Source: Escherichia coli | GTDB lineage: Bacteria; Pseudomonadota; Gammaproteobacteria; Enterobacterales; Enterobacteriaceae | Length of the DNA: 64,000 nt | Assembly: GCF_030013205.1 (NCBI RefSeq) | Contig: NZ_CP122649.1 | Strand: one strand, 5' to 3' | Shown: one piece after another, positions 1 through 64,000 of the stretch | Numbering within the stretch: the first letter of the stretch is position 1 | Layout of the letters: every line of letters begins with the position of its first letter | Program-made: the position numbers and the translations under genes | Notes under the pieces: model-generated | Databases searched by the model: none | The model's input: the letters and a program-made list of their open reading frames with translations, nothing else | Told to the model about the DNA's origin: nothing

Positions 1-1
1 C

Positions 2-1381
2 CTTGCACCTGTAACTTCAGAAGTCGATGAGATCATTCATCAAGCTCTAAGTTGCAAAAGTACGCAAAATTGCGATTCTCTGGCGCGTAAAACTCTGGCT
101 CTTTTAGAGCGTTTAAGGGATGAAGCAAAAGAGAAACAGCAAGAAGAGGAGCAGTCGAAAGACCCGCATGACGATACAGATGAATCATCTGGCTCTGAGA
201 ATGAACCTGATACCGAACCCAATGGTGATAGCCAGGGTGAAGGGGATGGTGATAAAGAAGGTCAAGGCGATGATTCTGGTGATGGTAAGGCGCCTGCGGA
301 AGGTAATGGGTTACCGGACCAATCCGGAGGGGATGAACAAAATGCTGAGAACTCTAACGGCGAACCTGATGGTGAGTCTGAAGGTGATGAATCGGCGACC
401 CCCGGCTCGGATGATGCTGACTCGACACCTTCCCTAAACGACAGTTCAAATGGAAATTCTTCTGATGGGGAAAGTAACTTTTCTCCTGAACAGTGGGATA
501 TGCTTGCCAAATTGCTGGATGATTTTTTAAACAGTGATGAGGAAAGCGAGGATTTTCATGAGGTTCTTGCAAAAGAGATCTCCGTAATTGCTGCCAGTGT
601 GTCGGATGAGGTTAAAGCTGAATTTGGTGCAAGTGAGTGGGATGTTCCAGATTTGAACATTGATCTGAATGTCTACAATGAAGCATTAAATATCAGCCAG
701 ACCCTTGGGGCAGATTTATCTGTTTTACAGCAGGTAAAAATGCGTGGTCAATTTAAAACCCGTGATAGAGGCTTGTCATTCGATATTAATCGACTGATCC
801 AGTCTCCGATGGGTGTTAGGGATGTATTTCGGTCACAAAGCGAATCTAAAAACCGGGGCCACGTCGGCTTGGTCATTGTTCGTGATATTTCAGGTTCAAT
901 GAGTCTGGAACACCGTTATATCCATGCAATTAAGACTGACCTTGCATTAACTCTGGCAATTGAAGCTATTTCAAAAATGCATGTTGCTAATGTGATTTAT
1001 CCGTTTGTAGACAAAGATTTTGAAGTTATCAAAACGTTTGATGAAAACGCGGAAGAGAAACTTTCAAAATTCTCACTTGGCTGCAAGGGCAATAATACCC
1101 CAACGGGTTCTGCATTAAATGCTGCTTTAGAGTTGTTACTTGAAAGCCAGTTTGACAGGAAAATTGTTTTCCTTATTACTGATGGTTATCCGACTGAGTC
1201 GGCTTACACCATTAATGATGTTTTTTCAGTTGCTGAAAGTAACGGCATTGAAATCGCTGGTGTTGGTATTAAAACTGATGTGTTGATGGGTTTTAATGAG
1301 GGCACCTTCGTAAATGTTGATGATATTTCTTTATTGCCGAATGAGGTCAGTAAATTAGTACATCAAATTCTATCTAATTAA
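2..1381 (+). CDS. CobT-like vWA-domain protein, 5' end outside window
   Basis: Frame is open from nt 2 and continuous with tracked ORF 500..1381. A D/E/G/S-rich acidic linker (~nt 150-480) is followed by vWA/MIDAS-type motifs DISGSMS, TPTGSAL and FLITDGYP. The CobT-like call is by architecture recall only. Confidence 0.7.
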   Translation, partial: LAPVTSEVDEIIHQALSCKSTQNCDSLARKTLALLERLRDEAKEKQQEEEQSKDPHDDTDESSGSENEPDTEPNGDSQGEGDGDKEGQGDDSGDGKAPAEGNGLPDQSGGDEQNAENSNGEPDGESEGDESATPGSDDADSTPSLNDSSNGNSSDGESNFSPEQWDMLAKLLDDFLNSDEESEDFHEVLAKEISVIAASVSDEVKAEFGASEWDVPDLNIDLNVYNEALNISQTLGADLSVLQQVKMRGQFKTRDRGLSFDINRLIQSPMGVRDVFRSQSESKNRGHVGLVIVRDISGSMSLEHRYIHAIKTDLALTLAIEAISKMHVANVIYPFVDKDFEVIKTFDENAEEKLSKFSLGCKGNNTPTGSALNAALELLLESQFDRKIVFLITDGYPTESAYTINDVFSVAESNGIEIAGVGIKTDVLMGFNEGTFVNVDDISLLPNEVSKLVHQILSN

Positions 1382-1386
1382 ACTCT

Positions 1387-1452
1387 ACCCAATCGGGGCA
1401 AAACGACGCCCGGTTGGGTCGCTTTGCTCCCTGAAGGATTAAGGAGCAATAT
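1387..1452 (+). promoter_or_regulatory. Structured leader with stem A/A' and an anti-SD hairpin upstream of the 73-aa gene
   Basis: 1387-1397 acccaatcggg pairs with 1409-1419 cccggttgggt (one G.U). 1424-1430 ttgctcc pairs with 1443-1449 ggagcaa, covering the aggag SD. 1395-1401 ggggcaa is an alternative partner of ttgctcc. Confidence 0.55.
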
Positions 1453-1674
1453 ATGACTCAGATAAAGACTTACCGTGTCGAGTATGAAAAAGTCGGGACG
1501 ATGCATCGTGTCCGTATTTTTGGTCGCATGGGTGAAATTGTCAAAAGTGAATTGCCAGAAGAAAGAATTCTCCGGGATGTATCTATACCAGAGGGTAATG
1601 GAGAAATGGCAACGTCAATGGTTGATGGTTTTATCCAGCGTCTTGAAAATATCGGCTTCAAGACTGAAGCGTAA
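1453..1674 (+). CDS. hypothetical protein (73 aa)
   Basis: ORF track; strong SD aaggag 7 nt upstream; lies between the vWA and primase-like genes on the same strand. Confidence 0.6.
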   Translation: MTQIKTYRVEYEKVGTMHRVRIFGRMGEIVKSELPEERILRDVSIPEGNGEMATSMVDGFIQRLENIGFKTEA

Positions 1675-1715
1675 TTGTTGAGGGCTCTTGTGGGCCCTCA
1701 TTCTTAGATTCTGCG

Positions 1716-1770
1716 TTGTGGGTTTCTCCCTGTTTTCTGCATCGCAGAGGGCATTGAGAAACCCACAATG
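1716..1770 (+). promoter_or_regulatory. Leader hairpin occluding the start codon of the primase-like gene
   Basis: 1716-1728 ttgtgggtttctc is perfectly complementary (13 bp) to 1756-1768 gagaaacccacaa, which ends on the A of ATG 1768. An inner 5-bp stem tctgc/gcaga lies at 1736-1748. Confidence 0.55.
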
Positions 1771-3021
1771 CCAGATAAGAGAGAACAAATGACTTATGCA
1801 TCCCAGGCTGTTAAGCGTACACCACATGAAGTCACTGACCACTTTATAAAAATGGTTCACGCTCGTATAGCGGAAGTATCAGGCTGGCGCTATGTATTCG
1901 ATAGAATACCGGCATTTAAAGACGCTTGTGATAAAGCACCTGGCCAGGTTCCTTGCCCATTTAGTGGGGTCGGGAAATCAAAGTTCCGGTTCCGTAAAAA
2001 GGACCTCTTTACCGGTTGTGCCATTCACAATGATTTTCCAGTGAATGCATTTTGTGACGGTATTGATGTATTGGCAGAGTACTACAAGCTGAGCAAGACC
2101 CAGACTTGTAAGAAGATCCTGACTGATTTCTTTGGGATGGATTTGTACGCTCCATTAACTGATGCGGATCTCGAAAGTGAACGTCGTTATAAATCAACAG
2201 TTCGTGCAACCGAAACGCTTGACAGCGATGAAGTTGAAAAACGAGGGCGTAAACTTGAAGTGATATATCACTATACCGGTGAAATCAAACCTGAGAGCCC
2301 TGTGTGGGTGTATCTCCGAAATCGAGGTCTTAATCGAGTTCTGAGCAACCTTCCCAAGGATTTAGGTCTGAACAAACGACTTTACTACATGGATAAGTCA
2401 CTGGAAAAACCCACGATTTACCCGGGAATGATCGCAATTTATCGCGATACCCGTGGGCGTCCTCTGACAATCCACAGAACGTTCGTCGAGTTAAATGGTG
2501 ATAAGGCACATGTTGAGAATCCGAAACTGATGATGAAACCGCCTGCCGATATGACTGGCGGCTCAATTCAGCTGTACGATCCACACTTCAATCCAGGTAC
2601 CCGTACCTGGACGTTAGGTGTGGCTGAAGGCATAGAAAACGCGCTGTCAGTTACTGAAGCGACTTCAACACCGTGCTGGGCCGCGAGCTCTGCCTGGTGC
2701 CTTGAAAACGTTGAAGTGCCGGATAGTCTCCTGCCTCCCCCTGGTGTGAAAGTAATACAGTTTTACATCTGGGCGGATAAGGATCTTGTGAATACAAAAG
2801 GCACTTCCCCGGGAATGGAGTCAGCTAAACGACTTCAGGAACGTATGAAAGAGTTTTTTGCAAAGCGATATCCCACTTCAGAGCTGACAATTAAAGTCTT
2901 TGAACCTGATTTCGATATTCCTGTAGGGAAGAAAGGAGTCGACTGGAACGATGTACTAAAATTAACAGGACCGGATGGATTCCCCGTAAAATGGGCTCCT
3001 GAATGTCTTGCTCAGCTTTAA
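1768..3021 (+). CDS. primase-like protein (degenerate Zn-ribbon + Toprim domain)
   Basis: 417 aa. The N-terminal PCPFSG..KFRFR..GCAIHN resembles a primase Zn-binding ribbon. The Toprim-type acidic motifs are LGVAEGIENALSV (E) and IWADKD (DxD). Confidence 0.65.
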   Translation: MPDKREQMTYASQAVKRTPHEVTDHFIKMVHARIAEVSGWRYVFDRIPAFKDACDKAPGQVPCPFSGVGKSKFRFRKKDLFTGCAIHNDFPVNAFCDGIDVLAEYYKLSKTQTCKKILTDFFGMDLYAPLTDADLESERRYKSTVRATETLDSDEVEKRGRKLEVIYHYTGEIKPESPVWVYLRNRGLNRVLSNLPKDLGLNKRLYYMDKSLEKPTIYPGMIAIYRDTRGRPLTIHRTFVELNGDKAHVENPKLMMKPPADMTGGSIQLYDPHFNPGTRTWTLGVAEGIENALSVTEATSTPCWAASSAWCLENVEVPDSLLPPPGVKVIQFYIWADKDLVNTKGTSPGMESAKRLQERMKEFFAKRYPTSELTIKVFEPDFDIPVGKKGVDWNDVLKLTGPDGFPVKWAPECLAQL

Positions 3022-3027
3022 ATCCGA

Positions 3028-3070
3028 TAACTCCCCCGCCTTTTCAGGCCGGGGGGGTTATCTCTTTAGT
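3028..3070 (+). terminator. GC-rich hairpin after the primase-like gene
   Basis: taactcccccgcc / ggccgggggggtta stem followed by the T-rich tctctttagtgtttattt. Confidence 0.5.
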
Positions 3071-3294
3071 GTTTATTTACGTTAAATCCTAAACAGATAA
3101 TCCGATTTCCTTCGTGAAAATCACCTGTTATTCAGGTTTTTTTTACGGCTGAGATGCTTGCTCAGTTTAATAAATGTGCGATACATCTGGCTACGGTCGG
3201 TTGTATGACATGGTATATCCATAAAACTTAAAACCCCTGACGGGAGTATTACCGTTAGGGTGATGCTCATCGTTAAATATCGGAGAGCATTGTT

Positions 3295-3819
3295 ATGAAT
3301 ATTGAAAATCAAGATTTATTTAATACGTTCGCTGCTGTGATTTCATCTCATATCGTTGAGCAACCATCTTCGTGTTATTACCTTCATGATAATGAAATTG
3401 ACTTCACGATTTTAAAACACAGCATAATAGATAAAGACAAAAACCTGTTGTACGTTATTCGTCCTTCAGGAACCTGTTTGTTGCGTTGTGATAAATACTT
3501 CTTTCCGAATTACTATCTTACAAGTCGTGGAGATTATAAAGCATTTAAGTATGTGCATTTTAATCTTGCAACACGAGAAGCGGAAGAAATCACCTGGCAG
3601 CAAGCTTTTGAAATTTTGTCCAAGCCGGGAAGACCTCCATTAAGAGGTTCACTTGGTAAATTTGATTATTTAAAACTTGTTATTGATGATCTTCGTGCGC
3701 GAGGGTATGCCGATTTCCTTCCAGCATACAACCTTGATGGCCTTCGTCACTTTGCAGTAAAGGATGAGCGACCATCACTTGTCAGTTATATCGACAATGT
3801 CATGGCACTTTGCGCATAA
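3295..3819 (+). CDS. hypothetical protein (174 aa)
   Basis: ORF track; SD-like ggagag 9 nt upstream; no motif recognised. Confidence 0.55.
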   Translation: MNIENQDLFNTFAAVISSHIVEQPSSCYYLHDNEIDFTILKHSIIDKDKNLLYVIRPSGTCLLRCDKYFFPNYYLTSRGDYKAFKYVHFNLATREAEEITWQQAFEILSKPGRPPLRGSLGKFDYLKLVIDDLRARGYADFLPAYNLDGLRHFAVKDERPSLVSYIDNVMALCA

Positions 3820-3843
3820 AGATAACACATATTTTTACTACAT

Positions 3844-3867
3844 CCCTGATGGCACCTCCCATCGGGG
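3844..3867 (+). promoter_or_regulatory. Leader hairpin (partial member of the CCCAyyGGGG leader family)
   Basis: ccctgatgg (3844-3852) pairs with ccatcgggg (3859-3867), 9 bp with one G.U. It lies 30 nt upstream of ATG 3897. Confidence 0.4.
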
Positions 3868-3896
3868 TGGCCCTCAGAGTTGAATCTGGAGGTCTT

Positions 3897-4775
3897 ATGA
3901 AATTAGCTACAGATCTGGTCAATGCGGTTCTGATAAAGAATGGCATTGTACCAACTTCCATTAATGAGTTGCCTGTAACGTCGCTGGTAAAGCCATTGAC
4001 ACAAGTGCATCTCAGCCTGTATCTGAAAACAACGCATTTATCTCAGTTCGTCCCTGACTACGTTGAGTCTCTGAAAGATTGTCCGGTTTCGTATGATATC
4101 GGCCTTGAACTTCAGCAGTGTATCAACAGTGCTGAATTGCTCTGTGAAGACATGGAGTCACTTGAGTTTATCTCTGTATGGATAGAGCTCTATACGTGTA
4201 ATTCAAAGCAACAGCGGTTTGAGAAAAGTAACTTTTCTTTTCGAACTGAAGATATCGAGCTGGCTAAGATGCTGTCTTGCTCGCATGAAATCTTAATAAG
4301 TCAGGCGGCTTGTTTCTGGCTTTTGTATTTTGAAGATTTCATGAAATATGTTCGTAATAGGCTCTGTGCATTACTCAGACAGGTTTTAATTTTGATTGCA
4401 GGACTGCGAAATGTATACCTGCAACGGAATGAAGATCAGTTGATTAAGAGAGTTAAGCACGGGAATGAAATGCTGGAGGTGACTCTTAAAGCTGTTGCAC
4501 TATGTTCAATAGAAAGGTATCTGAAATCATATGCCTCTTTACGAACAGAAGCGGCGGCTTCTGGGTTTATCAAATGCATTCAGTCTTATATCAGTACTGG
4601 TTGGAGACATGGCTATATAGTCTGTCAATATTCAAAAAATGGACGGTCTCTTGGTAAGTCATTACCACTTTTTATAAAAGAGACATCTGAGCATAATATA
4701 CAGAAACGTGTCAATCGCCTTATATCTTCCACGATTTCGGGGCGAAATAAAGATTTAGGTCTTTACGATTTCTGA
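3897..4775 (+). CDS. hypothetical protein, paralogue family member P1 (292 aa)
   Basis: In-frame ATG at 3897 with SD ggagg, preferred over the tracked start 3810. The N-terminus MKLATDLVNAVLIKNGI resembles the N-termini of the next four genes. Confidence 0.6.
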   Translation: MKLATDLVNAVLIKNGIVPTSINELPVTSLVKPLTQVHLSLYLKTTHLSQFVPDYVESLKDCPVSYDIGLELQQCINSAELLCEDMESLEFISVWIELYTCNSKQQRFEKSNFSFRTEDIELAKMLSCSHEILISQAACFWLLYFEDFMKYVRNRLCALLRQVLILIAGLRNVYLQRNEDQLIKRVKHGNEMLEVTLKAVALCSIERYLKSYASLRTEAAASGFIKCIQSYISTGWRHGYIVCQYSKNGRSLGKSLPLFIKETSEHNIQKRVNRLISSTISGRNKDLGLYDF

Positions 4776-4783
4776 TTAACATT

Positions 4784-4848
4784 ACCCATCCGGGGATTAC
4801 ATCCCTGATGGGTGTAATCCCATTTTTTATTTAAGTGAGGATTACATG
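4784..4848 (+). promoter_or_regulatory. Three-way leader switch upstream of P2
   Basis: A 4784-4795 pairs with A' 4802-4813 (11 bp, 1 mismatch). B gggattaca 4793-4801 pairs with B' tgtaatccc 4813-4821 (9 bp perfect, followed by a U-run). B' also pairs with C ggattaca 4839-4846 (SD plus the A of the ATG). Confidence 0.6.
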
Positions 4849-5781
4849 AAAATTATTGAGAAAATCATTAATGCATTTCTGATATCGCGTAAACATTCAG
4901 TGAAGGTCAGTAATGTTATCTGCTTGAGTGGCACCGACGGTAAATTTACTGGAATATGCTGTGACGCCGATGTTTCATTTGATTTTCTTTATTCGTATGC
5001 CCCCGCATACAGTTCAACATTTTTAGATATCCCGTTTCCTGGGTTTGAAGACCAGGACATCGCGGATTGTGTTAAATGTCAGTTAGATGTAGTTAAAAAT
5101 AAACGGAATCGGTCTTTTTTAATTGACCATATTAGATTTCCAGTTTCCTCAAGGGAAGGATTCACTCTGACACGCGGTGATAGTTACGACGTGACTGAAT
5201 GTGAATATAATAAGGAACGATTGCTACATCTGACCCGACAAGGACGTTTTTGTGAAGACTATCTCACGTTCAAGGATGGCCTGAGTTCCTTCTTTTCATT
5301 TGTGAATTTCGAATTACATGAAATAGTGAAGGAAGGTATACGTTTGGCACTTGATGTTTTAAACAAGATTACATCTGATCAACCAGACCGTCTTATAAAA
5401 GACTTTAAGTATCATGATTGCTTCGGCAGTTATAATGTACAAATATTTTCTAAGGGTCTGCCAGTTGATATCCTTGAAACGATGATTGCACCTGATAGGT
5501 TGTTGTCTAACTTGTCAGGTAGTCGTCAGATTATGAAAAATGCAAGTCGCTATCTTAAAGGCTTTGCCCTCAGTAATCGTGTTTACATGAAATACGGATG
5601 GCGTTTAGCAGATGTTGACACATCTGACTATGCGAAAGTTATGTCAGATAGAGAAATGCATGCCAGAGATGATCTTAAGGCGTTTTGCAGTGTCTTTTTT
5701 AAAGAGTGTTTCGCATCCGGAAAATATGAATACGAAGCATACCTGAGTGAAAGACAACACGCGATTCGTAACGGGTATTAA
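4846..5781 (+). CDS. hypothetical protein, paralogue family member P2 (311 aa)
   Basis: ORF track; SD gagga. It shares MK.I.KII.A.L at the N-terminus and the block SGSRQIMKNASRYLKGF with P3 (SGADKFLNHVNRYLSGR). Confidence 0.7.
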   Translation: MKIIEKIINAFLISRKHSVKVSNVICLSGTDGKFTGICCDADVSFDFLYSYAPAYSSTFLDIPFPGFEDQDIADCVKCQLDVVKNKRNRSFLIDHIRFPVSSREGFTLTRGDSYDVTECEYNKERLLHLTRQGRFCEDYLTFKDGLSSFFSFVNFELHEIVKEGIRLALDVLNKITSDQPDRLIKDFKYHDCFGSYNVQIFSKGLPVDILETMIAPDRLLSNLSGSRQIMKNASRYLKGFALSNRVYMKYGWRLADVDTSDYAKVMSDREMHARDDLKAFCSVFFKECFASGKYEYEAYLSERQHAIRNGY

Positions 5782-5803
5782 TACTTATTATCAACTTATC
5801 TAA

Positions 5804-5861
5804 TCCCTGAGGGAATTCTTCCCTTGGGGAGGATTCCCTCTTAACCGAGGGCTACAAAATG
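5804..5861 (+). promoter_or_regulatory. Three-way leader switch upstream of P3
   Basis: A 5804-5814 pairs with A' 5820-5830 (11 bp, two G.U). B gagggaattc 5809-5818 pairs with B' ggattccctc 5831-5840 (10 bp). B' ccctc also pairs with the SD gaggg at 5847-5851. Confidence 0.6.
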
Positions 5862-6779
5862 AAAGCGATTTATAAAATAATTGAAGCGATGCTGGTGAAA
5901 ATGGGCTTTGAAGGTGCCGTGATCCAAAGTGTCAATCTGGAAACGGGTGTGATTCAGAGTCTAGTTGTTAAGGCTGATATTCCTGTCCGGACTTTAATGC
6001 CGCATTTAAGGCGATATCTGCGCGATTGTGAGCCTTTATGGGGACATGACGTGGATTACCACCCTATAGCACAATATTGCTCAGGAGCTGCGTTGTTGAA
6101 GGCTGGGCCGGTCACTCTTGAAACCTTTCGGTTTGAGGTTTCAGTGTCAACTGCTCACCTGCGGCTTGTGGATGTTGAGCCGGACTGTCTAAATGAGGGT
6201 GTGAACCGTGAAAAACTGGAGTATGTATATTACCGCTCCAGCAATGCAGACAAGGATCTAATACTTGGTATGGTTGAAAAAGGACATAATTTTATCAACC
6301 ATCTGCATGAACTTTTACGCTCGCGCTTATCAACGGCTTTGCCGCTGATTTTCGCAGTTACAGAAAAGATTGCGGAGAGTTCAGTTCCACAAGTAGTCAC
6401 CAGCTTTTTCAGTGTTGACCATCAAATCAATGCCCAGATAGTAGTCGAACCTGTACCCGTTTCAGTCGCAGACCAGATAATTTCTGCTGACTGGAATGTG
6501 TGTAGTGTTTCAGGAGCGGATAAGTTCCTGAACCATGTTAATCGTTATCTGTCGGGTAGGGTGATGAAGCGGCGTATTTACGCTGTTATAGAAGCTTGCG
6601 ACGGTGGATCTTTATCCCTCAATGCGAACTTAGGTTGCTTTACATCACCTCTTCTCGTAACTGAGTATAAAATGGTTCAGTCACACTCTTCATCGCTTTA
6701 TCGAAAGGCTATAAATAACTCGCTTAAGCAAGTTAATTCGTATGCTCCAGAGCATTCAGATGACCTGCTTTCTATGTAA
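5859..6779 (+). CDS. hypothetical protein, paralogue family member P3 (306 aa)
   Basis: ORF track; SD gaggg 7 nt upstream; sequence blocks shared with P2. Confidence 0.7.
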   Translation: MKAIYKIIEAMLVKMGFEGAVIQSVNLETGVIQSLVVKADIPVRTLMPHLRRYLRDCEPLWGHDVDYHPIAQYCSGAALLKAGPVTLETFRFEVSVSTAHLRLVDVEPDCLNEGVNREKLEYVYYRSSNADKDLILGMVEKGHNFINHLHELLRSRLSTALPLIFAVTEKIAESSVPQVVTSFFSVDHQINAQIVVEPVPVSVADQIISADWNVCSVSGADKFLNHVNRYLSGRVMKRRIYAVIEACDGGSLSLNANLGCFTSPLLVTEYKMVQSHSSSLYRKAINNSLKQVNSYAPEHSDDLLSM

Positions 6780-6787
6780 TTAATTTT

Positions 6788-6854
6788 ACCCATTGGGGAA
6801 GCGTATTCCCCGTGGGGGTTGCTTCCTTTCTTCATTAAAGAGGAAGTGAATATG
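6788..6854 (+). promoter_or_regulatory. Three-way leader switch upstream of P4
   Basis: A 6789-6799 pairs with A' 6807-6816 (10 bp, one bulge). B ggaagc 6797-6802 pairs with B' gcttcc 6821-6826. B' cttcct 6822-6827 also pairs with the SD aggaag at 6841-6846. Confidence 0.6.
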
Positions 6855-7787
6855 TTTAATGAAAGTGATGATAAAAACTTTGTTAGTGCAATGCTTAAAT
6901 GTCAACTTGGCCTGAATATAAGCCAAGAGGATATTACAATATATGACAAAGAAAATCATTTTGAACAACTTTCTTTTAAAGCAAATGTGGCGCTTGATGA
7001 TTTGTTATTTTATCTGGATTTATATATATCAGAATTGATTAAGCATAATGCGCCGTATTCTGAAACTGAAGTCCTTCGGACTAAAATCAAATACTTTCTT
7101 AAAGTATATGAAAAGTCTGGTTTTCAGAACATAAGAATTCGCGGTTATCATAACGCGCACAGTACTATAGATATTGTCGATATCGCATCATTAATATTGG
7201 CGGGGTCTGTACCGGAGTCTGAACATGATTCAATAGATCCTGTTTTAAGAAAGGAAATCTATCAAAATCGCATGAGTGTTGAGGGTAAAGTTCTCATTGC
7301 CCGTTTTGCACTTAAGCAATTTTTCCATTCTGATTTTGGTGATTTCATCTTAGAGTTCGAGAAAAGTATCTCCAAGTGTTTGAATACTTCTCTCCAGATA
7401 ATTAAATCTGTAAAGAACTCATTTAACCGTTTAGGTCAATATCAATATCAGCGTCGTGTAAAAGATGACCTGACTTTGCATCTTGATTTGAATACAGATG
7501 AATACCCGGCCTGTATGCCAGACCTTTACATCGGTTTCAAGGAGTCTGAAGGGACGACGGGAGTGTATCGCGATGATGAAAAAATCATTCGTCTTTATAC
7601 TGGCGTTAGTTCCGGAAAGGATGTTCCTGTAATGATGACCGTTCGATTCACTGGCTGTGACGGGAGTGTTTTGTCTGAATCATCGCACGGTACTTTCTGT
7701 TCCGTGGGACCTACCGGCCGAGTGCAGGTTTGTGACAGAGTTGCGTTGGTCCAAGAAGCGGTCGAAGAGTTACGGGATGTTGTTTAA
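6852..7787 (+). CDS. hypothetical protein, paralogue family member P4 (311 aa)
   Basis: ATG 6852 with SD gaggaag, preferred over the tracked start 6819. Clear similarity to P5: GKVLIARFALKQFFHSDFGDFI vs GQVLIARFALEKFWDTHFIGLI, and YQYQRRVKDDLTLHLDL vs YSYTRRITDELSLHISL. Confidence 0.7.
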   Translation: MFNESDDKNFVSAMLKCQLGLNISQEDITIYDKENHFEQLSFKANVALDDLLFYLDLYISELIKHNAPYSETEVLRTKIKYFLKVYEKSGFQNIRIRGYHNAHSTIDIVDIASLILAGSVPESEHDSIDPVLRKEIYQNRMSVEGKVLIARFALKQFFHSDFGDFILEFEKSISKCLNTSLQIIKSVKNSFNRLGQYQYQRRVKDDLTLHLDLNTDEYPACMPDLYIGFKESEGTTGVYRDDEKIIRLYTGVSSGKDVPVMMTVRFTGCDGSVLSESSHGTFCSVGPTGRVQVCDRVALVQEAVEELRDVV

Positions 7788-7902
7788 CCCTTGTTTTTTA
7801 CCTCTTCATTCCAAAAAGTAACTTTGTTCTACCAAATGACCGCGCTACCTATTCTGATCAACTTGCAGGAAAGAATGGCGCAGTAGTACATATTTTTAAT
7901 CC

Positions 7903-7966
7903 ACCCACTGGGGAAGTCGCTCCCCTGTGGGGCACTTCCTTTAATAATCCTGAGGAAGTGAAGATG
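7903..7966 (+). promoter_or_regulatory. Three-way leader switch upstream of P5
   Basis: A 7905-7915 pairs with A' 7921-7931 (10 bp, 1 mismatch). B ggaagt 7913-7918 pairs with B' acttcc 7934-7939. B' cacttcct 7933-7940 also pairs perfectly (8 bp) with the SD region aggaagtg at 7953-7960. Confidence 0.6.
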
Positions 7967-8920
7967 ACTAATTCTACTGATAACCAGAACTACGTTCGTG
8001 CAGTACTGGCAGGCATTGGTATTGATTTTGATGAAACAGAGATGTTTATCAGTGTCTCTCATTGCCAGAGCGACGAAGTTTCGTTTACATGCAGTATATC
8101 AGCCAGTGAGTTAAGAGAATCTGCGGGGCATTATGTGGATACTCTTAATGATACCCAACTGGCTGGCCTGGATGCGGATGCACTCAAGAAGCGACTGGTT
8201 TACTTCCTTGAGGTTTTCGACCTGGTTTCCGGTCAATATCTGGATATTTCCGGTAAACATTTCGCGACCAGCCGCTTTGAATACGACGATGTCTGTAGTG
8301 AGATCCTGAGTAACTCTGCGGACAGCGCCCAGCCAGGTGGCTATGATCGTGAAGAGTACAAAAGACTGATGGAAGTTGATGGTCAGGTTTTAATCGCCCG
8401 ATTTGCACTGGAAAAATTCTGGGATACGCATTTTATTGGGCTTATCAACTATGTATCAGATGAAATAACATCCGGGCTTTATGAGGTTTATCGCACGTTC
8501 AGTGATATAAACATGGCCGGTTATACATTTAGTGAGTATTCATATACGCGTCGTATTACCGACGAACTTAGTTTGCATATTTCACTTAAAGAGGACGATT
8601 TCGAAGAGCAATTAACCGATTGTTATATGGATGAAACAACGCTGCCGTCTGGCAAGGTGGTTTTACGCCGTAATAATGAATCAATTATTGGGATTTATGA
8701 AGGATATGCTTCAAAATCTTACTTTCCTATGGTTGCTAATGTTAGAGTCCTTGATACAGATGGTGAAGTTGTTACTGAACTTTACCAAGGGGTGAATGTA
8801 TCAGAATTAGCTGGTGGTCGGATTAAAATCCATGACCGTCAGGAATTAATTTCTGAGGTGTTCGCTAACTTACGTGAATTCATCCCAGCATCAGAGGATA
8901 AAATCTTTGATGCGGCATGA
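7964..8920 (+). CDS. hypothetical protein, paralogue family member P5 (318 aa)
   Basis: ATG 7964 with SD gaggaag (the tracked start 7958 is a GTG two codons upstream); similarity to P4. Confidence 0.7.
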   Translation: MTNSTDNQNYVRAVLAGIGIDFDETEMFISVSHCQSDEVSFTCSISASELRESAGHYVDTLNDTQLAGLDADALKKRLVYFLEVFDLVSGQYLDISGKHFATSRFEYDDVCSEILSNSADSAQPGGYDREEYKRLMEVDGQVLIARFALEKFWDTHFIGLINYVSDEITSGLYEVYRTFSDINMAGYTFSEYSYTRRITDELSLHISLKEDDFEEQLTDCYMDETTLPSGKVVLRRNNESIIGIYEGYASKSYFPMVANVRVLDTDGEVVTELYQGVNVSELAGGRIKIHDRQELISEVFANLREFIPASEDKIFDAA

Positions 8921-8966
8921 GTCCTGAAGGTTGAATTATATATTTTCAGGTTTTTATACTTCTAAG

Positions 8967-8996
8967 AAGGCACGGTTATCCGTGCCTTTTTTTTTG
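8967..8996 (+). terminator. Rho-independent terminator ending the P1-P5 operon
   Basis: Stem aaggcacgg / ccgtgcctt with loop ttat, followed by a run of 9 T. Confidence 0.8.
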
Positions 8997-9332
8997 CTTT
9001 CGTCAAAACTTGCATTGATTTTACAATTTTACAACGTTCTTACTGCCCTATATGTTTTACGGTACTGTACTCTTGGCACCGTTACATGTAAGCCTTCCAT
9101 TACCTTCTTCAACCAAACCTAGCCTAATTTACATCCTTCCAGCTGTTTCCTTCTCTGCTTCTTTTACTCGAATGTTTTGCCCCTTGCTGACGTTTCCGGC
9201 AGCACACAGTCCGAATGCTGGAGCCTCCAAATTACTTTTTACTTCTTTTGTTTCGGTTTCGCGAAAATAGGTCTCTTATCTGAAAAATGGATCGTTAGAG
9301 ATTTGTATACTGTTTAAAACAAAGGAGTCACT

Positions 9333-9602
9333 ATGCCTGCCACTACAATCCTGAGCAATAACCCTGTGAATTCGGTCTTCTCTAATGACAATAGCCATTT
9401 CACATACCGGCATATTGATTTCAGTATTGAGCTACTGCTTTCTTCAGGAACTGACTCACAACTGGAATATCTGTTTCTCAAACCGGCGGCTGAAGTAAAG
9501 ATCGATTTACAGCGCCGTTTAGCTAGTGGGGAACGTTACGTTACAACCGAGAGTTGTGACAATTTTAGCGAAGTTGATGGCTGCATGGGACACGATTGCT
9601 GA
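9333..9602 (+). CDS. hypothetical protein (89 aa)
   Basis: ORF track; strong SD aaggag 7 nt upstream; first gene of a packed plus-strand operon. Confidence 0.6.
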   Translation: MPATTILSNNPVNSVFSNDNSHFTYRHIDFSIELLLSSGTDSQLEYLFLKPAAEVKIDLQRRLASGERYVTTESCDNFSEVDGCMGHDC

Positions 9603-9656
9603 GGACTTTATAACGGCAGGCGTCCGATTTAATACAACACGAGACACTATCACCTA

Positions 9657-10247
9657 ATGATGACTGAATCGTTCTTTGACTGGGTTGTGTATTGCATCAC
9701 AGGCGTAATACTGGCATCTGCGTTCCTCGAAGGAAAAAGAACCCGTTTTCCGGCTGCATTTTTTTACGGAAGCATTGTGCTGCTGGTCGTTTTGATAGTG
9801 GCCGGTGCCCTCAACTGGTGGTTCTACCGTTCTAAATTCGGCTCAGTTGTCGTTATTTTTGCCGCGACAACGCTGTTAATGACCCGATTCAGATTGGTTA
9901 TTTATGCGTTCAGGTTTCGGACGCTGGTGGCAGATCTCCAATCACATGTAGCCAAGGGATTCAGGATAATCCTTGTCTTACCCGAAAATGAAGACGAGAA
10001 GACCGTTTTGCTTAGCAAATTGTCGAAAGTGATACATTCTGGGACGTTGTTTTATACCCGAACAGCTCTGGGTCCATATTCTGGGGATCTCCTGCATGCT
10101 CTGGGACAAAAGCACCGAAATGGCGAGGGCTATCTGCTTCTTTGTGAGCAACAACTTCCGGCTCGAACCTGGCTAAGCACTGTAGAAAACGGTCAACCAG
10201 AGAAGTCTATTGCAGTTAATTTTCATTCGATCCCTGATATGGAGTGA
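9657..10247 (+). CDS. hypothetical membrane protein (196 aa, about 3 N-terminal TM helices)
   Basis: ORF track; hydrophobic stretches VVYCITGVILASAFL, FFYGSIVLLVVLIVAGAL and VVVIFAATTLLM. Confidence 0.55.
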   Translation: MMTESFFDWVVYCITGVILASAFLEGKRTRFPAAFFYGSIVLLVVLIVAGALNWWFYRSKFGSVVVIFAATTLLMTRFRLVIYAFRFRTLVADLQSHVAKGFRIILVLPENEDEKTVLLSKLSKVIHSGTLFYTRTALGPYSGDLLHALGQKHRNGEGYLLLCEQQLPARTWLSTVENGQPEKSIAVNFHSIPDME

Positions 10248-10254
10248 TACCCCT

Positions 10255-10512
10255 ATGAGCAATACAGATTCACAGACCGTACCAGCTGATGCCCTGTGTG
10301 AAAACAGTTCTCAGGTGAAAATTCAGCTAAGTCGAAGCGCCTCACGAGCATTGACGACGGCGAAAGAAATTCTTGAAACCCGAGGGCTGGTATCCGTATC
10401 CACTGAAGACCTTGTTCAGGCCTGTCTCGAAGAAAATCAGCCACTCGACCTGGCAAGTATCTATCTTGAGCACCGGCTAAAACAGAAGGGAACCAGTATC
10501 TGTGAATTTTAG
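10255..10512 (+). CDS. hypothetical protein (85 aa)
   Basis: Internal ATG of tracked ORF 10210..10512, with ggag 10 nt upstream. It starts 8 nt after the previous stop. Confidence 0.5.
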   Translation: MSNTDSQTVPADALCENSSQVKIQLSRSASRALTTAKEILETRGLVSVSTEDLVQACLEENQPLDLASIYLEHRLKQKGTSICEF

Positions 10513-10585
10513 TGTTTTCCAACCTATTGGGGAAATTCCGGAATGTGTTTATATAGCTGTAAGTAAAGCACTCTACAGGTAAATA

Positions 10586-11122
10586 ATGAAAAGCAAAATT
10601 CACTCTTCAGGAACGTCCGGCACGAAACGAGTACTTAAAACGGATATTGCGTTGCCTCTGCTTTGTTGGGTGTTCACCAGTCCATTCAGTAACTGGACTG
10701 ATAAGTTTTTTACCGGCACAGAAGTGCCGGAGGGCTCGCTGCCGGGTCTAGAACAGGCGCCTGAGGCTATCTTCCGATTTGTGCTCAATGACGAAGGTTT
10801 TGATGTTGGTTTTGACGCGGTGGGAATGGATCTCTGTTGTTTCTCTATCCCGCTTTCGACGATGCCCACAAAGAATCTGGACGACGAAGAGACGTTGTCG
10901 AGGCTTACCGGCGACGTGATACACGGCGTCCTGCTTTCGCTTCCGGAGTACATTGAAATGCCAGACAGGCTGGTCTATCAGCTAACTGATGAGGTCATGG
11001 CGTTCAATTCACACTGTGGCAACGGAATTCTACATGGATGGACGACGGCTCAAGAGTTGTGGCGAAACGAGATCCTGCCACGCACCACTATTTTGATGCA
11101 GCAGACATCAGTCATTCACTGA
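10586..11122 (+). CDS. hypothetical protein (178 aa)
   Basis: ORF track; same strand as neighbours; weak SD. Confidence 0.5.
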   Translation: MKSKIHSSGTSGTKRVLKTDIALPLLCWVFTSPFSNWTDKFFTGTEVPEGSLPGLEQAPEAIFRFVLNDEGFDVGFDAVGMDLCCFSIPLSTMPTKNLDDEETLSRLTGDVIHGVLLSLPEYIEMPDRLVYQLTDEVMAFNSHCGNGILHGWTTAQELWRNEILPRTTILMQQTSVIH

Positions 11123-11138
11123 GTTCCGGGGGCTCTGG

Positions 11139-11594
11139 ATGAAAAAGCGACTTTACCTTCTTGAATGGAAACTTCGTGAGACAAGAGCCTGGTTAGGATG
11201 GATGGTGTTCTGGATTATCATCAGTTTTATGTTTTTATCAGCGATGTTCATGACAGGTCATTTGTTAAACAAAGTTGTCCTCCAGCCCGTTTGGCTGTGT
11301 ATCTGGTCTTTACCCTGGCTGGGCTTCTTGTTGAAGGTACGCGTGACCGAAATGGATAAAGGGCTCGTGAATACACTTCAGCTCGGAGATCTGCCGGTTT
11401 TCCGCTGGAGTCGTTCTGTAGTTCCTGGCACCTGGTCTGTTGACAGAATTAATGGACGCTACCGGTTGAACCGGATTGGAACGGATGGTTTGACGGTACA
11501 CTATCCGTGGCGCCTGTACTATCAGCCTTTGTTCCTGACACCGGATAAGCAGATTTCTGATATTAACGGACGTGAACATGAACGAAAATTCTGA
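11139..11594 (+). CDS. hypothetical membrane protein (151 aa, 2 TM)
   Basis: ORF track; SD-like ggggg; TM-like WLGWMVFWIIISFMFLSAMFM and VWLCIWSLPWLGFLL. Confidence 0.55.
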   Translation: MKKRLYLLEWKLRETRAWLGWMVFWIIISFMFLSAMFMTGHLLNKVVLQPVWLCIWSLPWLGFLLKVRVTEMDKGLVNTLQLGDLPVFRWSRSVVPGTWSVDRINGRYRLNRIGTDGLTVHYPWRLYYQPLFLTPDKQISDINGREHERKF

Positions 11595-11805
11595 CGCAGT
11601 AGTGAGTGCCGCTACTTCCTGCCTGCTGTATGTGCGTGAAATCGAAAGGTCAGGCCCCGGTGAAATGCCGGTGTCATATTCAAATGAGCTTATCCAGAGA
11701 TGGCTTAGTTCGGCTGAACGTCGTAATTTGCATTCCCGCCACAGCTTGCGTTCGATTCGTACAATTCTGAAGCACGCAAGGAAGAGCCGTCAGCCTGATT
11801 TTTAG
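11578..11805 (+). CDS. hypothetical protein (75 aa)
   Basis: ORF track (tracked start is GTG 11572, ATG at 11578); overlaps the end of the upstream gene, suggesting translational coupling. Confidence 0.45.
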   Translation: MNENSDAVVSAATSCLLYVREIERSGPGEMPVSYSNELIQRWLSSAERRNLHSRHSLRSIRTILKHARKSRQPDF

Positions 11806-11811
11806 AGCGTG

Positions 11812-12087
11812 ATGCATTTGCTGGTGGAAGGGAAGGGTGTAATCCCGGATGTTTCAGTATCGGATTTGGGCAATGTGCAGAACATACGTAATGAACTGAT
11901 TGGTCTGGGTTGGTGGGTGAAGTTTGGTGTAAAGCAGGACTGGCAGCGCATCAATCTGCAACGCCAGCCGGTCAGTTTTGGCCTTTTGAATGACCTTAAT
12001 CGTTGTTTTCGGCATGACGGTCAGCAGGTTGAACCTCTGCCACTTTATACAACCGGCAATCCCGGGGAATTGCGGAAGGTGCTGTAA
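11812..12087 (+). CDS. hypothetical protein (91 aa)
   Basis: ORF track (GTG 11809 / ATG 11812); starts 4 nt after the previous stop. Confidence 0.45.
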   Translation: MHLLVEGKGVIPDVSVSDLGNVQNIRNELIGLGWWVKFGVKQDWQRINLQRQPVSFGLLNDLNRCFRHDGQQVEPLPLYTTGNPGELRKVL

Positions 12088-12175
12088 AAGTACAACTACC
12101 GGCTGCATATCGACTCTTCAGAAGTCGTTGAAGACGTAACGGTGTTGCGCTGCTTTATTGAAACCGGAGTGATGA

Positions 12176-13135
12176 ATGGCCAGTGAAGATTTACTCTTTT
12201 ACCGTGACCGGATTCTGGAGCGAATTGAAAAGCTCAGATCCTTTCTGAATGACCATCAGCCGGTGATGGCCGAGCTGATGACTGTGGGGACCGTCACACG
12301 ACACGAAGAGCGGTTGAAAGAGGTGAACCCCATCGAGGTGAGTACTATTTCAGATGCCTCCGTGGATGAAATTATCCGTGTTATTCAGGATTTCTGTATC
12401 GATGACATTGATGTACTCAGCAGGAATTCGACGAAAGTGACAACCAAATACCCGGGTTTGATTATTGTTCCTGAGGGTGCCGAACAGCTGAGCGGAATTA
12501 TTTGCGATATAAATGATGCCAAAAGTGACTTTGCCTCTGCAATGAAAAGGGTGAATTCGGAGAAACACATCCGGTTTAAGGAAGTTCACCGTAAGCTTCC
12601 CGGTCTGGTGACTGCGCATTCCACTCGCAAAATTCTGTTTGTGGAAGAACAGCTCAAAAAAGTTACTTTTGCCTGGCGGCTAAACCGAAACCAGGTAAAA
12701 ACAAACGCAAGTGATCTCATCGCGATGCTGGATAAGCGTCGTTTAGTAGCGGTCAAATCGCCCGTGACAACTGACCTGACAGTGGTGGCGAACATCGATA
12801 GAGCGAAGGCATTACTGGAAAGAAAAGTACTGAGAGACGGCGAAGGGTATCGCCTTTGTCGAACCAATACCTTCCCGGTTCCGATAGCGCATTTGTTCAC
12901 ATACCGGCCTGAAGGCAAGGAGCGTGGAAGTAGCAAATATGCCGAGACTGATTACAAGGTGGTGAAAGCCTCATTACCCATTTTTGGCGTCGGACAAAAG
13001 CCAACAATTAAAAGACTTCAGGACTGGGTGCCAGCGCAGGATGAAGCACTGTCCAATGGTCGAAGGAGCAACCATAGCTACACGGAACTTGTACCCGGTG
13101 CAGATCTTGGCATTTTCATTATGAGAAAGGTCTGA
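12176..13135 (+). CDS. tus: Tus-like replication terminus-binding protein homologue
   Basis: 319 aa, similar in length to E. coli Tus. The block IRFKEVHRKLPGLVTAHSTRKILFV matches the recalled Tus segment [24 protein letters not shown]. SD ggag. The call rests on recall of the Tus sequence. Confidence 0.6.
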   Translation: MASEDLLFYRDRILERIEKLRSFLNDHQPVMAELMTVGTVTRHEERLKEVNPIEVSTISDASVDEIIRVIQDFCIDDIDVLSRNSTKVTTKYPGLIIVPEGAEQLSGIICDINDAKSDFASAMKRVNSEKHIRFKEVHRKLPGLVTAHSTRKILFVEEQLKKVTFAWRLNRNQVKTNASDLIAMLDKRRLVAVKSPVTTDLTVVANIDRAKALLERKVLRDGEGYRLCRTNTFPVPIAHLFTYRPEGKERGSSKYAETDYKVVKASLPIFGVGQKPTIKRLQDWVPAQDEALSNGRRSNHSYTELVPGADLGIFIMRKV

Positions 13136-13145
13136 GGAGAAAAGC

Positions 13146-14054
13146 ATGCAATGGATTTCCACGACCAGCCAGAAACTTGATGAGAGACTTTATCGTGTCT
13201 GTGTCTGGGTGAAAAAATACCATGAGGATGCCATCAACCGTGTTGTGTTGACGGTTGATCTCAGTAAGGCCCGCCATGACCCGATAGAGGACCAGGTACG
13301 GGCCGAGTTACTGTGTGGGCATTATTTTCTGATGCGGAAAGAGAACAACGCAAAATCGGCGCCAGCGGATCAGAACTTTGAATTTTTGCCTGACGGCCGC
13401 AACCTGAGCTGGCAGACGTCGACACCGGGGCTTCAGCACCTTCTCCTGAACAGCAATGTACCTGAGTCCCTTAGGCCCCTGGCTGATTACATTCAGATGC
13501 GTCTGGCCAAGCTGACCATGGTCCCGATGTCGGGAACCATCATGAAAGCCGCACTGGAAGACAGCATCAGCTGGGTAAAAGTGGATCTGCGATACTACTG
13601 GCAGTATGAACTGGTTAATTCCCATCTGGGGCCTGTTCAGGTAACTCATAAGGCGCTTGTGCGATTCGGGAGGCTGGCAAAACACGATGAAAACGCTAGT
13701 GCAATTCGAATGCTTCGCCAGCGGTTGTCATCACCGTTTATTCAGGAATTTGAGATGCCTGGGGAGGAACTGAAGCGCAAGCAGAAGATCATGAATACCG
13801 TTGATGTGAAAATGCTTTTCCACACACATTATCCGGGCCAGAAATTACTGCTGGCCCGATATGCTAATGGTTGGGTGCTGGTGGATTGTTTCCTGTTCCA
13901 CCATATCAAACCCAAAAAGAAGGCGAAAAACAAAACCAAAGCGGGTAAATCAGAAACTCAAAATATCAAATCGACGGGGAGTGAGGATCATGGAACTGGG
14001 CATTATGGTGTGCATCGTGTTGTTACTCTCACTGGCAGCGGTGTGGATCAGTAA
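13146..14054 (+). CDS. hypothetical protein (302 aa, Lys-rich C-terminus)
   Basis: ORF track; SD gaggag; starts 10 nt after the tus-like stop. Confidence 0.6.
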   Translation: MQWISTTSQKLDERLYRVCVWVKKYHEDAINRVVLTVDLSKARHDPIEDQVRAELLCGHYFLMRKENNAKSAPADQNFEFLPDGRNLSWQTSTPGLQHLLLNSNVPESLRPLADYIQMRLAKLTMVPMSGTIMKAALEDSISWVKVDLRYYWQYELVNSHLGPVQVTHKALVRFGRLAKHDENASAIRMLRQRLSSPFIQEFEMPGEELKRKQKIMNTVDVKMLFHTHYPGQKLLLARYANGWVLVDCFLFHHIKPKKKAKNKTKAGKSETQNIKSTGSEDHGTGHYGVHRVVTLTGSGVDQ

Positions 14055-14334
14055 CAAGACGGTCGGATTGCTGGAAATCCATTACTTTAAGCGGCCGCTG
14101 AGCATGGAGTATGCAGCCTGGCTGCGTGTGATGTGTGCGGGTTTGCTATTTATTTTTATTCAGATGGTCCCGGCATTCACGTTTCTGTATACCCTGAAGC
14201 TGGTGGCACTGTTAAATCTGGGCGTGCAGACGATGAAGCTAAACGGGGTTTATAAATTTAAACGCACCGGGATGATGCCGCCGAAAGACGCCCCTCATGA
14301 TCTTGGCCGCTTTAATCCATTTCGAAAGAAGTAA
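13990..14334 (+). CDS. hypothetical membrane protein (114 aa)
   Basis: Internal ATG of tracked ORF 13861..14334 with SD gaggat; hydrophobic MELGIMVCIVLLLSLAAVWI and VMCAGLLFIFIQMVPAFTFLY. Confidence 0.5.
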   Translation: MELGIMVCIVLLLSLAAVWISNKTVGLLEIHYFKRPLSMEYAAWLRVMCAGLLFIFIQMVPAFTFLYTLKLVALLNLGVQTMKLNGVYKFKRTGMMPPKDAPHDLGRFNPFRKK

Positions 14335-14341
14335 TCCTCAT

Positions 14342-14361
14342 TAGCGCCCGCAGGGGCGCTA
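14342..14361. terminator. Bidirectional hairpin between convergent genes
   Basis: Palindrome tagcgccc gca ggggcgcta, between the plus-strand operon end (14334) and the recombinase stop (14359). Confidence 0.5.
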
Positions 14362-15549
14362 CTCATCCAGCGCCTCACGCATGAACTTCGTCATCGCTTT
14401 CTTACCTGCGTCAATGTTACGGATATAGCGGGAAACCATTTCTGGATTGCTCCAGTTACCCATCTCCATGATCTGCAAGTGCGTGTACCCGGCATTAGCA
14501 AGTTCGATGGCGCCGCCAACCCTAACGCTGTGACCAGTCCAGCATCGGGTGCCCGCTTCCTGCGGATGAAGTTCATCCCAAAACGCTTCAAAGGCCCGGA
14601 GCAATGTGTTTTTACTGAGCATACCCTCATCATCGACAATAATGGGCTTTCCATTTTTCCCGATCGGGGGACGGGTAGGTCGGTAAGGCATATTATGATT
14701 TTTCAGCAGCGTATTGATCTCATTCCCTTTGCTCCGGAGACCCCATCCAGGGGGCATATATCCGCTGTCCTGATAGTTAACTGCCTGGAAGAGATAATCC
14801 TTCGGATGGCTTTGCTGGTCCCTTTTGACCATATCCATCAGCCTGATTAGGGTGGCAGTGAGATGAGGGGTCAGATGATAGGTAAGCAGGGTACTGACAG
14901 TGGATTTTGTCCGGTACACCGTCAGGGTAAAACTGCCTGTCTGTTCATTCAGCACAAGGTCCTGCATCCGAATGCGCCGAAGTTCTGCTGAGCGCAACAG
15001 TGTTTCAAAACCTGTCCAGATAATGCAAAGGTCTCGGAGTTTGCGCACCGACTGTGTCGTACCGTGGGCTTTAATCAAAGCTTTCAGGTCGGAGACTAGG
15101 AATGGCGTTGCCTGACGAGTCACTTTTTGCTCTCGGGCTTCAGCTTGTTCGAGGCTTGCAAGAATACTCTTGACCTTGGATGTGATGATCCCAGGGCGAT
15201 CGAGTGCTTTCCTATGGATACTGTTCAGCGCGTGCAGACAACCTTTAATGCTGCTGTGTGACAGCGAGCCCTGAAGATAGTCCAGATAGGCCAACAACGG
15301 GGGTTCTGTCACCGGGAGAGAACTGGCAGGCCAGGCTTCGTTTCCCTCCTTTCCTGCATTAGCTTGGTACCACTCGTTCCAGGAACGCAGCCATTGAAGG
15401 TAAGTTTTAGCCGTGTTGTATTTCATATGAGAAAAGTAAAAAATGAGCTCCTTAAGGTCATTATTGGGCACCTCAAACGTGACCAGTTCCTGATGGAGGT
15501 CTGAGTCTTCAAACTGTCTGGTTACTGGCTTGCTGTTCATGGTGGTCAC
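14359..15549 (-). CDS. Cre-like tyrosine recombinase
   Basis: 396 aa. LLRSAELRRIRMQDL and WTGHSVRVGGAIELANAGYTHLQIMEMGNWSNPEMVSRYIRN align with the recalled Cre motifs LLRIAEIARIRVKDI and WSGHSARVGAARDMARAG..IMQAGGWTNVNIVMNYIRN (R, H-x-x-R and Y catalytic residues). Confidence 0.8.
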   Translation of the reverse strand: MTTMNSKPVTRQFEDSDLHQELVTFEVPNNDLKELIFYFSHMKYNTAKTYLQWLRSWNEWYQANAGKEGNEAWPASSLPVTEPPLLAYLDYLQGSLSHSSIKGCLHALNSIHRKALDRPGIITSKVKSILASLEQAEAREQKVTRQATPFLVSDLKALIKAHGTTQSVRKLRDLCIIWTGFETLLRSAELRRIRMQDLVLNEQTGSFTLTVYRTKSTVSTLLTYHLTPHLTATLIRLMDMVKRDQQSHPKDYLFQAVNYQDSGYMPPGWGLRSKGNEINTLLKNHNMPYRPTRPPIGKNGKPIIVDDEGMLSKNTLLRAFEAFWDELHPQEAGTRCWTGHSVRVGGAIELANAGYTHLQIMEMGNWSNPEMVSRYIRNIDAGKKAMTKFMREALDE

Positions 15550-15754
15550 CTGAATACACTGTTTTTATTTACAGCTATTTTAGCACTGAGGTATCCACTT
15601 ATGAACAGGTTCACAGCAACTAAAAAAGAGAGAGCGACTACAACAACGATCCGGAGATAAACATCAAATATTTGTGAAAAAAATTAGATTCTAGGGACAA
15701 AACGACATAAGATTGGGAAACCGTACTTTCGCGGGAAATAAATTAAGGTTGACC

Positions 15755-15967
15755 ATGTCCGAAACTAAGCAGGCGTATTTAATGAAATTTCGTAAGTGCT
15801 CTTCTTTCGACACACTGGAAAAAGTATTCGAACGACTCTGTGAAAAAAATGCAGGTATAGCATCACTGGAAATTTCCGGGGCATATGACCATCGAAAAGC
15901 TGAACTGACAATGAAGAAACTCTACGATAAAGTACCCGCAAGCGTATGGACACTGGTCCGTCAGTAA
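15755..15967 (+). CDS. hha: Hha/YmoA-family haemolysin expression modulator
   Basis: Internal ATG of tracked ORF 15713..15967. The sequence ..YLMKFRKCSSFDTLEKVFE...DHRKAELTMKKLYDKVPASVW matches the recalled Hha pattern YLMRLRRCQTIDTLERVIE...[21 protein letters not shown]. Confidence 0.85.
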   Translation: MSETKQAYLMKFRKCSSFDTLEKVFERLCEKNAGIASLEISGAYDHRKAELTMKKLYDKVPASVWTLVRQ

Positions 15968-16273
15968 TATGAAGATATTGGTAACCAATTTATCGCCGAC
16001 TTTTCAGGAAAGGAGATTTATGAAAACGTCAGCAGTAAAATTAAAATTTTTTAATATTCTATTAATACCTCTAAATAAGCTTAATTAGTAAAGTCATCAC
16101 GTCATTCAAAATCCTGTTTCCGCTCCATGGTGGTAACTCGTATGAGAATTAAACATCTAATATTTTTACCTGTTCCCTTCATTTCCTTTTATTTAAACGC
16201 GGCGAGCTTGGACGAAATGGTGATGCTGCCAACTTACTGATTTAGTGTATGATGGTGTTTTTGAGGTGCTCCA

Positions 16274-16549
16274 GTGGCTTCTGTTTCTATCAGCCGTCCC
16301 TCCTGTTCAGCTACTGACGGGGTGGTGCGTAACGGCAAAAGCACCGCCGGACATCAGCGCTATCTCTGCTCTCACTGCCGTAAAACATGGCAACTGCAGT
16401 TCACTTACACCGCTTCTCAACCCGGTACGCACCAGAAAATCATTGATATGGCCATGAATGGCGTTGGATGCCGGGCAACTGCCCGCATTATGGGCGTTGG
16501 CCTCAACACGATTTTACGTCACTTAAAAAACTCAGGCCGCAGTCGGTAA
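16274..16549 (+). CDS. insA: IS1 InsA
   Basis: 91-aa [26 protein letters not shown]..., Zn-finger/HTH protein of IS1. Confidence 0.95.
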
Positions 16550-16971
16550 CCTCGCGCATACAGCCGGGCAGTGACGTCATCGTCTGCGCGGAAATGGACG
16601 AACAGTGGGGCTATGTCGGGGCTAAATCGCGCCAGCGCTGGCTGTTTTACGCGTATGACAGTCTCCGGAAGACGGTTGTTGCGCACGTATTCGGTGAACG
16701 CACTATGGCGACGCTGGGGCGTCTTATGAGCCTGCTGTCACCCTTTGACGTGGTGATATGGATGACGGATGGCTGGCCGCTGTATGAATCCCGCCTGAAG
16801 GGAAAGCTGCACGTAATCAGCAAGCGATATACGCAGCGAATTGAGCGGCATAACCTGAATCTGAGGCAGCACCTGGCACGGCTGGGACGGAAGTCGCTGT
16901 CGTTCTCAAAATCGGTGGAGCTGCATGACAAAGTCATCGGGCATTATCTGAACATAAAACACTATCAATAA
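16468..16971 (+). CDS. insB: IS1 InsB reading frame (expressed as InsAB' by -1 frameshift)
   Basis: ORF track. The slippery A6C motif ttaaaaaac lies at 16523-16531 in the insA/insB overlap. Confidence 0.9.
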
Positions 16972-17251
16972 GTTGGAGTCATTACCTTCAATACGTTGTA
17001 GCTTTTTCCTGAGCTCACGGATTTCAATTTGTTCCGGGGTAATGGGGGAGGCTTTTGGTGTTTTTCCCTGCCGCTCATCACGTAATTAATAGGCTGTATG
17101 TCTAACTTCTGGCCACAGATATAATCGAGCCAGCAGTGCTCGCCGCAGCCGAGCGACAGGGCGAAGCCCCGAGTGAGCGAGGAAGCACCATGGAACAGTA
17201 CTCATAAATTCTGCATACGCTCAATGCCTGCAAAATCACCTCCCCTAGGGG

Positions 17252-17268
17252 TTATCCACTTATCCACG
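17252..17268 (+). promoter_or_regulatory. Two overlapping DnaA boxes of ori2
   Basis: ttatccact + ttatccacg, followed by an AT-rich stretch with two agatct (GATC) sites, as in mini-F ori2. Confidence 0.75.
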
Positions 17269-17361
17269 GGGATATTTTTATAAGATCTTTTTAAATAGTT
17301 GTTAGATCTTTATTTTTAGAATGCCCACAGGCCTTTATCCATGCGGGTTCCAGAGAGGGAT

Positions 17362-17457
17362 CTGTGACAAAACGCCCTTTCAGTGTGACAAATCACCCTC
17401 AAATAGCCGCCCTTTCTGTGACAAGTTGCCCTTAACCCTGTGACAAATTGCCCTCAG
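17362..17457 (+). repeat. ori2 iterons (4 x ~19 bp RepE binding sites)
   Basis: ctgtgacaaaacgcccttt, gtgtgacaaatcaccctca, ctgtgacaagttgccctta, ctgtgacaaattgccctca. Confidence 0.85.
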
Positions 17458-17495
17458 GAAGCGTTGCTTTTCACAAAGTTATCCATCCCTGTTGA

Positions 17496-18308
<813 letters not shown>

Positions 18309-18620
18309 TTGAGGGTTATCTGTCACAGATTTAAGGGTGGTTCGTCACATTTGATCTGGAAGGTTGAGGGTTATCTGTCACAGATTTAAGGGTGGTTCGT
18401 CACATTTGATCTGGAAGGTTGAGGGTGATTTGTCACAGAAAGGGCGGCTATTTGAGGGTGGTTCGTCACATTTGATCTGGAAGGTTGAGGGTGATTTGTC
18501 ACAGTTTTGCTGTTCCCTCCCTGGCATCCTGCGCTTACTCATGGTTTTTTGGCTGTAACCGGTAGTGGAGCCAGAATTGAGGGCAATTTGTCATCCTATC
18601 CTGAGGGTAGTTTGTCACAC
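18309..18620 (+). repeat. incC-type iteron array (about 9 RepE iterons, includes a tandem 55-bp duplication)
   Basis: ttgagggttatctgtcacag at 18309 and 18364. ttgagggtgatttgtcacag at 18419 and 18485. t(t/a)agggtggttcgtcacat at 18331, 18386 and 18452. ttgagggcaatttgtcatcc at 18577. ctgagggtagtttgtcacac at 18601. Confidence 0.85.
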
Positions 18621-18696
18621 TAGATTTTCCCCCTCTTCCCGGGTAATGGTGCCAACTTACTGATTTAGTGTATGATGGTGTTTTTGAGGTGCTCCA

Positions 18697-18972
18697 GTGG
18701 CTTCTGTTTCTATCAGCTGTCCCTCCTGTTCAGCTACTGACGGGGTGGTGCGTAACGGCAAAAGCACTGCCGGACATCAGCGCTATCTCTGCTCTCACTG
18801 CCGTAAAACATGGCAACTGCAGTTCACTTACACCGCTTCTCAACCCGGTACGCACCAGAAAATCATTGATATGGCCATGAATGGCGTTGGATGCCGGGCA
18901 ACCGCCCGCATTATGGGCGTTGGCCTCAACACGATTTTCCGCCATTTAAAAAACTCAGGCCGCAGTCGGTAA
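18697..18972 (+). CDS. insA: IS1 InsA (copy 2)
   Basis: 91-aa ORF differing from copy 1 at two residues. Confidence 0.95.
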
Positions 18973-19394
18973 CCTCGCGCATACAGCCGGGCAGTGACGT
19001 CATCGTCTGCGCGGAAATGGACGAACAGTGGGGTTACGTCGGTGCTAAATCACGCCAGCTCTGGTTGTTTTACGCGTATGACAGGATACGGAGGACGGTT
19101 GTGGCGCACGTATTCGGTGAACGCACGTTGGCCACGCTGGAGCGTCTTCCGGGCCTGCTGTCGGCCTTTGAGGTCGTGGTATGGATGACGGATGACTGGC
19201 CGCTTTATGAATCACGCCTGAAGGGAAAGCTGCACGTTATCAGCAAGCGTTACACTCAGCGCATTGAGCGGCATAACCTGAATCTGAGACAGCATCTGGC
19301 AAGGCTGGGCAGGAAGTCACTGTCGTTCTCAAAATCGGTGGAGCTGCATGACAAAGTCATCGGGCATTATCTGACCATAAAACACTATCAGTAA
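18891..19394 (+). CDS. insB: IS1 InsB reading frame (copy 2)
   Basis: ORF track; A6C slippery site at 18948-18954. Confidence 0.9.
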
Positions 19395-19803
19395 GTTGGA
19401 GTCATTACCCAGTAATGCGACAAATGCAATGAAAGAAGTAGCGAAAGTCCTTTTTTCAGCCCGAAGTGACCCGGAGCTCATGAAATTTATAATGGATTAT
19501 ATTAATAACCACAAACTGCATTGAAGGTAATTGCGGTGTATAAAACAAAGCCATTTTCGGCCAAAAAATGAGTCAGCTGAAGAAACGCTCGTTAATTCCG
19601 AATCCGTCCAGATTAATATGGCACACTGCTGGTGGAGGTTTTGGCAATCGGAAAAGTAACTTTTCACCCGTGTCTAATCATCATCGTTTTATCAATCCGC
19701 TCAGTTACGGTATTAAAATCTCACGAAAAATAGTCTTCTTATCGAAGTGTCATGCTGTCTTCGCCCGATATAGTGAAGGTATGTATTCAGCGGGGGCACT
19801 GAC

Positions 19804-20877
19804 ATGCGAAAGAGCTATACCTATGGGATTCCTTTCGGACTCCATCGCGAAACCGGACGGTTTCTGGACATCACGGAAGTCAGCAGAGGAAGCGCATGCA
19901 ACTGCATCTGTCCTGGGTGTCGTACGGATTTGATAGCCAGACAGGGAGAGGTCAAACTTTGGCACTATAGCCACAGTACCGATCTCCTCGGTGATTGTGA
20001 TGGCCTGATGGAGGCGATTCGGGGAAAAATTATTGAAATTATTCAGGAAAAACAACTTCTAGGATTCCCGCATCTTCTGGCCGGTTACGATGGAGGCACG
20101 GTCCCACTTGATGAAGTCAGCGGCAGCGGAAGCATGTTCGGCGCAACGGCAGATCTGTTTGTGAAGGTGAACGATCTCTGCGTAGCTGTGTTTCTGGACA
20201 TTGACCGCAGTGTGGCCGGGAAACTGACGTTCGACCATCTCCATGCCTCGGAGATGGTAGCTGCATTGCGCATTGATCTGCCGGATATAGAATACGAAAT
20301 CAGTCAGGTTCAGCTTGGTAGACGAGATGGTACCTACAGTGAATGTATCGAGAAAATCATCATTGATGCGACGGAGTCACGCGAATGGTTGTATCACCCC
20401 ATGATGCAGGAACTGGGGACCGAGCCCCTGAAGGTATATGAGGGCCGCGAGCCAGCGGAAGCAGGACCACTTCTACAACGCCTTTCCGACTGCCCCCTGA
20501 AGCTGCCGGACAACTTACCCCAGAGCATGAATGTGCTGATAAGAATGCAGCAGGCCACCATTGTGTGTTTGTGTCGGCTCACCGTCAGAGCTTCAGATAT
20601 CGCCCAGACCGACGAATTCCCGCTGTTTATGCGTTACTTCCGGCTGCATTGCCTCGACACCAGTGAGCATGTGAATTACGAGAAATTGCTTAACTGGCAG
20701 GACATGATTACAAAATCAAAGGAAGGGCAGTTACTAACGGTGGAGGAAAGGGATTATCTCCAGGAAATCGTCCGTATTGGTCTCTATAACCACCGGCTTA
20801 AAAGTGTCTGCCTGACGGCCTGCGAAGACAGTAGGGTGGGAGAATCTGAAGGACCAAACAATTACTCATTGCTCTGA
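19804..20877 (+). CDS. Zn-ribbon protein with CoiA-like / PD-(D/E)xK-like N-terminal region (357 aa)
   Basis: ACNCICPGCRTDLIARQGEVKLWHYSH...DCDGLMEAIRGKII followed by ADLFVKV..VAVFLDID. This resembles the C-x-C..CP-x-C..HFAH..E..K layout I associate with CoiA-type nucleases (recall only). Confidence 0.55.
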   Translation: MRKSYTYGIPFGLHRETGRFLDITEVSRGSACNCICPGCRTDLIARQGEVKLWHYSHSTDLLGDCDGLMEAIRGKIIEIIQEKQLLGFPHLLAGYDGGTVPLDEVSGSGSMFGATADLFVKVNDLCVAVFLDIDRSVAGKLTFDHLHASEMVAALRIDLPDIEYEISQVQLGRRDGTYSECIEKIIIDATESREWLYHPMMQELGTEPLKVYEGREPAEAGPLLQRLSDCPLKLPDNLPQSMNVLIRMQQATIVCLCRLTVRASDIAQTDEFPLFMRYFRLHCLDTSEHVNYEKLLNWQDMITKSKEGQLLTVEERDYLQEIVRIGLYNHRLKSVCLTACEDSRVGESEGPNNYSLL

Positions 20878-20954
20878 AGAGGGATGGGAAATTATGGGGG
20901 GACATGGAAGCGTGAAGAGAATAAACCTGTTCGCCTTAAACAGAAACAGGCTGT

Positions 20955-21098
20955 TCATTTCTTACATGTGAACAGAGTACCTATCATGATCAGACCGGTA
21001 ATATAAATTGGCACAGCCATCAAAACCAATCCCAGTGGTTCTTCTTTGGTAAAAGCATCCTGAATAAGTCCGTCTTCGCTTAAAGCTAATGGACGCAT
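20955..21098 (-). CDS. possible small membrane protein (47 aa), below the ORF-track cutoff
   Basis: Hand translation gives MRPLALSEDGLIQDAFTKEEPLGLVLMAVPIYITGLIMIGTLFTCKK. It has a C-terminal TM helix and sits 35 nt downstream of the 168-aa gene on the same strand. No clear SD. Confidence 0.3.
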   Translation of the reverse strand: MRPLALSEDGLIQDAFTKEEPLGLVLMAVPIYITGLIMIGTLFTCKK

Positions 21099-21133
21099 AC
21101 ATTAGCATTAAGGCGTAAGGTCTAATAACTGGA

Positions 21134-21640
21134 TCAGGAGTTTCGGATTTTTGCGCGGTAGGTGTGTTTGACCCTTTCAATTGTCGCAAGAGTTGAATTC
21201 CAGTAGCGTTCAGCGTCAGAACGATAAAGAGCAGCGATAGCCTCTATGGTTTTGGGGGAACAGGTTGCACTGCGATGCACACGGCCTGCCTGGCCAAAGA
21301 CATAGACAAGAATGGACTGGCTACCAGACCGGCCGAACAGGGAGTTGCAAAGCCGCTTCGCTGCGAGCGGTGTCAGATCGGGGGCGTCTTCCTGAGCGTT
21401 CTCGGGAACAACGAATTCCAGAATGAAGCGAAGCATCTCCGATGTCTTGAAACGCTTTACCGCCGCAGACAAACGGGCGGCACGCAGTGCAGTGTCCCAG
21501 TGGTCGCTGCTGAAATTGCGGAGCTCCGCGAGGTAATCCTCTTCCAGGCTTTCATCAGAATAATAAATGCTTTCGTAAAAGCGCTCTGCGGGTGATTGCG
21601 TCTTTTCCATTGGAGAAACCATTTTGCCTAATGTATGCAT
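21134..21640 (-). CDS. hypothetical protein (168 aa)
   Basis: ORF track; starts 3 nt after the stop of the upstream 95-aa gene. Confidence 0.55.
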   Translation of the reverse strand: MHTLGKMVSPMEKTQSPAERFYESIYYSDESLEEDYLAELRNFSSDHWDTALRAARLSAAVKRFKTSEMLRFILEFVVPENAQEDAPDLTPLAAKRLCNSLFGRSGSQSILVYVFGQAGRVHRSATCSPKTIEAIAALYRSDAERYWNSTLATIERVKHTYRAKIRNS

Positions 21641-21643
21641 ACG

Positions 21644-21931
21644 TTAGCATGTAGTGAAATTAAAACAAGGTAAAGACAAAGAACCGCATTCAGGCGTTTC
21701 CCGGAGTAAGCAGGTGGGCTGACAATTCGGCTGCGGTAATATCAAGAGCTCTGTTAATTGAGCGTTAAATGCCTCCCGCTCCAGTCCGGATTGGATGAGA
21801 AAGATCAGGGCCTTTTTCAGAACGGGCGGAATACTCGCAATGTCGAGGAGAATGTTGCCCTCAATAACATGATCGCAATTTTCAAAAAGGTGGGCGTAAC
21901 TCATTACGTGTATTCCATTTATCATTTTCAA
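21644..21931 (-). CDS. hypothetical protein (95 aa)
   Basis: ORF track; first gene of a small minus-strand operon. Confidence 0.5.
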   Translation of the reverse strand: MKMINGIHVMSYAHLFENCDHVIEGNILLDIASIPPVLKKALIFLIQSGLEREAFNAQLTELLILPQPNCQPTCLLRETPECGSLSLPCFNFTTC

Positions 21932-22289
21932 ATCGTGATAAAAATTAGATTACCAGAACGTCAGAAGCAAAAAAAAAGCATTAAGCAGAAATGTATGGTA
22001 TCCATCCTTCCTCCAGCTACCCTTGCGCCCTGATAATTTTATCCTGGGGGAGGGGGCATTGATCATTACATACCCGATCAGAAAAGCCGGGAACCAGAAT
22101 GTCACCCGGATATCGAAGATGCAACGATTCAATATTAGTGTATTTAGCGTCTCCTGGCAGCAAAGTCGGTCGGCCGGAACTGGTAAACTGTATTCCACCT
22201 CGCCCGGGCTGGCAGGCGACTGACGTCTTGTCGGTTCATAGCCGGTGGTCGCGTCTGACAAAACAGGCCCCTACAGTGTAAGGATTGTG

Positions 22290-22682
22290 ATGGACGATAA
22301 AGAGCAGTTTACGAGTCTCGTGGCAAAGCATGCCTCCAGATTCACCGAAGAGCAGCTGGCCGGGTATGATGCCTGTTCCCAGTATGGAGAATGCGTCTCG
22401 CCTTCATACGAAGTATTCCGGGGGTATCGTACCCGCCACACCCTGGATGAATTTCTGGAGCTGGCCATATCGCTGAATGCCATCCACCCGGATGAATATT
22501 TAACGGATATGCTGCTGAAGCCTCATGAGGTGATCGGTGCTCTGGCCGATGAAGGCGACCAGTTGAACAACGCCACCCCGGTTTATTTCTTCCCGGATAC
22601 CGGCGTCTATGCAGCGGCCGTCAGTGAAACCCGTGTGCTCGATGCCTGGCTTTGTTGGCCATGCTACCCGGCGAACTGGTAA
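22290..22682 (+). CDS. hypothetical protein (130 aa)
   Basis: Internal ATG of tracked ORF 22245..22682 with SD aagga. Confidence 0.5.
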   Translation: MDDKEQFTSLVAKHASRFTEEQLAGYDACSQYGECVSPSYEVFRGYRTRHTLDEFLELAISLNAIHPDEYLTDMLLKPHEVIGALADEGDQLNNATPVYFFPDTGVYAAAVSETRVLDAWLCWPCYPANW

Positions 22683-22750
22683 TGCGTCCGTTGGAATTGC
22701 ACCGGCAGGATACGAATTTAACCGACCCCGTGGCGGGAGGGTTATCACAA

Positions 22751-23002
22751 TTGCATGTCCTCATCCCTAAAGTCCCCTGCCAGACCCATACGTGCTGTCA
22801 GGCTTCGCCTGATTTGAGATCAGTGCAAATACTTCAGCCGATAACTTTTTGTTTTCTTTTTATTTTCTCCCTGTTTCCTCAAAATTCGCGTGGGGCCTGG
22901 TCAGGGCACGATTGTCACATAGGGTGTATTGAAGCGGGCTGGATGGTCGGGTGGGCACGACCTGGGTTTGAGTCGGACACTATGTGGGATGAGGACATGC
23001 AA
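22751..23002. repeat. 17-bp perfect inverted repeats bracketing a 218-bp segment
   Basis: ttgcatgtcctcatccc (22751-22767) is the exact reverse complement of gggatgaggacatgcaa (22986-23002). The pair lies in a ~770-bp stretch without a convincing gene. Confidence 0.8.
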
Positions 23003-23452
23003 AATATTCGCTTTATCTGTGAAAACTGTTGTCTCCGGGCAGTCACCAGTTCAAGTTACACCATCCACGTTAGCTTTTAATAAGAGTGGTTACGATGTTC
23101 AGTACTGAGAAAAAATCAGAGCATTTAGGTCAGATCATAGTGATTGATCCGGCGCTTCTTGGGCAGGGTATAGAGGTTGGCCCGGTCGTAGTGTTTGATT
23201 TGGGGCACGCCAGCAAAGGGGTTGCGGACTTGATGCGCGATGCTGAAAAGCTTGATGGTTTATCCCCAACGACAATAGCAAACAGACTTTCACGATGACC
23301 GAACAAGGTCGATTCGGGCAAGGCGGCGGAGGGGCACATCTCCCAATGATAATGAGGTTATGCAACCTGTTAGTCACCGGCTTGCCTGATGCTATGATTG
23401 ACATCTCTTTTGACCGGTCTGTATTTGAGCATTAATTCGTGAGGAATACGGT

Positions 23453-24658
23453 ATGCGCAGTGAAATACCTTCTGGTAGATTTTTTTGTTTGGATGAGTTT
23501 CACAATTTCCATATGAGCGATGATGTCCTTCGTGAAAGACTCCGTTCAATAGACGGCATCCCCGCTGTGAGCTATCAGGTAAATGGCGAAAATGTTTTTG
23601 TGTTCGAGAAACTTGTCCAGCTGGTAAAACAGAATGGCCACAACCTGGAATCAGCCTTAGCTCTCGTTCCGAAGGCAACAATGACCGCCGCAGAGGCTAT
23701 TGAAGCGTGGTCGGTATTCCCCGAGCCGTATTCTCGTGAGACCAATACAATCGACCATAGTCAGGCGATCTATCACCCCTATTTAAATGCGTATCTGCCC
23801 CGGAAATATCCCGACCGTGAATCCTGTAATGCGGATGCGGCCAGATTACTTCTCGGCAATCCTGTCGAGGGTGAGGGGGATTTTGTCTACAGGGGGCAGT
23901 CCATGGTCCTTCGCCAGCCCTTTACCCTGGACCGTCTTCCCCCACGACCTGAATGGGATGTGCCGGTGTCTGAAGATGCCAGTGCCTACACACATCTCTG
24001 GAACACGGATTTTGTCAGTGGCTTCGCACCGGTTACCGAATCACTGTTCAACGGGATAAAATCGGCGGAGTGGGAATGGAACCACGCTATCGCTGCGACA
24101 TACGCATACATGGGAAATCCGGAGTGTATCTCTTCGTTGTGGTCACGGGCGGGTGAGTTCGGACTGGAGCAGCTGGAGCTCAAATCCTGGGACGTTGACG
24201 AGCAAGATCCGGAACACTACCAGCAATTCCAGGCTCTTTACCCGGAGCTGTCCATGTTGTCCCCGGCAATTATCCAGAAAGCCTATGACGAGTATTGTGA
24301 ATCGATGTGGGAAAACCCTGAAAGGTGCGACGGGTTTCTGTATCACCTTATTGGCAGTACCGTCAGTTCGGATATCTCCCGCGACAACCCAGAAAAAACC
24401 GGCAGACTCATCGCTCACGCGTTACTGACGGGGGCCTCGATTGAGGATGCCTGTCGCTTTGCCTCAGAGGCTCAGCAGTTCGATACCGCTCTATCGGGAC
24501 TGGCTTACCAGGTAGCCGTGGCCATGAAATTTGTTGCCGGTGATTCTGCGGCCGTAAGGAATGAAGGCCATCCGGTCATTACACTTTCCGACTCCTTCCG
24601 TCTTATGAGAAAAGCAAATATTAACACCCTGACGGCCACACAGAACAACCGGAAATGA
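23453..24658 (+). CDS. hypothetical protein (401 aa)
   Basis: ORF track; SD gagga 8 nt upstream; no motif recognised. Confidence 0.65.
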   Translation: MRSEIPSGRFFCLDEFHNFHMSDDVLRERLRSIDGIPAVSYQVNGENVFVFEKLVQLVKQNGHNLESALALVPKATMTAAEAIEAWSVFPEPYSRETNTIDHSQAIYHPYLNAYLPRKYPDRESCNADAARLLLGNPVEGEGDFVYRGQSMVLRQPFTLDRLPPRPEWDVPVSEDASAYTHLWNTDFVSGFAPVTESLFNGIKSAEWEWNHAIAATYAYMGNPECISSLWSRAGEFGLEQLELKSWDVDEQDPEHYQQFQALYPELSMLSPAIIQKAYDEYCESMWENPERCDGFLYHLIGSTVSSDISRDNPEKTGRLIAHALLTGASIEDACRFASEAQQFDTALSGLAYQVAVAMKFVAGDSAAVRNEGHPVITLSDSFRLMRKANINTLTATQNNRK

Positions 24659-24827
24659 TGAGCACAAATCGATATGGATGCCGATATTAAGAACGATGAT
24701 TATGTTGACTGTCTCATTGAGCAGGTAACCGTATAGCGGACTGGAACACGAATGCTGATGCTCTACACCAGGCCTGCGGCGCCTTCGTAGATGCACCGCA
24801 TTCAAAACAAACGACAGGTGATAATTT

Positions 24828-25319
24828 ATGAAGTTGACAAAAATGATGGCGACCTTGTTCCTGCTTATTCCCTTGACATCTTTTTCGCAGGAATTGGGCC
24901 AGCGAATATCACAGGATGACAGTGCAGAACTGGCGAATAAGGCAGGTACAGCTTTGACAGAGATGCTTTTGCTAAAAGTTCAGCAATTGCCACAGGTGAA
25001 AAAGAACAGTGGAATGGACCTTGCGGCTGCAAATGACGCTGTTGCTTCCTTACTCAGCAAAGAGTTTTTCATTTTTAAACCAGTTGATGAAATCAGCATA
25101 AAAACCTCTGCTCAAAAATTAAAAGAGCTGAATGATGATGCCGACGCACTTGCTAAGGGGTACACCATCATTCAACCAGATGATGTCGGAAGCTCCTACA
25201 TTTCGTATAAGGTGACGTCCAGCTCTCGAACCTGCTTCATTCGCCTTTCAAAGGATCTGTCATCGTCATTAAATACCAGAATTGTAACTGTGAATAGCAT
25301 GGAGTGTTCGAACCCATAA
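24828..25319 (+). CDS. secreted hypothetical protein (163 aa, signal peptide)
   Basis: N-terminus MKLTKMMATLFLLIPLTSFSQE is typical of a Sec signal peptide. Confidence 0.6.
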   Translation: MKLTKMMATLFLLIPLTSFSQELGQRISQDDSAELANKAGTALTEMLLLKVQQLPQVKKNSGMDLAAANDAVASLLSKEFFIFKPVDEISIKTSAQKLKELNDDADALAKGYTIIQPDDVGSSYISYKVTSSSRTCFIRLSKDLSSSLNTRIVTVNSMECSNP

Positions 25320-25420
25320 ACCACGTTGACCGGCTAATTCACTTTACGGGGTAAATGAGTTGTGAAACCCATTTTATTTTCACCCTCAATTACAGAAATT
25401 CAAGCCGAATAGAGACTGTA

Positions 25421-25648
25421 ATGATTATTATCCTTGGTGTTCTGCTTTTATTGTCTCTTTTCTTCAATATCTGGTTTTGGGATCACTATATGCGTGTCAT
25501 TCCGTTATCAGCGGATAAAAGTAGCATGTTTGCTATCGCCTCCAGCTGTGAAAACCCTCGGTGGGTGCAAGAAGTTGAGAGCCGTGGGGGGATGACCCGT
25601 AAGGAATGGGCTGACTTTGTGGATCGAAATTTTAACCCTCCTAAATAG
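25421..25648 (+). CDS. small membrane protein (75 aa)
   Basis: Internal ATG of tracked ORF 25355..25648; N-terminal TM MIIILGVLLLLSLFFNIWFW. Confidence 0.45.
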   Translation: MIIILGVLLLLSLFFNIWFWDHYMRVIPLSADKSSMFAIASSCENPRWVQEVESRGGMTRKEWADFVDRNFNPPK

Positions 25649-25757
25649 AGTAAATTCCGATTGGCATTGTTGCAGGAATTATGGTGCCGCAGCTTATTGG
25701 GTGTTTGTCAATTGCCGGGAAGTATTCGCTGGCATATCACTTAAACGGGAGTAGTAA

Positions 25758-26564
25758 GTGAGAGAACCTCGTCCACGCCATACATTACAGGTAGTCTGTG
25801 TCCCGTCTCTGAATATACAGGATCTGGGGCTAACCAGTTTTCATAGCTGGCTCTTATCAAAAGGCTATGACACGACCAATGCCAGGAACAACCGTACTTG
25901 CTGGGCAAGGGAAGGTGGCTGGCACCTGAAGCGATGCAGACATCTGGCAACGGGCGAAGATCATTTCTGGTTTATCGCATTCAACGGTACCGGCGGCGAC
26001 ATTTTTCCTGTGAAAACCCAGCAGGACTACCGTGCTGCCTACCGCAAGCTTGAAGCGTATGGATATGCACCGGCCGTTATTGAACAATTGAACACAGGCG
26101 TTGCCTATAATCTTGCTTATTCACGGACACCGTTAAAACGCCCTGAGAGCGCCACCAGCGAACTGAAGCGAAAACCTGACGTGAATATTCAGGGTGAGCC
26201 TTGCGAACGCTTTGTGACCGAACGGAGCAGCGCAGCGCAGAATAAATTCAAAACCCTGCTCATTGAGAACTTCGCCGGTCGGTGTGCAGTCACTGGATGG
26301 GTTAATGGTGGTGTGCTGGTGGCGGCTCATATCGAGCATGGGACGCGCTACAACCCTTCGAACGGCATCCTGTTGACGCCGACAATGCACGCATTGTTTG
26401 ACGCGGATCTGATGGGTATAGACCCTTCAACACTCACCGTTCATTTTAAACCGGGCATCGAGGCGGGAGAGCTGTTTGAAGGAAAAACGCTCAATCCGTT
26501 GGTGTATGATCTGGATACCGACCGGCTGGCTGCTCGCTGGGCTGACTTTATAGGTGCCGAGTGA
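25758..26564 (+). CDS. HNH-domain endonuclease (C-terminal HNH_2-type domain)
   Basis: GTG start with SD gggag. C-terminal CAVTGWVNGGVLVAAHIEHG...NGILLTPTMHALFDADLMGID matches the C-x-x-TG...AAHI...NG-L-L...H-x-LFD pattern of HNH_2-type nucleases. The ~170-aa N-terminal domain is of unknown function. Confidence 0.75.
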   Translation: MREPRPRHTLQVVCVPSLNIQDLGLTSFHSWLLSKGYDTTNARNNRTCWAREGGWHLKRCRHLATGEDHFWFIAFNGTGGDIFPVKTQQDYRAAYRKLEAYGYAPAVIEQLNTGVAYNLAYSRTPLKRPESATSELKRKPDVNIQGEPCERFVTERSSAAQNKFKTLLIENFAGRCAVTGWVNGGVLVAAHIEHGTRYNPSNGILLTPTMHALFDADLMGIDPSTLTVHFKPGIEAGELFEGKTLNPLVYDLDTDRLAARWADFIGAE

Positions 26565-26681
26565 TTGATGGGAAATTCAGCCTATAACCGATGGCAGTGT
26601 TTTCGGGATGGACACCACTTACTGATGGGGGCTGGCTGCACGCCACCTTTATATTGAAATCCAACAGAGTTGATACAACAA

Positions 26682-27089
26682 ATGCAAAATTGCCTTTCGG
26701 GATATTTAAAAGCGACCATTGTTATTTTATCTGCGGGCCTGACAGGTTGCGACCTGGCAAATGGGACTGCGGAAAGTGGTGTGTATCAGAAATACACGAA
26801 TGGACCTTTCAAGGAACCGACTATCGTGATGAGTCCGGGCTGGCGGATGGATGACCACGGCAGGGAAGCACTAATATTCGGGAGCAGCCACTGCCCGGAT
26901 GTAAACGGCAATAATACGTCTGAGGGCGGCTGCGTCCTCATTGAGGAGCACTCTGCGACTGTCGCGGTCACTGTTGTTGATGCGACAAATCAGTCCCGTC
27001 GCCATGAAACCTGGACGATTGAACGTAAAAAGGATCGAGTTATAGTGAAGCGCCCGGATAACAGTTTTGTGATGCCCTGGGGAAAATAG
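26682..27089 (+). CDS. lipoprotein (135 aa)
   Basis: ATG inside tracked ORF 26670..27089; lipobox LSAGLTGC after a hydrophobic signal sequence. Confidence 0.6.
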   Translation: MQNCLSGYLKATIVILSAGLTGCDLANGTAESGVYQKYTNGPFKEPTIVMSPGWRMDDHGREALIFGSSHCPDVNGNNTSEGGCVLIEEHSATVAVTVVDATNQSRRHETWTIERKKDRVIVKRPDNSFVMPWGK

Positions 27090-27396
27090 CCAAGATACAA
27101 GATGACCACAAAAATGAATAAGCCGCAATGTTGTTTTGTGTGTTGAACGTCCTGATGGAGCCTTTGACATTTACACTGGCCGTTTTATACAGTTCCACCA
27201 AATTGACAACAGTAGAAGAAAAATTGTTGAAATAAGTGATCCTGACCTGGTGGGGATGACTTATTCAATCCCGATGGTTTTTAACGGAGGGAAGTTCAGT
27301 GGTCAAGGGGTTACCTGTCTCTCGCTCCCCGCAGTAACATTAATAAAAGTAACTTTTCCTTCCCGAACTTATCAGGAGGGGCAGGAACAAATCACA

Positions 27397-27726
27397 ATGT
27401 CGAGCCCGGACCAGGCACTATTTTCTGAAGATGTCCGGAAAAACTGCGCCGGTACGTGTGTTCTTACCGGCGTTCTAGGCAGACAAAGAACTGAGGCTGC
27501 GCACATAAAACCCCGTCATGCTGGTGGTGAGCCGGATGTGACAAACGGGATTCTACTGCGAAGTGACATCCATATTGGAATTTACTGCTTGGCAGGCATA
27601 ATAAGAGGCAATAGAGTAAAAATCCCGAAAGAACAAGATATGCCATGTACGCTTCAATTAACGATGATATATGTCGGCATCACCTTTTTCCTAATTGTCG
27701 GTTATATCTGCCATCAAATAACTTAG
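27397..27726 (+). pseudogene. second HNH_2-type domain ORF, apparently degenerate at the C-terminus
   Basis: CVLTGVLGRQRTEAAHIKPRHAGGEPDVTNGILLRSDIH matches the HNH_2 core, but the expected LFD segment is replaced by an unrelated hydrophobic tail. The start is uncertain: the frame is open back to TTG 27136. Confidence 0.4.
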
Positions 27727-27814
27727 AACTGATTTAGAATTGAATTTGATAAAGCTTACTACAAAGTAGTTTTGTCAATGTTCAACCTGTTTATCAAACC
27801 TACGGTGAATTTTT

Positions 27815-28037
27815 ATGACTGGGAATGGTATCAATACTGTACGCATAAACAACGAAGTGAAACACATCTCAGAGTTAGATCCGGAGATCTCTTTTTCTTG
27901 AATGGAATAAACTGAAAAGTGAAAATAACGAACTGTATCGCTGCATAAAGGAAGCAAATTCTGGTTGGCGTGGTTTTGTCCTTCGTTTAATAGGGGTTTA
28001 TCTACCTGATGGCAAAACAATTGTCATTAAACCCTAG
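27815..28037 (+). pseudogene. small gene split by a frameshift at a T5 run
   Basis: ATG 27815 ORF (28 codons) stops at 27899-27901. The +1 frame continues from the ttttt run (27892-27896) to TAG 28035-28037, encoding ..EWNKLKSENNELYRCIKEANSGWRGFVLRLIGVYLPDGKTIVIKP. Confidence 0.3.
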
Positions 28038-28072
28038 ATTATTTGAATATTCCTAAACATAGGCTTAATAAG

Positions 28073-28096
28073 AAAAGCCACTGAAAAGTGGCTTTT
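28073..28096. terminator. Hairpin terminator, probably the original hns terminator
   Basis: aaaagccac tgaaa gtggctttt. On the minus strand it would lie ~45 nt downstream of the hns stop once the transposon at 28130-45816 is removed. Confidence 0.6.
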
Positions 28097-28129
28097 GAAC
28101 TGAGCTGTTCGCGATTTTAATTTCAACTT

Positions 28130-28167
28130 GGGGTTCTAAGCCGGAACCGCCGAAAATTCCGTCAGCC
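28130..28167 (+). repeat. Left terminal inverted repeat of the Tn3-family transposon
   Basis: ggggttctaagccggaaccgccgaaaattccgtcagcc. Confidence 0.85.
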
Positions 28168-28566
28168 GATCAACGTGGCTTGTCCCGCGCCCGGTCGATG
28201 GGGTAGACCCAACAGTCGTGTCACTAGCCGCCATTTCGATCACGGCAATGCCAGCCGGACGTCACGTCCAGATTGTTCCGGTCTGGATGAGGCCGACTGA
28301 CGTCTCGGATGACGGGTGGCATACAACTGCTGTGAGTCCTGCAGGGGGGCAGCTGCCTGACCGGACGGCGAGCATCAGCCCATCTCATGTATTAGTCATG
28401 TCAGCTTTGACACTGCGCACGCGACGGCACCCGACCCGTTGCAGACCCCCAGACATATGGAAAGCTGACGCTCAACGTGGAGTTAGCCGGCGCGGCGCGG
28501 CTTCATCGCGCAGCGTCCGTGTTGATGGATGGGTTAGAACTCTCTGGGGCACACATTTGAGAAAGA

Positions 28567-28923
28567 CTATTTTTCAGCCAACGCAAAACCCGCGTTGCCA
28601 GATGCAACCACTGAGACAAATACAAACGGCACTGGACTAGTATTTAGAGCGCCATGCACTTGGCCAGGTTTTGCTATGGCAATATCTCCAGCCTTTAGAT
28701 GAGCGACTTTGCCGCCTCCTTGGTAATACTCAGCCTCTCCAGAGATAACCGTCCAAGTATCTTGGCCGTCCGGGTGAACATGAGCGGTTATTTCTTGCCC
28801 AGGATGGGCATGCCAAACAACAACTGCTGAGTCCTTGGTTTCCAGAACCACTGAACGAATTGGTTCGCCGTCAGACGGACTAATATATTCTGTTACCGAA
28901 AATATTCTTGATTCCATTTCCAT
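28567..28923 (-). CDS. cupin-domain protein (118 aa)
   Basis: Internal ATG of tracked ORF 28567..29160. The cupin-like pattern is HAHPGQEITAHVHPDG...GEAEYY..G...LKAGD.AIAKPGQVHG. Confidence 0.65.
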   Translation of the reverse strand: MEMESRIFSVTEYISPSDGEPIRSVVLETKDSAVVVWHAHPGQEITAHVHPDGQDTWTVISGEAEYYQGGGKVAHLKAGDIAIAKPGQVHGALNTSPVPFVFVSVVASGNAGFALAEK

Positions 28924-29056
28924 ATCCACTCCAAAAATCAATTTGGCTTGAGAAGTTATTACAGAACAACTGTATCCGAGAGTTCTACGTTGCCGATAAC
29001 CGGCCCGAAACGGCGGCGCAACGCGCCGCTGTTGGGGGTCCGTGTTCATCGGCGGG

Positions 29057-29617
29057 TTAGACCTGTGCTTGCGTAAGACGAATATCGACTTCTCGGTCGA
29101 CGTATTTCCATTCCTCTGACGCACGCAGTTCGGAAAGCAGCCTGTTGAACTCAACCTCATGAATTGGCGCGTATTCGAACCAATTCAGAAAATCGAACGG
29201 TTCATTCTCTGAGAGGTCGCGGCAGTGGTGGAGCTTGCGCGCTACTGCAGGCAAATACTGAAGCCCGATTTGGACGTGCTTCGACTGTTCGAAAACGCTC
29301 CGGCGTTCGTCTTGCGTGAGCTCCCACCAAGCTGCGTTCTTCCGGATCGGTATTAGCGCACCGCACGTTGCTTCTGGGCGCGCCAGACCTTGCTGCTTCG
29401 CTACAATTTCATTCTTCTCTGCGCGCATGACATATCGTTCATTGCTGGTTATTCCACGAAGTATCCAGGGTGCATTGGTTTCAGACTGCAACTCTGAAGC
29501 GGATACGACGTTGAGCCTTTTGGCTTCAGGCAGGGGCTCGCCAACTCTCGTTTCGGCCCTGACAATCCGCCAAGGGCCAATGTCTGCGCCGACGAAAGCA
29601 AATAATCGTGTATCCAT
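29057..29617 (-). CDS. chlorite dismutase-family protein (186 aa)
   Basis: ORF track. The sequence class is recalled from annotations of Tn3-family passenger genes (recall only). Confidence 0.55.
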   Translation of the reverse strand: MDTRLFAFVGADIGPWRIVRAETRVGEPLPEAKRLNVVSASELQSETNAPWILRGITSNERYVMRAEKNEIVAKQQGLARPEATCGALIPIRKNAAWWELTQDERRSVFEQSKHVQIGLQYLPAVARKLHHCRDLSENEPFDFLNWFEYAPIHEVEFNRLLSELRASEEWKYVDREVDIRLTQAQV

Positions 29618-30023
29618 TTCAATCTTTCATGTGTGAATGTTTTAACTCTTGCAGCTTCGAAGAACCTATCTGCCGATCCCGTGATTGTGCATCATCGCCT
29701 CCGCGCAACTGCGACGACCGCCCGCAGCAATCACATTGAACTTTCGAATCGAAACTGCTGAAGCGAACCTACGCGGACGTACGGCCGCAGTCTGTGCGCT
29801 GCCGGACGGAGCGCTGCCAATTTGCGCCTACTGGCAGGCTGTGAGTGCGCGGATGGGCCAGCGACCTCCCTTCATAGAGGGAGCGAAGCAGGTCAGAGAC
29901 ACTATTGAACGTCCGCTACCGGGAAGATGCTTGACCGTCCGCAACTGGCCGCCTGCCGCCGACCGCGGTCTGGCTCGAAAGCAGTCTGTCAACGCGCCGT
30001 TTCATTGTTGCCATGATCATCTC

Positions 30024-30155
30024 TTAATCGCGCACAGGCGGCCACAGGCGGGCAGTATGAACCAGCGTCAGTATCCACACCGTTTCGCCGTCGATCTGAT
30101 ACACCAGGCGATAGCTTTCGTGCGGGATCAACTCGCGGGTCCCGGGAATCTTTCC
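30024..30155 (-). pseudogene. RelE/ParE-family toxin, 3' fragment truncated by IS26
   Basis: The last 43 codons, GKIPGTRELIPHESYRLVYQIDGETVWILTLVHTARLWPPVRD, abut the IS26 end at 30156. The rest of tracked ORF 30024..30746 is antisense to IS26. Confidence 0.7.
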
Positions 30156-30975
30156 GGCACTGTTGCAAATAGTCGGTGGTGATAAACTTATCATCCCCTT
30201 TTGCTGATGGAGCTGCACATGAACCCATTCAAAGGCCGGCATTTTCAGCGTGACATCATTCTGTGGGCCGTACGCTGGTACTGCAAATACGGCATCAGTT
30301 ACCGTGAGCTGCAGGAGATGCTGGCTGAACGCGGAGTGAATGTCGATCACTCCACGATTTACCGCTGGGTTCAGCGTTATGCGCCTGAAATGGAAAAACG
30401 GCTGCGCTGGTACTGGCGTAACCCTTCCGATCTTTGCCCGTGGCACATGGATGAAACCTACGTGAAGGTCAATGGCCGCTGGGCGTATCTGTACCGGGCC
30501 GTCGACAGCCGGGGCCGCACTGTCGATTTTTATCTCTCCTACCGTCGTAACAGCAAAGCTGCATACCGGTTTCTGGGTAAAATCCTCAACAACGTGAAGA
30601 AGTGGCAGATCCCGCGATTCATCAACACGGATAAAGCGCCCGCCTATGGTCGCGCGCTTGCTCTGCTCAAACGCGAAGGCCGGTGCCCGTCTGACGTTGA
30701 ACACCGACAGATTAAGTACCGGAACAACGTGATTGAATGCGATCATGGCAAACTGAAACGGATAATCGGCGCCACGCTGGGATTTAAATCCATGAAGACG
30801 GCTTACGCCACCATCAAAGGTATTGAGGTGATGCGTGCACTACGCAAAGGCCAGGCCTCAGCATTTTATTATGGTGATCCCCTGGGCGAAATGCGCCTGG
30901 TAAGCAGAGTTTTTGAAATGTAAGGCCTTTGAATAAGACAAAAGGCTGCCTCATCGCTAACTTTGCAACAGTGCC
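30156..30975 (+). mobile_element. IS26, copy 1 (820 bp)
   Basis: 14-bp IRs ggcactgttgcaaa / tttgcaacagtgcc; exact 820-bp length. Confidence 0.97.
30219..30923 (+). CDS. tnpA: IS26 transposase Tnp26
   Basis: 234 aa from MNPFKGRHFQRDIILWAVRWY.... This copy reads ..LSYRRN.. and ends ..VFEM. Confidence 0.95.
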   Translation: MNPFKGRHFQRDIILWAVRWYCKYGISYRELQEMLAERGVNVDHSTIYRWVQRYAPEMEKRLRWYWRNPSDLCPWHMDETYVKVNGRWAYLYRAVDSRGRTVDFYLSYRRNSKAAYRFLGKILNNVKKWQIPRFINTDKAPAYGRALALLKREGRCPSDVEHRQIKYRNNVIECDHGKLKRIIGATLGFKSMKTAYATIKGIEVMRALRKGQASAFYYGDPLGEMRLVSRVFEM

Positions 30976-31473
30976 TCCGAGAAGCGGCTGTCGTTAACAC
31001 GAGGCGGCAACGTGCGCTACCAGCTCAAGACGCCGTACCGGGACGGCACCACGCACGTCATTTTCGAACCATTGGATTTCATTGCAAGGCTGGCCGCCCT
31101 GGTACCGAAGCCCAGAGTCAACCTAACCCGCTTCCACGGGGTGTTCGCACCCAACAGTCGGCACCGGGCGTTGGTCACGCCGGCAAAACGGGGCAGGGGC
31201 AACAAGGTCAGGGTGGCTGATGAACCGGCAACACCAGCACAACGGCGAGCGTCGATGACATGGGCGCAACGGCTCAAGCGTGTTTTCAATATCGACATCG
31301 AGACCTGCAGCGGCTGCGGCGGCGCCATGAAAGTCATCGCCTGCATTGAAGACCCTATAGTGATCAAGCAGATCCTTGATCACCTGAAGCACAAAGCCGA
31401 AACCAGCGGGACCAGGGCGTTACCCGAAAGCCGGGCGCCACCGGCTGAGCTGCTCCTGGGTCTGTTTGACTGA
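30976..31473 (+). pseudogene. ISCR2 transposase, 3' fragment (5' end removed by IS26)
   Basis: The sequence from 30976 equals 35260 onward of the second ISCR2 copy. It retains the natural C-terminus ..RVFNIDIETCSGCGGAMKVIACIEDPIVIKQILDHL... Confidence 0.9.
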
Positions 31474-31503
31474 CGAGCCTGAAGGCCAACGATACCAATC
31501 AAA

Positions 31504-32388
31504 ATGCTGCGTTCACAGCGCCGCGGCAGGGATCCGCCGTGCTGGTTGTCGGAAAAGGAGCCGCTAGTGGGAAAGAGGAGGGTAAATTTTCAGCGTTGCT
31601 GGCTCCCCGTCAGCCGGATTGGGTTGCATCGCAGGGGTGTCGAAAGAGTCAACTGCGGTCCAAAGCTGTTGGACTTGGGTGAAAAGGGCGTTTATTCTTC
31701 CTATACGTGCCGCGTTCCAGGCGGCGACTATGAGGGCTATGTCGATGCCCATGTGCGCCGGCTGGAGGCGCTACGCCGGGCCGGTATCGTCGAGCGGATC
31801 GACGCCGACCAATGGCGCATCCCCGATGATCTGGTCAGCCGTGCCGCCGCCCATGACGCCGGCCGAGACAGTCAGGCCAGCGTTCGCGTCCTTTCCCCGG
31901 TCGATCTGAACAAACAGATCGGATCGGACGGCGCGACCTGGCTGGACCGGCGGCTGATCCACGGCGAGACGGCCGACCTTGCGCCAACCGGCTTCGGGCA
32001 ACAAGTCCGCGAAGCCATGGACCAGCGCCGCGAGCACCATATCGAACAGGGCGACGCCACCCGCAGCCGGGACAGCCGCGTCTTCTACCGGCGCAACCTT
32101 CTCGCCATCCTGCGGGAGCGCGAGGTAGCCGGCGTCGGATCGGATATGGCTTTGAGTAAGGGCCTGCCGTTCCGCGCCGCCACGGACGGCGAGAGCGTCA
32201 GCGGCAAGTTTACCGGAACCGTGCATCTATCGAGCGGCAAGTTCGCCGTGGTCGAGAAATCCCATGAGTTCACCCTTGTCCCGTGGCGGCCGATCATCGA
32301 CCGCCAACTCGGCCGCGAGGTTATGGGCATCGTGCAGGGCGGGTCGGTGTCGTGGCAGTTAGGGCGGCAGAGGGGGCTGGAACGCTGA
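31504..32388 (+). pseudogene. relaxase-like (virD2-type / DUF3363-like) gene remnant usually found next to floR
   Basis: 294-aa ORF in a GC-rich segment between ISCR2 and floR. It is recalled as the truncated virD2-like ORF of ISCR2-floR modules. The start is probably not native. Confidence 0.5.
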
Positions 32389-32604
32389 GTGCGCCCATGC
32401 CGCATTGCGAAGCAAAAGATAATCGGATAAAATGTAGCAATTCATATTCGTAAGCGTGGAGTAATCAGATGGGAAATTCCAAGTCAGCAGACAAGTAAGC
32501 CGCAACAACCAGTATTGTTGTTGCGGCGCTCTGTAAGGCTAGTCTCATCTGATTGCTGACGAGCAGACGTCGCCCGGTATTCCTTAATCGAGGGTTGATT
32601 CGTC

Positions 32605-33819
32605 ATGACCACCACACGCCCCGCGTGGGCCTATACGCTGCCGGCAGCACTGCTGCTGATGGCTCCTTTCGACATCCTCGCTTCACTGGCGATGGATATT
32701 TATCTCCCTGTCGTTCCAGCGATGCCCGGCATCCTGAACACGACGCCCGCTATGATCCAACTCACGTTGAGCCTCTATATGGTGATGCTCGGCGTGGGCC
32801 AGGTGATTTTTGGTCCGCTCTCAGACAGAATCGGGCGACGGCCAATTCTACTTGCGGGCGCAACGGCTTTCGTCATTGCGTCTCTGGGAGCAGCTTGGTC
32901 TTCAACTGCACCGGCCTTTGTCGCTTTCCGTCTACTTCAAGCAGTGGGCGCGTCGGCCATGCTGGTGGCGACGTTCGCGACGGTTCGCGACGTTTATGCC
33001 AACCGTCCTGAGGGTGTCGTCATCTACGGCCTTTTCAGTTCGATACTGGCGTTCGTGCCTGCGCTCGGCCCTATCGCCGGAGCATTGATCGGCGAGTTCT
33101 TGGGATGGCAGGCGATATTCATTACTTTGGCTATACTGGCGATGCTCGCACTCCTAAATGCGGGTTTCAGGTGGCACGAAACCCGCCCTCTGGATCAAGT
33201 CAAGACGCGCCGATCTGTCTTGCCGATCTTCGCGAGTCCGGCTTTTTGGGTTTACACTGTCGGCTTTAGCGCCGGTATGGGCACCTACTTCGTCTTCTTC
33301 TCGACGGCTCCCCGTGTGCTCATAGGCCAAGCGGAATATTCCGAGATCGGATTCAGCTTTGCCTTCGCCACTGTCGCGCTTGTAATGATCGTGACAACCC
33401 GTTTCGCGAAGTCCTTTGTCGCCAGATGGGGCATCGCAGGATGCGTGGCGCGTGGGATGGCGTTGCTTGTTTGCGGAGCGGTCCTGTTGGGGATCGGCGA
33501 ACTTTACGGCTCGCCGTCATTCCTCACCTTCATCCTACCGATGTGGGTTGTCGCGGTCGGTATTGTCTTCACGGTGTCCGTTACCGCGAACGGCGCTTTG
33601 GCAGAGTTCGACGACATCGCGGGATCAGCGGTCGCGTTCTACTTCTGCGTTCAAAGCCTGATAGTCAGCATTGTCGGGACATTGGCGGTGGCACTTTTAA
33701 ACAGTGACACAGCGTGGCCCGTGATCTGTTACGCCACGGCGATGGCGGTACTGGTTTCGTTGGGGCTGGTGCTCCTTCGGCTCCGTGGGGCTGCCACCGA
33801 GAAGTCGCCAGTCGTCTAA
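32605..33819 (+). CDS. floR: florfenicol/chloramphenicol MFS efflux protein FloR
   Basis: The 404-aa product MTTTRPAWAYTLPAALLLMAPFDILASLAMDIYLPVVPAM... matches the recalled FloR. Confidence 0.95.
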   Translation: MTTTRPAWAYTLPAALLLMAPFDILASLAMDIYLPVVPAMPGILNTTPAMIQLTLSLYMVMLGVGQVIFGPLSDRIGRRPILLAGATAFVIASLGAAWSSTAPAFVAFRLLQAVGASAMLVATFATVRDVYANRPEGVVIYGLFSSILAFVPALGPIAGALIGEFLGWQAIFITLAILAMLALLNAGFRWHETRPLDQVKTRRSVLPIFASPAFWVYTVGFSAGMGTYFVFFSTAPRVLIGQAEYSEIGFSFAFATVALVMIVTTRFAKSFVARWGIAGCVARGMALLVCGAVLLGIGELYGSPSFLTFILPMWVVAVGIVFTVSVTANGALAEFDDIAGSAVAFYFCVQSLIVSIVGTLAVALLNSDTAWPVICYATAMAVLVSLGLVLLRLRGAATEKSPVV

Positions 33820-33846
33820 CCGACGACTGGTAGCAGGCCCGCTCCG

Positions 33847-34152
33847 ATGCGGCGCACTAACCATCGAAACCTCGTGAATGTCGGTATCCTGTCTGGCAGG
33901 ATACCGCTCATTTCCCTTGTTCAGTTCATCGCCGTCGCCGAGCATCTGAATTTTCGGCATGCGGCCAAGGCACTTGGTATCAGCCAGTCGAGCGTCAGCG
34001 CGCGTGTGAAAGCGCTGGAGGATAACCTTGGTGTCCTGCTATTTGAGCGCCATGCGCGGGGCGTTCGGCTAACAGACGCAGGCAGGCACTTCATGGAGCG
34101 TGTCACGGCGGGTGTCGATCAACTCGATCACGCAGTGAAGACCGCGGAGTGA
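33847..34152 (+). pseudogene. LysR-family regulator, N-terminal HTH fragment
   Basis: 101 aa with the LysR HTH LVQFIAVAEHLNFRHAAKALGISQSSVSARVKALE. The effector-binding domain is missing. Confidence 0.75.
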
Positions 34153-34263
34153 CGGGCACTGGCTGGCAATGTCTAGCAACGGCAGGCATTTCGGCTGAGG
34201 GTAAAAGAACTTTCCGCTAAGCGATAGACTGTATGTAAACACAGTATTGCAAGGACGCGGAAC

Positions 34264-35576
34264 ATGCCTCATGTGGCGGCCAGGACGGCCAGCCGGGATC
34301 GGGATACTGGTCGTTACCAGAGCCACCGACCCGAGCAAACCCTTCTCTATCAGATCGTTGACGAGTATTACCCGGCATTCGCTGCGCTTATGGCAGAGCA
34401 GGGAAAGGAATTGCCGGGCTATGTGCAACGGGAATTTGAAGAATTTCTCCAATGCGGGCGGCTGGAGCATGGCTTTCTACGGGTTCGCTGCGAGTCTTGC
34501 CACGCCGAGCACCTGGTCGCTTTCAGCTGTAAGCGTCGCGGTTTCTGCCCGAGCTGTGGGGCGCGGCGGATGGCCGAAAGTGCCGCCTTGCTGGTTGATG
34601 AAGTACTGCCTGAACAACCCATGCGTCAGTGGGTGTTGAGCTTCCCGTTTCAGCTGCGTTTCCTGTTTGCCAGCCGGCCCGAGATCATGGGGTGGGTGCT
34701 GGGCATCGTTTACCGCGTCATTGCCACGCACCTGGTCAAGAAAGCGGGCCATACCCACCAAGTGGCCAAGACGGGCGCGGTCACCCTGATCCAGCGTTTT
34801 GGATCGGCGCTCAATCTGAATGTTCACTTCCACATGCTGTTTCTCGACGGTGTGTATGTCGAGCAATCCCACGGCTCAGCGCGTTTCCGCTGGGTCAAGG
34901 CGCCGACCAGCCCAGAGCTCACCCAGCTGACGCACACCATCGCCCACCGGGTGGGTCGCTATCTGGAACGGCAAGGCCTGCTGGAACGGGATGTCGAAAA
35001 CAGCTATCTGGCCTCGGATGCGGTGGATGACGACCCGATGACACCCCTGCTGGGGCACTCGATCACTTACCGTATCGCTGTCGGTTCACAGGCGGGGCGA
35101 AAGGTGTTCACTTTGCAAACTCTGCCGACCAGTGGTGATCCGTTCGGTGACGGGATTGGCAAGGTAGCCGGGTCCAGCCTGCACGCCGGCGTGGCGGCCA
35201 GGGCCGATGAACGCAAGAAGCTCGAACGGCTGTGCCGGTACATCAGCCGCCCGGCGGTATCCGAGAAGCGGCTGTCGTTAACACGAGGCGGCAACGTGCG
35301 CTACCAGCTCAAGACGCCGTACCGGGACGGCACCACGCACGTCATTTTCGAACCATTGGATTTCATTGCAAGGCTGGCCGCCCTGGTACCGAAGCCCAGA
35401 GTCAACCTAACCCGCTTCCACGGGGTGTTCGCACCCAACAGTCGGCACCGGGCGTTGGTCACGCCGGCAAAACGGGGCAGGGGCAACAAGGTCAGGGTGG
35501 CTGATGAACCGGCAACACCAGCACAACGGCGAGCGTCGATGACATGGGCGCAACGGCTCAAGCGTGTTTTCAATAT
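34264..35576 (+). pseudogene. ISCR2 rolling-circle transposase, 3'-truncated by a Tn5393 end
   Basis: MPHVAARTASRDRDTGRYQSHRPEQTLLYQIVDEYYP.... Homology to the other ISCR2 fragment stops at 35576/35577, where the Tn5393 IR begins. Confidence 0.9.
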
Positions 35577-35615
35577 GGGGTCGTTTGCGGGAGAGGGCGA
35601 AATCCTACGCTAAGG
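35577..35615 (+). repeat. Tn5393 terminal inverted repeat (core)
   Basis: ggggtcgtttgcgggagagggcgaaatcctacgctaagg. Confidence 0.85.
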
Positions 35616-35682
35616 CTTTGGCCAACGATATTCTCCGGTAAGATTGATGTGTTCCCAGGGGATAGGAGAAGTCGCTTGATAT

Positions 35683-36519
35683 CTAGTATGACGTCTGTCG
35701 CACCTGCTTGATCGCGGCCGCGATAGCTAGATCGCGTTGCTCCTCTTCTCCATCCGCGTTCCAAGCTGCGGAAAGGCACCCATAAGCGTACGCCTGGTCG
35801 AGCAGGCGACGCGGATCGACGTCCAGCGCACGAGAGAATGCGTCCGCCATCTGTGCAATGCGTCTAGGATCGAGACAAAGGTCGTCTCTGTCAGCCGGAT
35901 CGTAGAACATATTGGCGGCGCCAAAGCCCACTTCACCGACCAGACCGACGGGATCTATCACCAGCCAGCCGCGACTGGAGAACATGATGTTTTCATGATG
36001 CAGATCGCCATGTAGCCCACGCAGTTCCGAGGCATTGCTCATCATTTGATCGGCTATAATCGCCGCGTGGACGTAGTCAGTTTGACAACCTGCGTTTTGA
36101 TCATCGCGCGCCCGCTGAAACAAAGCTGCAAAGCGATCCCGGATCGGGAGAAGGGCAGAAGGCAGGGGTTCCTCAGATGCGGCATACAGCTTCGCCATTA
36201 GTTCCGCTGCAATTTCGGTCGCCTGGTAGTCGCCGTGCTCGGCAACGATGTGAGAGAGCATTCGCTCCCCGGCATATTCGAGCAACATCAGATTGTTCTC
36301 ACGACCGAGCAACCGGACTGCTCCCCTCCCATTGCGCCATACCAGATAGTCGGCCCCGCGCAGTTCATCAGCAATGTCTTCTATAGGTTTCAATCCCTTG
36401 ACGATTGCAGGAGTCCCGTCTGGCAATGAAACTTTCCAAACGAGGCTGGAAAAGGTGTCCGCAATGAGAACAGGTTGCGAAACGTGCCAATGAGCAGGAA
36501 AAACAGGCGGCATGAACAT
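35683..36519 (-). CDS. strB: aminoglycoside 6-phosphotransferase APH(6)-Id
   Basis: 278 aa from MFMPPVFPAHWHVSQPVLIADTFSSLVWKV...; the start overlaps the strA stop. Confidence 0.95.
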   Translation of the reverse strand: MFMPPVFPAHWHVSQPVLIADTFSSLVWKVSLPDGTPAIVKGLKPIEDIADELRGADYLVWRNGRGAVRLLGRENNLMLLEYAGERMLSHIVAEHGDYQATEIAAELMAKLYAASEEPLPSALLPIRDRFAALFQRARDDQNAGCQTDYVHAAIIADQMMSNASELRGLHGDLHHENIMFSSRGWLVIDPVGLVGEVGFGAANMFYDPADRDDLCLDPRRIAQMADAFSRALDVDPRRLLDQAYAYGCLSAAWNADGEEEQRDLAIAAAIKQVRQTSY

Positions 36520-37322
36520 CAACCCCAAGTCAGAGGGTCCAATCGCAGATAGAAGGCAAGGCGTTCGCGGTCGGGGGCTTCGATCCCCAATACATTGAAT
36601 AGGACAGCGAAGGCGCGCTCTGCTTCATCTGGCGCTGCCCAGTTCTCTTCGGCGTTAGCAATCATGAGTGCCAAATCGGCATAGCGATCTGCTGTTCCGA
36701 GCCGCCCAAGGTCGATCAGACCCGTGCATTGAAGAGTTTTAGGGTCCACCATGAAGTTCGGCATGCAGGGATCACCATGGCAAACAACCATATCGGTGCG
36801 CTCTTGGTCGAGCCGCACCGGTAGCTCTCGTTCGACACGAGCCAAAAGATCGAGCTGCGGCGTACTCTTGTCCTCGTCCGGTAAGAAGTCGGGATTGACG
36901 GCATTGCGGGACACCACATCAACGGCGCGTCCGAACATTCGCGACAGCCTGCGCTCAAACGGACATTGATCAACCGATAGGCTGTGAACAGCGCCAAGTT
37001 GCTGCCCCATTGACGGCCACGCTTTGAGCAAATCCGCTCCAGACAGATCAGCCGCCGGTACTCCCGGAATTGCCGTTATCACCAAGCATGCACCCTCCTG
37101 TTCCTCCTGCCAGTTGATCACCTCGGGGCAAGCCACACCTCGACCTTTGAGCCAAATGAGGCGGTCACGCTCTCCAGCGAGCTCACCGCGGCGGGAAGCA
37201 GGTGCGATTTTCGCGAAGGCATGCCCGTCACCACGTCGAAAAACAAAATCACCAGATTCTCCGCCTCTGACAGGCAACCAGTCAGAATGCGATTCACCAA
37301 AAAAAATATTAGTTCGATTCAA
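36519..37322 (-). CDS. strA: aminoglycoside 3''-phosphotransferase APH(3'')-Ib
   Basis: 267 aa from the TTG start (L/M)NRTNIFFGESHSDWLPVRGGESGDFVFRR.... The tracked 329-aa ORF is a 5' over-extension. Confidence 0.95.
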   Translation of the reverse strand: MNRTNIFFGESHSDWLPVRGGESGDFVFRRGDGHAFAKIAPASRRGELAGERDRLIWLKGRGVACPEVINWQEEQEGACLVITAIPGVPAADLSGADLLKAWPSMGQQLGAVHSLSVDQCPFERRLSRMFGRAVDVVSRNAVNPDFLPDEDKSTPQLDLLARVERELPVRLDQERTDMVVCHGDPCMPNFMVDPKTLQCTGLIDLGRLGTADRYADLALMIANAEENWAAPDEAERAFAVLFNVLGIEAPDRERLAFYLRLDPLTWG

Positions 37323-37428
37323 TGGAGGTTCCTTCAGTTTTCTGATGAAGCGCGGAGGTGGCTCAACCTGCGAAAAGAAACGAGTTGCTATGGACTTGCA
37401 CCGGTTGTGTTCCGGTCTATCTCTCATT

Positions 37429-38286
37429 TTAAGCGGCTTTTTTCTCAAATGCCACCGGCGATTTCCAGCCGAGTGTTGAATGTCTTCGGCGTGGATTATA
37501 AAAGCCATTTATATATTCGAAGATTGCAATCTCAATATCTCGCCTTGTTTGCCAGTGTCTGCGCCAAATCAACTCAGCCTTTAATGATTTAAAGAAGCTT
37601 TCTACTGCGGAGTTATCAAAACAATTGCCTTTCCCGCTCATGGACGGCAGCAATTGATGTTTGAGCAGTAGCTTTTGATATTCATGAGCGCAATATTGGC
37701 TCCCACGGTCTGTGTGTTGAATACAACCCGGTGGTGGTTTGCGTAAAGCCAACGCCATATTCAGTGCCCTTAATGCAAGATCCTGCTTTAATCGATCACC
37801 TGTTGCCCAGCCAATCACGCGACGGGAATACAGGTCAAGGATAACAGCAAGATAGACCCATCCTTCTCTGGTCCAAACATAAGTGATATCGCCTGCCCAT
37901 TTCTGGTTGGGTGCGCTTGCGCTAAAGTCTTGTTTTAATAGGTTCGGTGCAATGTTGAAGGTATGATGACTATCCGTTGTCCGTTTGAATTTACGCGTTC
38001 GAACAACTGTAATGTTATTCTGGCGCATCAAACGTCCAACCCGACGCTGCCCAACCTGCAGGCCCAGCGCTTTCAACTCTTCTGTCATACGCGGCCTACC
38101 ATAGCTCCCCAAACACAACCGATGCTGCTCACGTATATGCGCTAGAAGTATAAGATCACGACGCTGGCGCAGTGATGGAGGACGGCGTTTCCATGCACGT
38201 AAACCACGATCTGTTACGCCCATCAAACGACATATGCGTGAACGTGAGAGAGAGCCACGGTAATCCGTAATAAACTGAAATCTCAC
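37429..38286 (-). CDS. IS1133 OrfB (DDE integrase domain)
   Basis: 285-aa ORF with IS3-family rve-domain features (..WAGDITYV.., ..HTDRGSQY.., ..DNSAVESFF..). Confidence 0.85.
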   Translation of the reverse strand: MRFQFITDYRGSLSRSRICRLMGVTDRGLRAWKRRPPSLRQRRDLILLAHIREQHRLCLGSYGRPRMTEELKALGLQVGQRRVGRLMRQNNITVVRTRKFKRTTDSHHTFNIAPNLLKQDFSASAPNQKWAGDITYVWTREGWVYLAVILDLYSRRVIGWATGDRLKQDLALRALNMALALRKPPPGCIQHTDRGSQYCAHEYQKLLLKHQLLPSMSGKGNCFDNSAVESFFKSLKAELIWRRHWQTRRDIEIAIFEYINGFYNPRRRHSTLGWKSPVAFEKKAA

Positions 38287-38558
38287 AGCTTTTGTACTGC
38301 GAAAAATATTGCTGCCTTTTTTAATATCTCCCTCTCCTCCCGAAGGATACGGTTCTCTTTGCGTAAACGTTCATTCTCACGCAGAAGATCAGTGTCTTGG
38401 GTAGGAATTTTAGTTTCATCGGAAATTGATGCGATCCATTTCCCAAGCGTGGAAAGCCCAATACTTAAATCTGACGCAACTTGACGGCGTGTTAAGCCAC
38501 TAGTGAGTGCTATGCGAACTGCATCACGCTTAAATTCATCACTATGCTTTAATGACAT
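38283..38558 (-). CDS. IS1133 OrfA (HTH)
   Basis: MSLKHSDEFKRDAVRIALTSGLTRRQVASDLSIGLSTLGKW... Confidence 0.85.
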   Translation of the reverse strand: MSLKHSDEFKRDAVRIALTSGLTRRQVASDLSIGLSTLGKWIASISDETKIPTQDTDLLRENERLRKENRILREEREILKKAAIFFAVQKL

Positions 38559-38622
38559 ATATGGTCTCCTTGATAACAAATAATGCTCTCAAAAAGACCG
38601 GAACGAAACCGAGGCAAGTCCA

Positions 38623-38968
38623 CTACGTAAGTCCGAGAACATGCTTTCCATGGTCTCTGAGCTCGCCTTTGGGACCGACATATCGGTAGAGAGTGACGCG
38701 CTCGATGCCGAGTTCCTTGCAGAGATCGGAAACTGAAGTATCGCGCTGGGCCATGGCGGCTTGCGCGAGACGCACCTGAGCTTTGGTGAGCGCGAATTTT
38801 CGTCCGCCCTTGCGACCGCGCGCTCTCGCGGAGGCGAGACCCGCCATGGTGCGCTCTCGGATCAGATCCCGCTCGAACTCGGCCAAGGTGGCGAAGATTC
38901 CGAACACCATGCGACCGGACGCAGTCGTGGTGTCGATCTGAGCGCCCTTTCCAGTCAGAACCCGCAGG
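38623..38968 (-). pseudogene. tnpR: Tn3-family resolvase TnpR, C-terminal fragment
   Basis: ..GRMVFGIFATLAEFERDLIRERTMAGLASARARGRKGGRKFALT... with a C-terminal HTH. The 5' part is removed by IS26 copy 2. Confidence 0.85.
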
Positions 38969-39788
38969 GGCACTGTTGCAAATAGTCGGTGGTGATAAAC
39001 TTATCATCCCCTTTTGCTGATGGAGCTGCACATGAACCCATTCAAAGGCCGGCATTTTCAGCGTGACATCATTCTGTGGGCCGTACGCTGGTACTGCAAA
39101 TACGGCATCAGTTACCGTGAGCTGCAGGAGATGCTGGCTGAACGCGGAGTGAATGTCGATCACTCCACGATTTACCGCTGGGTTCAGCGTTATGCGCCTG
39201 AAATGGAAAAACGGCTGCGCTGGTACTGGCGTAACCCTTCCGATCTTTGCCCGTGGCACATGGATGAAACCTACGTGAAGGTCAATGGCCGCTGGGCGTA
39301 TCTGTACCGGGCCGTCGACAGCCGGGGCCGCACTGTCGATTTTTATCTCTCCTCCCGTCGTAACAGCAAAGCTGCATACCGGTTTCTGGGTAAAATCCTC
39401 AACAACGTGAAGAAGTGGCAGATCCCGCGATTCATCAACACGGATAAAGCGCCCGCCTATGGTCGCGCGCTTGCTCTGCTCAAACGCGAAGGCCGGTGCC
39501 CGTCTGACGTTGAACACCGACAGATTAAGTACCGGAACAACGTGATTGAATGCGATCATGGCAAACTGAAACGGATAATCGGCGCCACGCTGGGATTTAA
39601 ATCCATGAAGACGGCTTACGCCACCATCAAAGGTATTGAGGTGATGCGTGCACTACGCAAAGGCCAGGCCTCAGCATTTTATTATGGTGATCCCCTGGGC
39701 GAAATGCGCCTGGTAAGCAGAGTTTTTGAAACGTAAGGCCTTTGAATAAGACAAAAGGCTGCCTCATCGCTAACTTTGCAACAGTGCC
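38969..39788 (+). mobile_element. IS26, copy 2 (820 bp)
   Basis: IRs ggcactgttgcaaa / tttgcaacagtgcc. The transposase reads ..LSSRRN.. and ends ..VFET, the variant shared with copy 3. Confidence 0.97.
39032..39736 (+). CDS. tnpA: IS26 transposase
   Basis: 234 aa from MNPFKGRHF.... Confidence 0.95.
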   Translation: MNPFKGRHFQRDIILWAVRWYCKYGISYRELQEMLAERGVNVDHSTIYRWVQRYAPEMEKRLRWYWRNPSDLCPWHMDETYVKVNGRWAYLYRAVDSRGRTVDFYLSSRRNSKAAYRFLGKILNNVKKWQIPRFINTDKAPAYGRALALLKREGRCPSDVEHRQIKYRNNVIECDHGKLKRIIGATLGFKSMKTAYATIKGIEVMRALRKGQASAFYYGDPLGEMRLVSRVFET

Positions 39789-39822
39789 CTTTGTTAGTAT
39801 CAAGTGGCAGGAGGCCCCGATC

Positions 39823-40110
39823 ATGTCAAAACAAGCCGTTTTCACGATGAAGCTGGAGCCTGAGTTGCGCGCCGAGTTTATGGCCGAAGCCGAGGCGGCC
39901 CATCGCCCGGCGTCGCAAGTGCTGCGCGAGCTGATGCGCGAGTTCGTTCAGCGCCAGCGCGAGTCGCGCGAGTACGACGAGTTCCTGCGCCGCAAGGTCG
40001 AAGCCGGCCGGGCTTCGATGCGCGCTGGATTGGGGCGGTCGAACGATGAAGTTGAGGCCGAATTCGCCGCACGGCGTGCCAGTGTGGCGAGCCAGAACAG
40101 GAGTAAATAA
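39823..40110 (+). CDS. ribbon-helix-helix antitoxin (ParD/CopG-like), 3' end abutting the msr(E) segment
   Basis: [45 protein letters not shown].... The gene is GC-rich, and composition switches abruptly to AT-rich at ~40100, immediately before msr(E). Confidence 0.65.
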
Positions 40111-40112
40111 AA

Positions 40113-41588
40113 ATGAGTTTAATTATTAAAGCGAGAAACATACGCTTGGATTATGCTGGGCGTGATGTTTTGGATATTGATGAATTGGAAATTCACTCTT
40201 ATGACCGTATTGGTCTTGTGGGTGATAACGGAGCAGGAAAGAGTAGTTTACTCAAAGTACTTAATGGCGAAATTGTTTTAGCCGAAGCGACATTACAGCG
40301 TTTTGGTGATTTTGCACATATCAGCCAACTGGGCGGAATCGAAATAGAAACGGTCGAAGACCGGGCAATGTTATCTCGCCTTGGTGTTTCCAATGTACAA
40401 AACGACACAATGAGTGGCGGAGAGGAAACTCGTGCAAAAATTGCTGCCGCATTTTCCCAACAAGTACATGGCATTCTAGCGGATGAACCAACCAGCCACC
40501 TTGATCTCAATGGAATAGATCTACTTATTGGTCAACTTAAAGCATTTGATGGAGCATTACTTGTTATCAGTCATGACCGATATTTTCTTGATATGGTTGT
40601 AGACAAGATATGGGAGTTAAAAGACGGTAAAATTACGGAATATTGGGGTGGTTACTCGGATTACTTGCGTCAAAAAGAAGAAGAGCGACAACACCAAGCC
40701 GTAGAATATGAGCTGATGATGAAGGAACGGGAGCGATTAGAATCTGCTGTGCAAGAAAAACGCCAGCAAGCTAATCGATTAGACAATAAGAAAAAAGGAG
40801 AAAAATCCAAAAACTCTACCGAAAGTGCTGGACGACTTGGGCATGCAAAAATGACTGGCACCAAGCAAAGAAAACTGTATCAGGCAGCTAAGAGTATGGA
40901 AAAGCGTTTGGCTGCATTAGAAGATATTCAAGCACCAGAGCATTTGCGTTCTATTCGTTTTCGTCAAAGTTCAGCCCTAGAACTGCACAATAAGTTCCCG
41001 ATTACGGCAGATGGTCTGAGCTTAAAATTTGGTAGCCGTACTATCTTTGATGACGCTAACTTTATAATACCGCTTGGCGCTAAAGTCGCTATAACTGGAT
41101 CGAATGGAACAGGGAAAACGTCCTTGTTAAAAATGATATCAGAACGTGCTGATGGATTAACCATATCTCCAAAAGCTGAAATTGGCTACTTTACACAAAC
41201 AGGATATAAATTTAACACGCATAAATCTGTGCTCTCCTTTATGCAGGAAGAGTGCGAGTACACAGTTGCGGAAATTCGTGCAGTATTGGCTTCAATGGGG
41301 ATCGGAGCGAATGATATTCAAAAAAACTTATCCGACTTATCGGGAGGTGAAATCATCAAACTGCTTTTATCCAAAATGCTTTTAGGAAAATATAATATTT
41401 TGCTTATGGATGAACCAGGAAACTATCTTGACCTAAAAAGTATTGCCGCATTAGAAACAATGATGAAGTCCTATGCAGGAACTATTATCTTCGTATCTCA
41501 TGACAAGCAATTGGTCGATAATATTGCTGACATTATCTACGAGATCAAAGACCACAAAATCATCAAGACTTTTGAGAGAGATTGTTAA
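40113..41588 (+). CDS. msr(E): ABC-F ribosomal protection protein Msr(E)
   Basis: 491 aa, [45 protein letters not shown]..., with two ABC domains. Matches the recalled Msr(E). Confidence 0.95.
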
Positions 41589-41643
41589 TGATAGCCAATC
41601 TAATCCGAACATTAATTATTGAACTCTTTAAAGGAAATTAAAA

Positions 41644-42528
41644 ATGACAATTCAAGATATTCAATCACTTGCTGAAGCACACGGCTTGTTGCTTACGGAC
41701 AAAATGAATTTCAATGAAATGGGCATTGATTTTAAGGTCGTTTTTGCTCTTGATACAAAGGGGCAACAATGGTTGCTGCGTATTCCTCGTCGTGATGGCA
41801 TGAGGGAACAAATCAAGAAAGAAAAACGCATTTTAGAATTGGTAAAAAAACATCTTTCTGTAGAGGTTCCTGATTGGAGAATTTCATCTACAGAATTAGT
41901 GGCTTATCCCATACTTAAAGATAATCCTGTTTTAAATTTGGATGCTGAAACCTATGAAATAATTTGGAATATGGACAAAGATAGCCCGAAATACATAACA
42001 TCTTTGGCAAAAACCTTATTTGAAATCCATAGTATTCCTGAAAAAGAAGTTCGGGAAAATGATTTGAAAATTATGAAACCTTCAGATTTAAGACCTGAAA
42101 TAGCAAACAATTTGCAGTTAGTAAAATCTGAAATTGGTATAAGTGAGCAATTGGAAACCCGCTACAGAAAATGGTTGGATAATGATGTTCTATGGGCAGA
42201 TTTCACCCAATTTATACATGGCGATTTATATGCTGGGCATGTACTAGCTTCAAAGGATGGAGCTGTTTCAGGCGTTATTGATTGGTCAACAGCCCATATA
42301 GATGACCCAGCGATTGATTTTGCTGGGCATGTAACTTTGTTTGGAGAAGAAAGCCTCAAAACTCTAATCATCGAGTATGAAAAACTAGGGGGTAAAGTTT
42401 GGAATAAACTATATGAACAGACTTTAGAAAGAGCAGCGGCCTCTCCTTTGATGTATGGTTTATTTGCCTTAGAAACTCAAAATGAAAGCCTTATCGTTGG
42501 AGCAAAAGCTCAGTTGGGAGTTATATAA
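41644..42528 (+). CDS. mph(E): macrolide 2'-phosphotransferase Mph(E)
   Basis: 294 aa, MTIQDIQSLAEAHGLLLTDKMNFNEMGIDFKVVFALDTKGQQWLLRIPRR... Matches the recalled Mph(E). Confidence 0.95.
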   Translation: MTIQDIQSLAEAHGLLLTDKMNFNEMGIDFKVVFALDTKGQQWLLRIPRRDGMREQIKKEKRILELVKKHLSVEVPDWRISSTELVAYPILKDNPVLNLDAETYEIIWNMDKDSPKYITSLAKTLFEIHSIPEKEVRENDLKIMKPSDLRPEIANNLQLVKSEIGISEQLETRYRKWLDNDVLWADFTQFIHGDLYAGHVLASKDGAVSGVIDWSTAHIDDPAIDFAGHVTLFGEESLKTLIIEYEKLGGKVWNKLYEQTLERAAASPLMYGLFALETQNESLIVGAKAQLGVI

Positions 42529-42723
42529 TTTAAAAATATGATTGCTGAGAACTGCCTTGTTTTGAAACTTGGTTGGCTTTAATTAGTTTTTAGTATTCTT
42601 TATAGAAAATGCCTCGATCAAGGGGCATTTCTAACAATCATTTAACATAAAATTTCTTATGCGAAATTACATACCAACTTTAACCACATTGTGGACAGGT
42701 TGGATTTTAGAGATAAGAAAAAC

Positions 42724-43543
42724 GGCACTGTTGCAAAGTTAGCGATGAGGCAGCCTTTTGTCTTATTCAAAGGCCTTACGTTTCAAAAACTCTGCTTACC
42801 AGGCGCATTTCGCCCAGGGGATCACCATAATAAAATGCTGAGGCCTGGCCTTTGCGTAGTGCACGCATCACCTCAATACCTTTGATGGTGGCGTAAGCCG
42901 TCTTCATGGATTTAAATCCCAGCGTGGCGCCGATTATCCGTTTCAGTTTGCCATGATCGCATTCAATCACGTTGTTCCGGTACTTAATCTGTCGGTGTTC
43001 AACGTCAGACGGGCACCGGCCTTCGCGTTTGAGCAGAGCAAGCGCGCGACCATAGGCGGGCGCTTTATCCGTGTTGATGAATCGCGGGATCTGCCACTTC
43101 TTCACGTTGTTGAGGATTTTACCCAGAAACCGGTATGCAGCTTTGCTGTTACGACGGGAGGAGAGATAAAAATCGACAGTGCGGCCCCGGCTGTCGACGG
43201 CCCGGTACAGATACGCCCAGCGGCCATTGACCTTCACGTAGGTTTCATCCATGTGCCACGGGCAAAGATCGGAAGGGTTACGCCAGTACCAGCGCAGCCG
43301 TTTTTCCATTTCAGGCGCATAACGCTGAACCCAGCGGTAAATCGTGGAGTGATCGACATTCACTCCGCGTTCAGCCAGCATCTCCTGCAGCTCACGGTAA
43401 CTGATGCCGTATTTGCAGTACCAGCGTACGGCCCACAGAATGATGTCACGCTGAAAATGCCGGCCTTTGAATGGGTTCATGTGCAGCTCCATCAGCAAAA
43501 GGGGATGATAAGTTTATCACCACCGACTATTTGCAACAGTGCC
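42724..43543 (-). mobile_element. IS26, copy 3 (820 bp), inverted relative to copies 1 and 2
   Basis: IRs at both ends; transposase identical to copy 2 at the protein level (..VFET). Confidence 0.97.
42776..43480 (-). CDS. tnpA: IS26 transposase
   Basis: 234 aa from MNPFKGRHF.... Confidence 0.95.
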   Translation of the reverse strand: MNPFKGRHFQRDIILWAVRWYCKYGISYRELQEMLAERGVNVDHSTIYRWVQRYAPEMEKRLRWYWRNPSDLCPWHMDETYVKVNGRWAYLYRAVDSRGRTVDFYLSSRRNSKAAYRFLGKILNNVKKWQIPRFINTDKAPAYGRALALLKREGRCPSDVEHRQIKYRNNVIECDHGKLKRIIGATLGFKSMKTAYATIKGIEVMRALRKGQASAFYYGDPLGEMRLVSRVFET

Positions 43544-45784
43544 AACTTCTACACCGTCCACGATCTACGCAACCTGAAGGCCGATCAGACCTACCTCTAC
43601 CTGCTTTGCTATGCCTGGGTGCGCTACCGGCAGCTTTCCGACAACCTGGTCGATGCGATGGCCTACCACATGAAGCAGTTGGAGGACGAAAGCAGTGCGG
43701 GCGCAAAGCAATCCTTTGTCGCCGAGCAGGTGCGCCGTCAGCAAGACACACCGCAGGTCGGCCGCCTGCTGTCGCTTTACATCGACGACAGCGTGCCCGA
43801 TCCCACGCCGTTCGGCGATGTGCGCCAGCGCGCCTACAAAATCATGCCCCGCGATACGCTGCAAACCACCGCGCAGCGCATGAGCGTGAAGCCGGTGAGC
43901 AAGCTGGCTTTGCACTGGCAGGCGGTGGACGGCCTGGCTGAGCGCATCCGCCGCCATCTTCGGCCGCTGTATGTCGCGCTCGACCTCGCTGGCACTGATC
44001 CGGGCAGCCCGTGGCTCGTGGCGCTGGCCTGGGCCAAGGACGTGTTCGCCAAACAGCAGCGCCTATCGCAACGGCCGCTCGCCGAATGTCCAGCGGCCAC
44101 GCTGCCGAAACGCTTGCGACCGTACCTGCTGACCTTCGATGCCGATGGCAAGCCGACGGACCTGCATGCCGACCGCTACGAGTTCTGGCTGTACCGCCAG
44201 GTCAGGAAGCGCTTCCAGTCGGGTGAACTCTACCTCGACGACAGCTTGCAGCACCGGCATTTTTCCGACGAGCTGGTTTCGCTGGATGAGAAGGCCGCCG
44301 TGCTGGCGCAGATCGACATCCCGTTCCTGCGGCAGCCACTCGATGCCCAGCTCGATGCGCTCGCGACCGAGCTGCGCGCTCAGTGGCTGGCCTTCAACCG
44401 CGAGCTGAAGCAGGGCAAGCTGACGCACCTAGAATACGACAAGGACACGCAGAAGCTGACATGGCGCAAGCCCAAGGGCGAGAACCAGAAGGCGCGCGAG
44501 AAGGCGTTCTACGAGCAACTGCCGTTCTGCGACGTGGCCGACGTGTTCCGCTTCGTCAACGGCCAGTGCCAGTTCCTGTCGGCGCTGACGCCTTTGCAGC
44601 CGCGCTATGCGAAGAAGGTCGCCGACGCCGACAGCCTGATGGCGGTCATCATCGCGCAGGCGATGAACCACGGCAACCAGGTCATGGCACGCACCAGCGA
44701 CATCCCGTACCACGTGCTGGAGAGCGCCTACCAACAGTACCTGCGCCACGCAACGCTGCACGCGGCCAACGACTGCATCAGCAACGCCATCGCCGCGCTG
44801 CCGATCTTCCCGTACTACTCGTTCGACCTCGATGCACTGTACGGTGCCGTCGATGGTCAGAAATTCGGCGTCGAGCGGCCGACCGTGAAAGCGCGCCACT
44901 CGCGCAAATACTTTGGGCGCGGCAAGGGCGTGGTCGCCTACACGCTGCTGTGCAACCACGTGCCGCTCAACGGCTACCTGATCGGCGCGCACGATTACGA
45001 GGCCCATCACGTGTTCGACATCTGGTATCGCAACACGTCGGACATCGTGCCGACCGCGATCACCGGCGACATGCACAGCGTCAACAAGGCCAACTTCGCT
45101 ATCCTGCACTGGTTCGGCCTGCGTTTCGAGCCGCGCTTCACCGACCTTGGCGATCAGTTGAAGGAACTCTACAGTGCCGACGATCCGGCGCTGTACGATC
45201 AGTGCCTGATCCGGCCGGCCGGGAGAATCGACCGCGATCTCATAGTCAGCGAGAAGCCGAACCTCGACCAGATTGTCGCCACGCTCGGACTGAAGGAGAT
45301 GACGCAGGGCACGCTGATCCGCAAGCTATGCACCTACACCGCGCCGAACCCCACGCGGCGCGCGGTGTTCGAGTTCGACAAGCTCATCCGCAGCATCTAC
45401 ACGCTGCGCTACCTGCGCGATCCGCAACTGGAGCGCAACGTTCACCGCTCACAGAACCGCATCGAGTCCTATCACCAGCTACGCTCAACCATCGCCCAGG
45501 TCGGCGGCAAGAAGGAATTGACCGGGCGCACCGACATCGAAATTGAGATCAGCAACCAGTGCGCCAGGCTGATCGCCAACGCGGTCATCTTCTACAACTC
45601 GGCCATCCTCTCGCGGCTGCTGATGAAGTACGAGGCGAGCGGCAACGCCAAGGCGCACGCTCTCCTGACCCAGATATCGCCGGCGGCCTGGCGGCACATC
45701 CTGCTGAACGGGCATTACACCTTCCAGAGCGACGGCAAGATGATCGACCTGGATGCGCTCGTGGCGGGGCTGGAGCTGGGATGA
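43544..45784 (+). pseudogene. tnpA: Tn3-family transposase TnpA, lacking roughly the first 240 codons (cut by IS26)
   Basis: The frame from 43544 (NFYTVHDLRNLKADQTYLYLLCYAWVRYRQL...) runs to a stop at 45782-45784 inside the right IR. The first 197 codons of the tracked 943-aa ORF are antisense IS26. Confidence 0.9.
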
Positions 45785-45816
45785 CGGAAATTTCGGCGGT
45801 TCTGGCTTAGAACCCC
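45779..45816 (-). repeat. Right terminal inverted repeat of the Tn3-family transposon
   Basis: Reverse complement ggggttctaagccagaaccgccgaaatttccgtcat... Confidence 0.85.
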
Positions 45817-45819
45817 AAC

Positions 45820-46224
45820 TTAGATGAGGAAATCATCCAGTGTTTTACCGGCTTCAAGTTGTTCGGCCAGTGCTTTAGGGGTACGCCCCTGGCCAGTCCA
45901 GGTTTTCGTTTCACCATTAACATCAGTGTATTTATATTTCGCAGGGCGCGGTTCGCGAACTTTTTTAGGTGCTCCGGACTTTGCAGAGAAAGAACTCAGT
46001 AACTCTTCAGGGTCAATTCCATCTTCAAGCATTAATTGACGCAGGGATTCAATCTTCTCCAGACGCGCTTTCAGCTCAGCTTCTTTTGAAGATTCTTCCT
46101 GACGTCGTTCTTCAACAACAACGCTTAATTTTTCCAGCAGTTCTTCAAGGATCTCTAACGGCAGTTCACGGCCCTGCGCACGAAGAGTACGAATGTTGTT
46201 TAATGATTTGAGTGCTTCGGACAT
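45820..46224 (-). CDS. hns: plasmid-encoded H-NS family protein
   Basis: 134 aa, [33 protein letters not shown]...[20 protein letters not shown]. It has the H-NS N-terminal coiled coil and the C-terminal [12 protein letters not shown]-binding motif. Confidence 0.95.
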
Positions 46225-46485
46225 ATGACCTCACTAAGAGTAATAAATAAAATCAATAGAATACTTTGCGATATTACACTCTTTTATTATTTTGAGCCAG
46301 CTAGACGCGTAAGATTTTCTGGGCGCATGATATCAATCATTGGTACCTAAAGACATTAACCACCCCGCGTATGGAAACAAATGCATTATCACTTGCCAGT
46401 TCCTCTGTAGTGCCAACTCCGCAAGATTAGATAAAATCGCCGTCTGTCTCATGCGATTATTACTTTCGGTTACTGGAGAGACCTT

Positions 46486-46758
46486 TTAATATTGATTTTC
46501 TTCCTCTTGATTTCTTAGTTGTTTGTTCTTTTCGTTAATATGGAAAGGGTCGTATGTGTTGGTATTATATGCGTTCTTAACGTTTGCTGCCCACTGTTCA
46601 ATGCGGAGCATCATTGCATATGTTGCTGCGGCATCAAGATCCAGTTGTTCAGAGTGTTCAGGGAGCAGAATTTTACAATATTCCAGTTCATGAGCCACAG
46701 CTCCGAGCCGTTCATAAAGTGAAGATAGTTGCGTTATGGAATCATCAGTGCGGTTCAT
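46486..46758 (-). CDS. hypothetical protein (90 aa)
   Basis: ORF track; the start overlaps the upstream stop in ATGA, suggesting translational coupling. Confidence 0.55.
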   Translation of the reverse strand: MNRTDDSITQLSSLYERLGAVAHELEYCKILLPEHSEQLDLDAAATYAMMLRIEQWAANVKNAYNTNTYDPFHINEKNKQLRNQEEENQY

Positions 46759-47423
46759 GAATAGCGCCGACTTCCAATAATATATTGAGCAAGTTTGATG
46801 TTAAGACATACCATGTTGCTTGATAGTTGGCGCATCATACGGGATTCGCTACGAATTAAATAGGATTCAAGTAGTCCAGAATATTCCCCTGACGTTACAA
46901 CCGTCAACTGGGCAATGTGATTATTTAATTTGCTTGCCCCTGCCAGGATATCATCCTCCGTCGCCTCGATATAAACGGGGGAGGCAGCGATAACATAATC
47001 ATCGAAAGGTCTTGCTGCCATCAATGTCTCAATAGATTTCGCCGTCCTTTCTTTCCCGAATGTATTTGTTAATTCCCGCCACCATTGTCGGTGACTGAAC
47101 GGTAAATCATGAAAGGTGGCTTCATAAGCGTCCACGAGGTCACGACTATTCAAAAAACCCAACCCGGCCGAGATCACCCACAACTCCAGGTTCTCAGTTG
47201 TCCGTAATATCTCTTTTGCCGTTGACCAGTGATTACCGGCATAGAGCGACAGGGCCGGTACCGGTGAAGCACTTTGCGACCGTTTAATCGTTGCTGCCCA
47301 GCTGGACATTGCCTCTTCTGGTGTCTGTCCAGACCGGATACTCAGTTCTGGCATGGAGCCGCACTGGCTGTGCTTACCTTTGGTACAGGACGTTATTAGG
47401 TGTGTAATTCGCGACGCCGCCAT
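46755..47423 (-). CDS. hypothetical protein (222 aa)
   Basis: ATG 47423 with SD gaggg (the tracked start 47441 is TTG). Motifs ITSCTKGK, LYAGNHW and VISAGLGF are not confidently assigned. Confidence 0.55.
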   Translation of the reverse strand: MAASRITHLITSCTKGKHSQCGSMPELSIRSGQTPEEAMSSWAATIKRSQSASPVPALSLYAGNHWSTAKEILRTTENLELWVISAGLGFLNSRDLVDAYEATFHDLPFSHRQWWRELTNTFGKERTAKSIETLMAARPFDDYVIAASPVYIEATEDDILAGASKLNNHIAQLTVVTSGEYSGLLESYLIRSESRMMRQLSSNMVCLNIKLAQYIIGSRRYS

Positions 47424-47625
47424 TTTGTAGCCCTCAGCCAAATGTGTGTAATCACTGTCTAACTATCGTAACAGCCCCTCATCCGCCATAACGACAAAGA
47501 GGAAGCCCTAAACGTAAACGACTACCCCATTATACATTTAGTCATGCCTTTACTAATAACTAGTTACCAAAATAAACACCCCAGATGTGACACCGTCACG
47601 TTTTTCGGCTTTATTTAGTTCATTT

Positions 47626-47669
47626 TGTGTACTATGGGATTTAATTCGGGGTAAATCCCATCGTACACA
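47626..47669. promoter_or_regulatory. Large palindrome in a divergent promoter region
   Basis: The arms tgtgtactatgggattta / taaatcccatcgtacaca match at 17 of 18 positions, with an 8-nt loop attcgggg. It lies between the minus-strand operon (47423) and the plus-strand operon (47930). Confidence 0.6.
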
Positions 47670-47929
47670 TAGCCCCCCTCATAGTGTAATTGCGGATAAA
47701 AACCCTATTAATCAGTCATATAGCTCAATGGTTGTGCATTCAGGGAATGCGATCGCCACTTAACGGGTTGCGGGTTGTTGGTCACCCGACATCTGTGTGC
47801 TAATCTTTTTCATCTTTAGTCATTAGTAAAGGCGTTACTATAAATGACGCTACGAGAATTTTTTTAACTAGAGAGGTGGATAGGCCAGTGAAAATCTCTC
47901 AGCCAAAACAGTGGGAAAAGGATCGTGAA

Positions 47930-48742
47930 ATGAGCATGAATTCGCAGCCGGAACTGAAGTTGAGTACCCGTACCGAACAACTCGCCAGTAGTCGTGATGC
48001 CGCTATGCAAAAATTTCTGGACGGCATGACGCTGATTGCCGAAGCCTCAGCAATTTGCGGGTTTTCACTGTTTAACAGCAAAATTATGGCCCCTAATGCT
48101 TTTGGCCTTCCTGCGTCCCTGGCCGCAAGCATCGAGGAAGGGCGACAGCAAATAGACCGTAAGACATGGAACAATCTTTTTGAAGAAACGGGTATTGACC
48201 GATTCTGGAATCACAACCAGCGGGCGGAGTTCCGTGAGTCTCTCCGGAACGCTCCGCCAATTGCGTCGTTAACCGTAATCCGCAGTACATTGCGCCAGGC
48301 AGTTGCCATGCGCAGCATTACGCTTGCTGAAGGGTTTGTTGATCTGCTATGCCAGCTTGATCGCCGGTATAAAACTAATGCCTAGCAATTTGTGATGCCA
48401 AAAAAACTGGTACTACGCGGCATTTTTCCCGACTCGAACATGATGAGATATAATGGCTTTTCTCAGGATAATCTCTTCTATTTAAACGACTTTGAGAATG
48501 TCGTTTGCATCTGCTCCAATGCAGCAACACCGCCTGTCGGCAGTGGAATGAACATGTACGATCGGCTTGCTGTCTTACGGAAAACCGATTTCACGGGTGA
48601 CATTACCGACCCGAAGGGCTGGAAGTTCCGATTGTTCGGAAATGGTAACGTCCATATCTCAGTTGAGTGTGAAAGCCTGCATAACGCACTGAATGACCTG
48701 ATTAGCATTTATTTTGCCAACCAGATCCCGGCCAAAGGATAA
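47930..48742 (+). pseudogene. single reading frame interrupted by an in-frame TAG (DUF4942-like by recall)
   Basis: Tracked ORFs 47876..48385 and 48392..48742 are in the same frame and separated only by TAG 48383-48385 (..RRYKTNA * QFVMPKKLVLRG..). The C-terminal block GWKFRLFGNGNVHISVE recalls DUF4942-type proteins. Confidence 0.55.
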
Positions 48743-48744
48743 GA

Positions 48745-49965
48745 ATGATGACTGACAATGTAAATTTGATGAACGGGGATGAACAAACTGCGTCCAGTTT
48801 AAGTGAAGAGACTTCAAAAACGCCCCCTCTAAGCCCCGAGTTACTGAAGAATTCCCCTTACTCGTCAATAGCTAAGGTTAAATATTTCACCGAGATTGAA
48901 CAAATCTGCCTCGATAAGAGCATCAGCACCGAAAACCTCGACCAGTTTTTCAAAGCCCACTGGCTGCGGGATAAAATGGGGGGGTCTTTTGCCCGGGCTC
49001 AGGAGATGCTGGCGGCCTACAAGCAATACGTGGACGAGGTGCCCGAGGAAGCACGCGCGATTGAAATCCCTGACCAGATTAAAGATGCATTCAGTGATTT
49101 TACTGCGTTTATCACCTGGTACTTCCGCTTAAGCTATACGGCTATCCAGAGTGATAGCGTGAAAATTGCGAAGGCAGAAATTACTCAGTTACGGCAGCGG
49201 AATGCTGAAATTCTGGAAGAACTGTCACAGTCGAAAGAACAGGCTACAGTCCTGAATAACGAAAAAGTTAACCTGATTAACCTGCTGGAGCAGCAGCGTG
49301 AACTCTCCAGTAAATTAGAAGATTCACTTCAGGAAGCAGAAGAAACTCTGGCAGGAACTCAAAGTGAATTACAGCATGCCCAAAACGAGATCCAGCTTTT
49401 ACAGCAGACAGTAGGGACACTGAACCAGCAACTGAGTGAGCGCAAACAGGAACTGGCCTCGCAGCAGGAGTATCAGAAGCAGCTGAATGATGAGAATAAA
49501 GCGCAGCAGGTAGAGCTGACAGCCCTCAAAAGCCAGAATGATCACTTACAACGGACCGTGTCTGATTTAAAAGTCAGTGTCAGTCAGCTTGAACAGGACC
49601 TTTCCTCAGTACAGACCCATTCCTCTGAATTGAGCTCATCTTTAGCCGAAAAGGACACGACCCTGACGCTCGTGCGGTCGGAGCTCTCAACAGCTAAAGG
49701 GGAGAATGACCAACTACGAGCTGAAGCACAACGCTTAGCTGATGAGAGCCTGGTTGCCAAAAAAGTGCAAACAGATCAGACAGAAGAGCTTCAACAGCTC
49801 AGGAATCAGATGATTTCCATGGAAGCGACACTCAATGCGGAAAAGACCATTGCCGAGTCTTTACGAGGAACAATCAAGCAGCTTACCGAAGCTATGACCG
49901 GCGCAGTTGCCATCAAACCTAAATCCTCTGGGGCATCAAAACCGCGAAACAAAAAGACGACATAA
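48745..49965 (+). CDS. long coiled-coil protein (406 aa)
   Basis: SD aagga. Residues ~135-390 are a heptad-like Q/E/L/K-rich sequence (..LRQRNAEILEELSQSKEQATVLNNEKVNLINLLEQQRELSSKLEDSLQEAEE..). The C-terminus is basic. Confidence 0.7.
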   Translation: MMTDNVNLMNGDEQTASSLSEETSKTPPLSPELLKNSPYSSIAKVKYFTEIEQICLDKSISTENLDQFFKAHWLRDKMGGSFARAQEMLAAYKQYVDEVPEEARAIEIPDQIKDAFSDFTAFITWYFRLSYTAIQSDSVKIAKAEITQLRQRNAEILEELSQSKEQATVLNNEKVNLINLLEQQRELSSKLEDSLQEAEETLAGTQSELQHAQNEIQLLQQTVGTLNQQLSERKQELASQQEYQKQLNDENKAQQVELTALKSQNDHLQRTVSDLKVSVSQLEQDLSSVQTHSSELSSSLAEKDTTLTLVRSELSTAKGENDQLRAEAQRLADESLVAKKVQTDQTEELQQLRNQMISMEATLNAEKTIAESLRGTIKQLTEAMTGAVAIKPKSSGASKPRNKKTT

Positions 49966-50019
49966 CTGCTCCCGCCAGGAATTTGCAATAGACTTAAATT
50001 CCTGGCGTCCACAGGCTCT

Positions 50020-50223
50020 TTATCCCGTTCGCAGGAGTTTACGTCCTTCCGACAGCATTAGGCTGATTTTCCCCGAATCACTGATCTCAATAGCATCAAC
50101 CAGGCTAGTGATCCCGCCAACAGCTTGCTGTTGTGAAATAGCTCCCAGTTTGTAGTCATCGAGTACTGCCGCCAAAAACGCCTTCAGTTTAACCTGCTCA
50201 CTCATCGAAAGTATGTACGCCAT
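50020..50223 (-). CDS. hypothetical protein (67 aa)
   Basis: Internal ATG of tracked ORF 50020..50532 (the upstream part overlaps the 431-aa gene); lies 37 nt downstream of that gene. Confidence 0.4.
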   Translation of the reverse strand: MAYILSMSEQVKLKAFLAAVLDDYKLGAISQQQAVGGITSLVDAIEISDSGKISLMLSEGRKLLRTG

Positions 50224-50260
50224 TTTTAGCCCAATTTTAAGGTTGTGATTCGGGTTAATT

Positions 50261-51556
50261 TTATCGTCTAGCTTCCGGGAAATGAGGGAGTTCCTGGTAT
50301 TCAGTCTTCTCCGTAGCATCCCAGTGCCACCATCCATAGGCCCCATATTCCTGGTTGTAATACGCCTTCTTAAGTTCCTTTCGCGCAAGATAGGCAGGTG
50401 TCGACATCCCGAAAACTTCCATCGGGAACGGCTTATCACTTCGTGTATCCAGTAAATAAAAATCTGGGAAAACATCGCTCGCACTGGCGTCATACCGCAT
50501 AGGCTTAACATAGTGCCGGTGTTCGGCATCAAGTTTACGGGACACTATCGCTTCGTAGGAGGAGTCCAGAGGTATCCAGTTATCACTCACCAGCATAAGC
50601 ACTATCTGATGAGCTCGTGCAGAGATACCTCTACTGGTCACCGATACGGGAGATGTAAGAGCAAAAACAACAACTTTGCCCCCATTTTTCCAGGCGGCAT
50701 ATTCCAGAGGGAATCGCCGCTTCACGCTATCCCAGTGCCCGTCTGAGTTAAAGAAGGTAAGGGGCATACCGCCGAAGTTACGCATAGGTAGAAACTTCAG
50801 CGGCTTCTCATGCTTTTCTGCGTCATAGCGCGGCAGTACTGATAGCAGCAGCAGTCGTTTGTCGCTCAGTTCCGCCGACGACAGCAGTTGAACCTGCTCA
50901 CTGGCCACTTTGCTTTTAGAGTCCGCCACCCCGATAAAAAGATGGTCGCCAATACATGCTCTACCCGATCTAATCTGCTTTGCGGCTTCCAACATCCGGT
51001 ATCGAACCAGCGAATCATTTCGCTTCCCGGCCATATTCGGATACCAGACATTAAGACCGGCTTCAGTCCACAACAAACTCAGAAGTCCGGAGAGGGTCAT
51101 TGAAGCCTGGCCACCTTCAGGTCGCTGGATTTGGGGCAGGGAAGGAACCTCAGACTTTTCCGGCGGATCTTTCTCCGTCATGCCTATTCCAAGGCGGATT
51201 GACATGGTCCCCTCATTGTTGATGCGTACAACATTGCTGGCATAACCCTTTAACCCTGTATGCCTGGCATCAAGGTCGAAAAACACACACGATGGATCAT
51301 GCTCAGTGCCTGTATTTGCAGCCTTAATCAGGATGAACGTATCACTGTTTGGTAGTGAGCGGACGTAGAGACGCTTTGCGCCTTTTCCCCGACATCCGCA
51401 GCTGATCACAGATTTCTGCCCGGACGTGTGGTGTGCTTTCTTCAGGGCCGACTGCCATCCCTTTACATACTCATCCTGTGTCTGAAATTCAGCCGAGTAT
51501 CGTTTCGTGTTTGGTTCGTCATCGTAAGCAATAAAAACTGCAAACTTCTGGCCCAT
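50261..51556 (-). CDS. Cys-cluster / putative PD-(D/E)xK-like protein (431 aa; DUF1173-like by recall)
   Basis: SD aggagg. The N-terminal ISCGCRGKGAKRLYVR...TGTEHDPSC is a CxC...HxxxC cluster. The C-terminal KPMRYD...VFPDFYLLD...PMEVFGM resembles a restriction-endonuclease-like core. Confidence 0.7.
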   Translation of the reverse strand: MGQKFAVFIAYDDEPNTKRYSAEFQTQDEYVKGWQSALKKAHHTSGQKSVISCGCRGKGAKRLYVRSLPNSDTFILIKAANTGTEHDPSCVFFDLDARHTGLKGYASNVVRINNEGTMSIRLGIGMTEKDPPEKSEVPSLPQIQRPEGGQASMTLSGLLSLLWTEAGLNVWYPNMAGKRNDSLVRYRMLEAAKQIRSGRACIGDHLFIGVADSKSKVASEQVQLLSSAELSDKRLLLLSVLPRYDAEKHEKPLKFLPMRNFGGMPLTFFNSDGHWDSVKRRFPLEYAAWKNGGKVVVFALTSPVSVTSRGISARAHQIVLMLVSDNWIPLDSSYEAIVSRKLDAEHRHYVKPMRYDASASDVFPDFYLLDTRSDKPFPMEVFGMSTPAYLARKELKKAYYNQEYGAYGWWHWDATEKTEYQELPHFPEARR

Positions 51557-51580
51557 GGGACCTCCTGAAATTTAAAAATA

Positions 51581-51751
51581 CTAATAGCCTAGCCATATCA
51601 ATACTTCTTGCGCGTTGTACTCTTCCCTCTCACCCAACTCGGAAAAAAATACGTCTATGTCGCTGGCTACGACGCCATGTTTTGCAAGCTCTTGCAGAGC
51701 TCTCTGTTTTGAAATGGTGAGGTCTTCTGCTGAATCAAAATACGTCATCAT
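51581..51751 (-). CDS. small acidic protein (56 aa), below the ORF-track cutoff
   Basis: Hand translation gives MMTYFDSAEDLTISKQRALQELAKHGVVASDIDVFFSELGEREEYNAQEVLIWLGY. Strong SD aggagg. It ends 24 nt before the 431-aa gene start. Confidence 0.6.
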   Translation of the reverse strand: MMTYFDSAEDLTISKQRALQELAKHGVVASDIDVFFSELGEREEYNAQEVLIWLGY

Positions 51752-51879
51752 TACCTCCTGATGAAGGAGTTGACTGAAGCAGGCCTTTCTCTCCCTGCCC
51801 AGGTTTTTTTCTGTGTAAAAGTTACAATATTAGTGAAATAAACCATTACGTTAACCTGCAAAATCACACAGAAGAATTA

Positions 51880-53307
51880 CTATGATGCCGCTTCAAACTC
51901 TCCCTTGAGACGAGCCGCAACGGCGATCTCAATACGGCTTCGAAGCAAACTGGCCACGGCCGCAAATACGTCGACGATGACCGAATTGCCGAACTGGCGA
52001 TAGGCCTGGGTATCAGAGACTGGAATGCGAAAAGTAACTTTTCCCGGTTGCTCGAATCCCATAAGGCGGGCACATTCTCGCGGGGTTAAACGGCGCGGGC
52101 GCCTTGCCATATTTACAGGATCATTAAAGTCCTTTTCGCCTATGCTGTGATCCCATCCACGGTCTAGCAAAATTTCAGAGCCATCACGATAGTACCGTGC
52201 GCTGAGTGTTCTGCAAACAACTGATTTATCAAGTGGATTTACCAGTCCGAAGCCAAATCCATTACCTTTTGCCTGGTGCTTTTTAGCGTAGTTATAAAGG
52301 TACTCCCAGAGCTTTGGAGAAAGGATGTAACGGCTATCGACCTCAGCGTCCAGCAGCTCCCCAAGGGTTGGCCGTCGTGAAGGATAAAGAGCCGATACAC
52401 CACTTAACGAAAAGCCATCATGGAGCTTCAGATCGCGCCTGAATCCAACCAACACGATACGTTCCCGGTGCTGAGGCCTGAAGTTCTTACCGTCAATTAT
52501 TTTGGGGTCCTTTGATCCGTGAGCATCGCAGTCGGCAACATCGTAGCCAAGTTCATCAAGCGCTTTCATGATGATGCGGAACGTATTTCCCTTATCGTGG
52601 CTCTTCAGATTTTTTACGTTCTCAAGAACGAAAATGGCAGGCTGTTTGGCTCGGATGATCCGGGCGACATCAAAAAAAAGGGTCCCCTGGGTGTCGCATT
52701 CAAAGCCGTGTTTTCGGCCCAAAGAGTTCTTTTTGCTGACACCGGCAATACTGAACGGTTGGCATGGGAAACCTGCGAGCAAAACATCATGGTCTGGGAT
52801 GGATGCATCGATAGAAGCATAGGCCTGGTCATCCGAAACATCGGGAAGATTACTGAGTGTAATGTCCCGGATATCTGAGTTGAAATAGTGCTCAGTCTCG
52901 TCACAGTACCAGTTTGCACTGTATGTCCGGCGGGAGAACTGATTCCATTCGCTTGTAAACACGCATTTCCCGCCAATGGCGTCAAAACCACTCCGGAGGC
53001 CACCGATCCCAGCAAACAAGTCAATAAAACGGAAAAATTTCTGGTCATAGTCTGCTGGGCGTGAGGGGAGCAACGATCGAAGATAATGATATTCTTCCTG
53101 GGTTATTCGACATTCATTAACTGAACCTTTGATCTGGCGAATAAGTGATGCCCTCGACCAGTCGCTGCCGGTTGCAGCATTAAGTTGCGCAGCCAAATCT
53201 TTTACGTCATAGATACTTGCAACCTGCACCAGTAATTTATGGATAGAGGAAGGCGTCTCATCATTAAGCAATGCTGTTATTGCAGGCTCAGTTCTATCGT
53301 TGTACAT
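51880..53307 (-). CDS. dcm: DNA (cytosine-5)-methyltransferase, Dcm-like
   Basis: 475 aa with C5-MTase motifs [10 protein letters not shown] (I), GFPCQPFS (IV), FVLENVKNL (VI) and QFGNSV (X). Similar along its length, including the variable region, to the recalled E. coli Dcm. Confidence 0.9.
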
Positions 53308-53530
53308 CCTTACTCCATGAAATGTGATTAATTTAGGACCTCAGACTACCACGCGGTGAAAATTCAATTTTTTGTTAAAGGCCTTTATTTTCATCTCCTG
53401 AATTAAAATTTTTAATCCACTCAAATTGCCTCCGTTAACGGAAAATCGCCGAGTTTCTAATTGGTACAATAAGCGCGTCAAATCACACGACTTATTTGTT
53501 ACTACGAACCATCTAATTCAGGGAGAACGT

Positions 53531-54046
53531 ATGACTCTGTTGAAAAAGTTACTTTTGCCGACATTAATCGTCCTTTTCCCGGCGGCAACTCTGGCTGCCC
53601 AATCGTCATTTGAAGCGAAAGTGGTAAAAATTATCGACGGGGACACAATCACCGCGCTCGATGGTCAGAATACAAGCATCAAAATCCGCTTGTACGGTAT
53701 TGATGCCCCCGAAAGTAAGCAGGCCTTTGGACAAAAGTCTAAACAAGCGTTGAGCGCCGCGATTGCTGCACAGAATATTACGGTAATAGACCACGGACCT
53801 GATATTTACGGCAGGATGCTGGGAACCATTTGGCTTGATGGTTATGACATAAACGCCTCAATGGTAGACAGCGGCTATGCATGGGTATACCGGTTTGACG
53901 GTAATGCCATCGTCCCAAACTATCTGAAATTCGAAGCTTCAGCTCAGAAAGCAGTTAAAGGCCTCTGGGTAGATCCTAATCCCGTTGCCCCCTGGGAGTG
54001 GCGCCAGCAAAACCAGAAACCTCAAAAGACGAAAAGCAGGGGGTGA
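53531..54046 (+). CDS. nuc: secreted staphylococcal-nuclease (SNase)-like thermonuclease
   Basis: ATG 53531 with SD ggaga; signal peptide MTLLKKLLLPTLIVLFPAATLAA. SNase motifs KVVKIIDGDTI, IRLYGIDAPE and GRMLG. Confidence 0.85.
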   Translation: MTLLKKLLLPTLIVLFPAATLAAQSSFEAKVVKIIDGDTITALDGQNTSIKIRLYGIDAPESKQAFGQKSKQALSAAIAAQNITVIDHGPDIYGRMLGTIWLDGYDINASMVDSGYAWVYRFDGNAIVPNYLKFEASAQKAVKGLWVDPNPVAPWEWRQQNQKPQKTKSRG

Positions 54047-54051
54047 CCGCG

Positions 54052-54975
54052 ATGACAAGACAGCATCCTTTATTGAAAATTGCGCTTAATAGCGATGGAC
54101 ATCTTTCGTGGCCAATTTTACCAGGAGAGACTCACCGCTGCCCAACGTGTCTGCGACACGTTACTACGGGCCCGGATGGGGATTTGGTGCATTCGATGGA
54201 GGAGGGCGGCAACGTCTGCATACCTTCAGCTTCTGTTGTTATTTCAAAGGCAATTATTGAAATGCTCAGCGCAGGCGAACGTCTCTATGTTAATCCAATC
54301 AAGAATGGGAATAAAACCCTAGCACCGTCATTTATCTTTCTGCATACAGACCAGCAACTCCGCCCATTTATCAATTCGGATTATCAGCCAGCCGGTGCCA
54401 GCTGGAGAAGTGATAAAGGTTTCAGGCTTGGCCTTTTCTTTATGAATGAGCGAGCCTCTAAAATTAATAAAGACCAGTTTGATTTTATTGCAGTAATAGA
54501 CCCATTGACCTTTCAGTCAGAATTTGATGCGACATGGTCCCGTGGTGAATTTGATGACCCTCTAAAGGCATTACGGTATTCAATTGTTTCTGAAAACTTG
54601 TCTTCCGTCTGGGTGAAATGGCCCGTAAAAAACCTGCAACCGAGGAAAGAAACGGTGATGGCCGATTACTGGTATGACTATTATTCACCTCATTCCCCAG
54701 CTCAGCAGGCTGCTTGCACAGCAACGGTGACTGGAATAGATGGGAATGTATCCGGCGAAACTATTTACATGCTCCAGATCGCTTTAGAGCGGTCGACAGT
54801 TGAGTACCAGCTTGTAAAATCGCTAGGGGTCATATTGCTACTGGATAATACAGGAAATTTGGTATCGGAGGCGCAGCCGCACTTTGATATAATCATCAAG
54901 GCATGCATATCGGGCGTCAGAGACTTTGTTCTTCAGAATCCTCGGACGCTGGGTTTTGAAAACAAGGTTGCATAG
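54052..54975 (+). CDS. hypothetical Zn-ribbon protein (307 aa)
   Basis: ATG 54052, 5 nt after the nuc stop. The N-terminal HRCPTCLRHVTTGPDGDLVHSMEEGGNVC loosely parallels the N-terminus of the 19804 protein. Confidence 0.6.
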   Translation: MTRQHPLLKIALNSDGHLSWPILPGETHRCPTCLRHVTTGPDGDLVHSMEEGGNVCIPSASVVISKAIIEMLSAGERLYVNPIKNGNKTLAPSFIFLHTDQQLRPFINSDYQPAGASWRSDKGFRLGLFFMNERASKINKDQFDFIAVIDPLTFQSEFDATWSRGEFDDPLKALRYSIVSENLSSVWVKWPVKNLQPRKETVMADYWYDYYSPHSPAQQAACTATVTGIDGNVSGETIYMLQIALERSTVEYQLVKSLGVILLLDNTGNLVSEAQPHFDIIIKACISGVRDFVLQNPRTLGFENKVA

Positions 54976-55030
54976 TTATAAAAAATCTTGCCGTTCTCAA
55001 GGCATCATTAAAAATTAAAATGAGGTATAC

Positions 55031-55810
55031 ATGGTACAAGTACTCAACACCACTGGTTTGAATTATCAACTTGAAAAAACAATCACTGAAGCTGAGGAAA
55101 GGATAATTCTCATTAGCCCATACCTTAAGCTTAGTAATCGCATTAAAGAGCTGATCGAAGATAAAAATAGACTAAAAGTTGACATCAGAATAGTTTATGG
55201 GAAATCAGAACTAAACTCTAAAGAATATGAATGGTTAACAAACCTGCCTTTTGTACGCCTTAGTTTTTGTAAAAACCTCCATGCAAAATTATATGCCAAT
55301 GAAAATCAATGTATTGTGTGCAGTCTAAACCTTTATGATTTTAGTCAGATTAATAACCATGAAATTGGAGTGTTAATTATTAAGGAGCAGGAGAAGGATG
55401 CATACACTTCATCGTTAAATGAAGCTCAGCGACTGATCAGAATCAGCACAGATAACATTCAGCCACTAACAACAGATAAAGAAACAACAGGTTCAAAAGA
55501 AAGTGAAAAAACTAATAAAGAGTCATCCGACTTCACTTCAGCCTTTCATGAAGAACCATTAACAAATCAAAATGGATTGATTACTGATTTAAATACAAAT
55601 TCAAAACTCACTTCGACAAATCTAGCAAAAAATCATAAAACTGATTTGTTATCTCTATATAAAAAATTAATCGAAGCTGGATATCTCATGGACGTAGAAG
55701 GAAAATACATATTGACTGATGCTGGCATAGCGGCAGGGGCAGAAGCCAAGCCAAATCGATATAAAAAAGGAGAAAACTATTTTCTGTGGCCTGATAACCT
55801 AGCATTATGA
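55031..55810 (+). CDS. PLD-superfamily (HKD-motif) nuclease-like protein with C-terminal extension
   Basis: Single HKD-like motif NLHAKLYANENQCIVCSLNL in a ~140-aa N-terminal domain, then a low-complexity linker and a C-terminal ~70-aa domain (LLSLYKKLIEAGYLMDVEGKYILTDAGI). No signal peptide. Confidence 0.7.
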   Translation: MVQVLNTTGLNYQLEKTITEAEERIILISPYLKLSNRIKELIEDKNRLKVDIRIVYGKSELNSKEYEWLTNLPFVRLSFCKNLHAKLYANENQCIVCSLNLYDFSQINNHEIGVLIIKEQEKDAYTSSLNEAQRLIRISTDNIQPLTTDKETTGSKESEKTNKESSDFTSAFHEEPLTNQNGLITDLNTNSKLTSTNLAKNHKTDLLSLYKKLIEAGYLMDVEGKYILTDAGIAAGAEAKPNRYKKGENYFLWPDNLAL

Positions 55811-55863
55811 TTTTACATCACGTACTGTGTCCCTGCGTAGCCATGAGGGACATAGAAGGGTCA

Positions 55864-56094
55864 ATGAAAAATAGCTTGTTTAGTACTGATTCGAATACTG
55901 GGGTCACCTTTACCATCTCGCCTCACGGCCAGGGATGTAAACTGTCTGTAGAGCCTGAATATCGTCGCAAAGGAACACAAAATTACGATGGCTGGTTCCC
56001 TCGATATTACACTAAGCCACAATACGCTAAAGCAGCATTGACACGGTTTCTTGGGGAACCTGTTAATTGGTTGGATTGTAATGACCATAATTAG
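55864..56094 (+). CDS. hypothetical protein (76 aa)
   Basis: Internal ATG of tracked ORF 55807..56094. Confidence 0.45.
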   Translation: MKNSLFSTDSNTGVTFTISPHGQGCKLSVEPEYRRKGTQNYDGWFPRYYTKPQYAKAALTRFLGEPVNWLDCNDHN

Positions 56095-56157
56095 GGCTTT
56101 CAGACAGTTAGCCAACAAAAAAATCTTTAACTCACCAACAATATTGAGAATTACCAA

Positions 56158-56457
56158 ATGGAAAATCTGGATGTTGTATCAGCGGTAGATTTTTACTTAG
56201 AAAAAGCATTTTATTTATTTGGATTCATAATGTTAGGTATGGCATGGCTTACTTTTCGTGCTGGTTCAACTTATCAGCATTTTAAAAATGCTGATAAGTT
56301 AGTCAGTGAAGGTAGAGGCTCAGTTTCAAGCGGTAAAGAGCCTGAAATGATCCGGCGGCTTAAGTTCCAAACATTGATCTGGTACATTGCTAATTGTGTG
56401 GTGTTAGCATTATCCACTATTGCTTTTGGGTATTTATTTTATCTTCTACACAGTTAA
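56158..56457 (+). CDS. membrane protein (99 aa, 2 TM)
   Basis: ORF track; hydrophobic FYLFGFIMLGMAWLTF and LIWYIANCVVLALSTIAFGYLFYLL. Confidence 0.5.
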   Translation: MENLDVVSAVDFYLEKAFYLFGFIMLGMAWLTFRAGSTYQHFKNADKLVSEGRGSVSSGKEPEMIRRLKFQTLIWYIANCVVLALSTIAFGYLFYLLHS

Positions 56458-56582
56458 TCAAACAATGAGAGATTTTTATTTTCTATAATCAGGTACATAT
56501 TTATTTTCTTGGAGATATTGATGAACGAAAACAATCCACTTCTGCAATCTGAACTGCTGTTTTGAATACGTTAGTGGAGGTA

Positions 56583-56690
56583 ATGCCTATGGTATTAGAT
56601 ATCATGACTGTTTTGGCCTTTGCGTTTTTGGTTCTGTATAAAATAGCTTCACGAATCATTTCTATGTCTGGTGGTGCGATAAGGTTCTGA
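56583..56690 (+). CDS. possible small hydrophobic peptide (35 aa, or 33 aa from ATG 56589), below the ORF-track cutoff
   Basis: SD ggagg. Hand translation gives MPMVLDIMTVLAFAFLVLYKIASRIISMSGGAIRF. It is preceded by a 14-codon ORF (56521-56565, SD ggaga) and followed directly by a terminator. Confidence 0.35.
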   Translation: MPMVLDIMTVLAFAFLVLYKIASRIISMSGGAIRF

Positions 56691-56708
56691 TTTTCAGAAC
56701 CTTTTTTT
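56683..56708 (+). terminator. Rho-independent terminator
   Basis: ggttctg / cagaacc stem followed by ttttttt. Confidence 0.7.
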
Positions 56709-57340
56709 AAAGTTTACTAGAGTAGATTTCATTTTGAATAAACGTAAGATACTCCTCACTTTGACTGCCTTTCCTAAATTTTTTCTGTCCTTCAAAATCT
56801 ATATCAGGTATGAAATGTATTAACTGGCTATCTTGGTAAAGTGAAAGAACGGAATTTTGATTGAGCACCTTAGAGTCCATTAATTGATAAACTGATTCAA
56901 TACATGCACCTATAAGAACATCACACAATTGCACGCTTGGGCTTTCTTTCGAATCAATTTGATAGACTTTTTTAAGGTTTAGAGGGAATGAGATAGTTGC
57001 TATCTCGGAATGTTTAAACTCTCCTTCCTTATCACAATTGATCAAAAAGTTAAGGCGTTCATTGTAAGTTAGCAGATTTTTAGAACGATCATGCTCAATT
57101 GCATACTCTCCAGAGGACATCATTTCCGTGCGAGAAATTAATGCATTTAAAATAGTAAATGAGGCATCAGTGCTAATTCCATCAGTCATGATGGCATCAA
57201 TGCAATCTGGGTGGTTAAATGCCAAAGGACCAAAAAACTCTTTTAACCTTTGCCAATCAAGCCTCCTTATTTTGCTTATTAGCAAACTCACTGAATCTAA
57301 TGTTTTTTCTTTCATAGCATTTTGAAACTGAAGCAGAACA
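56707..57340 (-). pseudogene. gene 5'-truncated by IS10 insertion (DUF3800-like C-terminal region by recall)
   Basis: The frame stays open up to the IS10 outside end at 57341, and the upstream codons of the tracked ORF are IS10 sequence. The motif SVQLCDVLIGACIESV is reminiscent of the DUF3800 C-terminal region. Confidence 0.5.
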
Positions 57341-58669
57341 CTGATGAATCCCCTAATGATTTTTATCAAAATCATTAAGTTAAGGTAGATACACATCTTG
57401 TCATATGATCAAATGGTTTCGCCAAAAATCAATAATCAGACAACAAAATGTGCGAACTCGATATTTTACACGACTCTCTTTACCAATTCTGCCCCGAATT
57501 ACACTTAAAACGACTCAACAGCTTAACGTTGGCTTGCCACGCCTTACTTGACTGTAAAACTCTCACTCTTACCGAACTTGGCCGTAACCTGCCAACCAAA
57601 GCGAGAACAAAACATAACATCAAACGAATCGACCGATTGTTAGGTAATCGTCACCTCCACAAAGAGCGACTCGCTGTATACCGTTGGCATGCTAGCTTTA
57701 TCTGTTCGGGCAATACGATGCCCATTGTACTTGTTGACTGGTCTGATATCCGTGAGCAAAAACGGCTTATGGTATTGCGAGCTTCAGTCGCACTACACGG
57801 TCGTTCTGTTACTCTTTATGAGAAAGCGTTCCCGCTTTCAGAGCAATGTTCAAAGAAAGCTCATGACCAATTTCTAGCCGACCTTGCGAGCATTCTACCG
57901 AGTAACACCACACCGCTCATTGTCAGTGATGCTGGCTTTAAAGTGCCATGGTATAAATCCGTTGAGAAGCTGGGTTGGTACTGGTTAAGTCGAGTAAGAG
58001 GAAAAGTACAATATGCAGACCTAGGAGCGGAAAACTGGAAACCTATCAGCAACTTACATGATATGTCATCTAGTCACTCAAAGACTTTAGGCTATAAGAG
58101 GCTGACTAAAAGCAATCCAATCTCATGCCAAATTCTATTGTATAAATCTCGCTCTAAAGGCCGAAAAAATCAGCGCTCGACACGGACTCATTGTCACCAC
58201 CCGTCACCTAAAATCTACTCAGCGTCGGCAAAGGAGCCATGGATTCTAGCAACTAACTTACCTGTTGAAATTCGAACACCCAAACAACTTGTTAATATCT
58301 ATTCGAAGCGAATGCAGATTGAAGAAACCTTCCGAGACTTGAAAAGTCCTGCCTACGGACTAGGCCTACGCCATAGCCGAACGAGCAGCTCAGAGCGTTT
58401 TGATATCATGCTGCTAATCGCCCTGATGCTTCAACTAACATGTTGGCTTGCGGGCGTTCATGCTCAGAAACAAGGTTGGGACAAGCACTTCCAGGCTAAC
58501 ACAGTCAGAAATCGAAACGTACTCTCAACAGTTCGCTTAGGCATGGAAGTTTTGCGGCATTCTGGCTACACAATAACAAGGGAAGACTCACTCGTGGCTG
58601 CAACCCTGCTTACTCAAAATCTATTCACACATGGTTACGTTTTGGGGAAATTATGAGGGGATCTCTCAG
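57341..58669 (+). mobile_element. IS10 (1,329 bp), outside end at 57341 and inside end at 58669 (Tn10 arm)
   Basis: Ends ctgatgaatcccctaatgatttt ... ggggaaattatgaggggatctctcag; exact length. The IS10 RNA-IN/RNA-OUT antisense region is expected near 57387-57455 from the literature (not independently verified). Confidence 0.95.
57448..58656 (+). CDS. IS10 transposase
   Basis: 402 aa, MCELDILHDSLYQFCPELHLKRLNSLTLACHALLDCKTLTL... Confidence 0.95.
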   Translation: MCELDILHDSLYQFCPELHLKRLNSLTLACHALLDCKTLTLTELGRNLPTKARTKHNIKRIDRLLGNRHLHKERLAVYRWHASFICSGNTMPIVLVDWSDIREQKRLMVLRASVALHGRSVTLYEKAFPLSEQCSKKAHDQFLADLASILPSNTTPLIVSDAGFKVPWYKSVEKLGWYWLSRVRGKVQYADLGAENWKPISNLHDMSSSHSKTLGYKRLTKSNPISCQILLYKSRSKGRKNQRSTRTHCHHPSPKIYSASAKEPWILATNLPVEIRTPKQLVNIYSKRMQIEETFRDLKSPAYGLGLRHSRTSSSERFDIMLLIALMLQLTCWLAGVHAQKQGWDKHFQANTVRNRNVLSTVRLGMEVLRHSGYTITREDSLVAATLLTQNLFTHGYVLGKL

Positions 58670-58791
58670 TGCTCAGCATGTTTGAGTGCTTTACTCGCCG
58701 CGGGTTGAGAAATATGTAAAACTTCAGCCGCACGCGTTAAGGAACCACAAGTCATTACAGCATAAAAGATATCGAGATGTCTTAATTTCAT
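58670..58791 (-). pseudogene. LysR-type regulator, N-terminal 41-codon stub ending at the IS10 inside end
   Basis: Hand translation gives MKLRHLDIFYAVMTCGSLTRAAEVLHISQPAASKALKHAEH, then the IS10 end. Confidence 0.6.
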
Positions 58792-59021
58792 TCCATGTAG
58801 CCTACTGATTATTTATTTCTACGGACTATTCTAACGAATAAAGTATAAATAATCAGATATACTCGTCATAATTCAAATTTTGGTTTAGTTGTCACGAGAA
58901 TTAATTCGTAAACGTGCAAGCTAAATAGATTGACTAGGGGAATATACGGGGTAAGAAAGCGGCTCGGCATACTGCCCTATAATAAATTGTTAGGAGAAGT
59001 ACGCCGAGTAGTGTGTAGCTA

Positions 59022-60227
59022 TTAGGTAAAGTATGTACCAATTTCAATAAATATTTTAATTAAGATACTGTTTGAAATATCAACAATAAAGGCACCGACC
59101 ATAGGAACGACAAGGAAAGCTTTATGTGATGGTCCAAATGCTTTTGTGACTGTTTGCATATTCGCAATTGCTGTTGGTGTTGCTCCCATACCAAAGCCAC
59201 AGTGACCCGCGCTGATCACGACAGCATCATAATCTTTGCCCATCATTTTGAAGGTGACAAAGCAGGCAAATAGCACCATGACAACAGTTTGTACAGCAAT
59301 GATAATTAATACTGGCCCTGCCATGCTTGCCAATTGACCAAATTTTAATGACATTAACGCCATTGCCAAGAAAAGCGATAAAGCAACGCTACCTAATACA
59401 TCGACGGTCGGCTCAAACACTTCGTGTTTAAATACATGAGTCAGTGTATTACGGATAATAATACCGACAAATAAACACCAGACAAAAGTAGGCAGTTGCA
59501 GAAAAGTATCTTTAAACAATGCACTGATATAGCCACCAACAACAATACAGATAATCAGCATTGAAATGGTTTCAATAACGTTATTTGCATTGATTTTTCT
59601 TTTGACGCTTGGTTGCTCAAAAGCTTCAACGATAGTGTCGCGCTCTTGCTCGGTTGTTTTAGGAATAGAGACCTTTTTCAAAAGATGACGGGCAACAGGG
59701 CCGCCAACTAAACCACCCAACACTAATCCAAGTGTTGCACAAGCCATCGCTAATTCAACGGCGCCTGTTACACCATATTTATCAGCGAGAATAGGGCCCC
59801 ATGCTCCGGCATTACCATGACCACCTGTTAGAGTAATTGAACCTGCAATTAAGCCAATAAATGGACTTTCATTCATCATGACAGCCATACTCATGCCGAC
59901 AGTATTTTGAATGGCGATTAGGATCGTTACTGCAATAGTTAATAGAACTAACGGCTTTCCTCCTTTAATCAGTCGAGAAAAGTCAGAACTTAGCCCGATA
60001 GAGGAAAAGAATGTGAGCATTAATAAACTTTGCAATGAAGCATCAAAAGTAAACGAATAACCTGATGTTTTATCAATAATTAACAGAACAATTGCAACAA
60101 TAAAGCCACCAACGACGGCTTCTGGTATGTGGTTTTTTTGTAGGAACGGGGTAAATTTTACGACAAACATTCCTATGAGTAGCGCGATACATGCGACTAA
60201 TAATGTATAACTGGCATCTAGGATCAT
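59022..60227 (-). CDS. gltS: sodium/glutamate symporter GltS family (Tn10 jemA-type)
   Basis: 401 aa with ~10-12 TM helices. The sequence type and position next to IS10 match the recalled Tn10 non-tet arm. Confidence 0.85.
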   Translation of the reverse strand: MILDASYTLLVACIALLIGMFVVKFTPFLQKNHIPEAVVGGFIVAIVLLIIDKTSGYSFTFDASLQSLLMLTFFSSIGLSSDFSRLIKGGKPLVLLTIAVTILIAIQNTVGMSMAVMMNESPFIGLIAGSITLTGGHGNAGAWGPILADKYGVTGAVELAMACATLGLVLGGLVGGPVARHLLKKVSIPKTTEQERDTIVEAFEQPSVKRKINANNVIETISMLIICIVVGGYISALFKDTFLQLPTFVWCLFVGIIIRNTLTHVFKHEVFEPTVDVLGSVALSLFLAMALMSLKFGQLASMAGPVLIIIAVQTVVMVLFACFVTFKMMGKDYDAVVISAGHCGFGMGATPTAIANMQTVTKAFGPSHKAFLVVPMVGAFIVDISNSILIKIFIEIGTYFT

Positions 60228-60452
60228 TTTTTTACCTCTATTAGTTTACCAGAATTTTCACTATAACAATTTAACAATAGTGAAAAATGAAGTTACTTTG
60301 GTTAACTAATCTTTAACAATGAGTTTTATTAGGGTATCCATAACTTTTAGTTAATAGGGTCATAATTTTAGTGTGATCTTAATCATGAAATATTGGGTAT
60401 ACGGATTTAATGGTTGATGGGGCACCTTTACCCCACCAACCTGATACCATTA

Positions 60453-61389
60453 TCAGATGGTTGATAGATCGACCCCGTAGTTGAGTTCCTCTGCGAAGTC
60501 CGGCAGTCCGTAACCGATGGTTTTCTTGTAGAACGGAGAGACCTTCGCGGTCGGGGCCTTCTTCTTGTGCTTCGTGGTGTAGAGCATTCGTGCCCGCATC
60601 ACCTCGAAGGAGTAACCACGTCCTTCACGGTTCTTGTCCTTGGCCAGTCGGTTGATGGACTCCGTGTAAGCGTTGGTGACGGGCATGTCCGTCTCGAAGT
60701 AGGTCATGATCTCTTCGCGCCAGTTGCCTACAGCCCTGACCAGATCGCTCCAGACTTCCTTCTGGCCCTTCGGGATGGTGGCTATCCACTCGTCCAGGGC
60801 GGCTTCTGCCTGGGGCCGTGTGGTAGCGTCCCAGATGCCGTAGAAACGTTCCTTGTGCTCGTAGGCGGCCAGCAGTTGTGGGAATGCGCCGGTCCAGGTC
60901 TCCATGATGAGGCGTTCCCGGTTTGAGACTTCGTGAGCGCGTTTCAGCAGGATTTTCCGGTCACCCTTGAGGGTTCGGCTCTGGGAGGGCATCAGCTCCT
61001 TCCTGAGGCCCTTGCGCACCTTCTCCAGGGCATCGTTGGCCATGCGCACCACATGGAACTTATCGACCACGATGCGGGCCTGTGGCAGCACCGCCTTGAC
61101 CGCTGCTCGGTAGGGATTCCACATGTCCATGCTGACGATCTTGACCTTCTGCCGGTCTTTCATCTTCATCAGGTAGTTGGTCATCACGTCCTGACGGCGG
61201 GTGGCCAGCAGGTCGAGCAGGGTCCTCTCCTCGATGTTGGTCAGGATGCAGCGGTAGCGCTTGTTCAGGTACAACTCGTCAATGCCGAGAATGCGGGGCG
61301 TCTCGAAGCGGTGCCAGCGCCCCAGGAATTCGGCGCGGGCGTTGAAAATGTCGCGTACCGTCTTCTCGTCCAGGCCCGCAATATTATCA
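60453..61389 (-). pseudogene. ISL3-family transposase, C-terminal part (split by insertion)
   Basis: The GC-rich frame continues upstream of the tracked 273-aa ORF to 61389 (..NIAGLDEKTVRDIFNARAEFLGRWHRFETPRILGIDELYLNKRYRC..). Confidence 0.8.
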
Positions 61390-61455
61390 AGAGTAAACTA
61401 TTAAAAATCCATTAAAATCAATACTTTCACTTTGAGAACATGTATTTAAAGTAAA

Positions 61456-61495
61456 TAACAATTAAAGCCTGTATCTTAGTTATCACTTGAGATAC
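61456..61495. terminator. Hairpin downstream of lnu
   Basis: agcctgtatct / agatacaggct stem with flanking T/A runs. Confidence 0.55.
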
Positions 61496-61506
61496 AGGCT
61501 TTTTAT

Positions 61507-62310
61507 TTATTCGTTCATATAATTAAACAGTTTGCCTAAAAAATCATCGCTAATGGTTAATTGATACTGTTTTTCAACGAGATTTCGAAGTTCCATAACG
61601 AGAAGCAAAGAGTTCTTATAGGCTTCATATAGTTCTAATTCATTTAATCGGGCAGTAGTCTTTTTAAACTTTTCATAGTTTTCAGGACTAATTTCTTTTT
61701 CAAGATTCTTTGTCATATTAAACCAATTATCGGCATTTTCTTCCGCAATTCGAATGAGTTGTAGTATATTTTTTTGTAATTGAGATAAAAGTTCCAGTGA
61801 ACGTGCATTTTCCCCTCTTTTAAGAACATTAATCCCCATTAACCATAGGTTGGAAAAATTATTCAATAAAAAATTTACGTTTTCTTCTGTAAGTCTATTT
61901 GGTCCCGGACCTTCCAACTCTGATAAATACAATTCTAGTTGTCCTGTTTCATCATAAATAAACATTGCTTTTGTGTCAGGAATGTAGCCTGATTCTTTGA
62001 ATGAAGGAATAATATTCATTTCGTTTTCGGAAAGGAAATGAAATTCACCACGTATTAGATTTTCAAAAATTACTACTTCCGTACCGTACTCATTTTGATA
62101 GAGTAAAGTGTAGGAAGCGACTTCATTTAGCCATTTTGCTGAATCAAAGGTGGAAATTGTATCATCTTTTAGAAAAACGTAATATTCTATATCAGAGTAT
62201 TGATCTCCCTCTCCTTTTGTAAAAGAGCCATACATCATACAAGCAGATATTCGTTCATCTGACTGGACAAGTTCCTTAACCCTTGCCATTAGTTCCTTTT
62301 GTTTTAACAA
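61507..62310 (-). CDS. lnu: lincosamide nucleotidyltransferase, Lnu(B)/Lnu(G) family
   Basis: 267 aa from a TTG start. MLKQKELMARVKELVQSDERISACMMYGSFTKGEGDQYSDIEYYVFLK... closely resembles the recalled Lnu(B). The allele cannot be assigned without a search. Confidence 0.85.
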   Translation of the reverse strand: MLKQKELMARVKELVQSDERISACMMYGSFTKGEGDQYSDIEYYVFLKDDTISTFDSAKWLNEVASYTLLYQNEYGTEVVIFENLIRGEFHFLSENEMNIIPSFKESGYIPDTKAMFIYDETGQLELYLSELEGPGPNRLTEENVNFLLNNFSNLWLMGINVLKRGENARSLELLSQLQKNILQLIRIAEENADNWFNMTKNLEKEISPENYEKFKKTTARLNELELYEAYKNSLLLVMELRNLVEKQYQLTISDDFLGKLFNYMNE

Positions 62311-62494
62311 TTCGATTCCTTCTTTCTTTATTTTGATTCAGGGAGAAATAAAAAATCCTCCCACCTCTCTTTAACCACTTTAACTACTATAAATTATAGA
62401 CCTTGTTAATTTTTATTTAAAGTAAAAACCTCCCTAATATCCCCCTCCTAAACTACTTTAACTACTATTATTCATTATACTATGGATAAGTGGT

Positions 62495-62842
62495 ATCAGC
62501 CACGTAGGCGTAGGGGTGATTGAAGGCTTCCTTCTCCACGTACTCATGCAACCGCAGCGTCATGCGGAAGCCGTCCACCATCTCCGGTAGCTGGGGCCTG
62601 AAGGTGGTCTTGCAGGCCCGGCAGGTGTACCGGCGACGAACTACCCAGAGGGTGACCCGCTTGCCGTGGATGGGCAGGTCACGATAGGGAACATCACGCT
62701 TGCCGAACCGCACGAACTCACCCTGCACGCAGCACCCCTCGCAGGCTACTGGTGTAGGTGCTTCAAGCCGAAAATGTATGTCTTCATTCTGCTCATCAGA
62801 ATCCACCAACTGGTAACCAGGAAGGCTTAACGAATTAATCAT
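62495..62842 (-). pseudogene. ISL3-family transposase, N-terminal part (116 codons)
   Basis: MINSLSLPGYQLVDSDEQNEDIHFRLEAPTPVACEGC..RRRYTCRACKTTFRPQLPEM... carries the Zn-finger-like motif typical of ISL3 N-termini. The tracked ORF runs 5 codons into the insertion. Confidence 0.8.
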
Positions 62843-62854
62843 CTCCCGCCTTGA

Positions 62855-63889
62855 TCAGAAAAACAGGTAGGTGGCGTAACCGGCAATCATCGCCATAGCA
62901 AAAATGACTGCTAAAAACGCCGCTAAAAGCTTCAGCGTGAACAAAGAGCGCAACAGAATGAGCTCAGTCAGGCTGGCTCCGGCACTGCCGATGATCAACG
63001 CAAGCACCGTCCCGGCACCCACGCCTTTGGCCATCAGAGCCGCTGCCAGAGGTATGACGGCTTCAGCGCGAATATACAACGGCACGCCGATGACAGCGGC
63101 AACTGGAATGGCAAAGGGATTATCTGGGCCTGCATACTGCTCCAATAAGTCAGTGGGCATGAAACCATAGATCACGCTGCCAATCGCAATAGCGATGAGC
63201 AGGTAAGGCAACACATCGATAAAGTCCGACCAAGCTTCCCGCCACACACCATTGTACTTCCCTTCTTTCTTAACCGTGACAGTGGGTTGACTGTCACAGC
63301 ATTCGCTAGACGTAGAGACTGTTGTCTTCCTATCAGCCCCGCAAGAAGCCGTCTTCGGAGTGGTGTCGCAGCTGTTGGTGCCGCAACTCGATGCGGTCGA
63401 TGTAGCACTGCACGGGCTTGCTGATGAACTACATCCACTGCTCTCTTGTGTCGCCGTCCGGCGCACATAACGCTCGAAGCCAAGCGTGTGAAGCAGCCAT
63501 CCGGCACCTACCGCGACCACCAAAGCGGCGAGCACATAGATAGCAGTAAGTGTCCATCCAAACGTGGCAACCAGCAGGCCGACGACGATAGGATTCAGCA
63601 ACGGAGATGTGAAAAGAAACACCATCATCGGCCCAAAACCGGCCCGTGCCTGAATCAACCCTTTCAACATGGGGATAGTCGAGCAACTACAGAAGGGCGT
63701 TATAGCTCCTAAACCAGCAGCAAGAAAATAGCCTCGCTTCCCACTGGAAGTCAGTAACGCTTCCACCTTGGATGGTGGGATGTGACGTTGAAGAACTCCG
63801 ACCAGCAAGCTAATGCCAATGAATAAAACCGATAGCTCGATAGCGAGAAAGGCGAACATGCCTAGAGCGTCTTGGAGTTGAGGTGACAT
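62855..63889 (-). CDS. permease with a PFCSCS motif and a Cys/Ser/Thr-rich central loop (344 aa)
   Basis: ORF track; multiple TM helices; AITPFCSCSTIPM motif. The loop is ..SSGCSSSASPCSATSTASSCGTNSCDTTPKTASCGADRKTTVSTSSECCDS... The stop is 12 nt before the ISL3 transposase start. Confidence 0.75.
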   Translation of the reverse strand: MSPQLQDALGMFAFLAIELSVLFIGISLLVGVLQRHIPPSKVEALLTSSGKRGYFLAAGLGAITPFCSCSTIPMLKGLIQARAGFGPMMVFLFTSPLLNPIVVGLLVATFGWTLTAIYVLAALVVAVGAGWLLHTLGFERYVRRTATQESSGCSSSASPCSATSTASSCGTNSCDTTPKTASCGADRKTTVSTSSECCDSQPTVTVKKEGKYNGVWREAWSDFIDVLPYLLIAIAIGSVIYGFMPTDLLEQYAGPDNPFAIPVAAVIGVPLYIRAEAVIPLAAALMAKGVGAGTVLALIIGSAGASLTELILLRSLFTLKLLAAFLAVIFAMAMIAGYATYLFF

Positions 63890-64000
63890 TCAATATTACT
63901 CCTATATTTCTAGTTTTATCGAAATGATGTACGCAGCCTACTTGCGTTTATCCGACCTGTCAACTATAATTCTAGAAACATCGAATTATTGGGGCGTGCT

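What the first reader, a model, noticed from the sequence alone, without database searches (positions are those of the whole stretch)
1387..7966. Family of covarying three-way leader switches (A/A', B/B', B'/SD) in front of consecutive genes
The spacers before the genes starting at 1453, 4846, 5859, 6852 and 7964 (partially 3897) share one architecture. Element A (consensus yACCCAyyGGGGa) pairs with A' over 10-11 bp. Element B overlaps the 3' G-run of A. Element B' is complementary both to B and to C, the Shine-Dalgarno/start region. B and C are near-identical within each leader but differ between leaders: ggggcaa/ggagcaa, gggattaca/ggattaca, gagggaa/gaggg, ggaagc/ggaag and ggaagt/ggaagtg. B' changes in step (ttgctcc, tgtaatccc, ggattccctc, gcttcc, cacttcct), which is compensatory covariation. 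This predicts mutually exclusive folds that hide or expose the SD. In the 4793-4830 case B:B' followed by a U-run also looks like an intrinsic terminator. I do not know of a described riboregulator with this layout.
Basis: seen in the sequence. Interest (0 to 1): 0.7.

Follow-up and report, generated by a model that had tools for sequence, protein, structure and literature searches.

The report
Two-state mRNA leaders masking ribosome sites
Most genes of one long operon on IncHI drug-resistance plasmids are preceded by a small RNA element with two conserved, mutually exclusive folds, one hiding and one exposing the ribosome-binding site; it looks like a built-in relay that lets a gene be translated only after something, probably the ribosome finishing the gene before it, flips the fold.

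Summary
The window is an IncHI1 plasmid (100% to pHCM1/R27). It holds seven copies of a 58-70 nt leader, each ending at a start codon. More copies lie just upstream of the window in the same 15-gene operon.

The anatomy is a register shift: CCC1-x-GGG2-y-CCC3-x'-GGG4-y'-CCC5-(AU loop)-SD-y-AUG.
- State I is two tandem hairpins (mean -29.5 kcal/mol). The second buries the Shine-Dalgarno (SD) site; opening it costs about 9 kcal/mol, against 4.7 in other spacers of the plasmid.
- State II is one ~12-bp hairpin (GGG2-y-CCC3 with GGG4-y'-CCC5, mean -19.1) that frees the SD.

Both folds are kept by compensatory change across at least nine plasmid lineages, whose proteins diverge to about 50% identity. 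A covariance model finds copies only in this operon, none in the other roughly 130 kb of this plasmid that was searched. Rfam has no match.

Blocking 2-4 nt of the first arm drops the SD opening cost by 4-9 kcal/mol. That arm lies within 12 nt of the upstream stop in 26 of 55 leaders.

Best reading: a translational-coupling switch with erm-like logic, triggered by the terminating ribosome. The trigger is inferred, and it cannot explain the 21 leaders that sit more than 18 nt from a stop. I class it as a new variant of a known kind.

The parts
1386..1455 (+). Leader of the 73-aa gene (ATG 1453). State I: hairpin 1 at 1387-1419 and SD hairpin at 1424-1449. State II hairpin at 1395-1430.
   Evidence: CM R1 hit, 39.4 bits, E=1.7e-6. 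Folds -29.6 (I) and -19.0 (II) kcal/mol. z=-3.84. Hairpin 1 starts 6 nt after the upstream stop.
3233..3297 (+). Leader of the 174-aa gene (ATG 3295), the first gene of the second transcription unit. Hairpin 1 at 3235-3260, SD hairpin at 3262-3291, state II at 3239-3274.
   Evidence: Weak CM hit (23.2 bits, E=0.012), found at the same place in 8 lineages. Folds -29.0 and -19.6. z=-5.93.
3842..3899 (+). Leader of paralog 1 (ATG 3897). Hairpin 1 at 3844-3867, SD hairpin at 3869-3894. State II at 3848-3875 is weak.
   Evidence: CM 37.5 bits. Folds -26.2 and -12.2. z=-2.53. Hairpin 1 starts 24 nt after the upstream stop.
4783..4848 (+). Leader of paralog 2 (ATG 4846), the clearest copy. Hairpin 1 at 4784-4813, SD hairpin at 4814-4845. 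State II is a 12-bp hairpin at 4793-4821 followed by ATTTTTTATT.
   Evidence: CM 48.7 bits. Folds -30.7 and -19.5. z=-5.53. Top terminator-like site. Triple covariation of B, B' and C between IncHI1 and IncHI2. SD opening cost falls from about 10.5 to 3.7 kcal/mol when stop+13 nt is blocked.
5803..5861 (+). Leader of paralog 3 (ATG 5859). Hairpin 1 at 5804-5830, SD hairpin at 5836-5851, state II at 5809-5840.
   Evidence: CM 40.5 bits. Folds -26.1 and -23.1, so nearly iso-energetic. Hairpin 1 starts 23 nt after the stop.
6787..6854 (+). Leader of paralog 4 (ATG 6852). Hairpin 1 at 6789-6816, SD hairpin at 6819-6849, state II at 6795-6828.
   Evidence: CM 52.9 bits, E=1e-9. Folds -28.3 and -18.2. 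z=-4.01. Hairpin 1 starts 9 nt after the stop.
7902..7966 (+). Leader of paralog 5 (ATG 7964). Hairpin 1 at 7904-7931, SD hairpin at 7933-7960, state II at 7910-7941.
   Evidence: CM 38.8 bits. Folds -31.6 and -17.2. z=-4.54. Hairpin 1 lies 116 nt from the upstream stop.

Best explanation
Each element is a cis-acting, two-state leader on the sense mRNA of a polycistronic operon.

In the ground state (state I), hairpin 1 (CCC1-x-GGG2 with CCC3-x'-GGG4) locks up a mimic of the ribosome-binding region. That mimic, B, is GGG2 plus the loop y. The next hairpin pairs the anti-SD strand (y'-CCC5) with the real SD region, so the downstream gene cannot start on its own.

When the 5' strand of hairpin 1 is occupied, GGG2-y-CCC3 re-pairs with GGG4-y'-CCC5 into one long hairpin (state II). 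This pulls the anti-SD strand off the SD and opens the start site.

The most likely occupant is the ribosome terminating on the upstream gene. The device would then be a relay that couples translation of successive genes across 55-80 nt spacers. The logic matches ermC/cat translational attenuation (1:2 and 3:4 going to a middle pairing), with a full-length gene in place of a leader peptide.

Shown: the two folds, their conservation by compensatory change, their confinement to this operon, and their energetic poise. Inferred: that they control translation, and what triggers them.
For: Structure.
- State I is the MFE in nearly all leaders of 10 lineages, with the SD arm ending 0-7 nt before the ATG.
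- All 55 strong CM hits end exactly at independently annotated start codons.

SD masking.
- Opening costs about 9.3 kcal/mol against 4.7 in control spacers.

Covariation.
- It supports both folds.
- RNAalifold on an unbiased MAFFT alignment of family 5 returns state II itself as the consensus.

Energetic poise.
- Mean energies are -29.5 for state I (hairpin 1 -18.0, hairpin 2 -11.5) and -19.1 for state II.
- Blocking the stop codon plus 9-13 nt lowers the SD opening cost by 4-9 kcal/mol in families 5, 11, 13 and most of 7. Blocking further, into B, restores the masking.
- Direct-path barriers are 18-23 kcal/mol for I to II and typically about 11 for II to I. State I therefore needs an active opener, and state II would persist for roughly seconds.

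Geometry.
- Hairpin 1 starts within 12 nt of the upstream stop in 26 of 55 leaders, and in all lineages but one of families 5, 7 and 11.
- The first gene of transcription unit 1 has no leader. The first gene of unit 2 has one, plus a short upstream ORF ending at or inside hairpin 1 in most lineages.

Specificity and context.
- No CM hit on the + strand at E below 1e-3 lies outside the operon. The 373 kb scanned includes overlaps and other lineages' operons; about 130 kb of this plasmid outside the operon was covered.
- An unseen Buttiauxella lineage carries 7 copies.
- RNA-unfolding coupling over +52 nt is established for rpmI-rplT (review PMC12548453).
Against: - In 21 of 55 leaders hairpin 1 starts more than 18 nt from the upstream stop, and more than 70 nt in family 14. 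That is out of reach of a terminating ribosome, whose helicase site is only about 5-7 nt and whose footprint about 9-12 nt past a stop codon (my own knowledge). Even a spacing of 8-11 nt is marginal.
- Each element is anchored to the downstream ATG, not to the upstream stop.
- The review reports that structure just after a stop codon correlates negatively with coupling in a random-library screen.
- All energies are nearest-neighbour predictions.
- Lineages are related, so the statistics overcount events.
- The CM alignment is fitted to state I.
- There are no expression, probing or ribosome-profiling data for these leaders.
Confidence: 0.5

Rival explanations
1. The same bistable leader, but the trigger is endonucleolytic processing. 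RNase E cuts the AU-rich loop of the SD hairpin (or the AU-rich linker). B then displaces the severed C strand. The upstream fragment ends in the long state II hairpin, which protects its 3' end, and the downstream cistron starts with a free SD.
For: Loop 2 is 79% A+U and 49% U. The model does not depend on distance to the upstream stop, so it fits the 21 of 55 distant leaders and the promoter-proximal one. State II looks like a terminator or 3'-stabiliser hairpin. Processed transcripts are documented in another R27 operon (PMC7366339).
Against: There is no cleavage data. AU-rich loops are expected in any hairpin that must stay open. The model does not explain why families 5, 7 and 11 keep hairpin 1 mostly 5-13 nt (one copy at 15) from the stop in all lineages.
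Confidence: 0.15
2. Static hairpins with no switching. Hairpin 1 is an intercistronic stabiliser or insulator, and hairpin 2 simply damps translation. The B:B' complementarity would be a by-product of G-rich and C-rich arms, or a folding aid.
For: State I is 10 kcal/mol more stable than state II and the I-to-II barrier is about 20 kcal/mol, so unaided switching is negligible. Many leaders lie far from a stop.
Against: B:B' complementarity is leader-specific. It co-evolves within families and covaries beyond the shuffled and slid controls. The variable y / y' / y(C) triplets change together. A by-product would not be maintained down to 50% protein identity.
Confidence: 0.15
3. A transcription attenuator. 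State II plus a U-tract is an intrinsic terminator and hairpin 1 is its antiterminator. A ribosone-free description of the logic: a ribosome sitting on the upstream stop favours termination, as in trp-type logic, and this sets polarity along the operon.
For: The 4793-4821 hairpin with ATTTTTTATT is the best terminator-like site in 9.4 kb. At least 5 T in 8 follow state II in 22 of 55 leaders, concentrated in families 5, 6 and 11.
Against: Families 7, 10 and 12 never have a U-tract, and lineage L008 has an A-run instead. The model gives no role to the conserved B':SD pairing. Termination would occur just when the upstream gene is translated, which would leave downstream genes unexpressed in either state.
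Confidence: 0.1
4. A switch flipped by a trans-acting factor that binds the conserved ACCC-x strand or the GGA-containing loop: a plasmid or host RNA-binding protein, an sRNA, a helicase or cold-shock chaperone, or temperature itself.
For: The 5' ACCC is nearly invariant. Transcription unit 1 (R0002-R0204) is induced 5-23 fold at 25 C together with the tra genes (PMC7366339). One factor could open all leaders at once.
Against: The register-shift design already explains the CCC/GGG conservation. SD opening cost rises at low temperature (11.7 at 25 C, 9.4 at 37 C, 8.5 at 42 C), so this is not a melting thermometer. No candidate factor was identified.
Confidence: 0.08
5. A DNA-level repeat (recombination site, REP/MITE-like element or cruciform) rather than an RNA element.
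For: The arms are palindromic. Weak minus-strand CM hits occur at the same loci.
Against: All copies are on one strand, end exactly at start codons and include the SD. There are none elsewhere on the plasmid. G-U pairs are frequent. The sense strand folds better than the antisense (-29.2 against -27.3, p=0.0016). Minus-strand CM scores are about half the plus-strand scores.
Confidence: 0.02

Closest known systems
ermC / cat-type translational attenuation leaders
   Same: The ground state has two hairpins, and the second sequesters the SD of the regulated gene. A ribosome occupying the 5' strand of the first hairpin allows a middle pairing that strips the anti-SD strand off the SD.
   Different: There is no dedicated stalling leader peptide and no antibiotic inducer. 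The upstream ORF is a full-length gene, and the putative trigger is termination, not stalling. The competitor for the anti-SD strand is the 3' half of the 5' arm plus the loop of hairpin 1 (an SD mimic), not the 3' arm. The element is repeated about 11 times within one operon.
Translational coupling by RNA unfolding (rpmI-rplT, MS2 coat-lysis/replicase, f1 VII-IX, atpH-atpA conformational switch)
   Same: The downstream RBS is silent because of structure, and translation of the upstream cistron is proposed to open it. Spacings of about +50 nt are known (PMC12548453).
   Different: In the known cases the inhibitory strand lies inside, or is overlapped by, the translated upstream ORF. Here it lies 35-45 nt beyond the stop codon, so a relay (hairpin 1 and the SD mimic) is needed. 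The module is self-contained in the spacer and anchored to the downstream ATG.
Leader-peptide-dependent activation of rep genes in IncB/IncI-alpha/IncL/M and IncFII plasmids (repY-repZ, tap-repA) - from my own knowledge
   Same: A plasmid-borne design in which termination of an upstream ORF unfolds a structure that hides the next RBS.
   Different: Those systems use a single copy, involve a pseudoknot and an antisense RNA, and control replication. No antisense RNA or pseudoknot is evident here; the geometry (L3 of 0-2 nt across a 10-11 bp stem) rules out an H-type pseudoknot.
trp-type transcription attenuators / intrinsic terminators
   Same: An alternative antiterminator (hairpin 1) and a terminator-like hairpin (state II plus U-run) in some copies, notably 4793-4830.
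   Different: The U-tract is present in only 22 of 55 copies. There are no regulatory codons. The extra, conserved pairing with the SD has no counterpart.
hok/sok-type mRNAs with tac/fbi and ucb/dcb elements - from my own knowledge
   Same: Multiple mutually exclusive pairings within one mRNA decide whether an SD is accessible, and the states are metastable.
   Different: Different topology (5'-3' long-range pairing, 3' processing, antisense RNA). No sequence or structural homology.

Membership tests
Translational attenuation leader (ermC/cat type) | Ground state of two hairpins with the regulated gene's SD in the 3' arm of the second, plus an alternative middle pairing that frees it | tested here: met
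   State I is the MFE in nearly all copies. The alternative state II is conserved and covaries. The topology differs in which strand competes.
Translational attenuation leader (ermC/cat type) | Short leader peptide ORF whose stalled ribosome triggers the switch | tested here: not met
   The upstream ORFs are full-length genes of 73-670 aa. Only the promoter-proximal copy has a candidate short ORF (3205-3231), and its peptide is not conserved.
Translational attenuation leader (ermC/cat type) | Induction by a ribosome-targeting drug | not testable with these tools
   Needs expression assays.
Translational coupling by RNA unfolding | Downstream RBS sequestered in stable structure | tested here: met
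   SD opening cost is 9.3 kcal/mol against 4.7 in control spacers. Hairpin 2 averages -11.5 kcal/mol.
Translational coupling by RNA unfolding | The structure is within reach of ribosomes translating or terminating the upstream ORF | tested here: inconclusive
   The anti-SD strand is never within reach. Hairpin 1 is within 12 nt of the stop in 26 of 55 copies, at 13-18 nt in 8 and beyond 18 nt in 21. Blocking stop+9-13 nt opens the SD only in the near copies.
Translational coupling by RNA unfolding | Downstream translation depends on upstream translation | not testable with these tools
   Needs fusions with premature stop codons.
Intrinsic terminator / transcription attenuator | GC-rich hairpin directly followed by a U-tract | tested here: inconclusive
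   Met at 4793-4830 and in 22 of 55 copies. Absent from families 7, 10 and 12.
RNA thermometer (ROSE / fourU type) | A weak, imperfect SD hairpin that melts between about 30 and 42 C | tested here: not met
   Predicted SD opening cost is 11.7, 9.4 and 8.5 kcal/mol at 25, 37 and 42 C. The barrier out of state I is about 20 kcal/mol.
Any Rfam 15 family | Covariance-model match | tested here: not met
   The only gathering-level hit in the window is RNA-OUT at 57386. With E up to 1 on 1300-8100 only chance hits appear.
REP/BIME/ERIC-like dispersed intergenic repeats | Palindromic units dispersed over a replicon, in either orientation, not tied to start codons | tested here: not met
   All strong CM hits are on the + strand, inside one operon, and end at start codons. 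There are none in the other roughly 130 kb of the plasmid that was searched.

The most novel reading that the evidence does not exclude
These leaders are a previously undescribed class of modular strand-displacement RNA switches. Each carries an internal mimic of its own ribosome-binding region. Together they pass translation down a polycistronic mRNA gene by gene: the ribosome finishing gene n (or another active opener) flips leader n+1, which then stays open for seconds. This would enforce ordered or stoichiometric synthesis of an operon of unknown function that is switched on together with IncHI conjugation.
Probability: 0.4. Interest if true: 0.75.

Novelty: new variant of a known kind. 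Interest (0 to 1): 0.62.

Why it matters
IncHI1 and IncHI2 plasmids are major carriers of multidrug, mcr and typhoid resistance. Two thirds of their backbone genes have no known function. The nine-gene unit that holds several of these leaders is among the most strongly cold-induced parts of R27 (5-23 fold at 25 C).

If the leaders work as proposed, they are a natural, repeated and highly evolvable example of coupling at a distance. That would give a clean system in which to separate the RNA-unfolding and ribosome-scanning models of translational coupling, which the 2025 review describes as unresolved.

They would also be a ready-made design for synthetic operons, as a natural counterpart of toehold and translation-coupling cassettes. 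Independent of mechanism, the family is a well-supported candidate for a new Rfam entry: about 11 copies per plasmid, at least nine lineages, and two covarying folds.

Tried and rejected
- H-type pseudoknot (hairpin-1 loop pairing with B' while A:A' stays formed): rejected on geometry. The connecting loop of 0-2 nt cannot span a 10-11 bp stem.
- RNA thermometer: rejected.
- General terminator function: rejected, because the U-tract is not conserved.
- CsrA-type twin GGA sites as the reason for B resembling C: this does not explain the covariation of the flanking bases with B'.
- Leading-region ssDNA promoter idea: dropped. The hairpins are short, and trhI here is the Tra2-side helicase, so the region is not adjacent to oriT (my own knowledge of the R27 layout; not tested).
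- Small ORFs starting at ATG inside A' (for example 4809 onward): not conserved between lineages, so treated as chance.
- Function of the encoded proteins: no Pfam, PHROG or PDB sequence hits. The AF2 model is poor (pLDDT 62.7) and Foldseek against the PDB finds nothing.
- L004 and L010 were discarded as frameshift-ridden assemblies.
- The proteomics paper PMC5390554 gave no gene-level data in its main text.
- The genome-contig scan with the DUF3150 profile returned only IncHI-like loci, so I could not test whether distant operons (SXT/IncC-type) have such leaders.

Full report
**Where this is.** The first 9 kb of the window is 100% identical to IncHI1 plasmids pHCM1 and R27. The window differs from pHCM1 by one G in a G-run near 3046-3053. 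Window position therefore equals L001 position minus 12000 before that point and minus 12001 after it.

The finding lies in a 15-gene, same-strand cluster that begins after the helicase gene trhI and ends at a strong terminator at 8964-8991. Two terminator-like hairpins at 3038-3058 and 3123-3137, inside a 274-nt spacer, split the cluster into two transcription units.

Unit 1 matches, by my mapping of gene order, the R27 cluster R0002-R0204. Its function is unknown, and a microarray study found it induced 5-23 fold at 25 C against 37 C together with the transfer genes (PMC7366339). Unit 2 encodes a 174-aa protein and five tandem paralogs of about 310 aa. These share only about 15% identity and have no Pfam, PHROG or PDB relatives.

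**The observation.** The spacers before the genes at 1453, 3897, 4846, 5859, 6852 and 7964 each fold into two tandem hairpins. The 3' arm of the second carries the Shine-Dalgarno (SD) sequence and ends 0-7 nt before the ATG. Z-scores are -2.5 to -5.9.

The family is larger than reported:
- A seventh copy lies in the window at 3233-3297, before the first gene of unit 2.
- Five related spacers of the same operon lie just upstream of the window. Three have the full layout. One pairs B' with the SD but has no B partner. One switches A:A' with B:B' but leaves the SD unpaired.

5'-CCC1-x-GGG2-y-CCC3-x'-GGG4-y'-CCC5-(AU-rich loop)-GG(SD)-y-AUG

- State I is (CCC1 x GGG2):(CCC3 x' GGG4) plus (y' CCC5):(SD y).
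- State II is (GGG2 y CCC3):(GGG4 y' CCC5), a single continuous hairpin of about 12 bp whose loop is x'. It leaves both CCC1-x and the SD region single-stranded.

The design contains two mimic pairs. CCC1 and CCC3 compete for GGG4. B (GGG2-y) and C (SD-y) compete for B' (y'-CCC5). This explains why the A consensus is so uniform while y differs in every leader.

Mean predicted energies over 54 distinct leaders are -29.5 kcal/mol for state I (hairpin 1 -18.0, hairpin 2 -11.5) and -19.1 for state II. The hairpin-2 loop is 79% A+U.

**Is it more than chance?**
- In pHCM1, the SD opening cost averages 9.3 kcal/mol in the operon's 12 spacers of 30-135 nt, against 4.7 in 24 other same-strand spacers of that length (p=6e-4).
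- The strand that pairs with the SD binds its own leader's hairpin-1 region far better than the corresponding regions of other leaders: -10.9 against -6.7 kcal/mol, p=4e-22. The instances are related, so this overstates independence.

**Comparative evidence.** The operon is syntenic in several lineages:
- IncHI2 (about 75% DNA identity, 52% for paralog 2) and an 89% lineage.
- Five more lineages recovered through DUF3150 homologues at 47-72% identity.
- A Buttiauxella lineage from the genome collection.

The leaders are present throughout. Substitutions preserve the pairings:
- In spacer 11, IncHI1 to IncHI2 changes B (GGGATTACA to GGGATCACA), B' (TGTAATCCC to GTGATCCC) and C (GGATTACA to GGATCACA) together.
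- In spacer 5, B' GGTTTTCCC to GGGTTTCCCC is matched by C GAAAACC to GAAACCC.
- The hairpin-1 stems of spacers 11, 12 and 13 are rebuilt with different x / x'.

Within each of nine orthologous families, native combinations of arms are more stable than combinations swapped between lineages, for both state II and the SD hairpin. None of 2000 permutations reaches the observed sums.

I built a covariance model of state I and aligned 55 leaders to it.
- State I has 77.3% of cells paired against 64.6% in shuffles, 215 double-change cells against 104, and a covariation score of 0.380 against 0.190 (0 of 500 shuffles). Slid controls score 0.11-0.19.
- State II was counted on the same alignment, which was not fitted to it. 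It has 80.5% against 72.6%, 66 against 32 double changes, and 0.330 against 0.229 (0 of 500). It is the best of all registers.

RNAalifold on a plain MAFFT alignment of family 5 returns state II as the consensus. On families 7 and 11 it returns state I.

Caveats apply. Lineages are related, so cells overcount events. The CM alignment leans toward state I, and its E-values are rough.

**Distribution.** The model was run over 373 kb of sequence: the window, pHCM1 1-111 kb and the other lineages' loci, which overlap in part. Every + strand hit below E=1e-3 is in this operon. There are none in window 9000-64000 or in pHCM1 1-84 kb. All 55 strong hits end exactly at independently annotated start codons. 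The Buttiauxella locus, not used for the model, has seven copies. Rfam has nothing.

**How it probably works.** State I is both the thermodynamic and, by order of synthesis, the kinetic product. The direct-path barrier out of it is 18-23 kcal/mol, while the way back from state II typically costs about 11. The leaders are therefore locked OFF and need an active opener. Once flipped, a leader should stay open for roughly seconds.

The system is poised. Forbidding pairing of the stop codon plus 9-13 downstream nt removes only 2-4 bp at the foot of hairpin 1. Yet it lowers the SD opening cost by 4-9 kcal/mol in families 5, 11, 13 and most of 7. Extending the block into B restores masking.

Hairpin 1 starts 4-13 nt after the stop in families 5, 7 and 11 in essentially all lineages, and within 12 nt in 26 of 55 leaders overall. 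The first gene of unit 1 has no leader. The first gene of unit 2 has one, preceded by a short ORF (3205-3231, ATGACATGG...) that ends 2 nt before hairpin 1, inside it, or at the A'/B' junction in most lineages.

Together this points to a relay for translational coupling. A ribosome terminating on gene n occupies CCC1-x, state II forms, and the SD of gene n+1 is released. The logic is that of ermC/cat translational attenuation and of the RNA-unfolding model of coupling (PMC12548453). The difference is that the anti-SD strand lies well beyond the stop codon, so an SD mimic is used as a go-between.

**What does not fit.** In 21 of 55 leaders hairpin 1 is more than 18 nt from the stop: families 6, 10 and 12 in IncHI1/HI2, and more than 70 nt in family 14. 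A terminating ribosome cannot reach these, and even 8-11 nt is marginal given a helicase site about 5-7 nt past the stop (my own knowledge). The element is anchored to the downstream start, not to the upstream stop. So either the trigger differs or the distant copies are opened some other way.

I considered these rivals:
- RNase E cutting in the AU-rich loop, with B then displacing C. This would leave state II as a protective 3' hairpin and a free SD on the downstream fragment. It is independent of spacing but wholly untested.
- Transcription attenuation. State II at 4793-4821 is the best terminator-like site in the region. However, only 22 of 55 leaders have a U-tract and three families never do.
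- Static hairpins. This is contradicted by the leader-specific, co-evolving B:B' pairing.
- A trans-acting factor or temperature. Predicted SD opening cost rises in the cold, so this is not a thermometer.
- A DNA-level repeat. The single strand, the anchoring at the ATG, the frequent G-U pairs and a better sense-strand fold (p=0.0016) all argue against it.

**Verdict.** The regulatory role and the trigger are inferred. The closest known systems are translational attenuators and RNA-unfolding coupling. The element fails the leader-peptide criterion of the first and only partly meets the within-reach criterion of the second. I therefore class it as a new variant of a known kind rather than a member of either.

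Noticed in passing
window 1679-1700 and 1716-1767: The spacer between the 73-aa gene and the toprim gene has a different structure. It holds a GC hairpin (GAGGGCTCT..GGCCCTC) and then a very stable, nearly perfect 52-nt hairpin (whole spacer -53.7 kcal/mol). The long hairpin is conserved, with compensatory changes, in all lineages. It ends at the ATG at 1768. Other lineages annotate the in-frame ATG 21 nt downstream (window 1789) as the start, so 1768 is probably not the real start.
   Followed up: partly
window 3205-3231: A short ORF (ATGACATGGTATATCCATAAAACTTAA, MTWYIHKT*) ends 2 nt before hairpin 1 of the leader of the first gene of transcription unit 2. The start ATGACATGG is kept in 6 of 8 lineages. 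The stop falls before, inside or just after hairpin 1, and the peptide is not conserved. It could supply the triggering ribosome, or the conservation could belong to a promoter.
   Followed up: partly
L001 8674-8732 (pHCM1, about 3.3 kb upstream of the window): A variant leader before the AAA ATPase gene. CTGGCA/TGCCAG (A:A') competes with GCAAACAtC/GgTGTTTGC (B:B', followed by ATTTT), but B' does not pair with the SD. Which fold is the MFE differs between lineages.
   Followed up: partly
window 3897-8920: Five tandem paralogous genes of 292-318 aa, only about 15% identical to each other and conserved as a set in most lineages (2-5 copies). There are no Pfam, PHROG or PDB sequence matches. The AF2 model of paralog 2 is poor (pLDDT 62.7) and has no fold match. 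Function is unknown.
   Followed up: partly
window 7836-7886: A 16-codon ORF (MTALPILINLQERMAQ*) lies in the 176-nt spacer before paralog 5 and ends 17 nt before hairpin 1. An ORF of similar length sits at the same place in the 89% lineage but not in IncHI2.
   Followed up: no
window 1-3021 plus pHCM1 84470-90155: By my mapping of gene order, the first nine genes of the operon (including the AAA_5 ATPase, DUF3150, VWA and Toprim_3 proteins) match the R27 cluster R0002-R0204. That cluster is reported as strongly induced at 25 C against 37 C and has unknown function (PMC7366339).
   Followed up: partly
window 3046-3053: The G-run in the 3' arm of the terminator hairpin after the toprim gene has one G fewer in the window than in pHCM1 NC_003384. 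This is the only difference seen in 9 kb.
   Followed up: no
window 10523-10540: A partial A-like motif (CCTATTGGGGAAATTCC) lies in the spacer before the gene at 10586. It has no CM hit and only moderate SD masking (5.4 kcal/mol). It may be a decayed copy or chance.
   Followed up: partly
window 57386-57455 (- strand): Rfam RNA-OUT (IS10 antisense RNA), 97.3 bits. This marks a Tn10/IS10 copy in the window.
   Followed up: no

What the first reader, a model, noticed from the sequence alone, without database searches (positions are those of the whole stretch)
3295..8920. Tandem array of five ~300-aa paralogous genes of unknown function
P1-P5 (3897, 4846, 5859, 6852, 7964) are similar in size (292-318 aa) and co-directional. 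They share an N-terminal helix motif: x-V/I-x-A-x-L-x-K/x-x-G. Pairwise blocks are clear. P2/P3 share SGSRQIMKNASRYLKGF vs SGADKFLNHVNRYLSGR. P4/P5 share GKVLIARFALKQFFHSDFGDFI vs GQVLIARFALEKFWDTHFIGLI and YQYQRRVKDDLTLHLDL vs YSYTRRITDELSLHISL. I see no catalytic, TM or signal motif. A diversified five-copy family under individual leader control on a conjugative plasmid could serve as a set of decoys or inhibitors (for example anti-defence) or as variable specificity factors.
Basis: seen in the sequence. Interest (0 to 1): 0.65.

Follow-up and report, generated by a model that had tools for sequence, protein, structure and literature searches.

The report
Orphan paralogue array in IncHI plasmids
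Five neighbouring ~300-residue genes on an IncHI1 resistance plasmid are ancient duplicates of one orphan protein family with no known relatives or fold; they switch on about 100-fold together with the conjugation genes, but their function is still unknown.

Summary
The window is IncHI1 backbone, 100% identical to pHCM1 over the finding. P1-P5 (3897, 4846, 5859, 6852, 7964) are real genes: they are under purifying selection and were detected by mass spectrometry. P4/P5 and P2/P3 are plain paralogues. P1 joins them through profile comparison and an iterative HMM search that recovers exactly the 26 family members and nothing else. P0 (3295-3819) is unrelated but always comes first in the same unit.

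Published R27 microarrays show P0-P5 (R0203-R0198) near-silent in wild type, derepressed 38-115-fold in an htdA mutant at 25 C, and off at 37 C. Copy number across related backbones is 0, 2, 4 or 5. P5 is split by IS2 in transfer-proficient R27.

The array is therefore an accessory, conjugation-co-regulated set of non-enzymatic cytoplasmic proteins. An anti-defence or inhibitor role is compatible but untested. Each cistron carries a conserved leader that sequesters its Shine-Dalgarno sequence.

The parts
1388..1452 (+). Two-hairpin leader of the 73-aa gene: a GC-rich hairpin followed by an anti-SD:SD hairpin. It shows that the leader type also occurs upstream of the array.
1768..3021 (+). Toprim/DUF7146 (primase-like) gene. 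It is the last gene of the upstream AAA-DUF3150-VWA-toprim cluster (R27 R0204).
3038..3145 (+). Two terminator-like hairpins with T runs (3038-3058 and 3123-3137) in the 273-nt toprim-P0 spacer.
3230..3294 (+). Two-hairpin leader of P0 (CCCTGACGG...CCGTTAGGG, then GATGCTC pairing with GGAGAGCAT).
3295..3819 (+). P0 (174 aa; R27 R0203). It is unrelated to P1-P5 but is the conserved first gene of the unit, and it is present even in backbones that lack the array.
3844..3896 (+). Two-hairpin leader of P1.
3897..4775 (+). P1 (292 aa; R0202). It is the bridging member of the superfamily.
4785..4845 (+). Leader of P2. Three co-varying segments: GGGGATTAC / GTAATCCC / GAGGATTAC.
4846..5781 (+). P2 (311 aa; R0201). 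AlphaFold model has pLDDT 74.
5805..5858 (+). Leader of P3.
5859..6779 (+). P3 (306 aa; R0200).
6789..6851 (+). Leader of P4 (GGGGAAGCG / TTGCTTCC / GAGGAAGTG).
6852..7787 (+). P4 (311 aa; R0199). AlphaFold model has pLDDT 83 and pTM 0.79. Net charge is -11.
7815..7825 (+). One copy of the recurring motif AAAGTAACTTT in the long P4-P5 spacer. It is conserved in five lineages.
7904..7963 (+). Leader of P5.
7964..8920 (+). P5 (318 aa; R0198 plus R0194 in R27, where IS2 splits it). pI 4.4, net charge -31.
8964..8999 (+). Intrinsic-terminator-like hairpin plus T run that closes the P0-P5 unit.

Best explanation
P0-P5 is a discrete accessory unit at the far end of the gene cluster that follows trhI on IncHI plasmids, and it belongs to the thermoregulated, HtdA-repressed conjugation regulon.

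What is shown:
- The five ~300-aa products are old tandem duplicates of one orphan superfamily with two clades, P1/P2/P3 and P4/P5.
- They share a new alpha/beta N-terminal domain of ~200 residues built around a very long helix, and they carry divergent C-terminal modules.
- The paralogy, the regulation, protein expression, dispensability, and copy-number variation between lineages are all shown.

What is inferred:
- They are soluble, non-catalytic binding proteins made only when the plasmid is transfer-competent, meaning a derepressed donor or, by inference, a fresh transconjugant that has no HtdA yet.
- Each paralogue uses its own C-terminal module to bind a different macromolecular partner, either host or competitor factors or transferred DNA/protein. 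This would help transfer or establishment under natural conditions.
- The highly acidic P5 is the best candidate for a nucleic-acid mimic.

Leaders:
- The structure and covariation are shown in silico. Every cistron has a leader in which a GC hairpin is followed by an anti-SD:SD helix, and freeing the SD costs 8-12 kcal/mol (4.5 for P3).
- It is inferred that translation therefore needs coupling to the upstream ribosome or a trans-acting factor.
For: Paralogy. The P4 and P2 models share the same secondary-structure order.

Real, selected genes: dN/dS is 0.16-0.24 between IncHI1 and pNDM-CIT-like plasmids. Each of P0-P5 was detected by MS in at least one IncHI1 plasmid at 24 C (PMC5390554 Table S3 rows 25-30, mapped by gene order).

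Regulation (PMC7366339 supplement), with the mapping R0203-R0198 = P0-P5 confirmed on R27:
- Wild-type R27 at 25 C: 27-129 units.
- htdA mutant at 25 C: 2740-6669 units, a 38-115-fold increase.
- At 37 C, in both strains: 9-64 units.
- The upstream cluster R0204-R0210 behaves alike (19-53-fold).
- Downstream R0184-R0192 are constitutive.

Accessory status:
- P5 is interrupted by IS2 in R27.
- P3 is frameshifted in pP10159-4.
- The array has decayed in a Photorhabdus plasmid.
- The array is absent from pNDM-MAR-type plasmids, which keep P0, its leader and the terminator.
- A deeper lineage has two copies and another has four.

Non-enzymatic and cytoplasmic: no family hit, no hydrophobic segment, and the invariant residues are mostly hydrophobic.

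Leaders.
Against: No partner, phenotype or localisation is known, so the binding-protein mechanism is inference from absence of catalytic signatures and from context.

[quoted passage not shown] That is not the signature of arms-race factors.

The array is not near oriT.

No structure could be predicted for P1, and both models rest on shallow alignments of 15 and 11 sequences.
Confidence: 0.4

Rival explanations
1. The five paralogues, possibly with P0, are subunits of one hetero-oligomeric cytoplasmic assembly that serves conjugative DNA processing. It might, for example, scaffold the AAA-ATPase/VWA/primase-like module encoded just upstream. The leaders would enforce sequential, stoichiometric translation.
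For: - The paralogues are similar in size, keep a fixed order in four lineages, and share an N-terminal domain with a 40-65-residue helix suited to coiled-coil pairing.
- The same leader design links them to the upstream cluster, and they are co-regulated with it.
Against: - Related backbones work with 0, 2 or 4 copies.
- R27 conjugates with P5 split by IS2 (R27's conjugation proficiency is from PMC7366339).
- P3 is frameshifted in a plasmid typed as conjugative.
- In three of five spacers the upstream stop codon lies 24-115 nt from the leader hairpin, too far for direct unwinding by a terminating ribosome.
Confidence: 0.2
2. They are lipid- or hydrophobic-ligand-binding proteins with a TULIP/BPI-like fold, a long helix wrapped by a curved sheet. 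They would support membrane or pilus biogenesis during conjugation.
For: - H-pili contain stoichiometric phosphatidylglycerol (PMC13031515).
Against: - There is no signal peptide or membrane segment.
- P5 is strongly acidic.
- The array is absent from pNDM-MAR-type plasmids, which are also typed as conjugative.
Confidence: 0.07
3. They are functionless or decaying duplicates, hitch-hiking ORFs with no role.
For: - IS2 sits in P5 of R27, P3 is frameshifted in pP10159-4, and the array has decayed in a Photorhabdus plasmid.
- Wild-type expression is near the detection limit.
Against: - dN/dS is 0.16-0.24.
- All five orthologue groups are kept with the same lengths down to 33-50% identity.
- P5 is covered at 80% or more in 1393 of 1405 plasmids that carry it.
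- Derepression is tight, about 100-fold.
- The proteins were detected by MS.
- The leaders are conserved, with compensatory changes.
Confidence: 0.03

Closest known systems
Anti-defence gene islands in plasmid leading regions (Samuel et al. 2024, PMC11541004)
   Same: - Accessory, mostly orphan, non-enzymatic-looking genes on conjugative plasmids.
- Expression is tied to transfer.
- Presence varies between related plasmids.
   Different: - The array is at least 58 kb from the relaxase/oriT region in R27.
- It matches no known anti-defence family.
- It is controlled by the HtdA circuit in donors, not shown to be driven by single-strand promoters.
- No anti-defence activity has been tested.
DNA-mimic anti-restriction proteins (ArdA, Ocr)
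   Same: P5 is strongly acidic (pI 4.3-4.5, net -29 to -33) in all lineages with five copies, and P4 is moderately acidic.
   Different: - There is no sequence match and no fold match.
- P5 is about twice the size of ArdA (own knowledge).
- P1-P3 are near neutral.
TULIP/BPI-like and Aha1-N-like alpha+beta folds
Accessory operons of unknown function in the activator-controlled regulons of related MOBH/MPF-F elements (SetCD of SXT/R391, AcaCD of IncC). This comparison rests on my own knowledge.
   Same: Genes of unknown function are co-regulated with transfer genes on relatives of IncHI. A toprim-domain gene is also present on IncC.
   Different: No P-family homologue was found outside IncHI-type backbones in 1.84 billion proteins. 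The IncC toprim neighbourhood carries nothing similar.
SD-sequestering mRNA leaders (RNA thermometers, translational-coupling hairpins)
   Same: In each leader the Shine-Dalgarno sequence is paired with an upstream anti-SD segment.
   Different: - The leader is repeated before at least 12 consecutive cistrons.
- It has a third, SD-like segment inside a preceding GC hairpin, which allows an alternative pairing.
- No melting is predicted between 15 and 42 C.
- It matches no Rfam family.

Membership tests
Any curated protein family (Pfam-A, NCBIfam, PHROGs) | Significant profile-HMM match | tested here: not met
   No family reached its cut-off for P0-P5 even with max E-value set to 1.
Known defence or candidate defence systems (PADLOC) | Match to a PADLOC model | tested here: not met
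   Zero hits for all six proteins.
Proteins with a solved structure | Sequence-profile match to a PDB chain | tested here: not met
   Profiles A1 and A2 gave no hit with E below 1.
[not shown]
   - BFVD: best E 7.8e-3 with TM 0.18.
- Sources. AFDB was unavailable.
Leading-region anti-defence island | Location next to oriT on the first-transferred side | tested here: not met
   In R27 the relaxase and mobI lie at 103.9-108.1 kb and the array at 166.2-173.2 kb. The exact oriT position and the transfer polarity were not determined here.
Leading-region anti-defence island | Demonstrated inhibition of a defence system | not testable with these tools
   This needs conjugation or phage assays in recipients that carry defence systems.
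ArdA/Ocr-type DNA mimics | Strong negative charge | tested here: met
   Met for P5 only: net -29 to -33, pI about 4.4. P1-P3 are near neutral.
ArdA/Ocr-type DNA mimics | ArdA or Ocr sequence or fold | tested here: not met
   [not shown]
TULIP/BPI-like lipid-binding fold | Confident structural superposition on a TULIP domain | tested here: inconclusive
   [not shown]
HtdA/TrhR-TrhY conjugation regulon of IncHI plasmids | Derepressed in an htdA mutant at 25 C and silent at 37 C | tested here: met
   From published microarray data read here: 38-115-fold for R0198-R0203 and not expressed at 37 C. The gene mapping was verified on R27.
HtdA/TrhR-TrhY conjugation regulon of IncHI plasmids | Required for conjugative transfer (a tra gene) | tested here: not met
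   P5 is interrupted by IS2 in transfer-proficient R27. The array is absent from pNDM-MAR-type plasmids typed as conjugative. No targeted knock-out of P1-P4 was found.
Rfam RNA families (for the leaders) | Covariance-model match | tested here: not met
   No match overlaps any leader even at E of 1 or less.
RNA thermometer (for the leaders) | SD becomes accessible within the physiological temperature range | tested here: not met
   The predicted probability that the SD is unpaired is essentially flat from 15 to 42 C. This is an in-silico result only.

The most novel reading that the evidence does not exclude
The P family would be a new class of conjugation-coupled effectors. It would be a set of modular proteins with a previously unseen fold, made or delivered only at the moment of transfer. 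Each would neutralise a different recipient barrier or competitor element. Their production would be gated by a new operon-wide RNA device: a GC hairpin carrying an SD mimic, followed by an anti-SD segment and the SD, repeated before a dozen cistrons of the IncHI transfer regulon.
Probability: 0.2. Interest if true: 0.8.

Novelty: categorically new. Interest (0 to 1): 0.55.

Why it matters
IncHI plasmids are the main carriers of multidrug resistance in Salmonella Typhi and major carriers of mcr-1 and carbapenemase genes in Enterobacterales. At least 1400 sequenced plasmids carry this array.

The six genes are among the most strongly induced on the plasmid when conjugation is derepressed, yet nobody has assigned them a function or noted that five of them form one family. 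If they help the plasmid establish itself in new hosts, they would explain part of IncHI host range and would be targets for blocking spread.

Independently, the family offers a fold with no solved or viral match. Its leaders offer a compact, repeated, co-varying translational control element that can be tested directly.

The label 'categorically new' refers to the protein family and fold failing every membership test. It does not mean that new biology has been demonstrated.

Tried and rejected
Searches that found nothing:
- Family scans (Pfam, NCBIfam, PHROGs, PADLOC) gave no hit.
- PDB sequence-profile searches gave no hit.
- AFDB50 was unavailable, so the planned test of whether the P4 model retrieves the P1-P3 models could not be run.
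- Three word-indexed homologue searches and one exhaustive HMMER search found only IncHI-type relatives.
- The genome-contig scan returned only close relatives.
- Rfam has nothing on the leaders.

Ideas tested and rejected:
- P0 as a sixth paralogue.
- The upstream ~290- and ~330-aa genes, DUF3150, toprim, Ter and the 302-aa gene as relatives of the family.
- A leading-region location.
- Gross positive selection.
- The leaders as simple RNA thermometers.
- Direct unwinding by a terminating ribosome as the general coupling mechanism, because of the stop-to-hairpin distances.

Other dead ends:
- A single MAFFT alignment of all leaders was not in structural register, so no covariance model was built. 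Covariation was counted per orthologous leader instead.
- Literature searches found no functional study of R0198-R0203.
- The IncHI2 evolution paper did not bear on the array.
Full report
**What the window is.** The finding lies on IncHI1 plasmid backbone. Positions 3295-8920 are 100% identical to pHCM1 of Salmonella Typhi CT18 (record positions 93451-99076) and to about 200 other plasmids. Another 62 plasmids match at 80-90%.
- Upstream lie trhI, three unknown genes, an AAA_5 ATPase, a DUF3150 gene, a VWA gene, a 73-aa gene and a Toprim/DUF7146 gene (window 1768-3021).
- Downstream lie several small genes, a Tus-like Ter-binding gene (12176-13135), an integrase and hha.
- The window differs from pHCM1 by one base in the toprim-P0 spacer. 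This follows from comparing the coordinates.

**Is the paralogy real?**
- P4/P5 are obvious paralogues: 27.6% identity over the full length (E 1.7e-38) and hhalign probability 100%.
- P2/P3 are clear paralogues: BLASTP E 3.6e-8 over ~100 residues and hhalign 96.6% over ~245 residues.
- All other pairs are at noise level pairwise.

I then collected orthologues from four lineages and built family profiles. The lineages are IncHI1, the pNDM-CIT-like IncHI1B plasmid pP10159-4 (L003), IncHI2 (L002), and a fourth lineage from a Logan assembly (L015, 'X4'). The profile comparisons gave:
- P1 vs P2+P3: 91.6%, E 8e-7.
- P1 vs P4+P5: 69%, E 4e-5.
- P2+P3 vs P4+P5: 45%, E 2e-4.

Every alignment is colinear from the N-terminus. 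Reversed profiles, 20 column shuffles per pair, and four unrelated neighbour families never scored above 26, against observed scores of 37-53.

An iterative HMM search seeded only with P1 orthologues, run over 636 ORF segments from the window and the fetched loci, converged on exactly the 26 P1-P5 members. It pulled in nothing else, not even at E below 10. The bridge is a 271-aa P1-like protein from a deep lineage that also hits the P3 and P4 models.

The AlphaFold models of P4 (pLDDT 83, pTM 0.79) and P2 (pLDDT 74, pTM 0.68) have the same element order over the first ~205 residues. That order is helix, beta-hairpin, two helices, strand(s), helix, a 40-65-residue helix, beta-hairpin. The C-terminal thirds differ: beta-rich in P4, helical in P2. 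The [VI]-x-A-x-L motif in the first helix is present in all members.

The five genes are therefore one superfamily with two clades. P0 is not a member, and neither are the similarly sized upstream genes.

**Are they real genes?**
- dN/dS between IncHI1 and pNDM-CIT-like orthologues is 0.16-0.24. Flanking genes give 0.07-0.18, apart from the 73-aa gene at 0.81.
- Each orthologue group keeps its length and position down to 33-55% identity.
- They evolve somewhat faster than the flanking ATPase, VWA and toprim genes: 47-63% versus 69-77% identity between IncHI1 and IncHI2.
- In the proteomic survey of four IncHI1 plasmids (PMC5390554, Table S3), the rows that correspond by gene order to P5...P0 each carry at least one MS detection at 24 C. 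These are rows 25-30, placed between the Ter-binding protein in row 18 and the AAA ATPase in row 34.

**What do they resemble?** Nothing known.
- No Pfam, NCBIfam, PHROG or PADLOC model matches.
- PDB sequence profiles give nothing.
- Foldseek against viral models gives nothing.
- An exhaustive HMMER search of 1.84 billion representative proteins with the P4/P5 profile found 39 hits. About eleven were full length and all were the same kind of protein.
- No hydrophobic segment is long enough for a membrane span.
- Invariant positions are mostly hydrophobic.
- P5 is strongly acidic (net about -30) and P4 moderately so, in every lineage. P1-P3 are near neutral.

**Regulation.** This is the most informative external evidence. 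On R27 the genes are R0203 (P0) to R0198. P5 is split there by IS2, and its distal fragment is R0194. The R27 microarray study of Gibert et al. (PMC7366339) reports:
- Wild-type R27: 27-129 units at 25 C and 9-61 units at 37 C.
- htdA (derepressed) mutant: 2740-6669 units at 25 C, that is 38-115-fold, and 16-64 units at 37 C.

These are among the largest fold changes on the plasmid. The nine genes upstream (R0204-R0210, R0001, R0002) behave alike. The authors single these out as a low-temperature-induced cluster of unknown function. The genes downstream of P5 (R0184-R0192) are constitutively expressed and change only 2.5-10-fold.

This agrees with the sequence. A strong terminator-like hairpin follows P5 (8964-8999), and two weaker ones follow the toprim gene. 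P0-P5 is thus the distal unit of the HtdA-controlled, thermosensitive conjugation regulon. No paper in the library discusses these ORFs further.

[quoted passage not shown] Other backbones differ:

| Lineage | Content |
|---|---|
| L019 | P0 + four: P2-like, P3-like, two P4/5-like |
| L021 | P0 + two: P1-like, P4/5-like |
| pNDM-MAR-type Klebsiella plasmids (L024) | Whole syntenic backbone, a P0 homologue with the same leader, then the terminator; no ~300-aa paralogue |
| Photorhabdus plasmid (L017) | P0-P3 lost, P4 truncated, P5 split |

P3 is frameshifted in pP10159-4. R27 conjugates with P5 disrupted. On the other hand, P5 is covered at 80% or more in 1393 of the 1405 plasmids that carry it. 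The array is therefore an accessory expansion in a fixed slot between P0 and the operon terminator. It is retained by selection where present but is not part of the core transfer machinery. In R27 it lies at least 58 kb from the relaxase/mobI region, so it is not a leading-region island.

**The leaders.**
- Each spacer is 70-77 nt, except P4-P5 at 176 nt. Each contains a GC-rich hairpin of the form CCCAnnGGGG...CCCCnnTGGG.
- A short segment follows that pairs with the Shine-Dalgarno region of the next gene.
- In most leaders the 5' arm of the first hairpin mimics the SD. Examples are GGGGATTAC / GTAATCCC / GAGGATTAC before P2, which becomes GGGGATCAC / GTGATCCC / GAGGATCAC in IncHI2. The middle segment can therefore pair either way, and RNAalifold recovers that alternative helix with covariation.
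- In pHCM1, twelve leaders from the 125-aa gene after trhI to P5 fold at -24 to -37 kcal/mol, with z-scores of -3.5 to -7.7 against shuffles. The leader of the intervening AAA ATPase gene is weaker (-19 kcal/mol, z -2.3) and that of the 89-aa gene is unstructured. The genes after P5 have z near 0.
- Freeing the SD costs 8-12 kcal/mol (4.5 for P3), against 1.6-4.7 for downstream genes. This does not change between 15 and 42 C.
- Across lineages, 31 of 140 predicted pairs show compensatory double changes and 88% of cells stay paired.
- The design persists in the deep lineages and in pNDM-MAR-type plasmids.
- No Rfam family matches.

How the block is relieved is not known. The stop-to-hairpin distances of 9-10 nt in two spacers and 24-115 nt in the other three argue against simple unwinding by a terminating ribosome as the general mechanism.

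**Most likely function.** The following points are shown:
- one orphan superfamily;
- membership of the conjugation regulon;
- protein expression;
- accessory status;
- copy-number variation among deep lineages;
- structured leaders that occlude the SD.

The following is inferred. The proteins are soluble, non-catalytic binders. The conserved N-terminal domain is a common scaffold and the divergent C-terminal module gives partner specificity. They act when the plasmid is transfer-competent or newly arrived, to aid transfer or establishment. I put this at about 0.4, with a specifically anti-defence or inhibitor role as its most likely concrete form.

Rivals:
- subunits of one hetero-oligomeric DNA-processing accessory complex (0.2), weakened by the 0/2/4/5 copy series and the IS2-split P5;
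- junk (0.03), contradicted by selection and regulation.

The remainder is 'something else'.

**Novelty and verdict.** The genes have been in databases since 2000 and their htdA-dependent expression is published. Their paralogy, their restriction to IncHI-type backbones, the lack of any fold match, the copy-number series and the leader device are not described in anything I could find. Every membership test against known families failed, so I file the family as categorically new at the level of protein family and fold. I stress that no new biology has been demonstrated. Interest is moderate to high (0.55): a clinically important plasmid group, a tightly regulated orphan family, and a directly testable RNA element, but no function yet.

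Noticed in passing
window 1388-1452, 3230-3294, 3844-3896, 4785-4845, 5805-5858, 6789-6851, 7904-7963; also L001 (pHCM1) upstream of the genes at 3954, 4392, 6869, 8074, 10473: A repeated bipartite mRNA leader: a GC-rich hairpin whose 5' arm mimics the SD, then an anti-SD segment paired with the SD. It precedes at least 12 consecutive cistrons from just after trhI to P5 and is absent after P5. It shows compensatory changes across six lineages, matches no Rfam family, and is not predicted to melt between 15 and 42 C.
   Followed up: partly
window 471-481, 4225-4235, 7815-7825, 12659-12669, 19653-19663, 27346-27356, 52031-52041, 53545-53555: The motif AAAGTWACTTT (extended consensus aAAAGTAACTTTtc) occurs 8 times exactly, against 0.02 expected. 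Six copies are in one orientation, and they fall in both coding and non-coding DNA. The copy in the P4-P5 spacer is conserved in five lineages, and one also sits after the P0 terminator in a pNDM-MAR-type plasmid. It may be a protein-binding site. The plasmid encodes a Tus-like protein, and the motif shares GTAACT with the E. coli Ter core (own knowledge).
   Followed up: partly
L023 (R27) 8238-10530; L003 7082-7815; L017 10001-11741: Natural disruptions of the array. IS2 splits P5 in R27, and apparently in several E. coli plasmids with the same extra 1.3 kb. P3 is frameshifted in pP10159-4. In a Photorhabdus tasmaniensis plasmid P0-P3 are deleted, P4 is truncated and P5 is split.
   Followed up: yes
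L024 (K. pneumoniae pR48_1) 9968-12174: pNDM-MAR-type IncFIB/IncHI1B plasmids keep the whole syntenic cluster and a P0 homologue only 68 nt after the toprim gene, then a terminator. None of the ~300-aa paralogues is present. The array therefore sits in a slot that is empty in a very common Klebsiella plasmid type.
   Followed up: yes
window 12176-13135: A plasmid-borne homologue of the replication-terminus-binding protein Tus (Pfam Ter, E 7e-20). It is conserved in all IncHI-type backbones examined.
   Followed up: no
L015 5173-6138: The gene call for the P4 orthologue in this Logan contig starts 11 codons too early. The conserved MFNE start and the leader hairpin place the true start at 5206.
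   Followed up: yes
L001 (pHCM1) 3954-4331: The 125-aa gene two genes downstream of trhI has a sequence that looks OB-fold/SSB-like by eye. It was not tested.
   Followed up: no
window 3022-3294: The toprim-P0 spacer is 273 nt here and 274 nt in pHCM1, so the window is not byte-identical to pHCM1. It holds two terminator-like hairpins, and no sigma-70-like promoter was found on the + strand at the scan threshold. The source of P0-P5 transcription, whether read-through or an activator-dependent promoter, is open.
   Followed up: partly

What the first reader, a model, noticed from the sequence alone, without database searches (positions are those of the whole stretch)
22751..23002. 17-bp perfect inverted repeats bracketing a 218-bp segment in a gene-poor gap
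ttgcatgtcctcatccc (22751-22767) and its exact reverse complement (22986-23002) flank 218 bp containing a T-rich tract, inside the ~770-bp gap upstream of the 401-aa gene at 23453. A 17-nt perfect inverted pair this close together is very unlikely by chance. Possible explanations are an invertible promoter switch (fimS-like), with a Cre-like recombinase encoded 7 kb away. Other options are a MITE-like relic (no obvious target duplication seen) or the base of a long structured RNA.
Basis: seen in the sequence. Interest (0 to 1): 0.5.

Follow-up and report, generated by a model that had tools for sequence, protein, structure and literature searches.

The report
Conserved hairpin-forming element of IncHI plasmids
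The 17-bp inverted repeat is real and closes a 252-bp non-coding element kept as a single copy, always in one orientation, in about 1,450 IncHI resistance plasmids; it is not an invertible switch and most likely acts as a folded single strand, but its function is unknown.

Summary
In detail: a perfect 17-bp inverted pair (22751-22767 and 22986-23002), 218 nt apart, unique in the window.

The window is an IncHI1 (R27/pHCM1-type) plasmid. The 252-bp unit is a single-copy, unannotated backbone element in about 1,450 plasmids (IncHI1, IncHI2, pNDM-CIT-type). It always lies 68 nt after a conserved 130-aa gene, at the left edge of a variable cargo spot.

- **Orientation:** 1,436 of 1,454 records have the same orientation, and no IncHI1 assembly has the flipped form. 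The invertible-switch reading is therefore not supported.
- **Conservation:** The arms and a 140-nt left core stay conserved (arms 100%, core about 84%) where synonymous sites of the neighbouring gene are saturated (48%). The core holds a second stem, an invariant GC mini-hairpin with a TTC/GAA triloop, and a 30-nt T-rich tract.
- **Variable part:** The right 80 nt vary in sequence but keep their length.
- **Pairing:** One diverged copy has two compensated changes in the arms.
- **What is absent:** No promoter, terminator, Rfam family, conserved ORF, target duplication or second copy was found, and there is no similarity to known Frpo/ssi.

My best reading, at low confidence, is a cis-acting hairpin that works in single-stranded form. 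I favour single-stranded DNA (ssi-like) slightly over a transcript-level structure. The function remains unproven.

The parts
22290..22682 (+). 130-aa gene of unknown function; the constant upstream neighbour of the element in all IncHI clades
   Evidence: Annotated as hypothetical in pHCM1 and IncHI2 plasmids. No Pfam, NCBIfam or PHROG family. Narrow family of 28 clusters. All homologues whose encoding contigs I looked up are followed by the element. The AF2 model has low confidence, pLDDT 58.6.
22683..22750 (.). 68-nt spacer between the gene's stop codon and the left arm
   Evidence: 96% identical between IncHI1 and IncHI2 but only 60% between IncHI1 and the pNDM-CIT type. No terminator-like site.
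22751..22767 (.). Left arm of the 17-bp perfect inverted repeat (helix P1)
   Evidence: Sequence invariant in IncHI1, IncHI2 and the pNDM-CIT type. Two positions changed together with their partners in the L004 copy.
22775..22787 (.). 5' strand of the second helix (P2), CCCTGCCAGACCC
   Evidence: Pairs with 22893-22906 and is predicted on both strands. 82% of cells paired across 13 variants, with one compensated pair, A.C / G-C / A-T.
22797..22813 (.). Invariant mini-hairpin GTCAGGC-TTC-GCCTGAT; on the minus strand it reads GGC-GAA-GCC
   Evidence: Identical in all 13 variants, including the 3-nt loop. The same GC-stem/GAA(A)-loop type occurs in G4 oric stem-loop I, in ColIb Frpo1-3 and in F ssiE.
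22840..22875 (.). Conserved T-rich tract (A-rich on the minus strand), unpaired in the folds
   Evidence: Near-invariant block GATAACTTTTTGTTTTCTTTTTATTTTCT in all IncHI clades; shortened in L004.
22893..22906 (.). 3' strand of helix P2, GGGCCTGGTCAGGG
22907..22985 (.). Variable right segment: 79-80 nt in all IncHI clades, 50-65% identical between clades, with no significant fold of its own
22986..23002 (.). Right arm of the inverted repeat. Its outer end is where homology between IncHI lineages stops.
   Evidence: The right flanks are unrelated from the first base after the arm in at least 5 lineages.
23003..25319 (+). Lineage-specific cargo spot next to the element. Here it holds 68-aa, 401-aa and 163-aa ORFs; elsewhere a trypsin-like protease or hipBA.

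Best explanation
The 252-bp unit (22751-23002) is a conserved, single-copy, cis-acting element of the IncHI plasmid backbone, and it works when the DNA or its transcript is single-stranded. The 17-nt arms pair to close a branched hairpin. Inside it are a conserved 140-nt left domain (a second stem, an invariant GC mini-hairpin with a three-base loop, and an unpaired 30-nt T/A-rich tract) and a right spacer of constant length but free sequence. The concrete mechanism I favour is a single-stranded-DNA signal on the minus strand. That strand is the template strand of all neighbouring genes and, by the usual relaxase-enters-last rule, the strand transferred in conjugation. Host proteins (primase, primosome or RNA polymerase, with SSB) would recognise the folded DNA, in the manner of ssi/Frpo elements and the phage G4 complementary-strand origin. 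The element marks the boundary between a backbone gene and a cargo hotspot. What is shown: the repeat, its conservation, its fixed orientation, its complementarity, three compensated pairs and the sharp homology boundaries. What is inferred: that it folds in vivo, which strand and which molecule is active, and any priming or transcription activity.
For: - **Selection on the element.** Between IncHI1 and the pNDM-CIT type the arms are 100% and the left core 83.5% identical, while the adjacent gene's third codon positions (48%) and the spacer (60%) are saturated.
- **Distribution.** One copy per replicon in about 1,450 plasmids, in the same place and orientation.
- **Pairing.** 92.9% of cells pair in three helices, against 24-42% when partners are slid. 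Two arm positions are compensated in the diverged L004 copy and one in P2.
- **Why a single-stranded state is needed.** Arms 218 nt apart cannot extrude as a cruciform; this rests on established knowledge of DNA.
- **Strand-neutral helices.** Nearly all pairs are Watson-Crick, so the helices form on either strand.
- **Fold stability.** DNA folds give z = -4.4 on the minus strand and -2.3 on the plus strand.
- **Mini-hairpin precedent.** The invariant mini-hairpin reads GGC-GAA-GCC on the minus strand. The same type occurs in G4 oric stem-loop I, ColIb Frpo1-3 and F ssiE.
- **Likely transferred strand.** mobI and mobH are on the plus strand of pHCM1, with oriT expected just upstream of mobI. 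This makes the minus strand the likely transferred strand.
- **Room for an unknown signal.** H-NS-type plasmids such as IncHI are reported to lack known Frpo (PMC12826799), so an unrecognised single-strand signal is plausible.
- **No plasmid partner.** The one non-IncHI plasmid carrying a copy shares no homologue of any window 1-36 kb ORF in the 90 kb compared and has no Tus-like gene in its first 175 kb. This points to host factors, although that copy may be an inactive captured fragment.
Against: [quoted passage not shown]
- There is no -35/-10 pair in the stem, and the fold is branched rather than one long imperfect hairpin as in Frpo.
- The element lies about 88 kb from the expected oriT, not in a leading region in the narrow sense.
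- The direction of IncHI transfer is inferred, not known.
- Covariation evidence is thin: 25 of 37 pairs never vary, and two of the three compensated pairs come from one sequence.
- The sequence invariance of the arms would also fit two protein-binding sites on duplex DNA.
- The GCGAAGC heptamer is common in this window (11 occurrences against 7.8 expected).
- In ColIb the analogous hairpin overlaps a Shine-Dalgarno complement, so it may serve translation there. This is my own reading of the sequences.
Confidence: 0.3

Rival explanations
1. Transcript-level structure. The element is read through from the 130-aa gene as part of a plus-strand polycistronic RNA. Its 17-bp stem and branched fold would act as an intercistronic or 3'-UTR device, for example an RNase III processing site, an mRNA stabiliser or an insulator between the backbone gene and the cargo. 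The conserved U-rich loop would bind a protein or another RNA.
For: - It has the same orientation as all flanking genes in every IncHI clade, and no terminator-like site lies between the gene and the element or inside it.
- The plus-strand RNA fold is -98.3 kcal/mol with z = -3.9.
- The closing pair of the mini-hairpin is G.U on the plus strand in 11 of 13 variants and A-U in one.
- The block shared by IncHI1 and IncHI2 is exactly RBS + gene + element, 22261-23002.
Against: - No Rfam family at E <= 1 on either strand.
- It has no promoter or terminator of its own.
- The helices carry almost no G.U pairs, which is unusual for a selected RNA structure.
- The one informative P2 pair runs A.C / G-C / A-T on the plus strand, which is a wobble series only on the minus strand.
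- The right 80 nt have no significant fold.
- The arms are invariant in sequence although pairing alone would allow change.
Confidence: 0.25
2. Duplex-DNA site. The two arms are identical binding sites, in inverted orientation about 235 bp apart, for one sequence-specific protein. The conserved core holds further sites, such as the 15-bp palindrome TCAGGC-TTC-GCCTGA, and the complex loops or blocks DNA. One version is a pair of Ter-like sites for the plasmid's own Tus-like protein.
For: - The arms are invariant in sequence across clades where neutral sites are saturated.
- The right spacer has a constant length but free sequence, which suggests a distance constraint.
- IncHI1, the pNDM-CIT type and IncHI2 all encode a Tus-like protein (100%, 86% and 60% identity). 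It is only remotely related to E. coli Tus (E = 6e-5), and no canonical Ter site is present in the window.
Against: - The copy in the F-like plasmid keeps perfectly matched arms through two changes, although that plasmid has no Tus-like gene in 1-175 kb (tblastn) and none annotated in 173-186 kb. It also shares no homologue of any window 1-36 kb ORF in the 90 kb compared.
- The arms match the Ter consensus poorly (my own alignment). If read as Ter, their non-permissive faces would point outward, the reverse of a fork trap.
- GC skew does not change sign at the element.
- Nested complementarity (P1, P2 and the mini-hairpin) is more simply explained by folding.
Confidence: 0.15
3. A MITE-like relic: a non-autonomous transposon with 17-bp terminal inverted repeats that inserted once in an IncHI ancestor and has been kept or domesticated.
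For: - It has terminal inverted repeats and sharply defined ends. Homology between lineages starts and stops exactly at the arm ends.
- A copy exists in an unrelated F-like plasmid without the 130-aa gene.
Against: - There is one copy per replicon in about 1,450 plasmids, and a median of one per E. coli genome.
- No other contexts were found in scans of genomes, viral contigs or metagenomes.
- No target-site duplication is seen in any lineage (reading), and no partner element with these ends was found.
- The internal core is under stronger constraint than a parked MITE would be.
- The F-like copy lies in a transposon-made mosaic together with IncHI2-derived DNA, so it looks like a captured fragment.
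Confidence: 0.08
4. An invertible promoter switch (fimS-like), flipped by the tyrosine recombinase encoded at 14359-15549.
For: Inverted repeats bracket a short segment, and a Phage_integrase-family gene is on the plasmid.
Against: - The orientation is the same in 1,436 of 1,454 records. No record holds the flipped form; that test is only sensitive for the roughly 234 IncHI1-type records.
- No promoter-like site lies inside the segment in three clades.
- The recombinase is 7 kb away here and about 52 kb away in IncHI2 pOSUKPC4.
- The segment is asymmetric, with a conserved left part and a free right part, and it is selected as a fold-compatible unit.
Confidence: 0.02

Closest known systems
Frpo / ssi single-stranded-DNA promoters and priming signals of F (ssiD, ssiE) and ColIb-P9 (Frpo1-3)
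   Same: Non-coding units of 190-350 nt (the five reference sequences) in large conjugative plasmids that are defined by self-complementarity. They act only as folded single strands, depend on host proteins and are orientation-specific. They contain a GC-stem hairpin with a GAA or GAAA loop.
   Different: There is no sequence similarity. Frpo is one long imperfect hairpin carrying -35 and -10 hexamers and an UP element, whereas this element is branched, has a perfect 17-bp basal stem and has no promoter hexamers. Frpo occurs in several copies in the leading region next to ssb, psiB and anti-defence genes. This element is single-copy and about 88 kb from the expected oriT.
Phage G4 origin of complementary-strand synthesis (oric)
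   Same: A structured single-stranded-DNA signal containing a GC-rich hairpin with a GCGAAAGC-type loop. It is recognised by host primase in the presence of SSB (established knowledge).
   Different: G4 oric is about 130 nt with three simple hairpins and a defined CTG start just 3' of stem-loop I. Here no such start can be assigned, no long basal stem exists in G4, and BLAST found no similarity to any phage record.
fimS-type invertible promoter switches
   Same: Short inverted repeats flank a segment of a few hundred bp, and a tyrosine recombinase is encoded on the same replicon.
   Different: Only one orientation is seen in assemblies, there is no internal promoter, the recombinase is not adjacent, and the repeats are 17 bp and perfectly conserved together with an internal fold.
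MITEs and ERIC-like palindromic intergenic units of enterobacteria
   Same: Intergenic, probably transcribed, bounded by inverted repeats, with sharp ends and a sequence conserved without coding capacity.
   Different: Those elements are dispersed in many copies. This one is single-copy, syntenic, restricted to one plasmid backbone, and has no target duplication.

Membership tests
Invertible promoter switch (fimS-like) | Both orientations of the segment occur in sequenced populations or assemblies | tested here: not met
   1,436 of 1,454 records are collinear with the left flank. 0 of 1,165 records cover a flipped query. Raw reads were not examined.
Invertible promoter switch (fimS-like) | A promoter inside the invertible segment | tested here: not met
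   No sigma-70-like site inside the element in IncHI1, IncHI2 or the pNDM-CIT type. This was a consensus scan only.
Invertible promoter switch (fimS-like) | A dedicated recombinase gene next to the switch | tested here: not met
   The recombinase is 7.2 kb away in the window and about 52 kb away in IncHI2 pOSUKPC4.
MITE | Terminal inverted repeats | tested here: met
   17-bp perfect arms; 19 bp in IncHI2; 27 nt at 89% in L004.
MITE | Target-site duplication flanking the ends | tested here: not met
   No direct repeat is seen at the junctions in any of 7 lineages (sequences).
MITE | Multiple dispersed copies, or a related autonomous element | tested here: not met
   One place per record and a median of one per E. 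coli genome. Pattern scans of genome, viral and metagenome collections gave only IncHI-type copies or chance hits.
Frpo / ssi single-stranded-DNA promoters | Sequence similarity to known Frpo/ssi (the criterion used in published surveys) | tested here: not met
   The best hit to the five reference sequences is an 11-nt match with E = 0.22, and nothing was found elsewhere in the window.
Frpo / ssi single-stranded-DNA promoters | A long hairpin presenting -35 and -10 hexamers (and an UP element) in duplex form | tested here: not met
   The fold is branched with a 17-bp basal stem. No hexamer pair with 16-18 nt spacing is found in or across the stem (and inspection).
Frpo / ssi single-stranded-DNA promoters | Location on the transferred strand in the leading region, upstream of early genes | tested here: inconclusive
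   The expected oriT is upstream of mobI at about 200.7-201.4 kb of pHCM1, and the element is at 112.9 kb. Downstream genes are co-oriented. The transfer polarity of IncHI is inferred, not known.
Frpo / ssi single-stranded-DNA promoters | Strand-specific initiation of RNA or primer synthesis on single-stranded DNA | not testable with these tools
   Needs an M13-delta-ori assay or an in vitro assay.
Described RNA families (Rfam 15) | A match to a curated covariance model | tested here: not met
   No match at E <= 1 in 21500-24500 on either strand.
Tus-Ter replication fork barrier | Ter core consensus GNRNGTTGTAAYKA | tested here: not met
   No match with up to 1 mismatch anywhere in the window. 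The plasmid's Tus-like protein is very remote from E. coli Tus, so its own site is unknown.
Tus-Ter replication fork barrier | Binding of Tus and polar fork arrest | not testable with these tools
   Needs binding assays and two-dimensional gels. GC skew shows no switch at the site.

The most novel reading that the evidence does not exclude
The element is a new class of single-stranded-DNA signal, unrelated in sequence to Frpo. It would operate in IncHI plasmids, H-NS-encoding plasmids reported to lack known ssDNA promoters. It would fold on the incoming transferred strand and recruit host primase, primosome or RNA polymerase, either to start complementary-strand synthesis or to give early expression of the adjacent cargo hotspot (hipBA, protease and other genes).
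Probability: 0.15. Interest if true: 0.7.

Novelty: new variant of a known kind. Interest (0 to 1): 0.4.

Why it matters
IncHI1 and IncHI2 plasmids are major carriers of multidrug resistance in Salmonella Typhi, E. coli and Enterobacter.

This element is one of the most constrained non-coding stretches in their backbone. It is more conserved than the synonymous sites of the gene next to it, yet it is annotated in none of about 1,450 plasmid records.

It sits exactly at the edge of a spot where different lineages carry different cargo. If it is a single-strand signal, it would give IncHI plasmids a counterpart to the Frpo/ssi elements that they are reported to lack. That would make the establishment step of these plasmids testable.

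If it is a transcript structure or a protein-binding site, it is still a defined handle for studying how the backbone is insulated from its cargo. It is also a stable sequence marker for the IncHI backbone.

Tried and rejected
- **Invertible switch.** Rejected on assembly orientation and on the absence of an internal promoter.
- **Known RNA family.** Rfam gave no hit.
- **Known Frpo/ssi.** No similarity. An 11-nt match, CCTGCCAGACC, to F ssiE has E = 0.22, and I treat it as chance.
- **Coding.** A 142-aa ORF spans the element in the window, but it is broken by stops in IncHI2, and a short peptide frame shared with L004 is not kept (reading).
- **MITE.** Single copy, no target duplication and no partner element.
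- **The F-like plasmid copy as evidence for mobility or for orientation independence.** Rejected after I found that it lies in a transposon-made mosaic next to IncHI2-derived DNA.
- **Structured right-hand hairpin (P3).** RNAalifold suggested covariation. However, the region has no significant fold in any clade, and the predicted structures differ between clades.
- **Strand assignment from P2 duplex energies.** The results were mixed between clades.
- **Ter sites for the plasmid Tus-like protein.** No consensus match, no skew switch and no Tus in the F-like plasmid. I keep this only as part of a low-probability rival.
- **attC and Xer/dif-like sites.** The arms lack the R-box (GTTRRRY) and XerC/XerD arm sequences (inspection against established consensus).
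- **Function of the 130-aa gene.** No family was found, and the AF2 model has low confidence, so I ran no fold search.
- **Wider homologues.** Scans of genome, viral and metagenome collections added no new clade.
- **Literature on R27/pHCM1 non-coding features.** Nothing relevant was found.

Full report
**Observation.** The repeat is exactly as described. TTGCATGTCCTCATCCC sits at 22751-22767 and its perfect reverse complement at 22986-23002, 218 nt apart. With up to three mismatches allowed, the 17-mer occurs nowhere else in the window, and shuffles give 0.12 matches. By simple counting, a perfect 17-nt inverted pair within 300 nt is expected about 0.001 times in 64 kb. It is the only perfect, widely spaced inverted pair in the window.

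**Where the window comes from.** The region is 99.7-100% identical to IncHI1 plasmids such as pHCM1 of Salmonella Typhi CT18. The local order in the window is:
- a Tus-like gene;
- a 302-aa ORF;
- a tyrosine recombinase on the minus strand;
- hha;
- an IS1-flanked RepFIA repE;
- a CoiA_N-like gene;
- a 168-aa ORF on the minus strand;
- a 130-aa gene (22290-22682);
- the element;
- ORFs of 68, 401 and 163 aa;
- two HNH endonuclease genes, and further on hns.

IncHI2 plasmids keep the same backbone order, with a 20-kb tellurite-resistance cluster inserted before the 130-aa gene.

**Distribution.**
- BLAST against 72,556 plasmids finds the unit in 1,454 records, always at one place per record. 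These are IncHI1 (98-100% identity), IncHI2 (80-84%), the pNDM-CIT-type 'IncHI1B' group (76%) and three F-like plasmids with a diverged copy.
- In 5,426 complete E. coli genomes there are 397 plasmid and 14 chromosomal places, with a median of one per genome.
- No phage record matches, and no annotation lies over the element in any record.
- Pattern scans of one genome per species, of viral contigs and of metagenomes returned only IncHI-type copies or chance matches.
- Every homologue of the 130-aa gene whose encoding contig I looked up, down to 58% protein identity, is followed by the element.

**The switch idea.**
- In 1,436 of 1,454 records, a query made of 51 nt of left flank plus the whole element aligns in one piece on one strand.
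- A synthetic query with the 218-bp segment flipped found no record spanning the flipped junctions; the best hits matched only the two flanks. That second test is sensitive only for the roughly 234 IncHI1-type records, because the right flank is not shared with IncHI2.
- No sigma-70-like promoter or intrinsic terminator lies in the element in any of three clades.
- The recombinase is 7 kb away here and about 52 kb away in an IncHI2 plasmid.

Apart from the repeats themselves, the switch reading has no support.

**Anatomy and constraint.** An alignment of 13 distinct variants shows the following parts.
- *Arms.* They are invariant in all IncHI clades. The only exceptions are the outermost pair in L044 and the innermost pair in the two pNDM-CIT-type copies.
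- *Left core of about 140 nt.* It holds a second complementary pair of segments (22775-22787 with 22893-22906), an invariant mini-hairpin GTCAGGC-TTC-GCCTGAT (22797-22813) and a near-invariant T-rich tract (22840-22875).
- *Right segment of 79-80 nt.* Its sequence is free, its length is fixed, and it has no significant fold.

Region-wise identities make the selection plain.

| Comparison | Gene, third codon positions | Gene, overall | Spacer | Left core | Arms | Right segment |
|---|---|---|---|---|---|---|
| Window vs pNDM-CIT type | 48% | 68% | 60% | 83.5% | 100% | 65% |
| Window vs IncHI2 | 91% | 95% | 96% | 86% | 100% | 64% |

In the IncHI2 comparison the gene and spacer are far closer than the element, so a recombination breakpoint sits at the left arm.

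On the right side, the flanks are unrelated from the first base after the arm in at least five lineages. This holds even between IncHI2 plasmids whose left flanks are 99.7% identical. The element is therefore a discrete, selected unit at the edge of a variable cargo spot. That spot holds the 68-aa and 401-aa ORFs in IncHI1 and a trypsin-like protease or hipBA in IncHI2.

**Does it fold?**
- Both strands fold well below shuffled controls. As DNA, z = -2.3 (plus strand) and -4.4 (minus strand). As RNA, z = -3.9 and -4.4.
- For a structure of three helices that I specified myself (P1 arms, P2, mini-hairpin), 92.9% of cells pair, against 24-42% when partners are slid.
- Most pairs never vary, so the evidence for selection on pairing rests on three compensated pairs. 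Two are in the arms of the diverged L004 copy (TTGCATGCCATCATCCC / GGGATGATGGCATGCAA). One is in P2, with the series A.C, G-C, A-T. This exceeds most shuffles (11 of 500 and 9 of 500) but is thin.
- The covariation that RNAalifold suggested in the right-hand part does not stand up.
- Arms 218 nt apart cannot form a cruciform in duplex DNA, so any pairing needs a single-stranded state.

**Which molecule and which strand?** This stays open.
- *For RNA.* The element is co-oriented with all its neighbours, no terminator intervenes, and the closing pair of the mini-hairpin is G.U on the plus strand.
- *For DNA.* The helices are almost purely Watson-Crick, so they form on either strand. The arms are constrained in sequence as well as in pairing. 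On the minus strand the invariant mini-hairpin reads GGC-GAA-GCC. This is the GC-stem/GAA(A)-loop type also present in stem-loop I of the G4 complementary-strand origin, at the start of all three ColIb-P9 Frpo sequences, and in F ssiE.
- *The likely transferred strand.* The minus strand is the template of all neighbouring genes. In pHCM1, mobI and the MobH relaxase are on the plus strand, with oriT expected just upstream of mobI. By the usual rule that the relaxase operon enters last, the minus strand is then the transferred strand.
- *Against an Frpo-type promoter.* There is no similarity to known Frpo/ssi, no -35/-10 pair in duplex form, a branched fold, and a distance of about 88 kb from the expected oriT.
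- *Literature context.* IncHI-type (H-NS-encoding) plasmids are reported to lack known Frpo (PMC12826799; reference set from PMC11541004).

**The non-IncHI copy.** The copy in Citrobacter plasmid NZ_CP083652.1 first looked like evidence for mobility. It lacks the 130-aa gene and faces the other way relative to local genes.

On closer inspection it sits in a mosaic. The left flank, up to 57 nt from the arm, is a sequence repeated three times in that plasmid next to IS5075 copies. On the right, 594 nt from the arm, lies a remnant of the IncHI2 CoiA-like gene end joined to the IncHI2-type ter cluster at 95.6% identity. I read it as a captured fragment of an unsampled IncHI-like lineage.

It remains useful for two points. 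Its arms carry two compensated changes. The plasmid also has no Tus-like gene (tblastn over 1-175 kb; none annotated in 173-186 kb) and no homologue of the window's first 36 kb of ORFs in the 90 kb compared.

**Verdict.** The repeat is real and far beyond chance. It is the closing stem of a conserved 252-bp cis element specific to the IncHI backbone.

| Reading | Confidence |
|---|---|
| Single-stranded-DNA (ssi-like) signal on the minus strand | 0.30 |
| Read-through transcript structure | 0.25 |
| Paired duplex binding sites | 0.15 |
| MITE relic | 0.08 |
| Invertible switch | 0.02 |

It belongs to no described family that I could test. Its kind, a hairpin-forming cis element of a conjugative plasmid, is known, so I rate it a new variant of a known kind with moderate interest.

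Noticed in passing
window 47539-47562 and 47817-47840: A second intergenic unit bounded by inverted repeats: 24-nt arms, 88% complementary, 254 nt apart. It is conserved as a single unannotated copy in 285 IncHI1 and pNDM-CIT-type plasmids.
   Followed up: partly
window 22112-22261: A 150-bp non-coding stretch upstream of the 130-aa gene is 94.7% identical between IncHI1 and the pNDM-CIT type, while the gene itself is only 68% identical. It is either a conserved regulatory region or a recombination patch.
   Followed up: no
window 23003-25319, compared with L002, L005, L006, L044: The DNA immediately to the right of the element is a cargo hotspot. Closely related IncHI2 plasmids carry unrelated genes there (a trypsin-like protease, hipBA, others), all on the same strand, followed by a shared pair of HNH endonuclease genes and hns.
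   Followed up: partly
window 12176-13135: A plasmid-encoded Tus-like protein that is only remotely related to E. coli Tus (E = 6e-5). It is shared by IncHI1, IncHI2 (60% identity) and, at 23% identity, by many Klebsiella plasmids. No canonical Ter site occurs in the window, so its binding site is unknown.
   Followed up: partly
window 3810-8920: A run of five co-oriented ORFs of 306-322 aa with no Pfam match. 6819-7787 and 7958-8920 are paralogues (28% identity over 314 aa), and 4846-5781 and 5859-6779 are weakly related.
   Followed up: partly
window 16468-19394: The RepFIA repE replicon of this IncHI1 plasmid is flanked by two IS1 copies (using pHCM1 annotation). It is absent from the syntenic IncHI2 region, so it looks like an inserted module.
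   Followed up: no
L004 / NZ_CP083652.1, 135-175 kb: An F-like (MOBF) Citrobacter plasmid carries IncHI2-type sil, pco and ter clusters and a diverged copy of the element. A dsbA-like segment is repeated three times next to IS5075 copies.
   Followed up: partly
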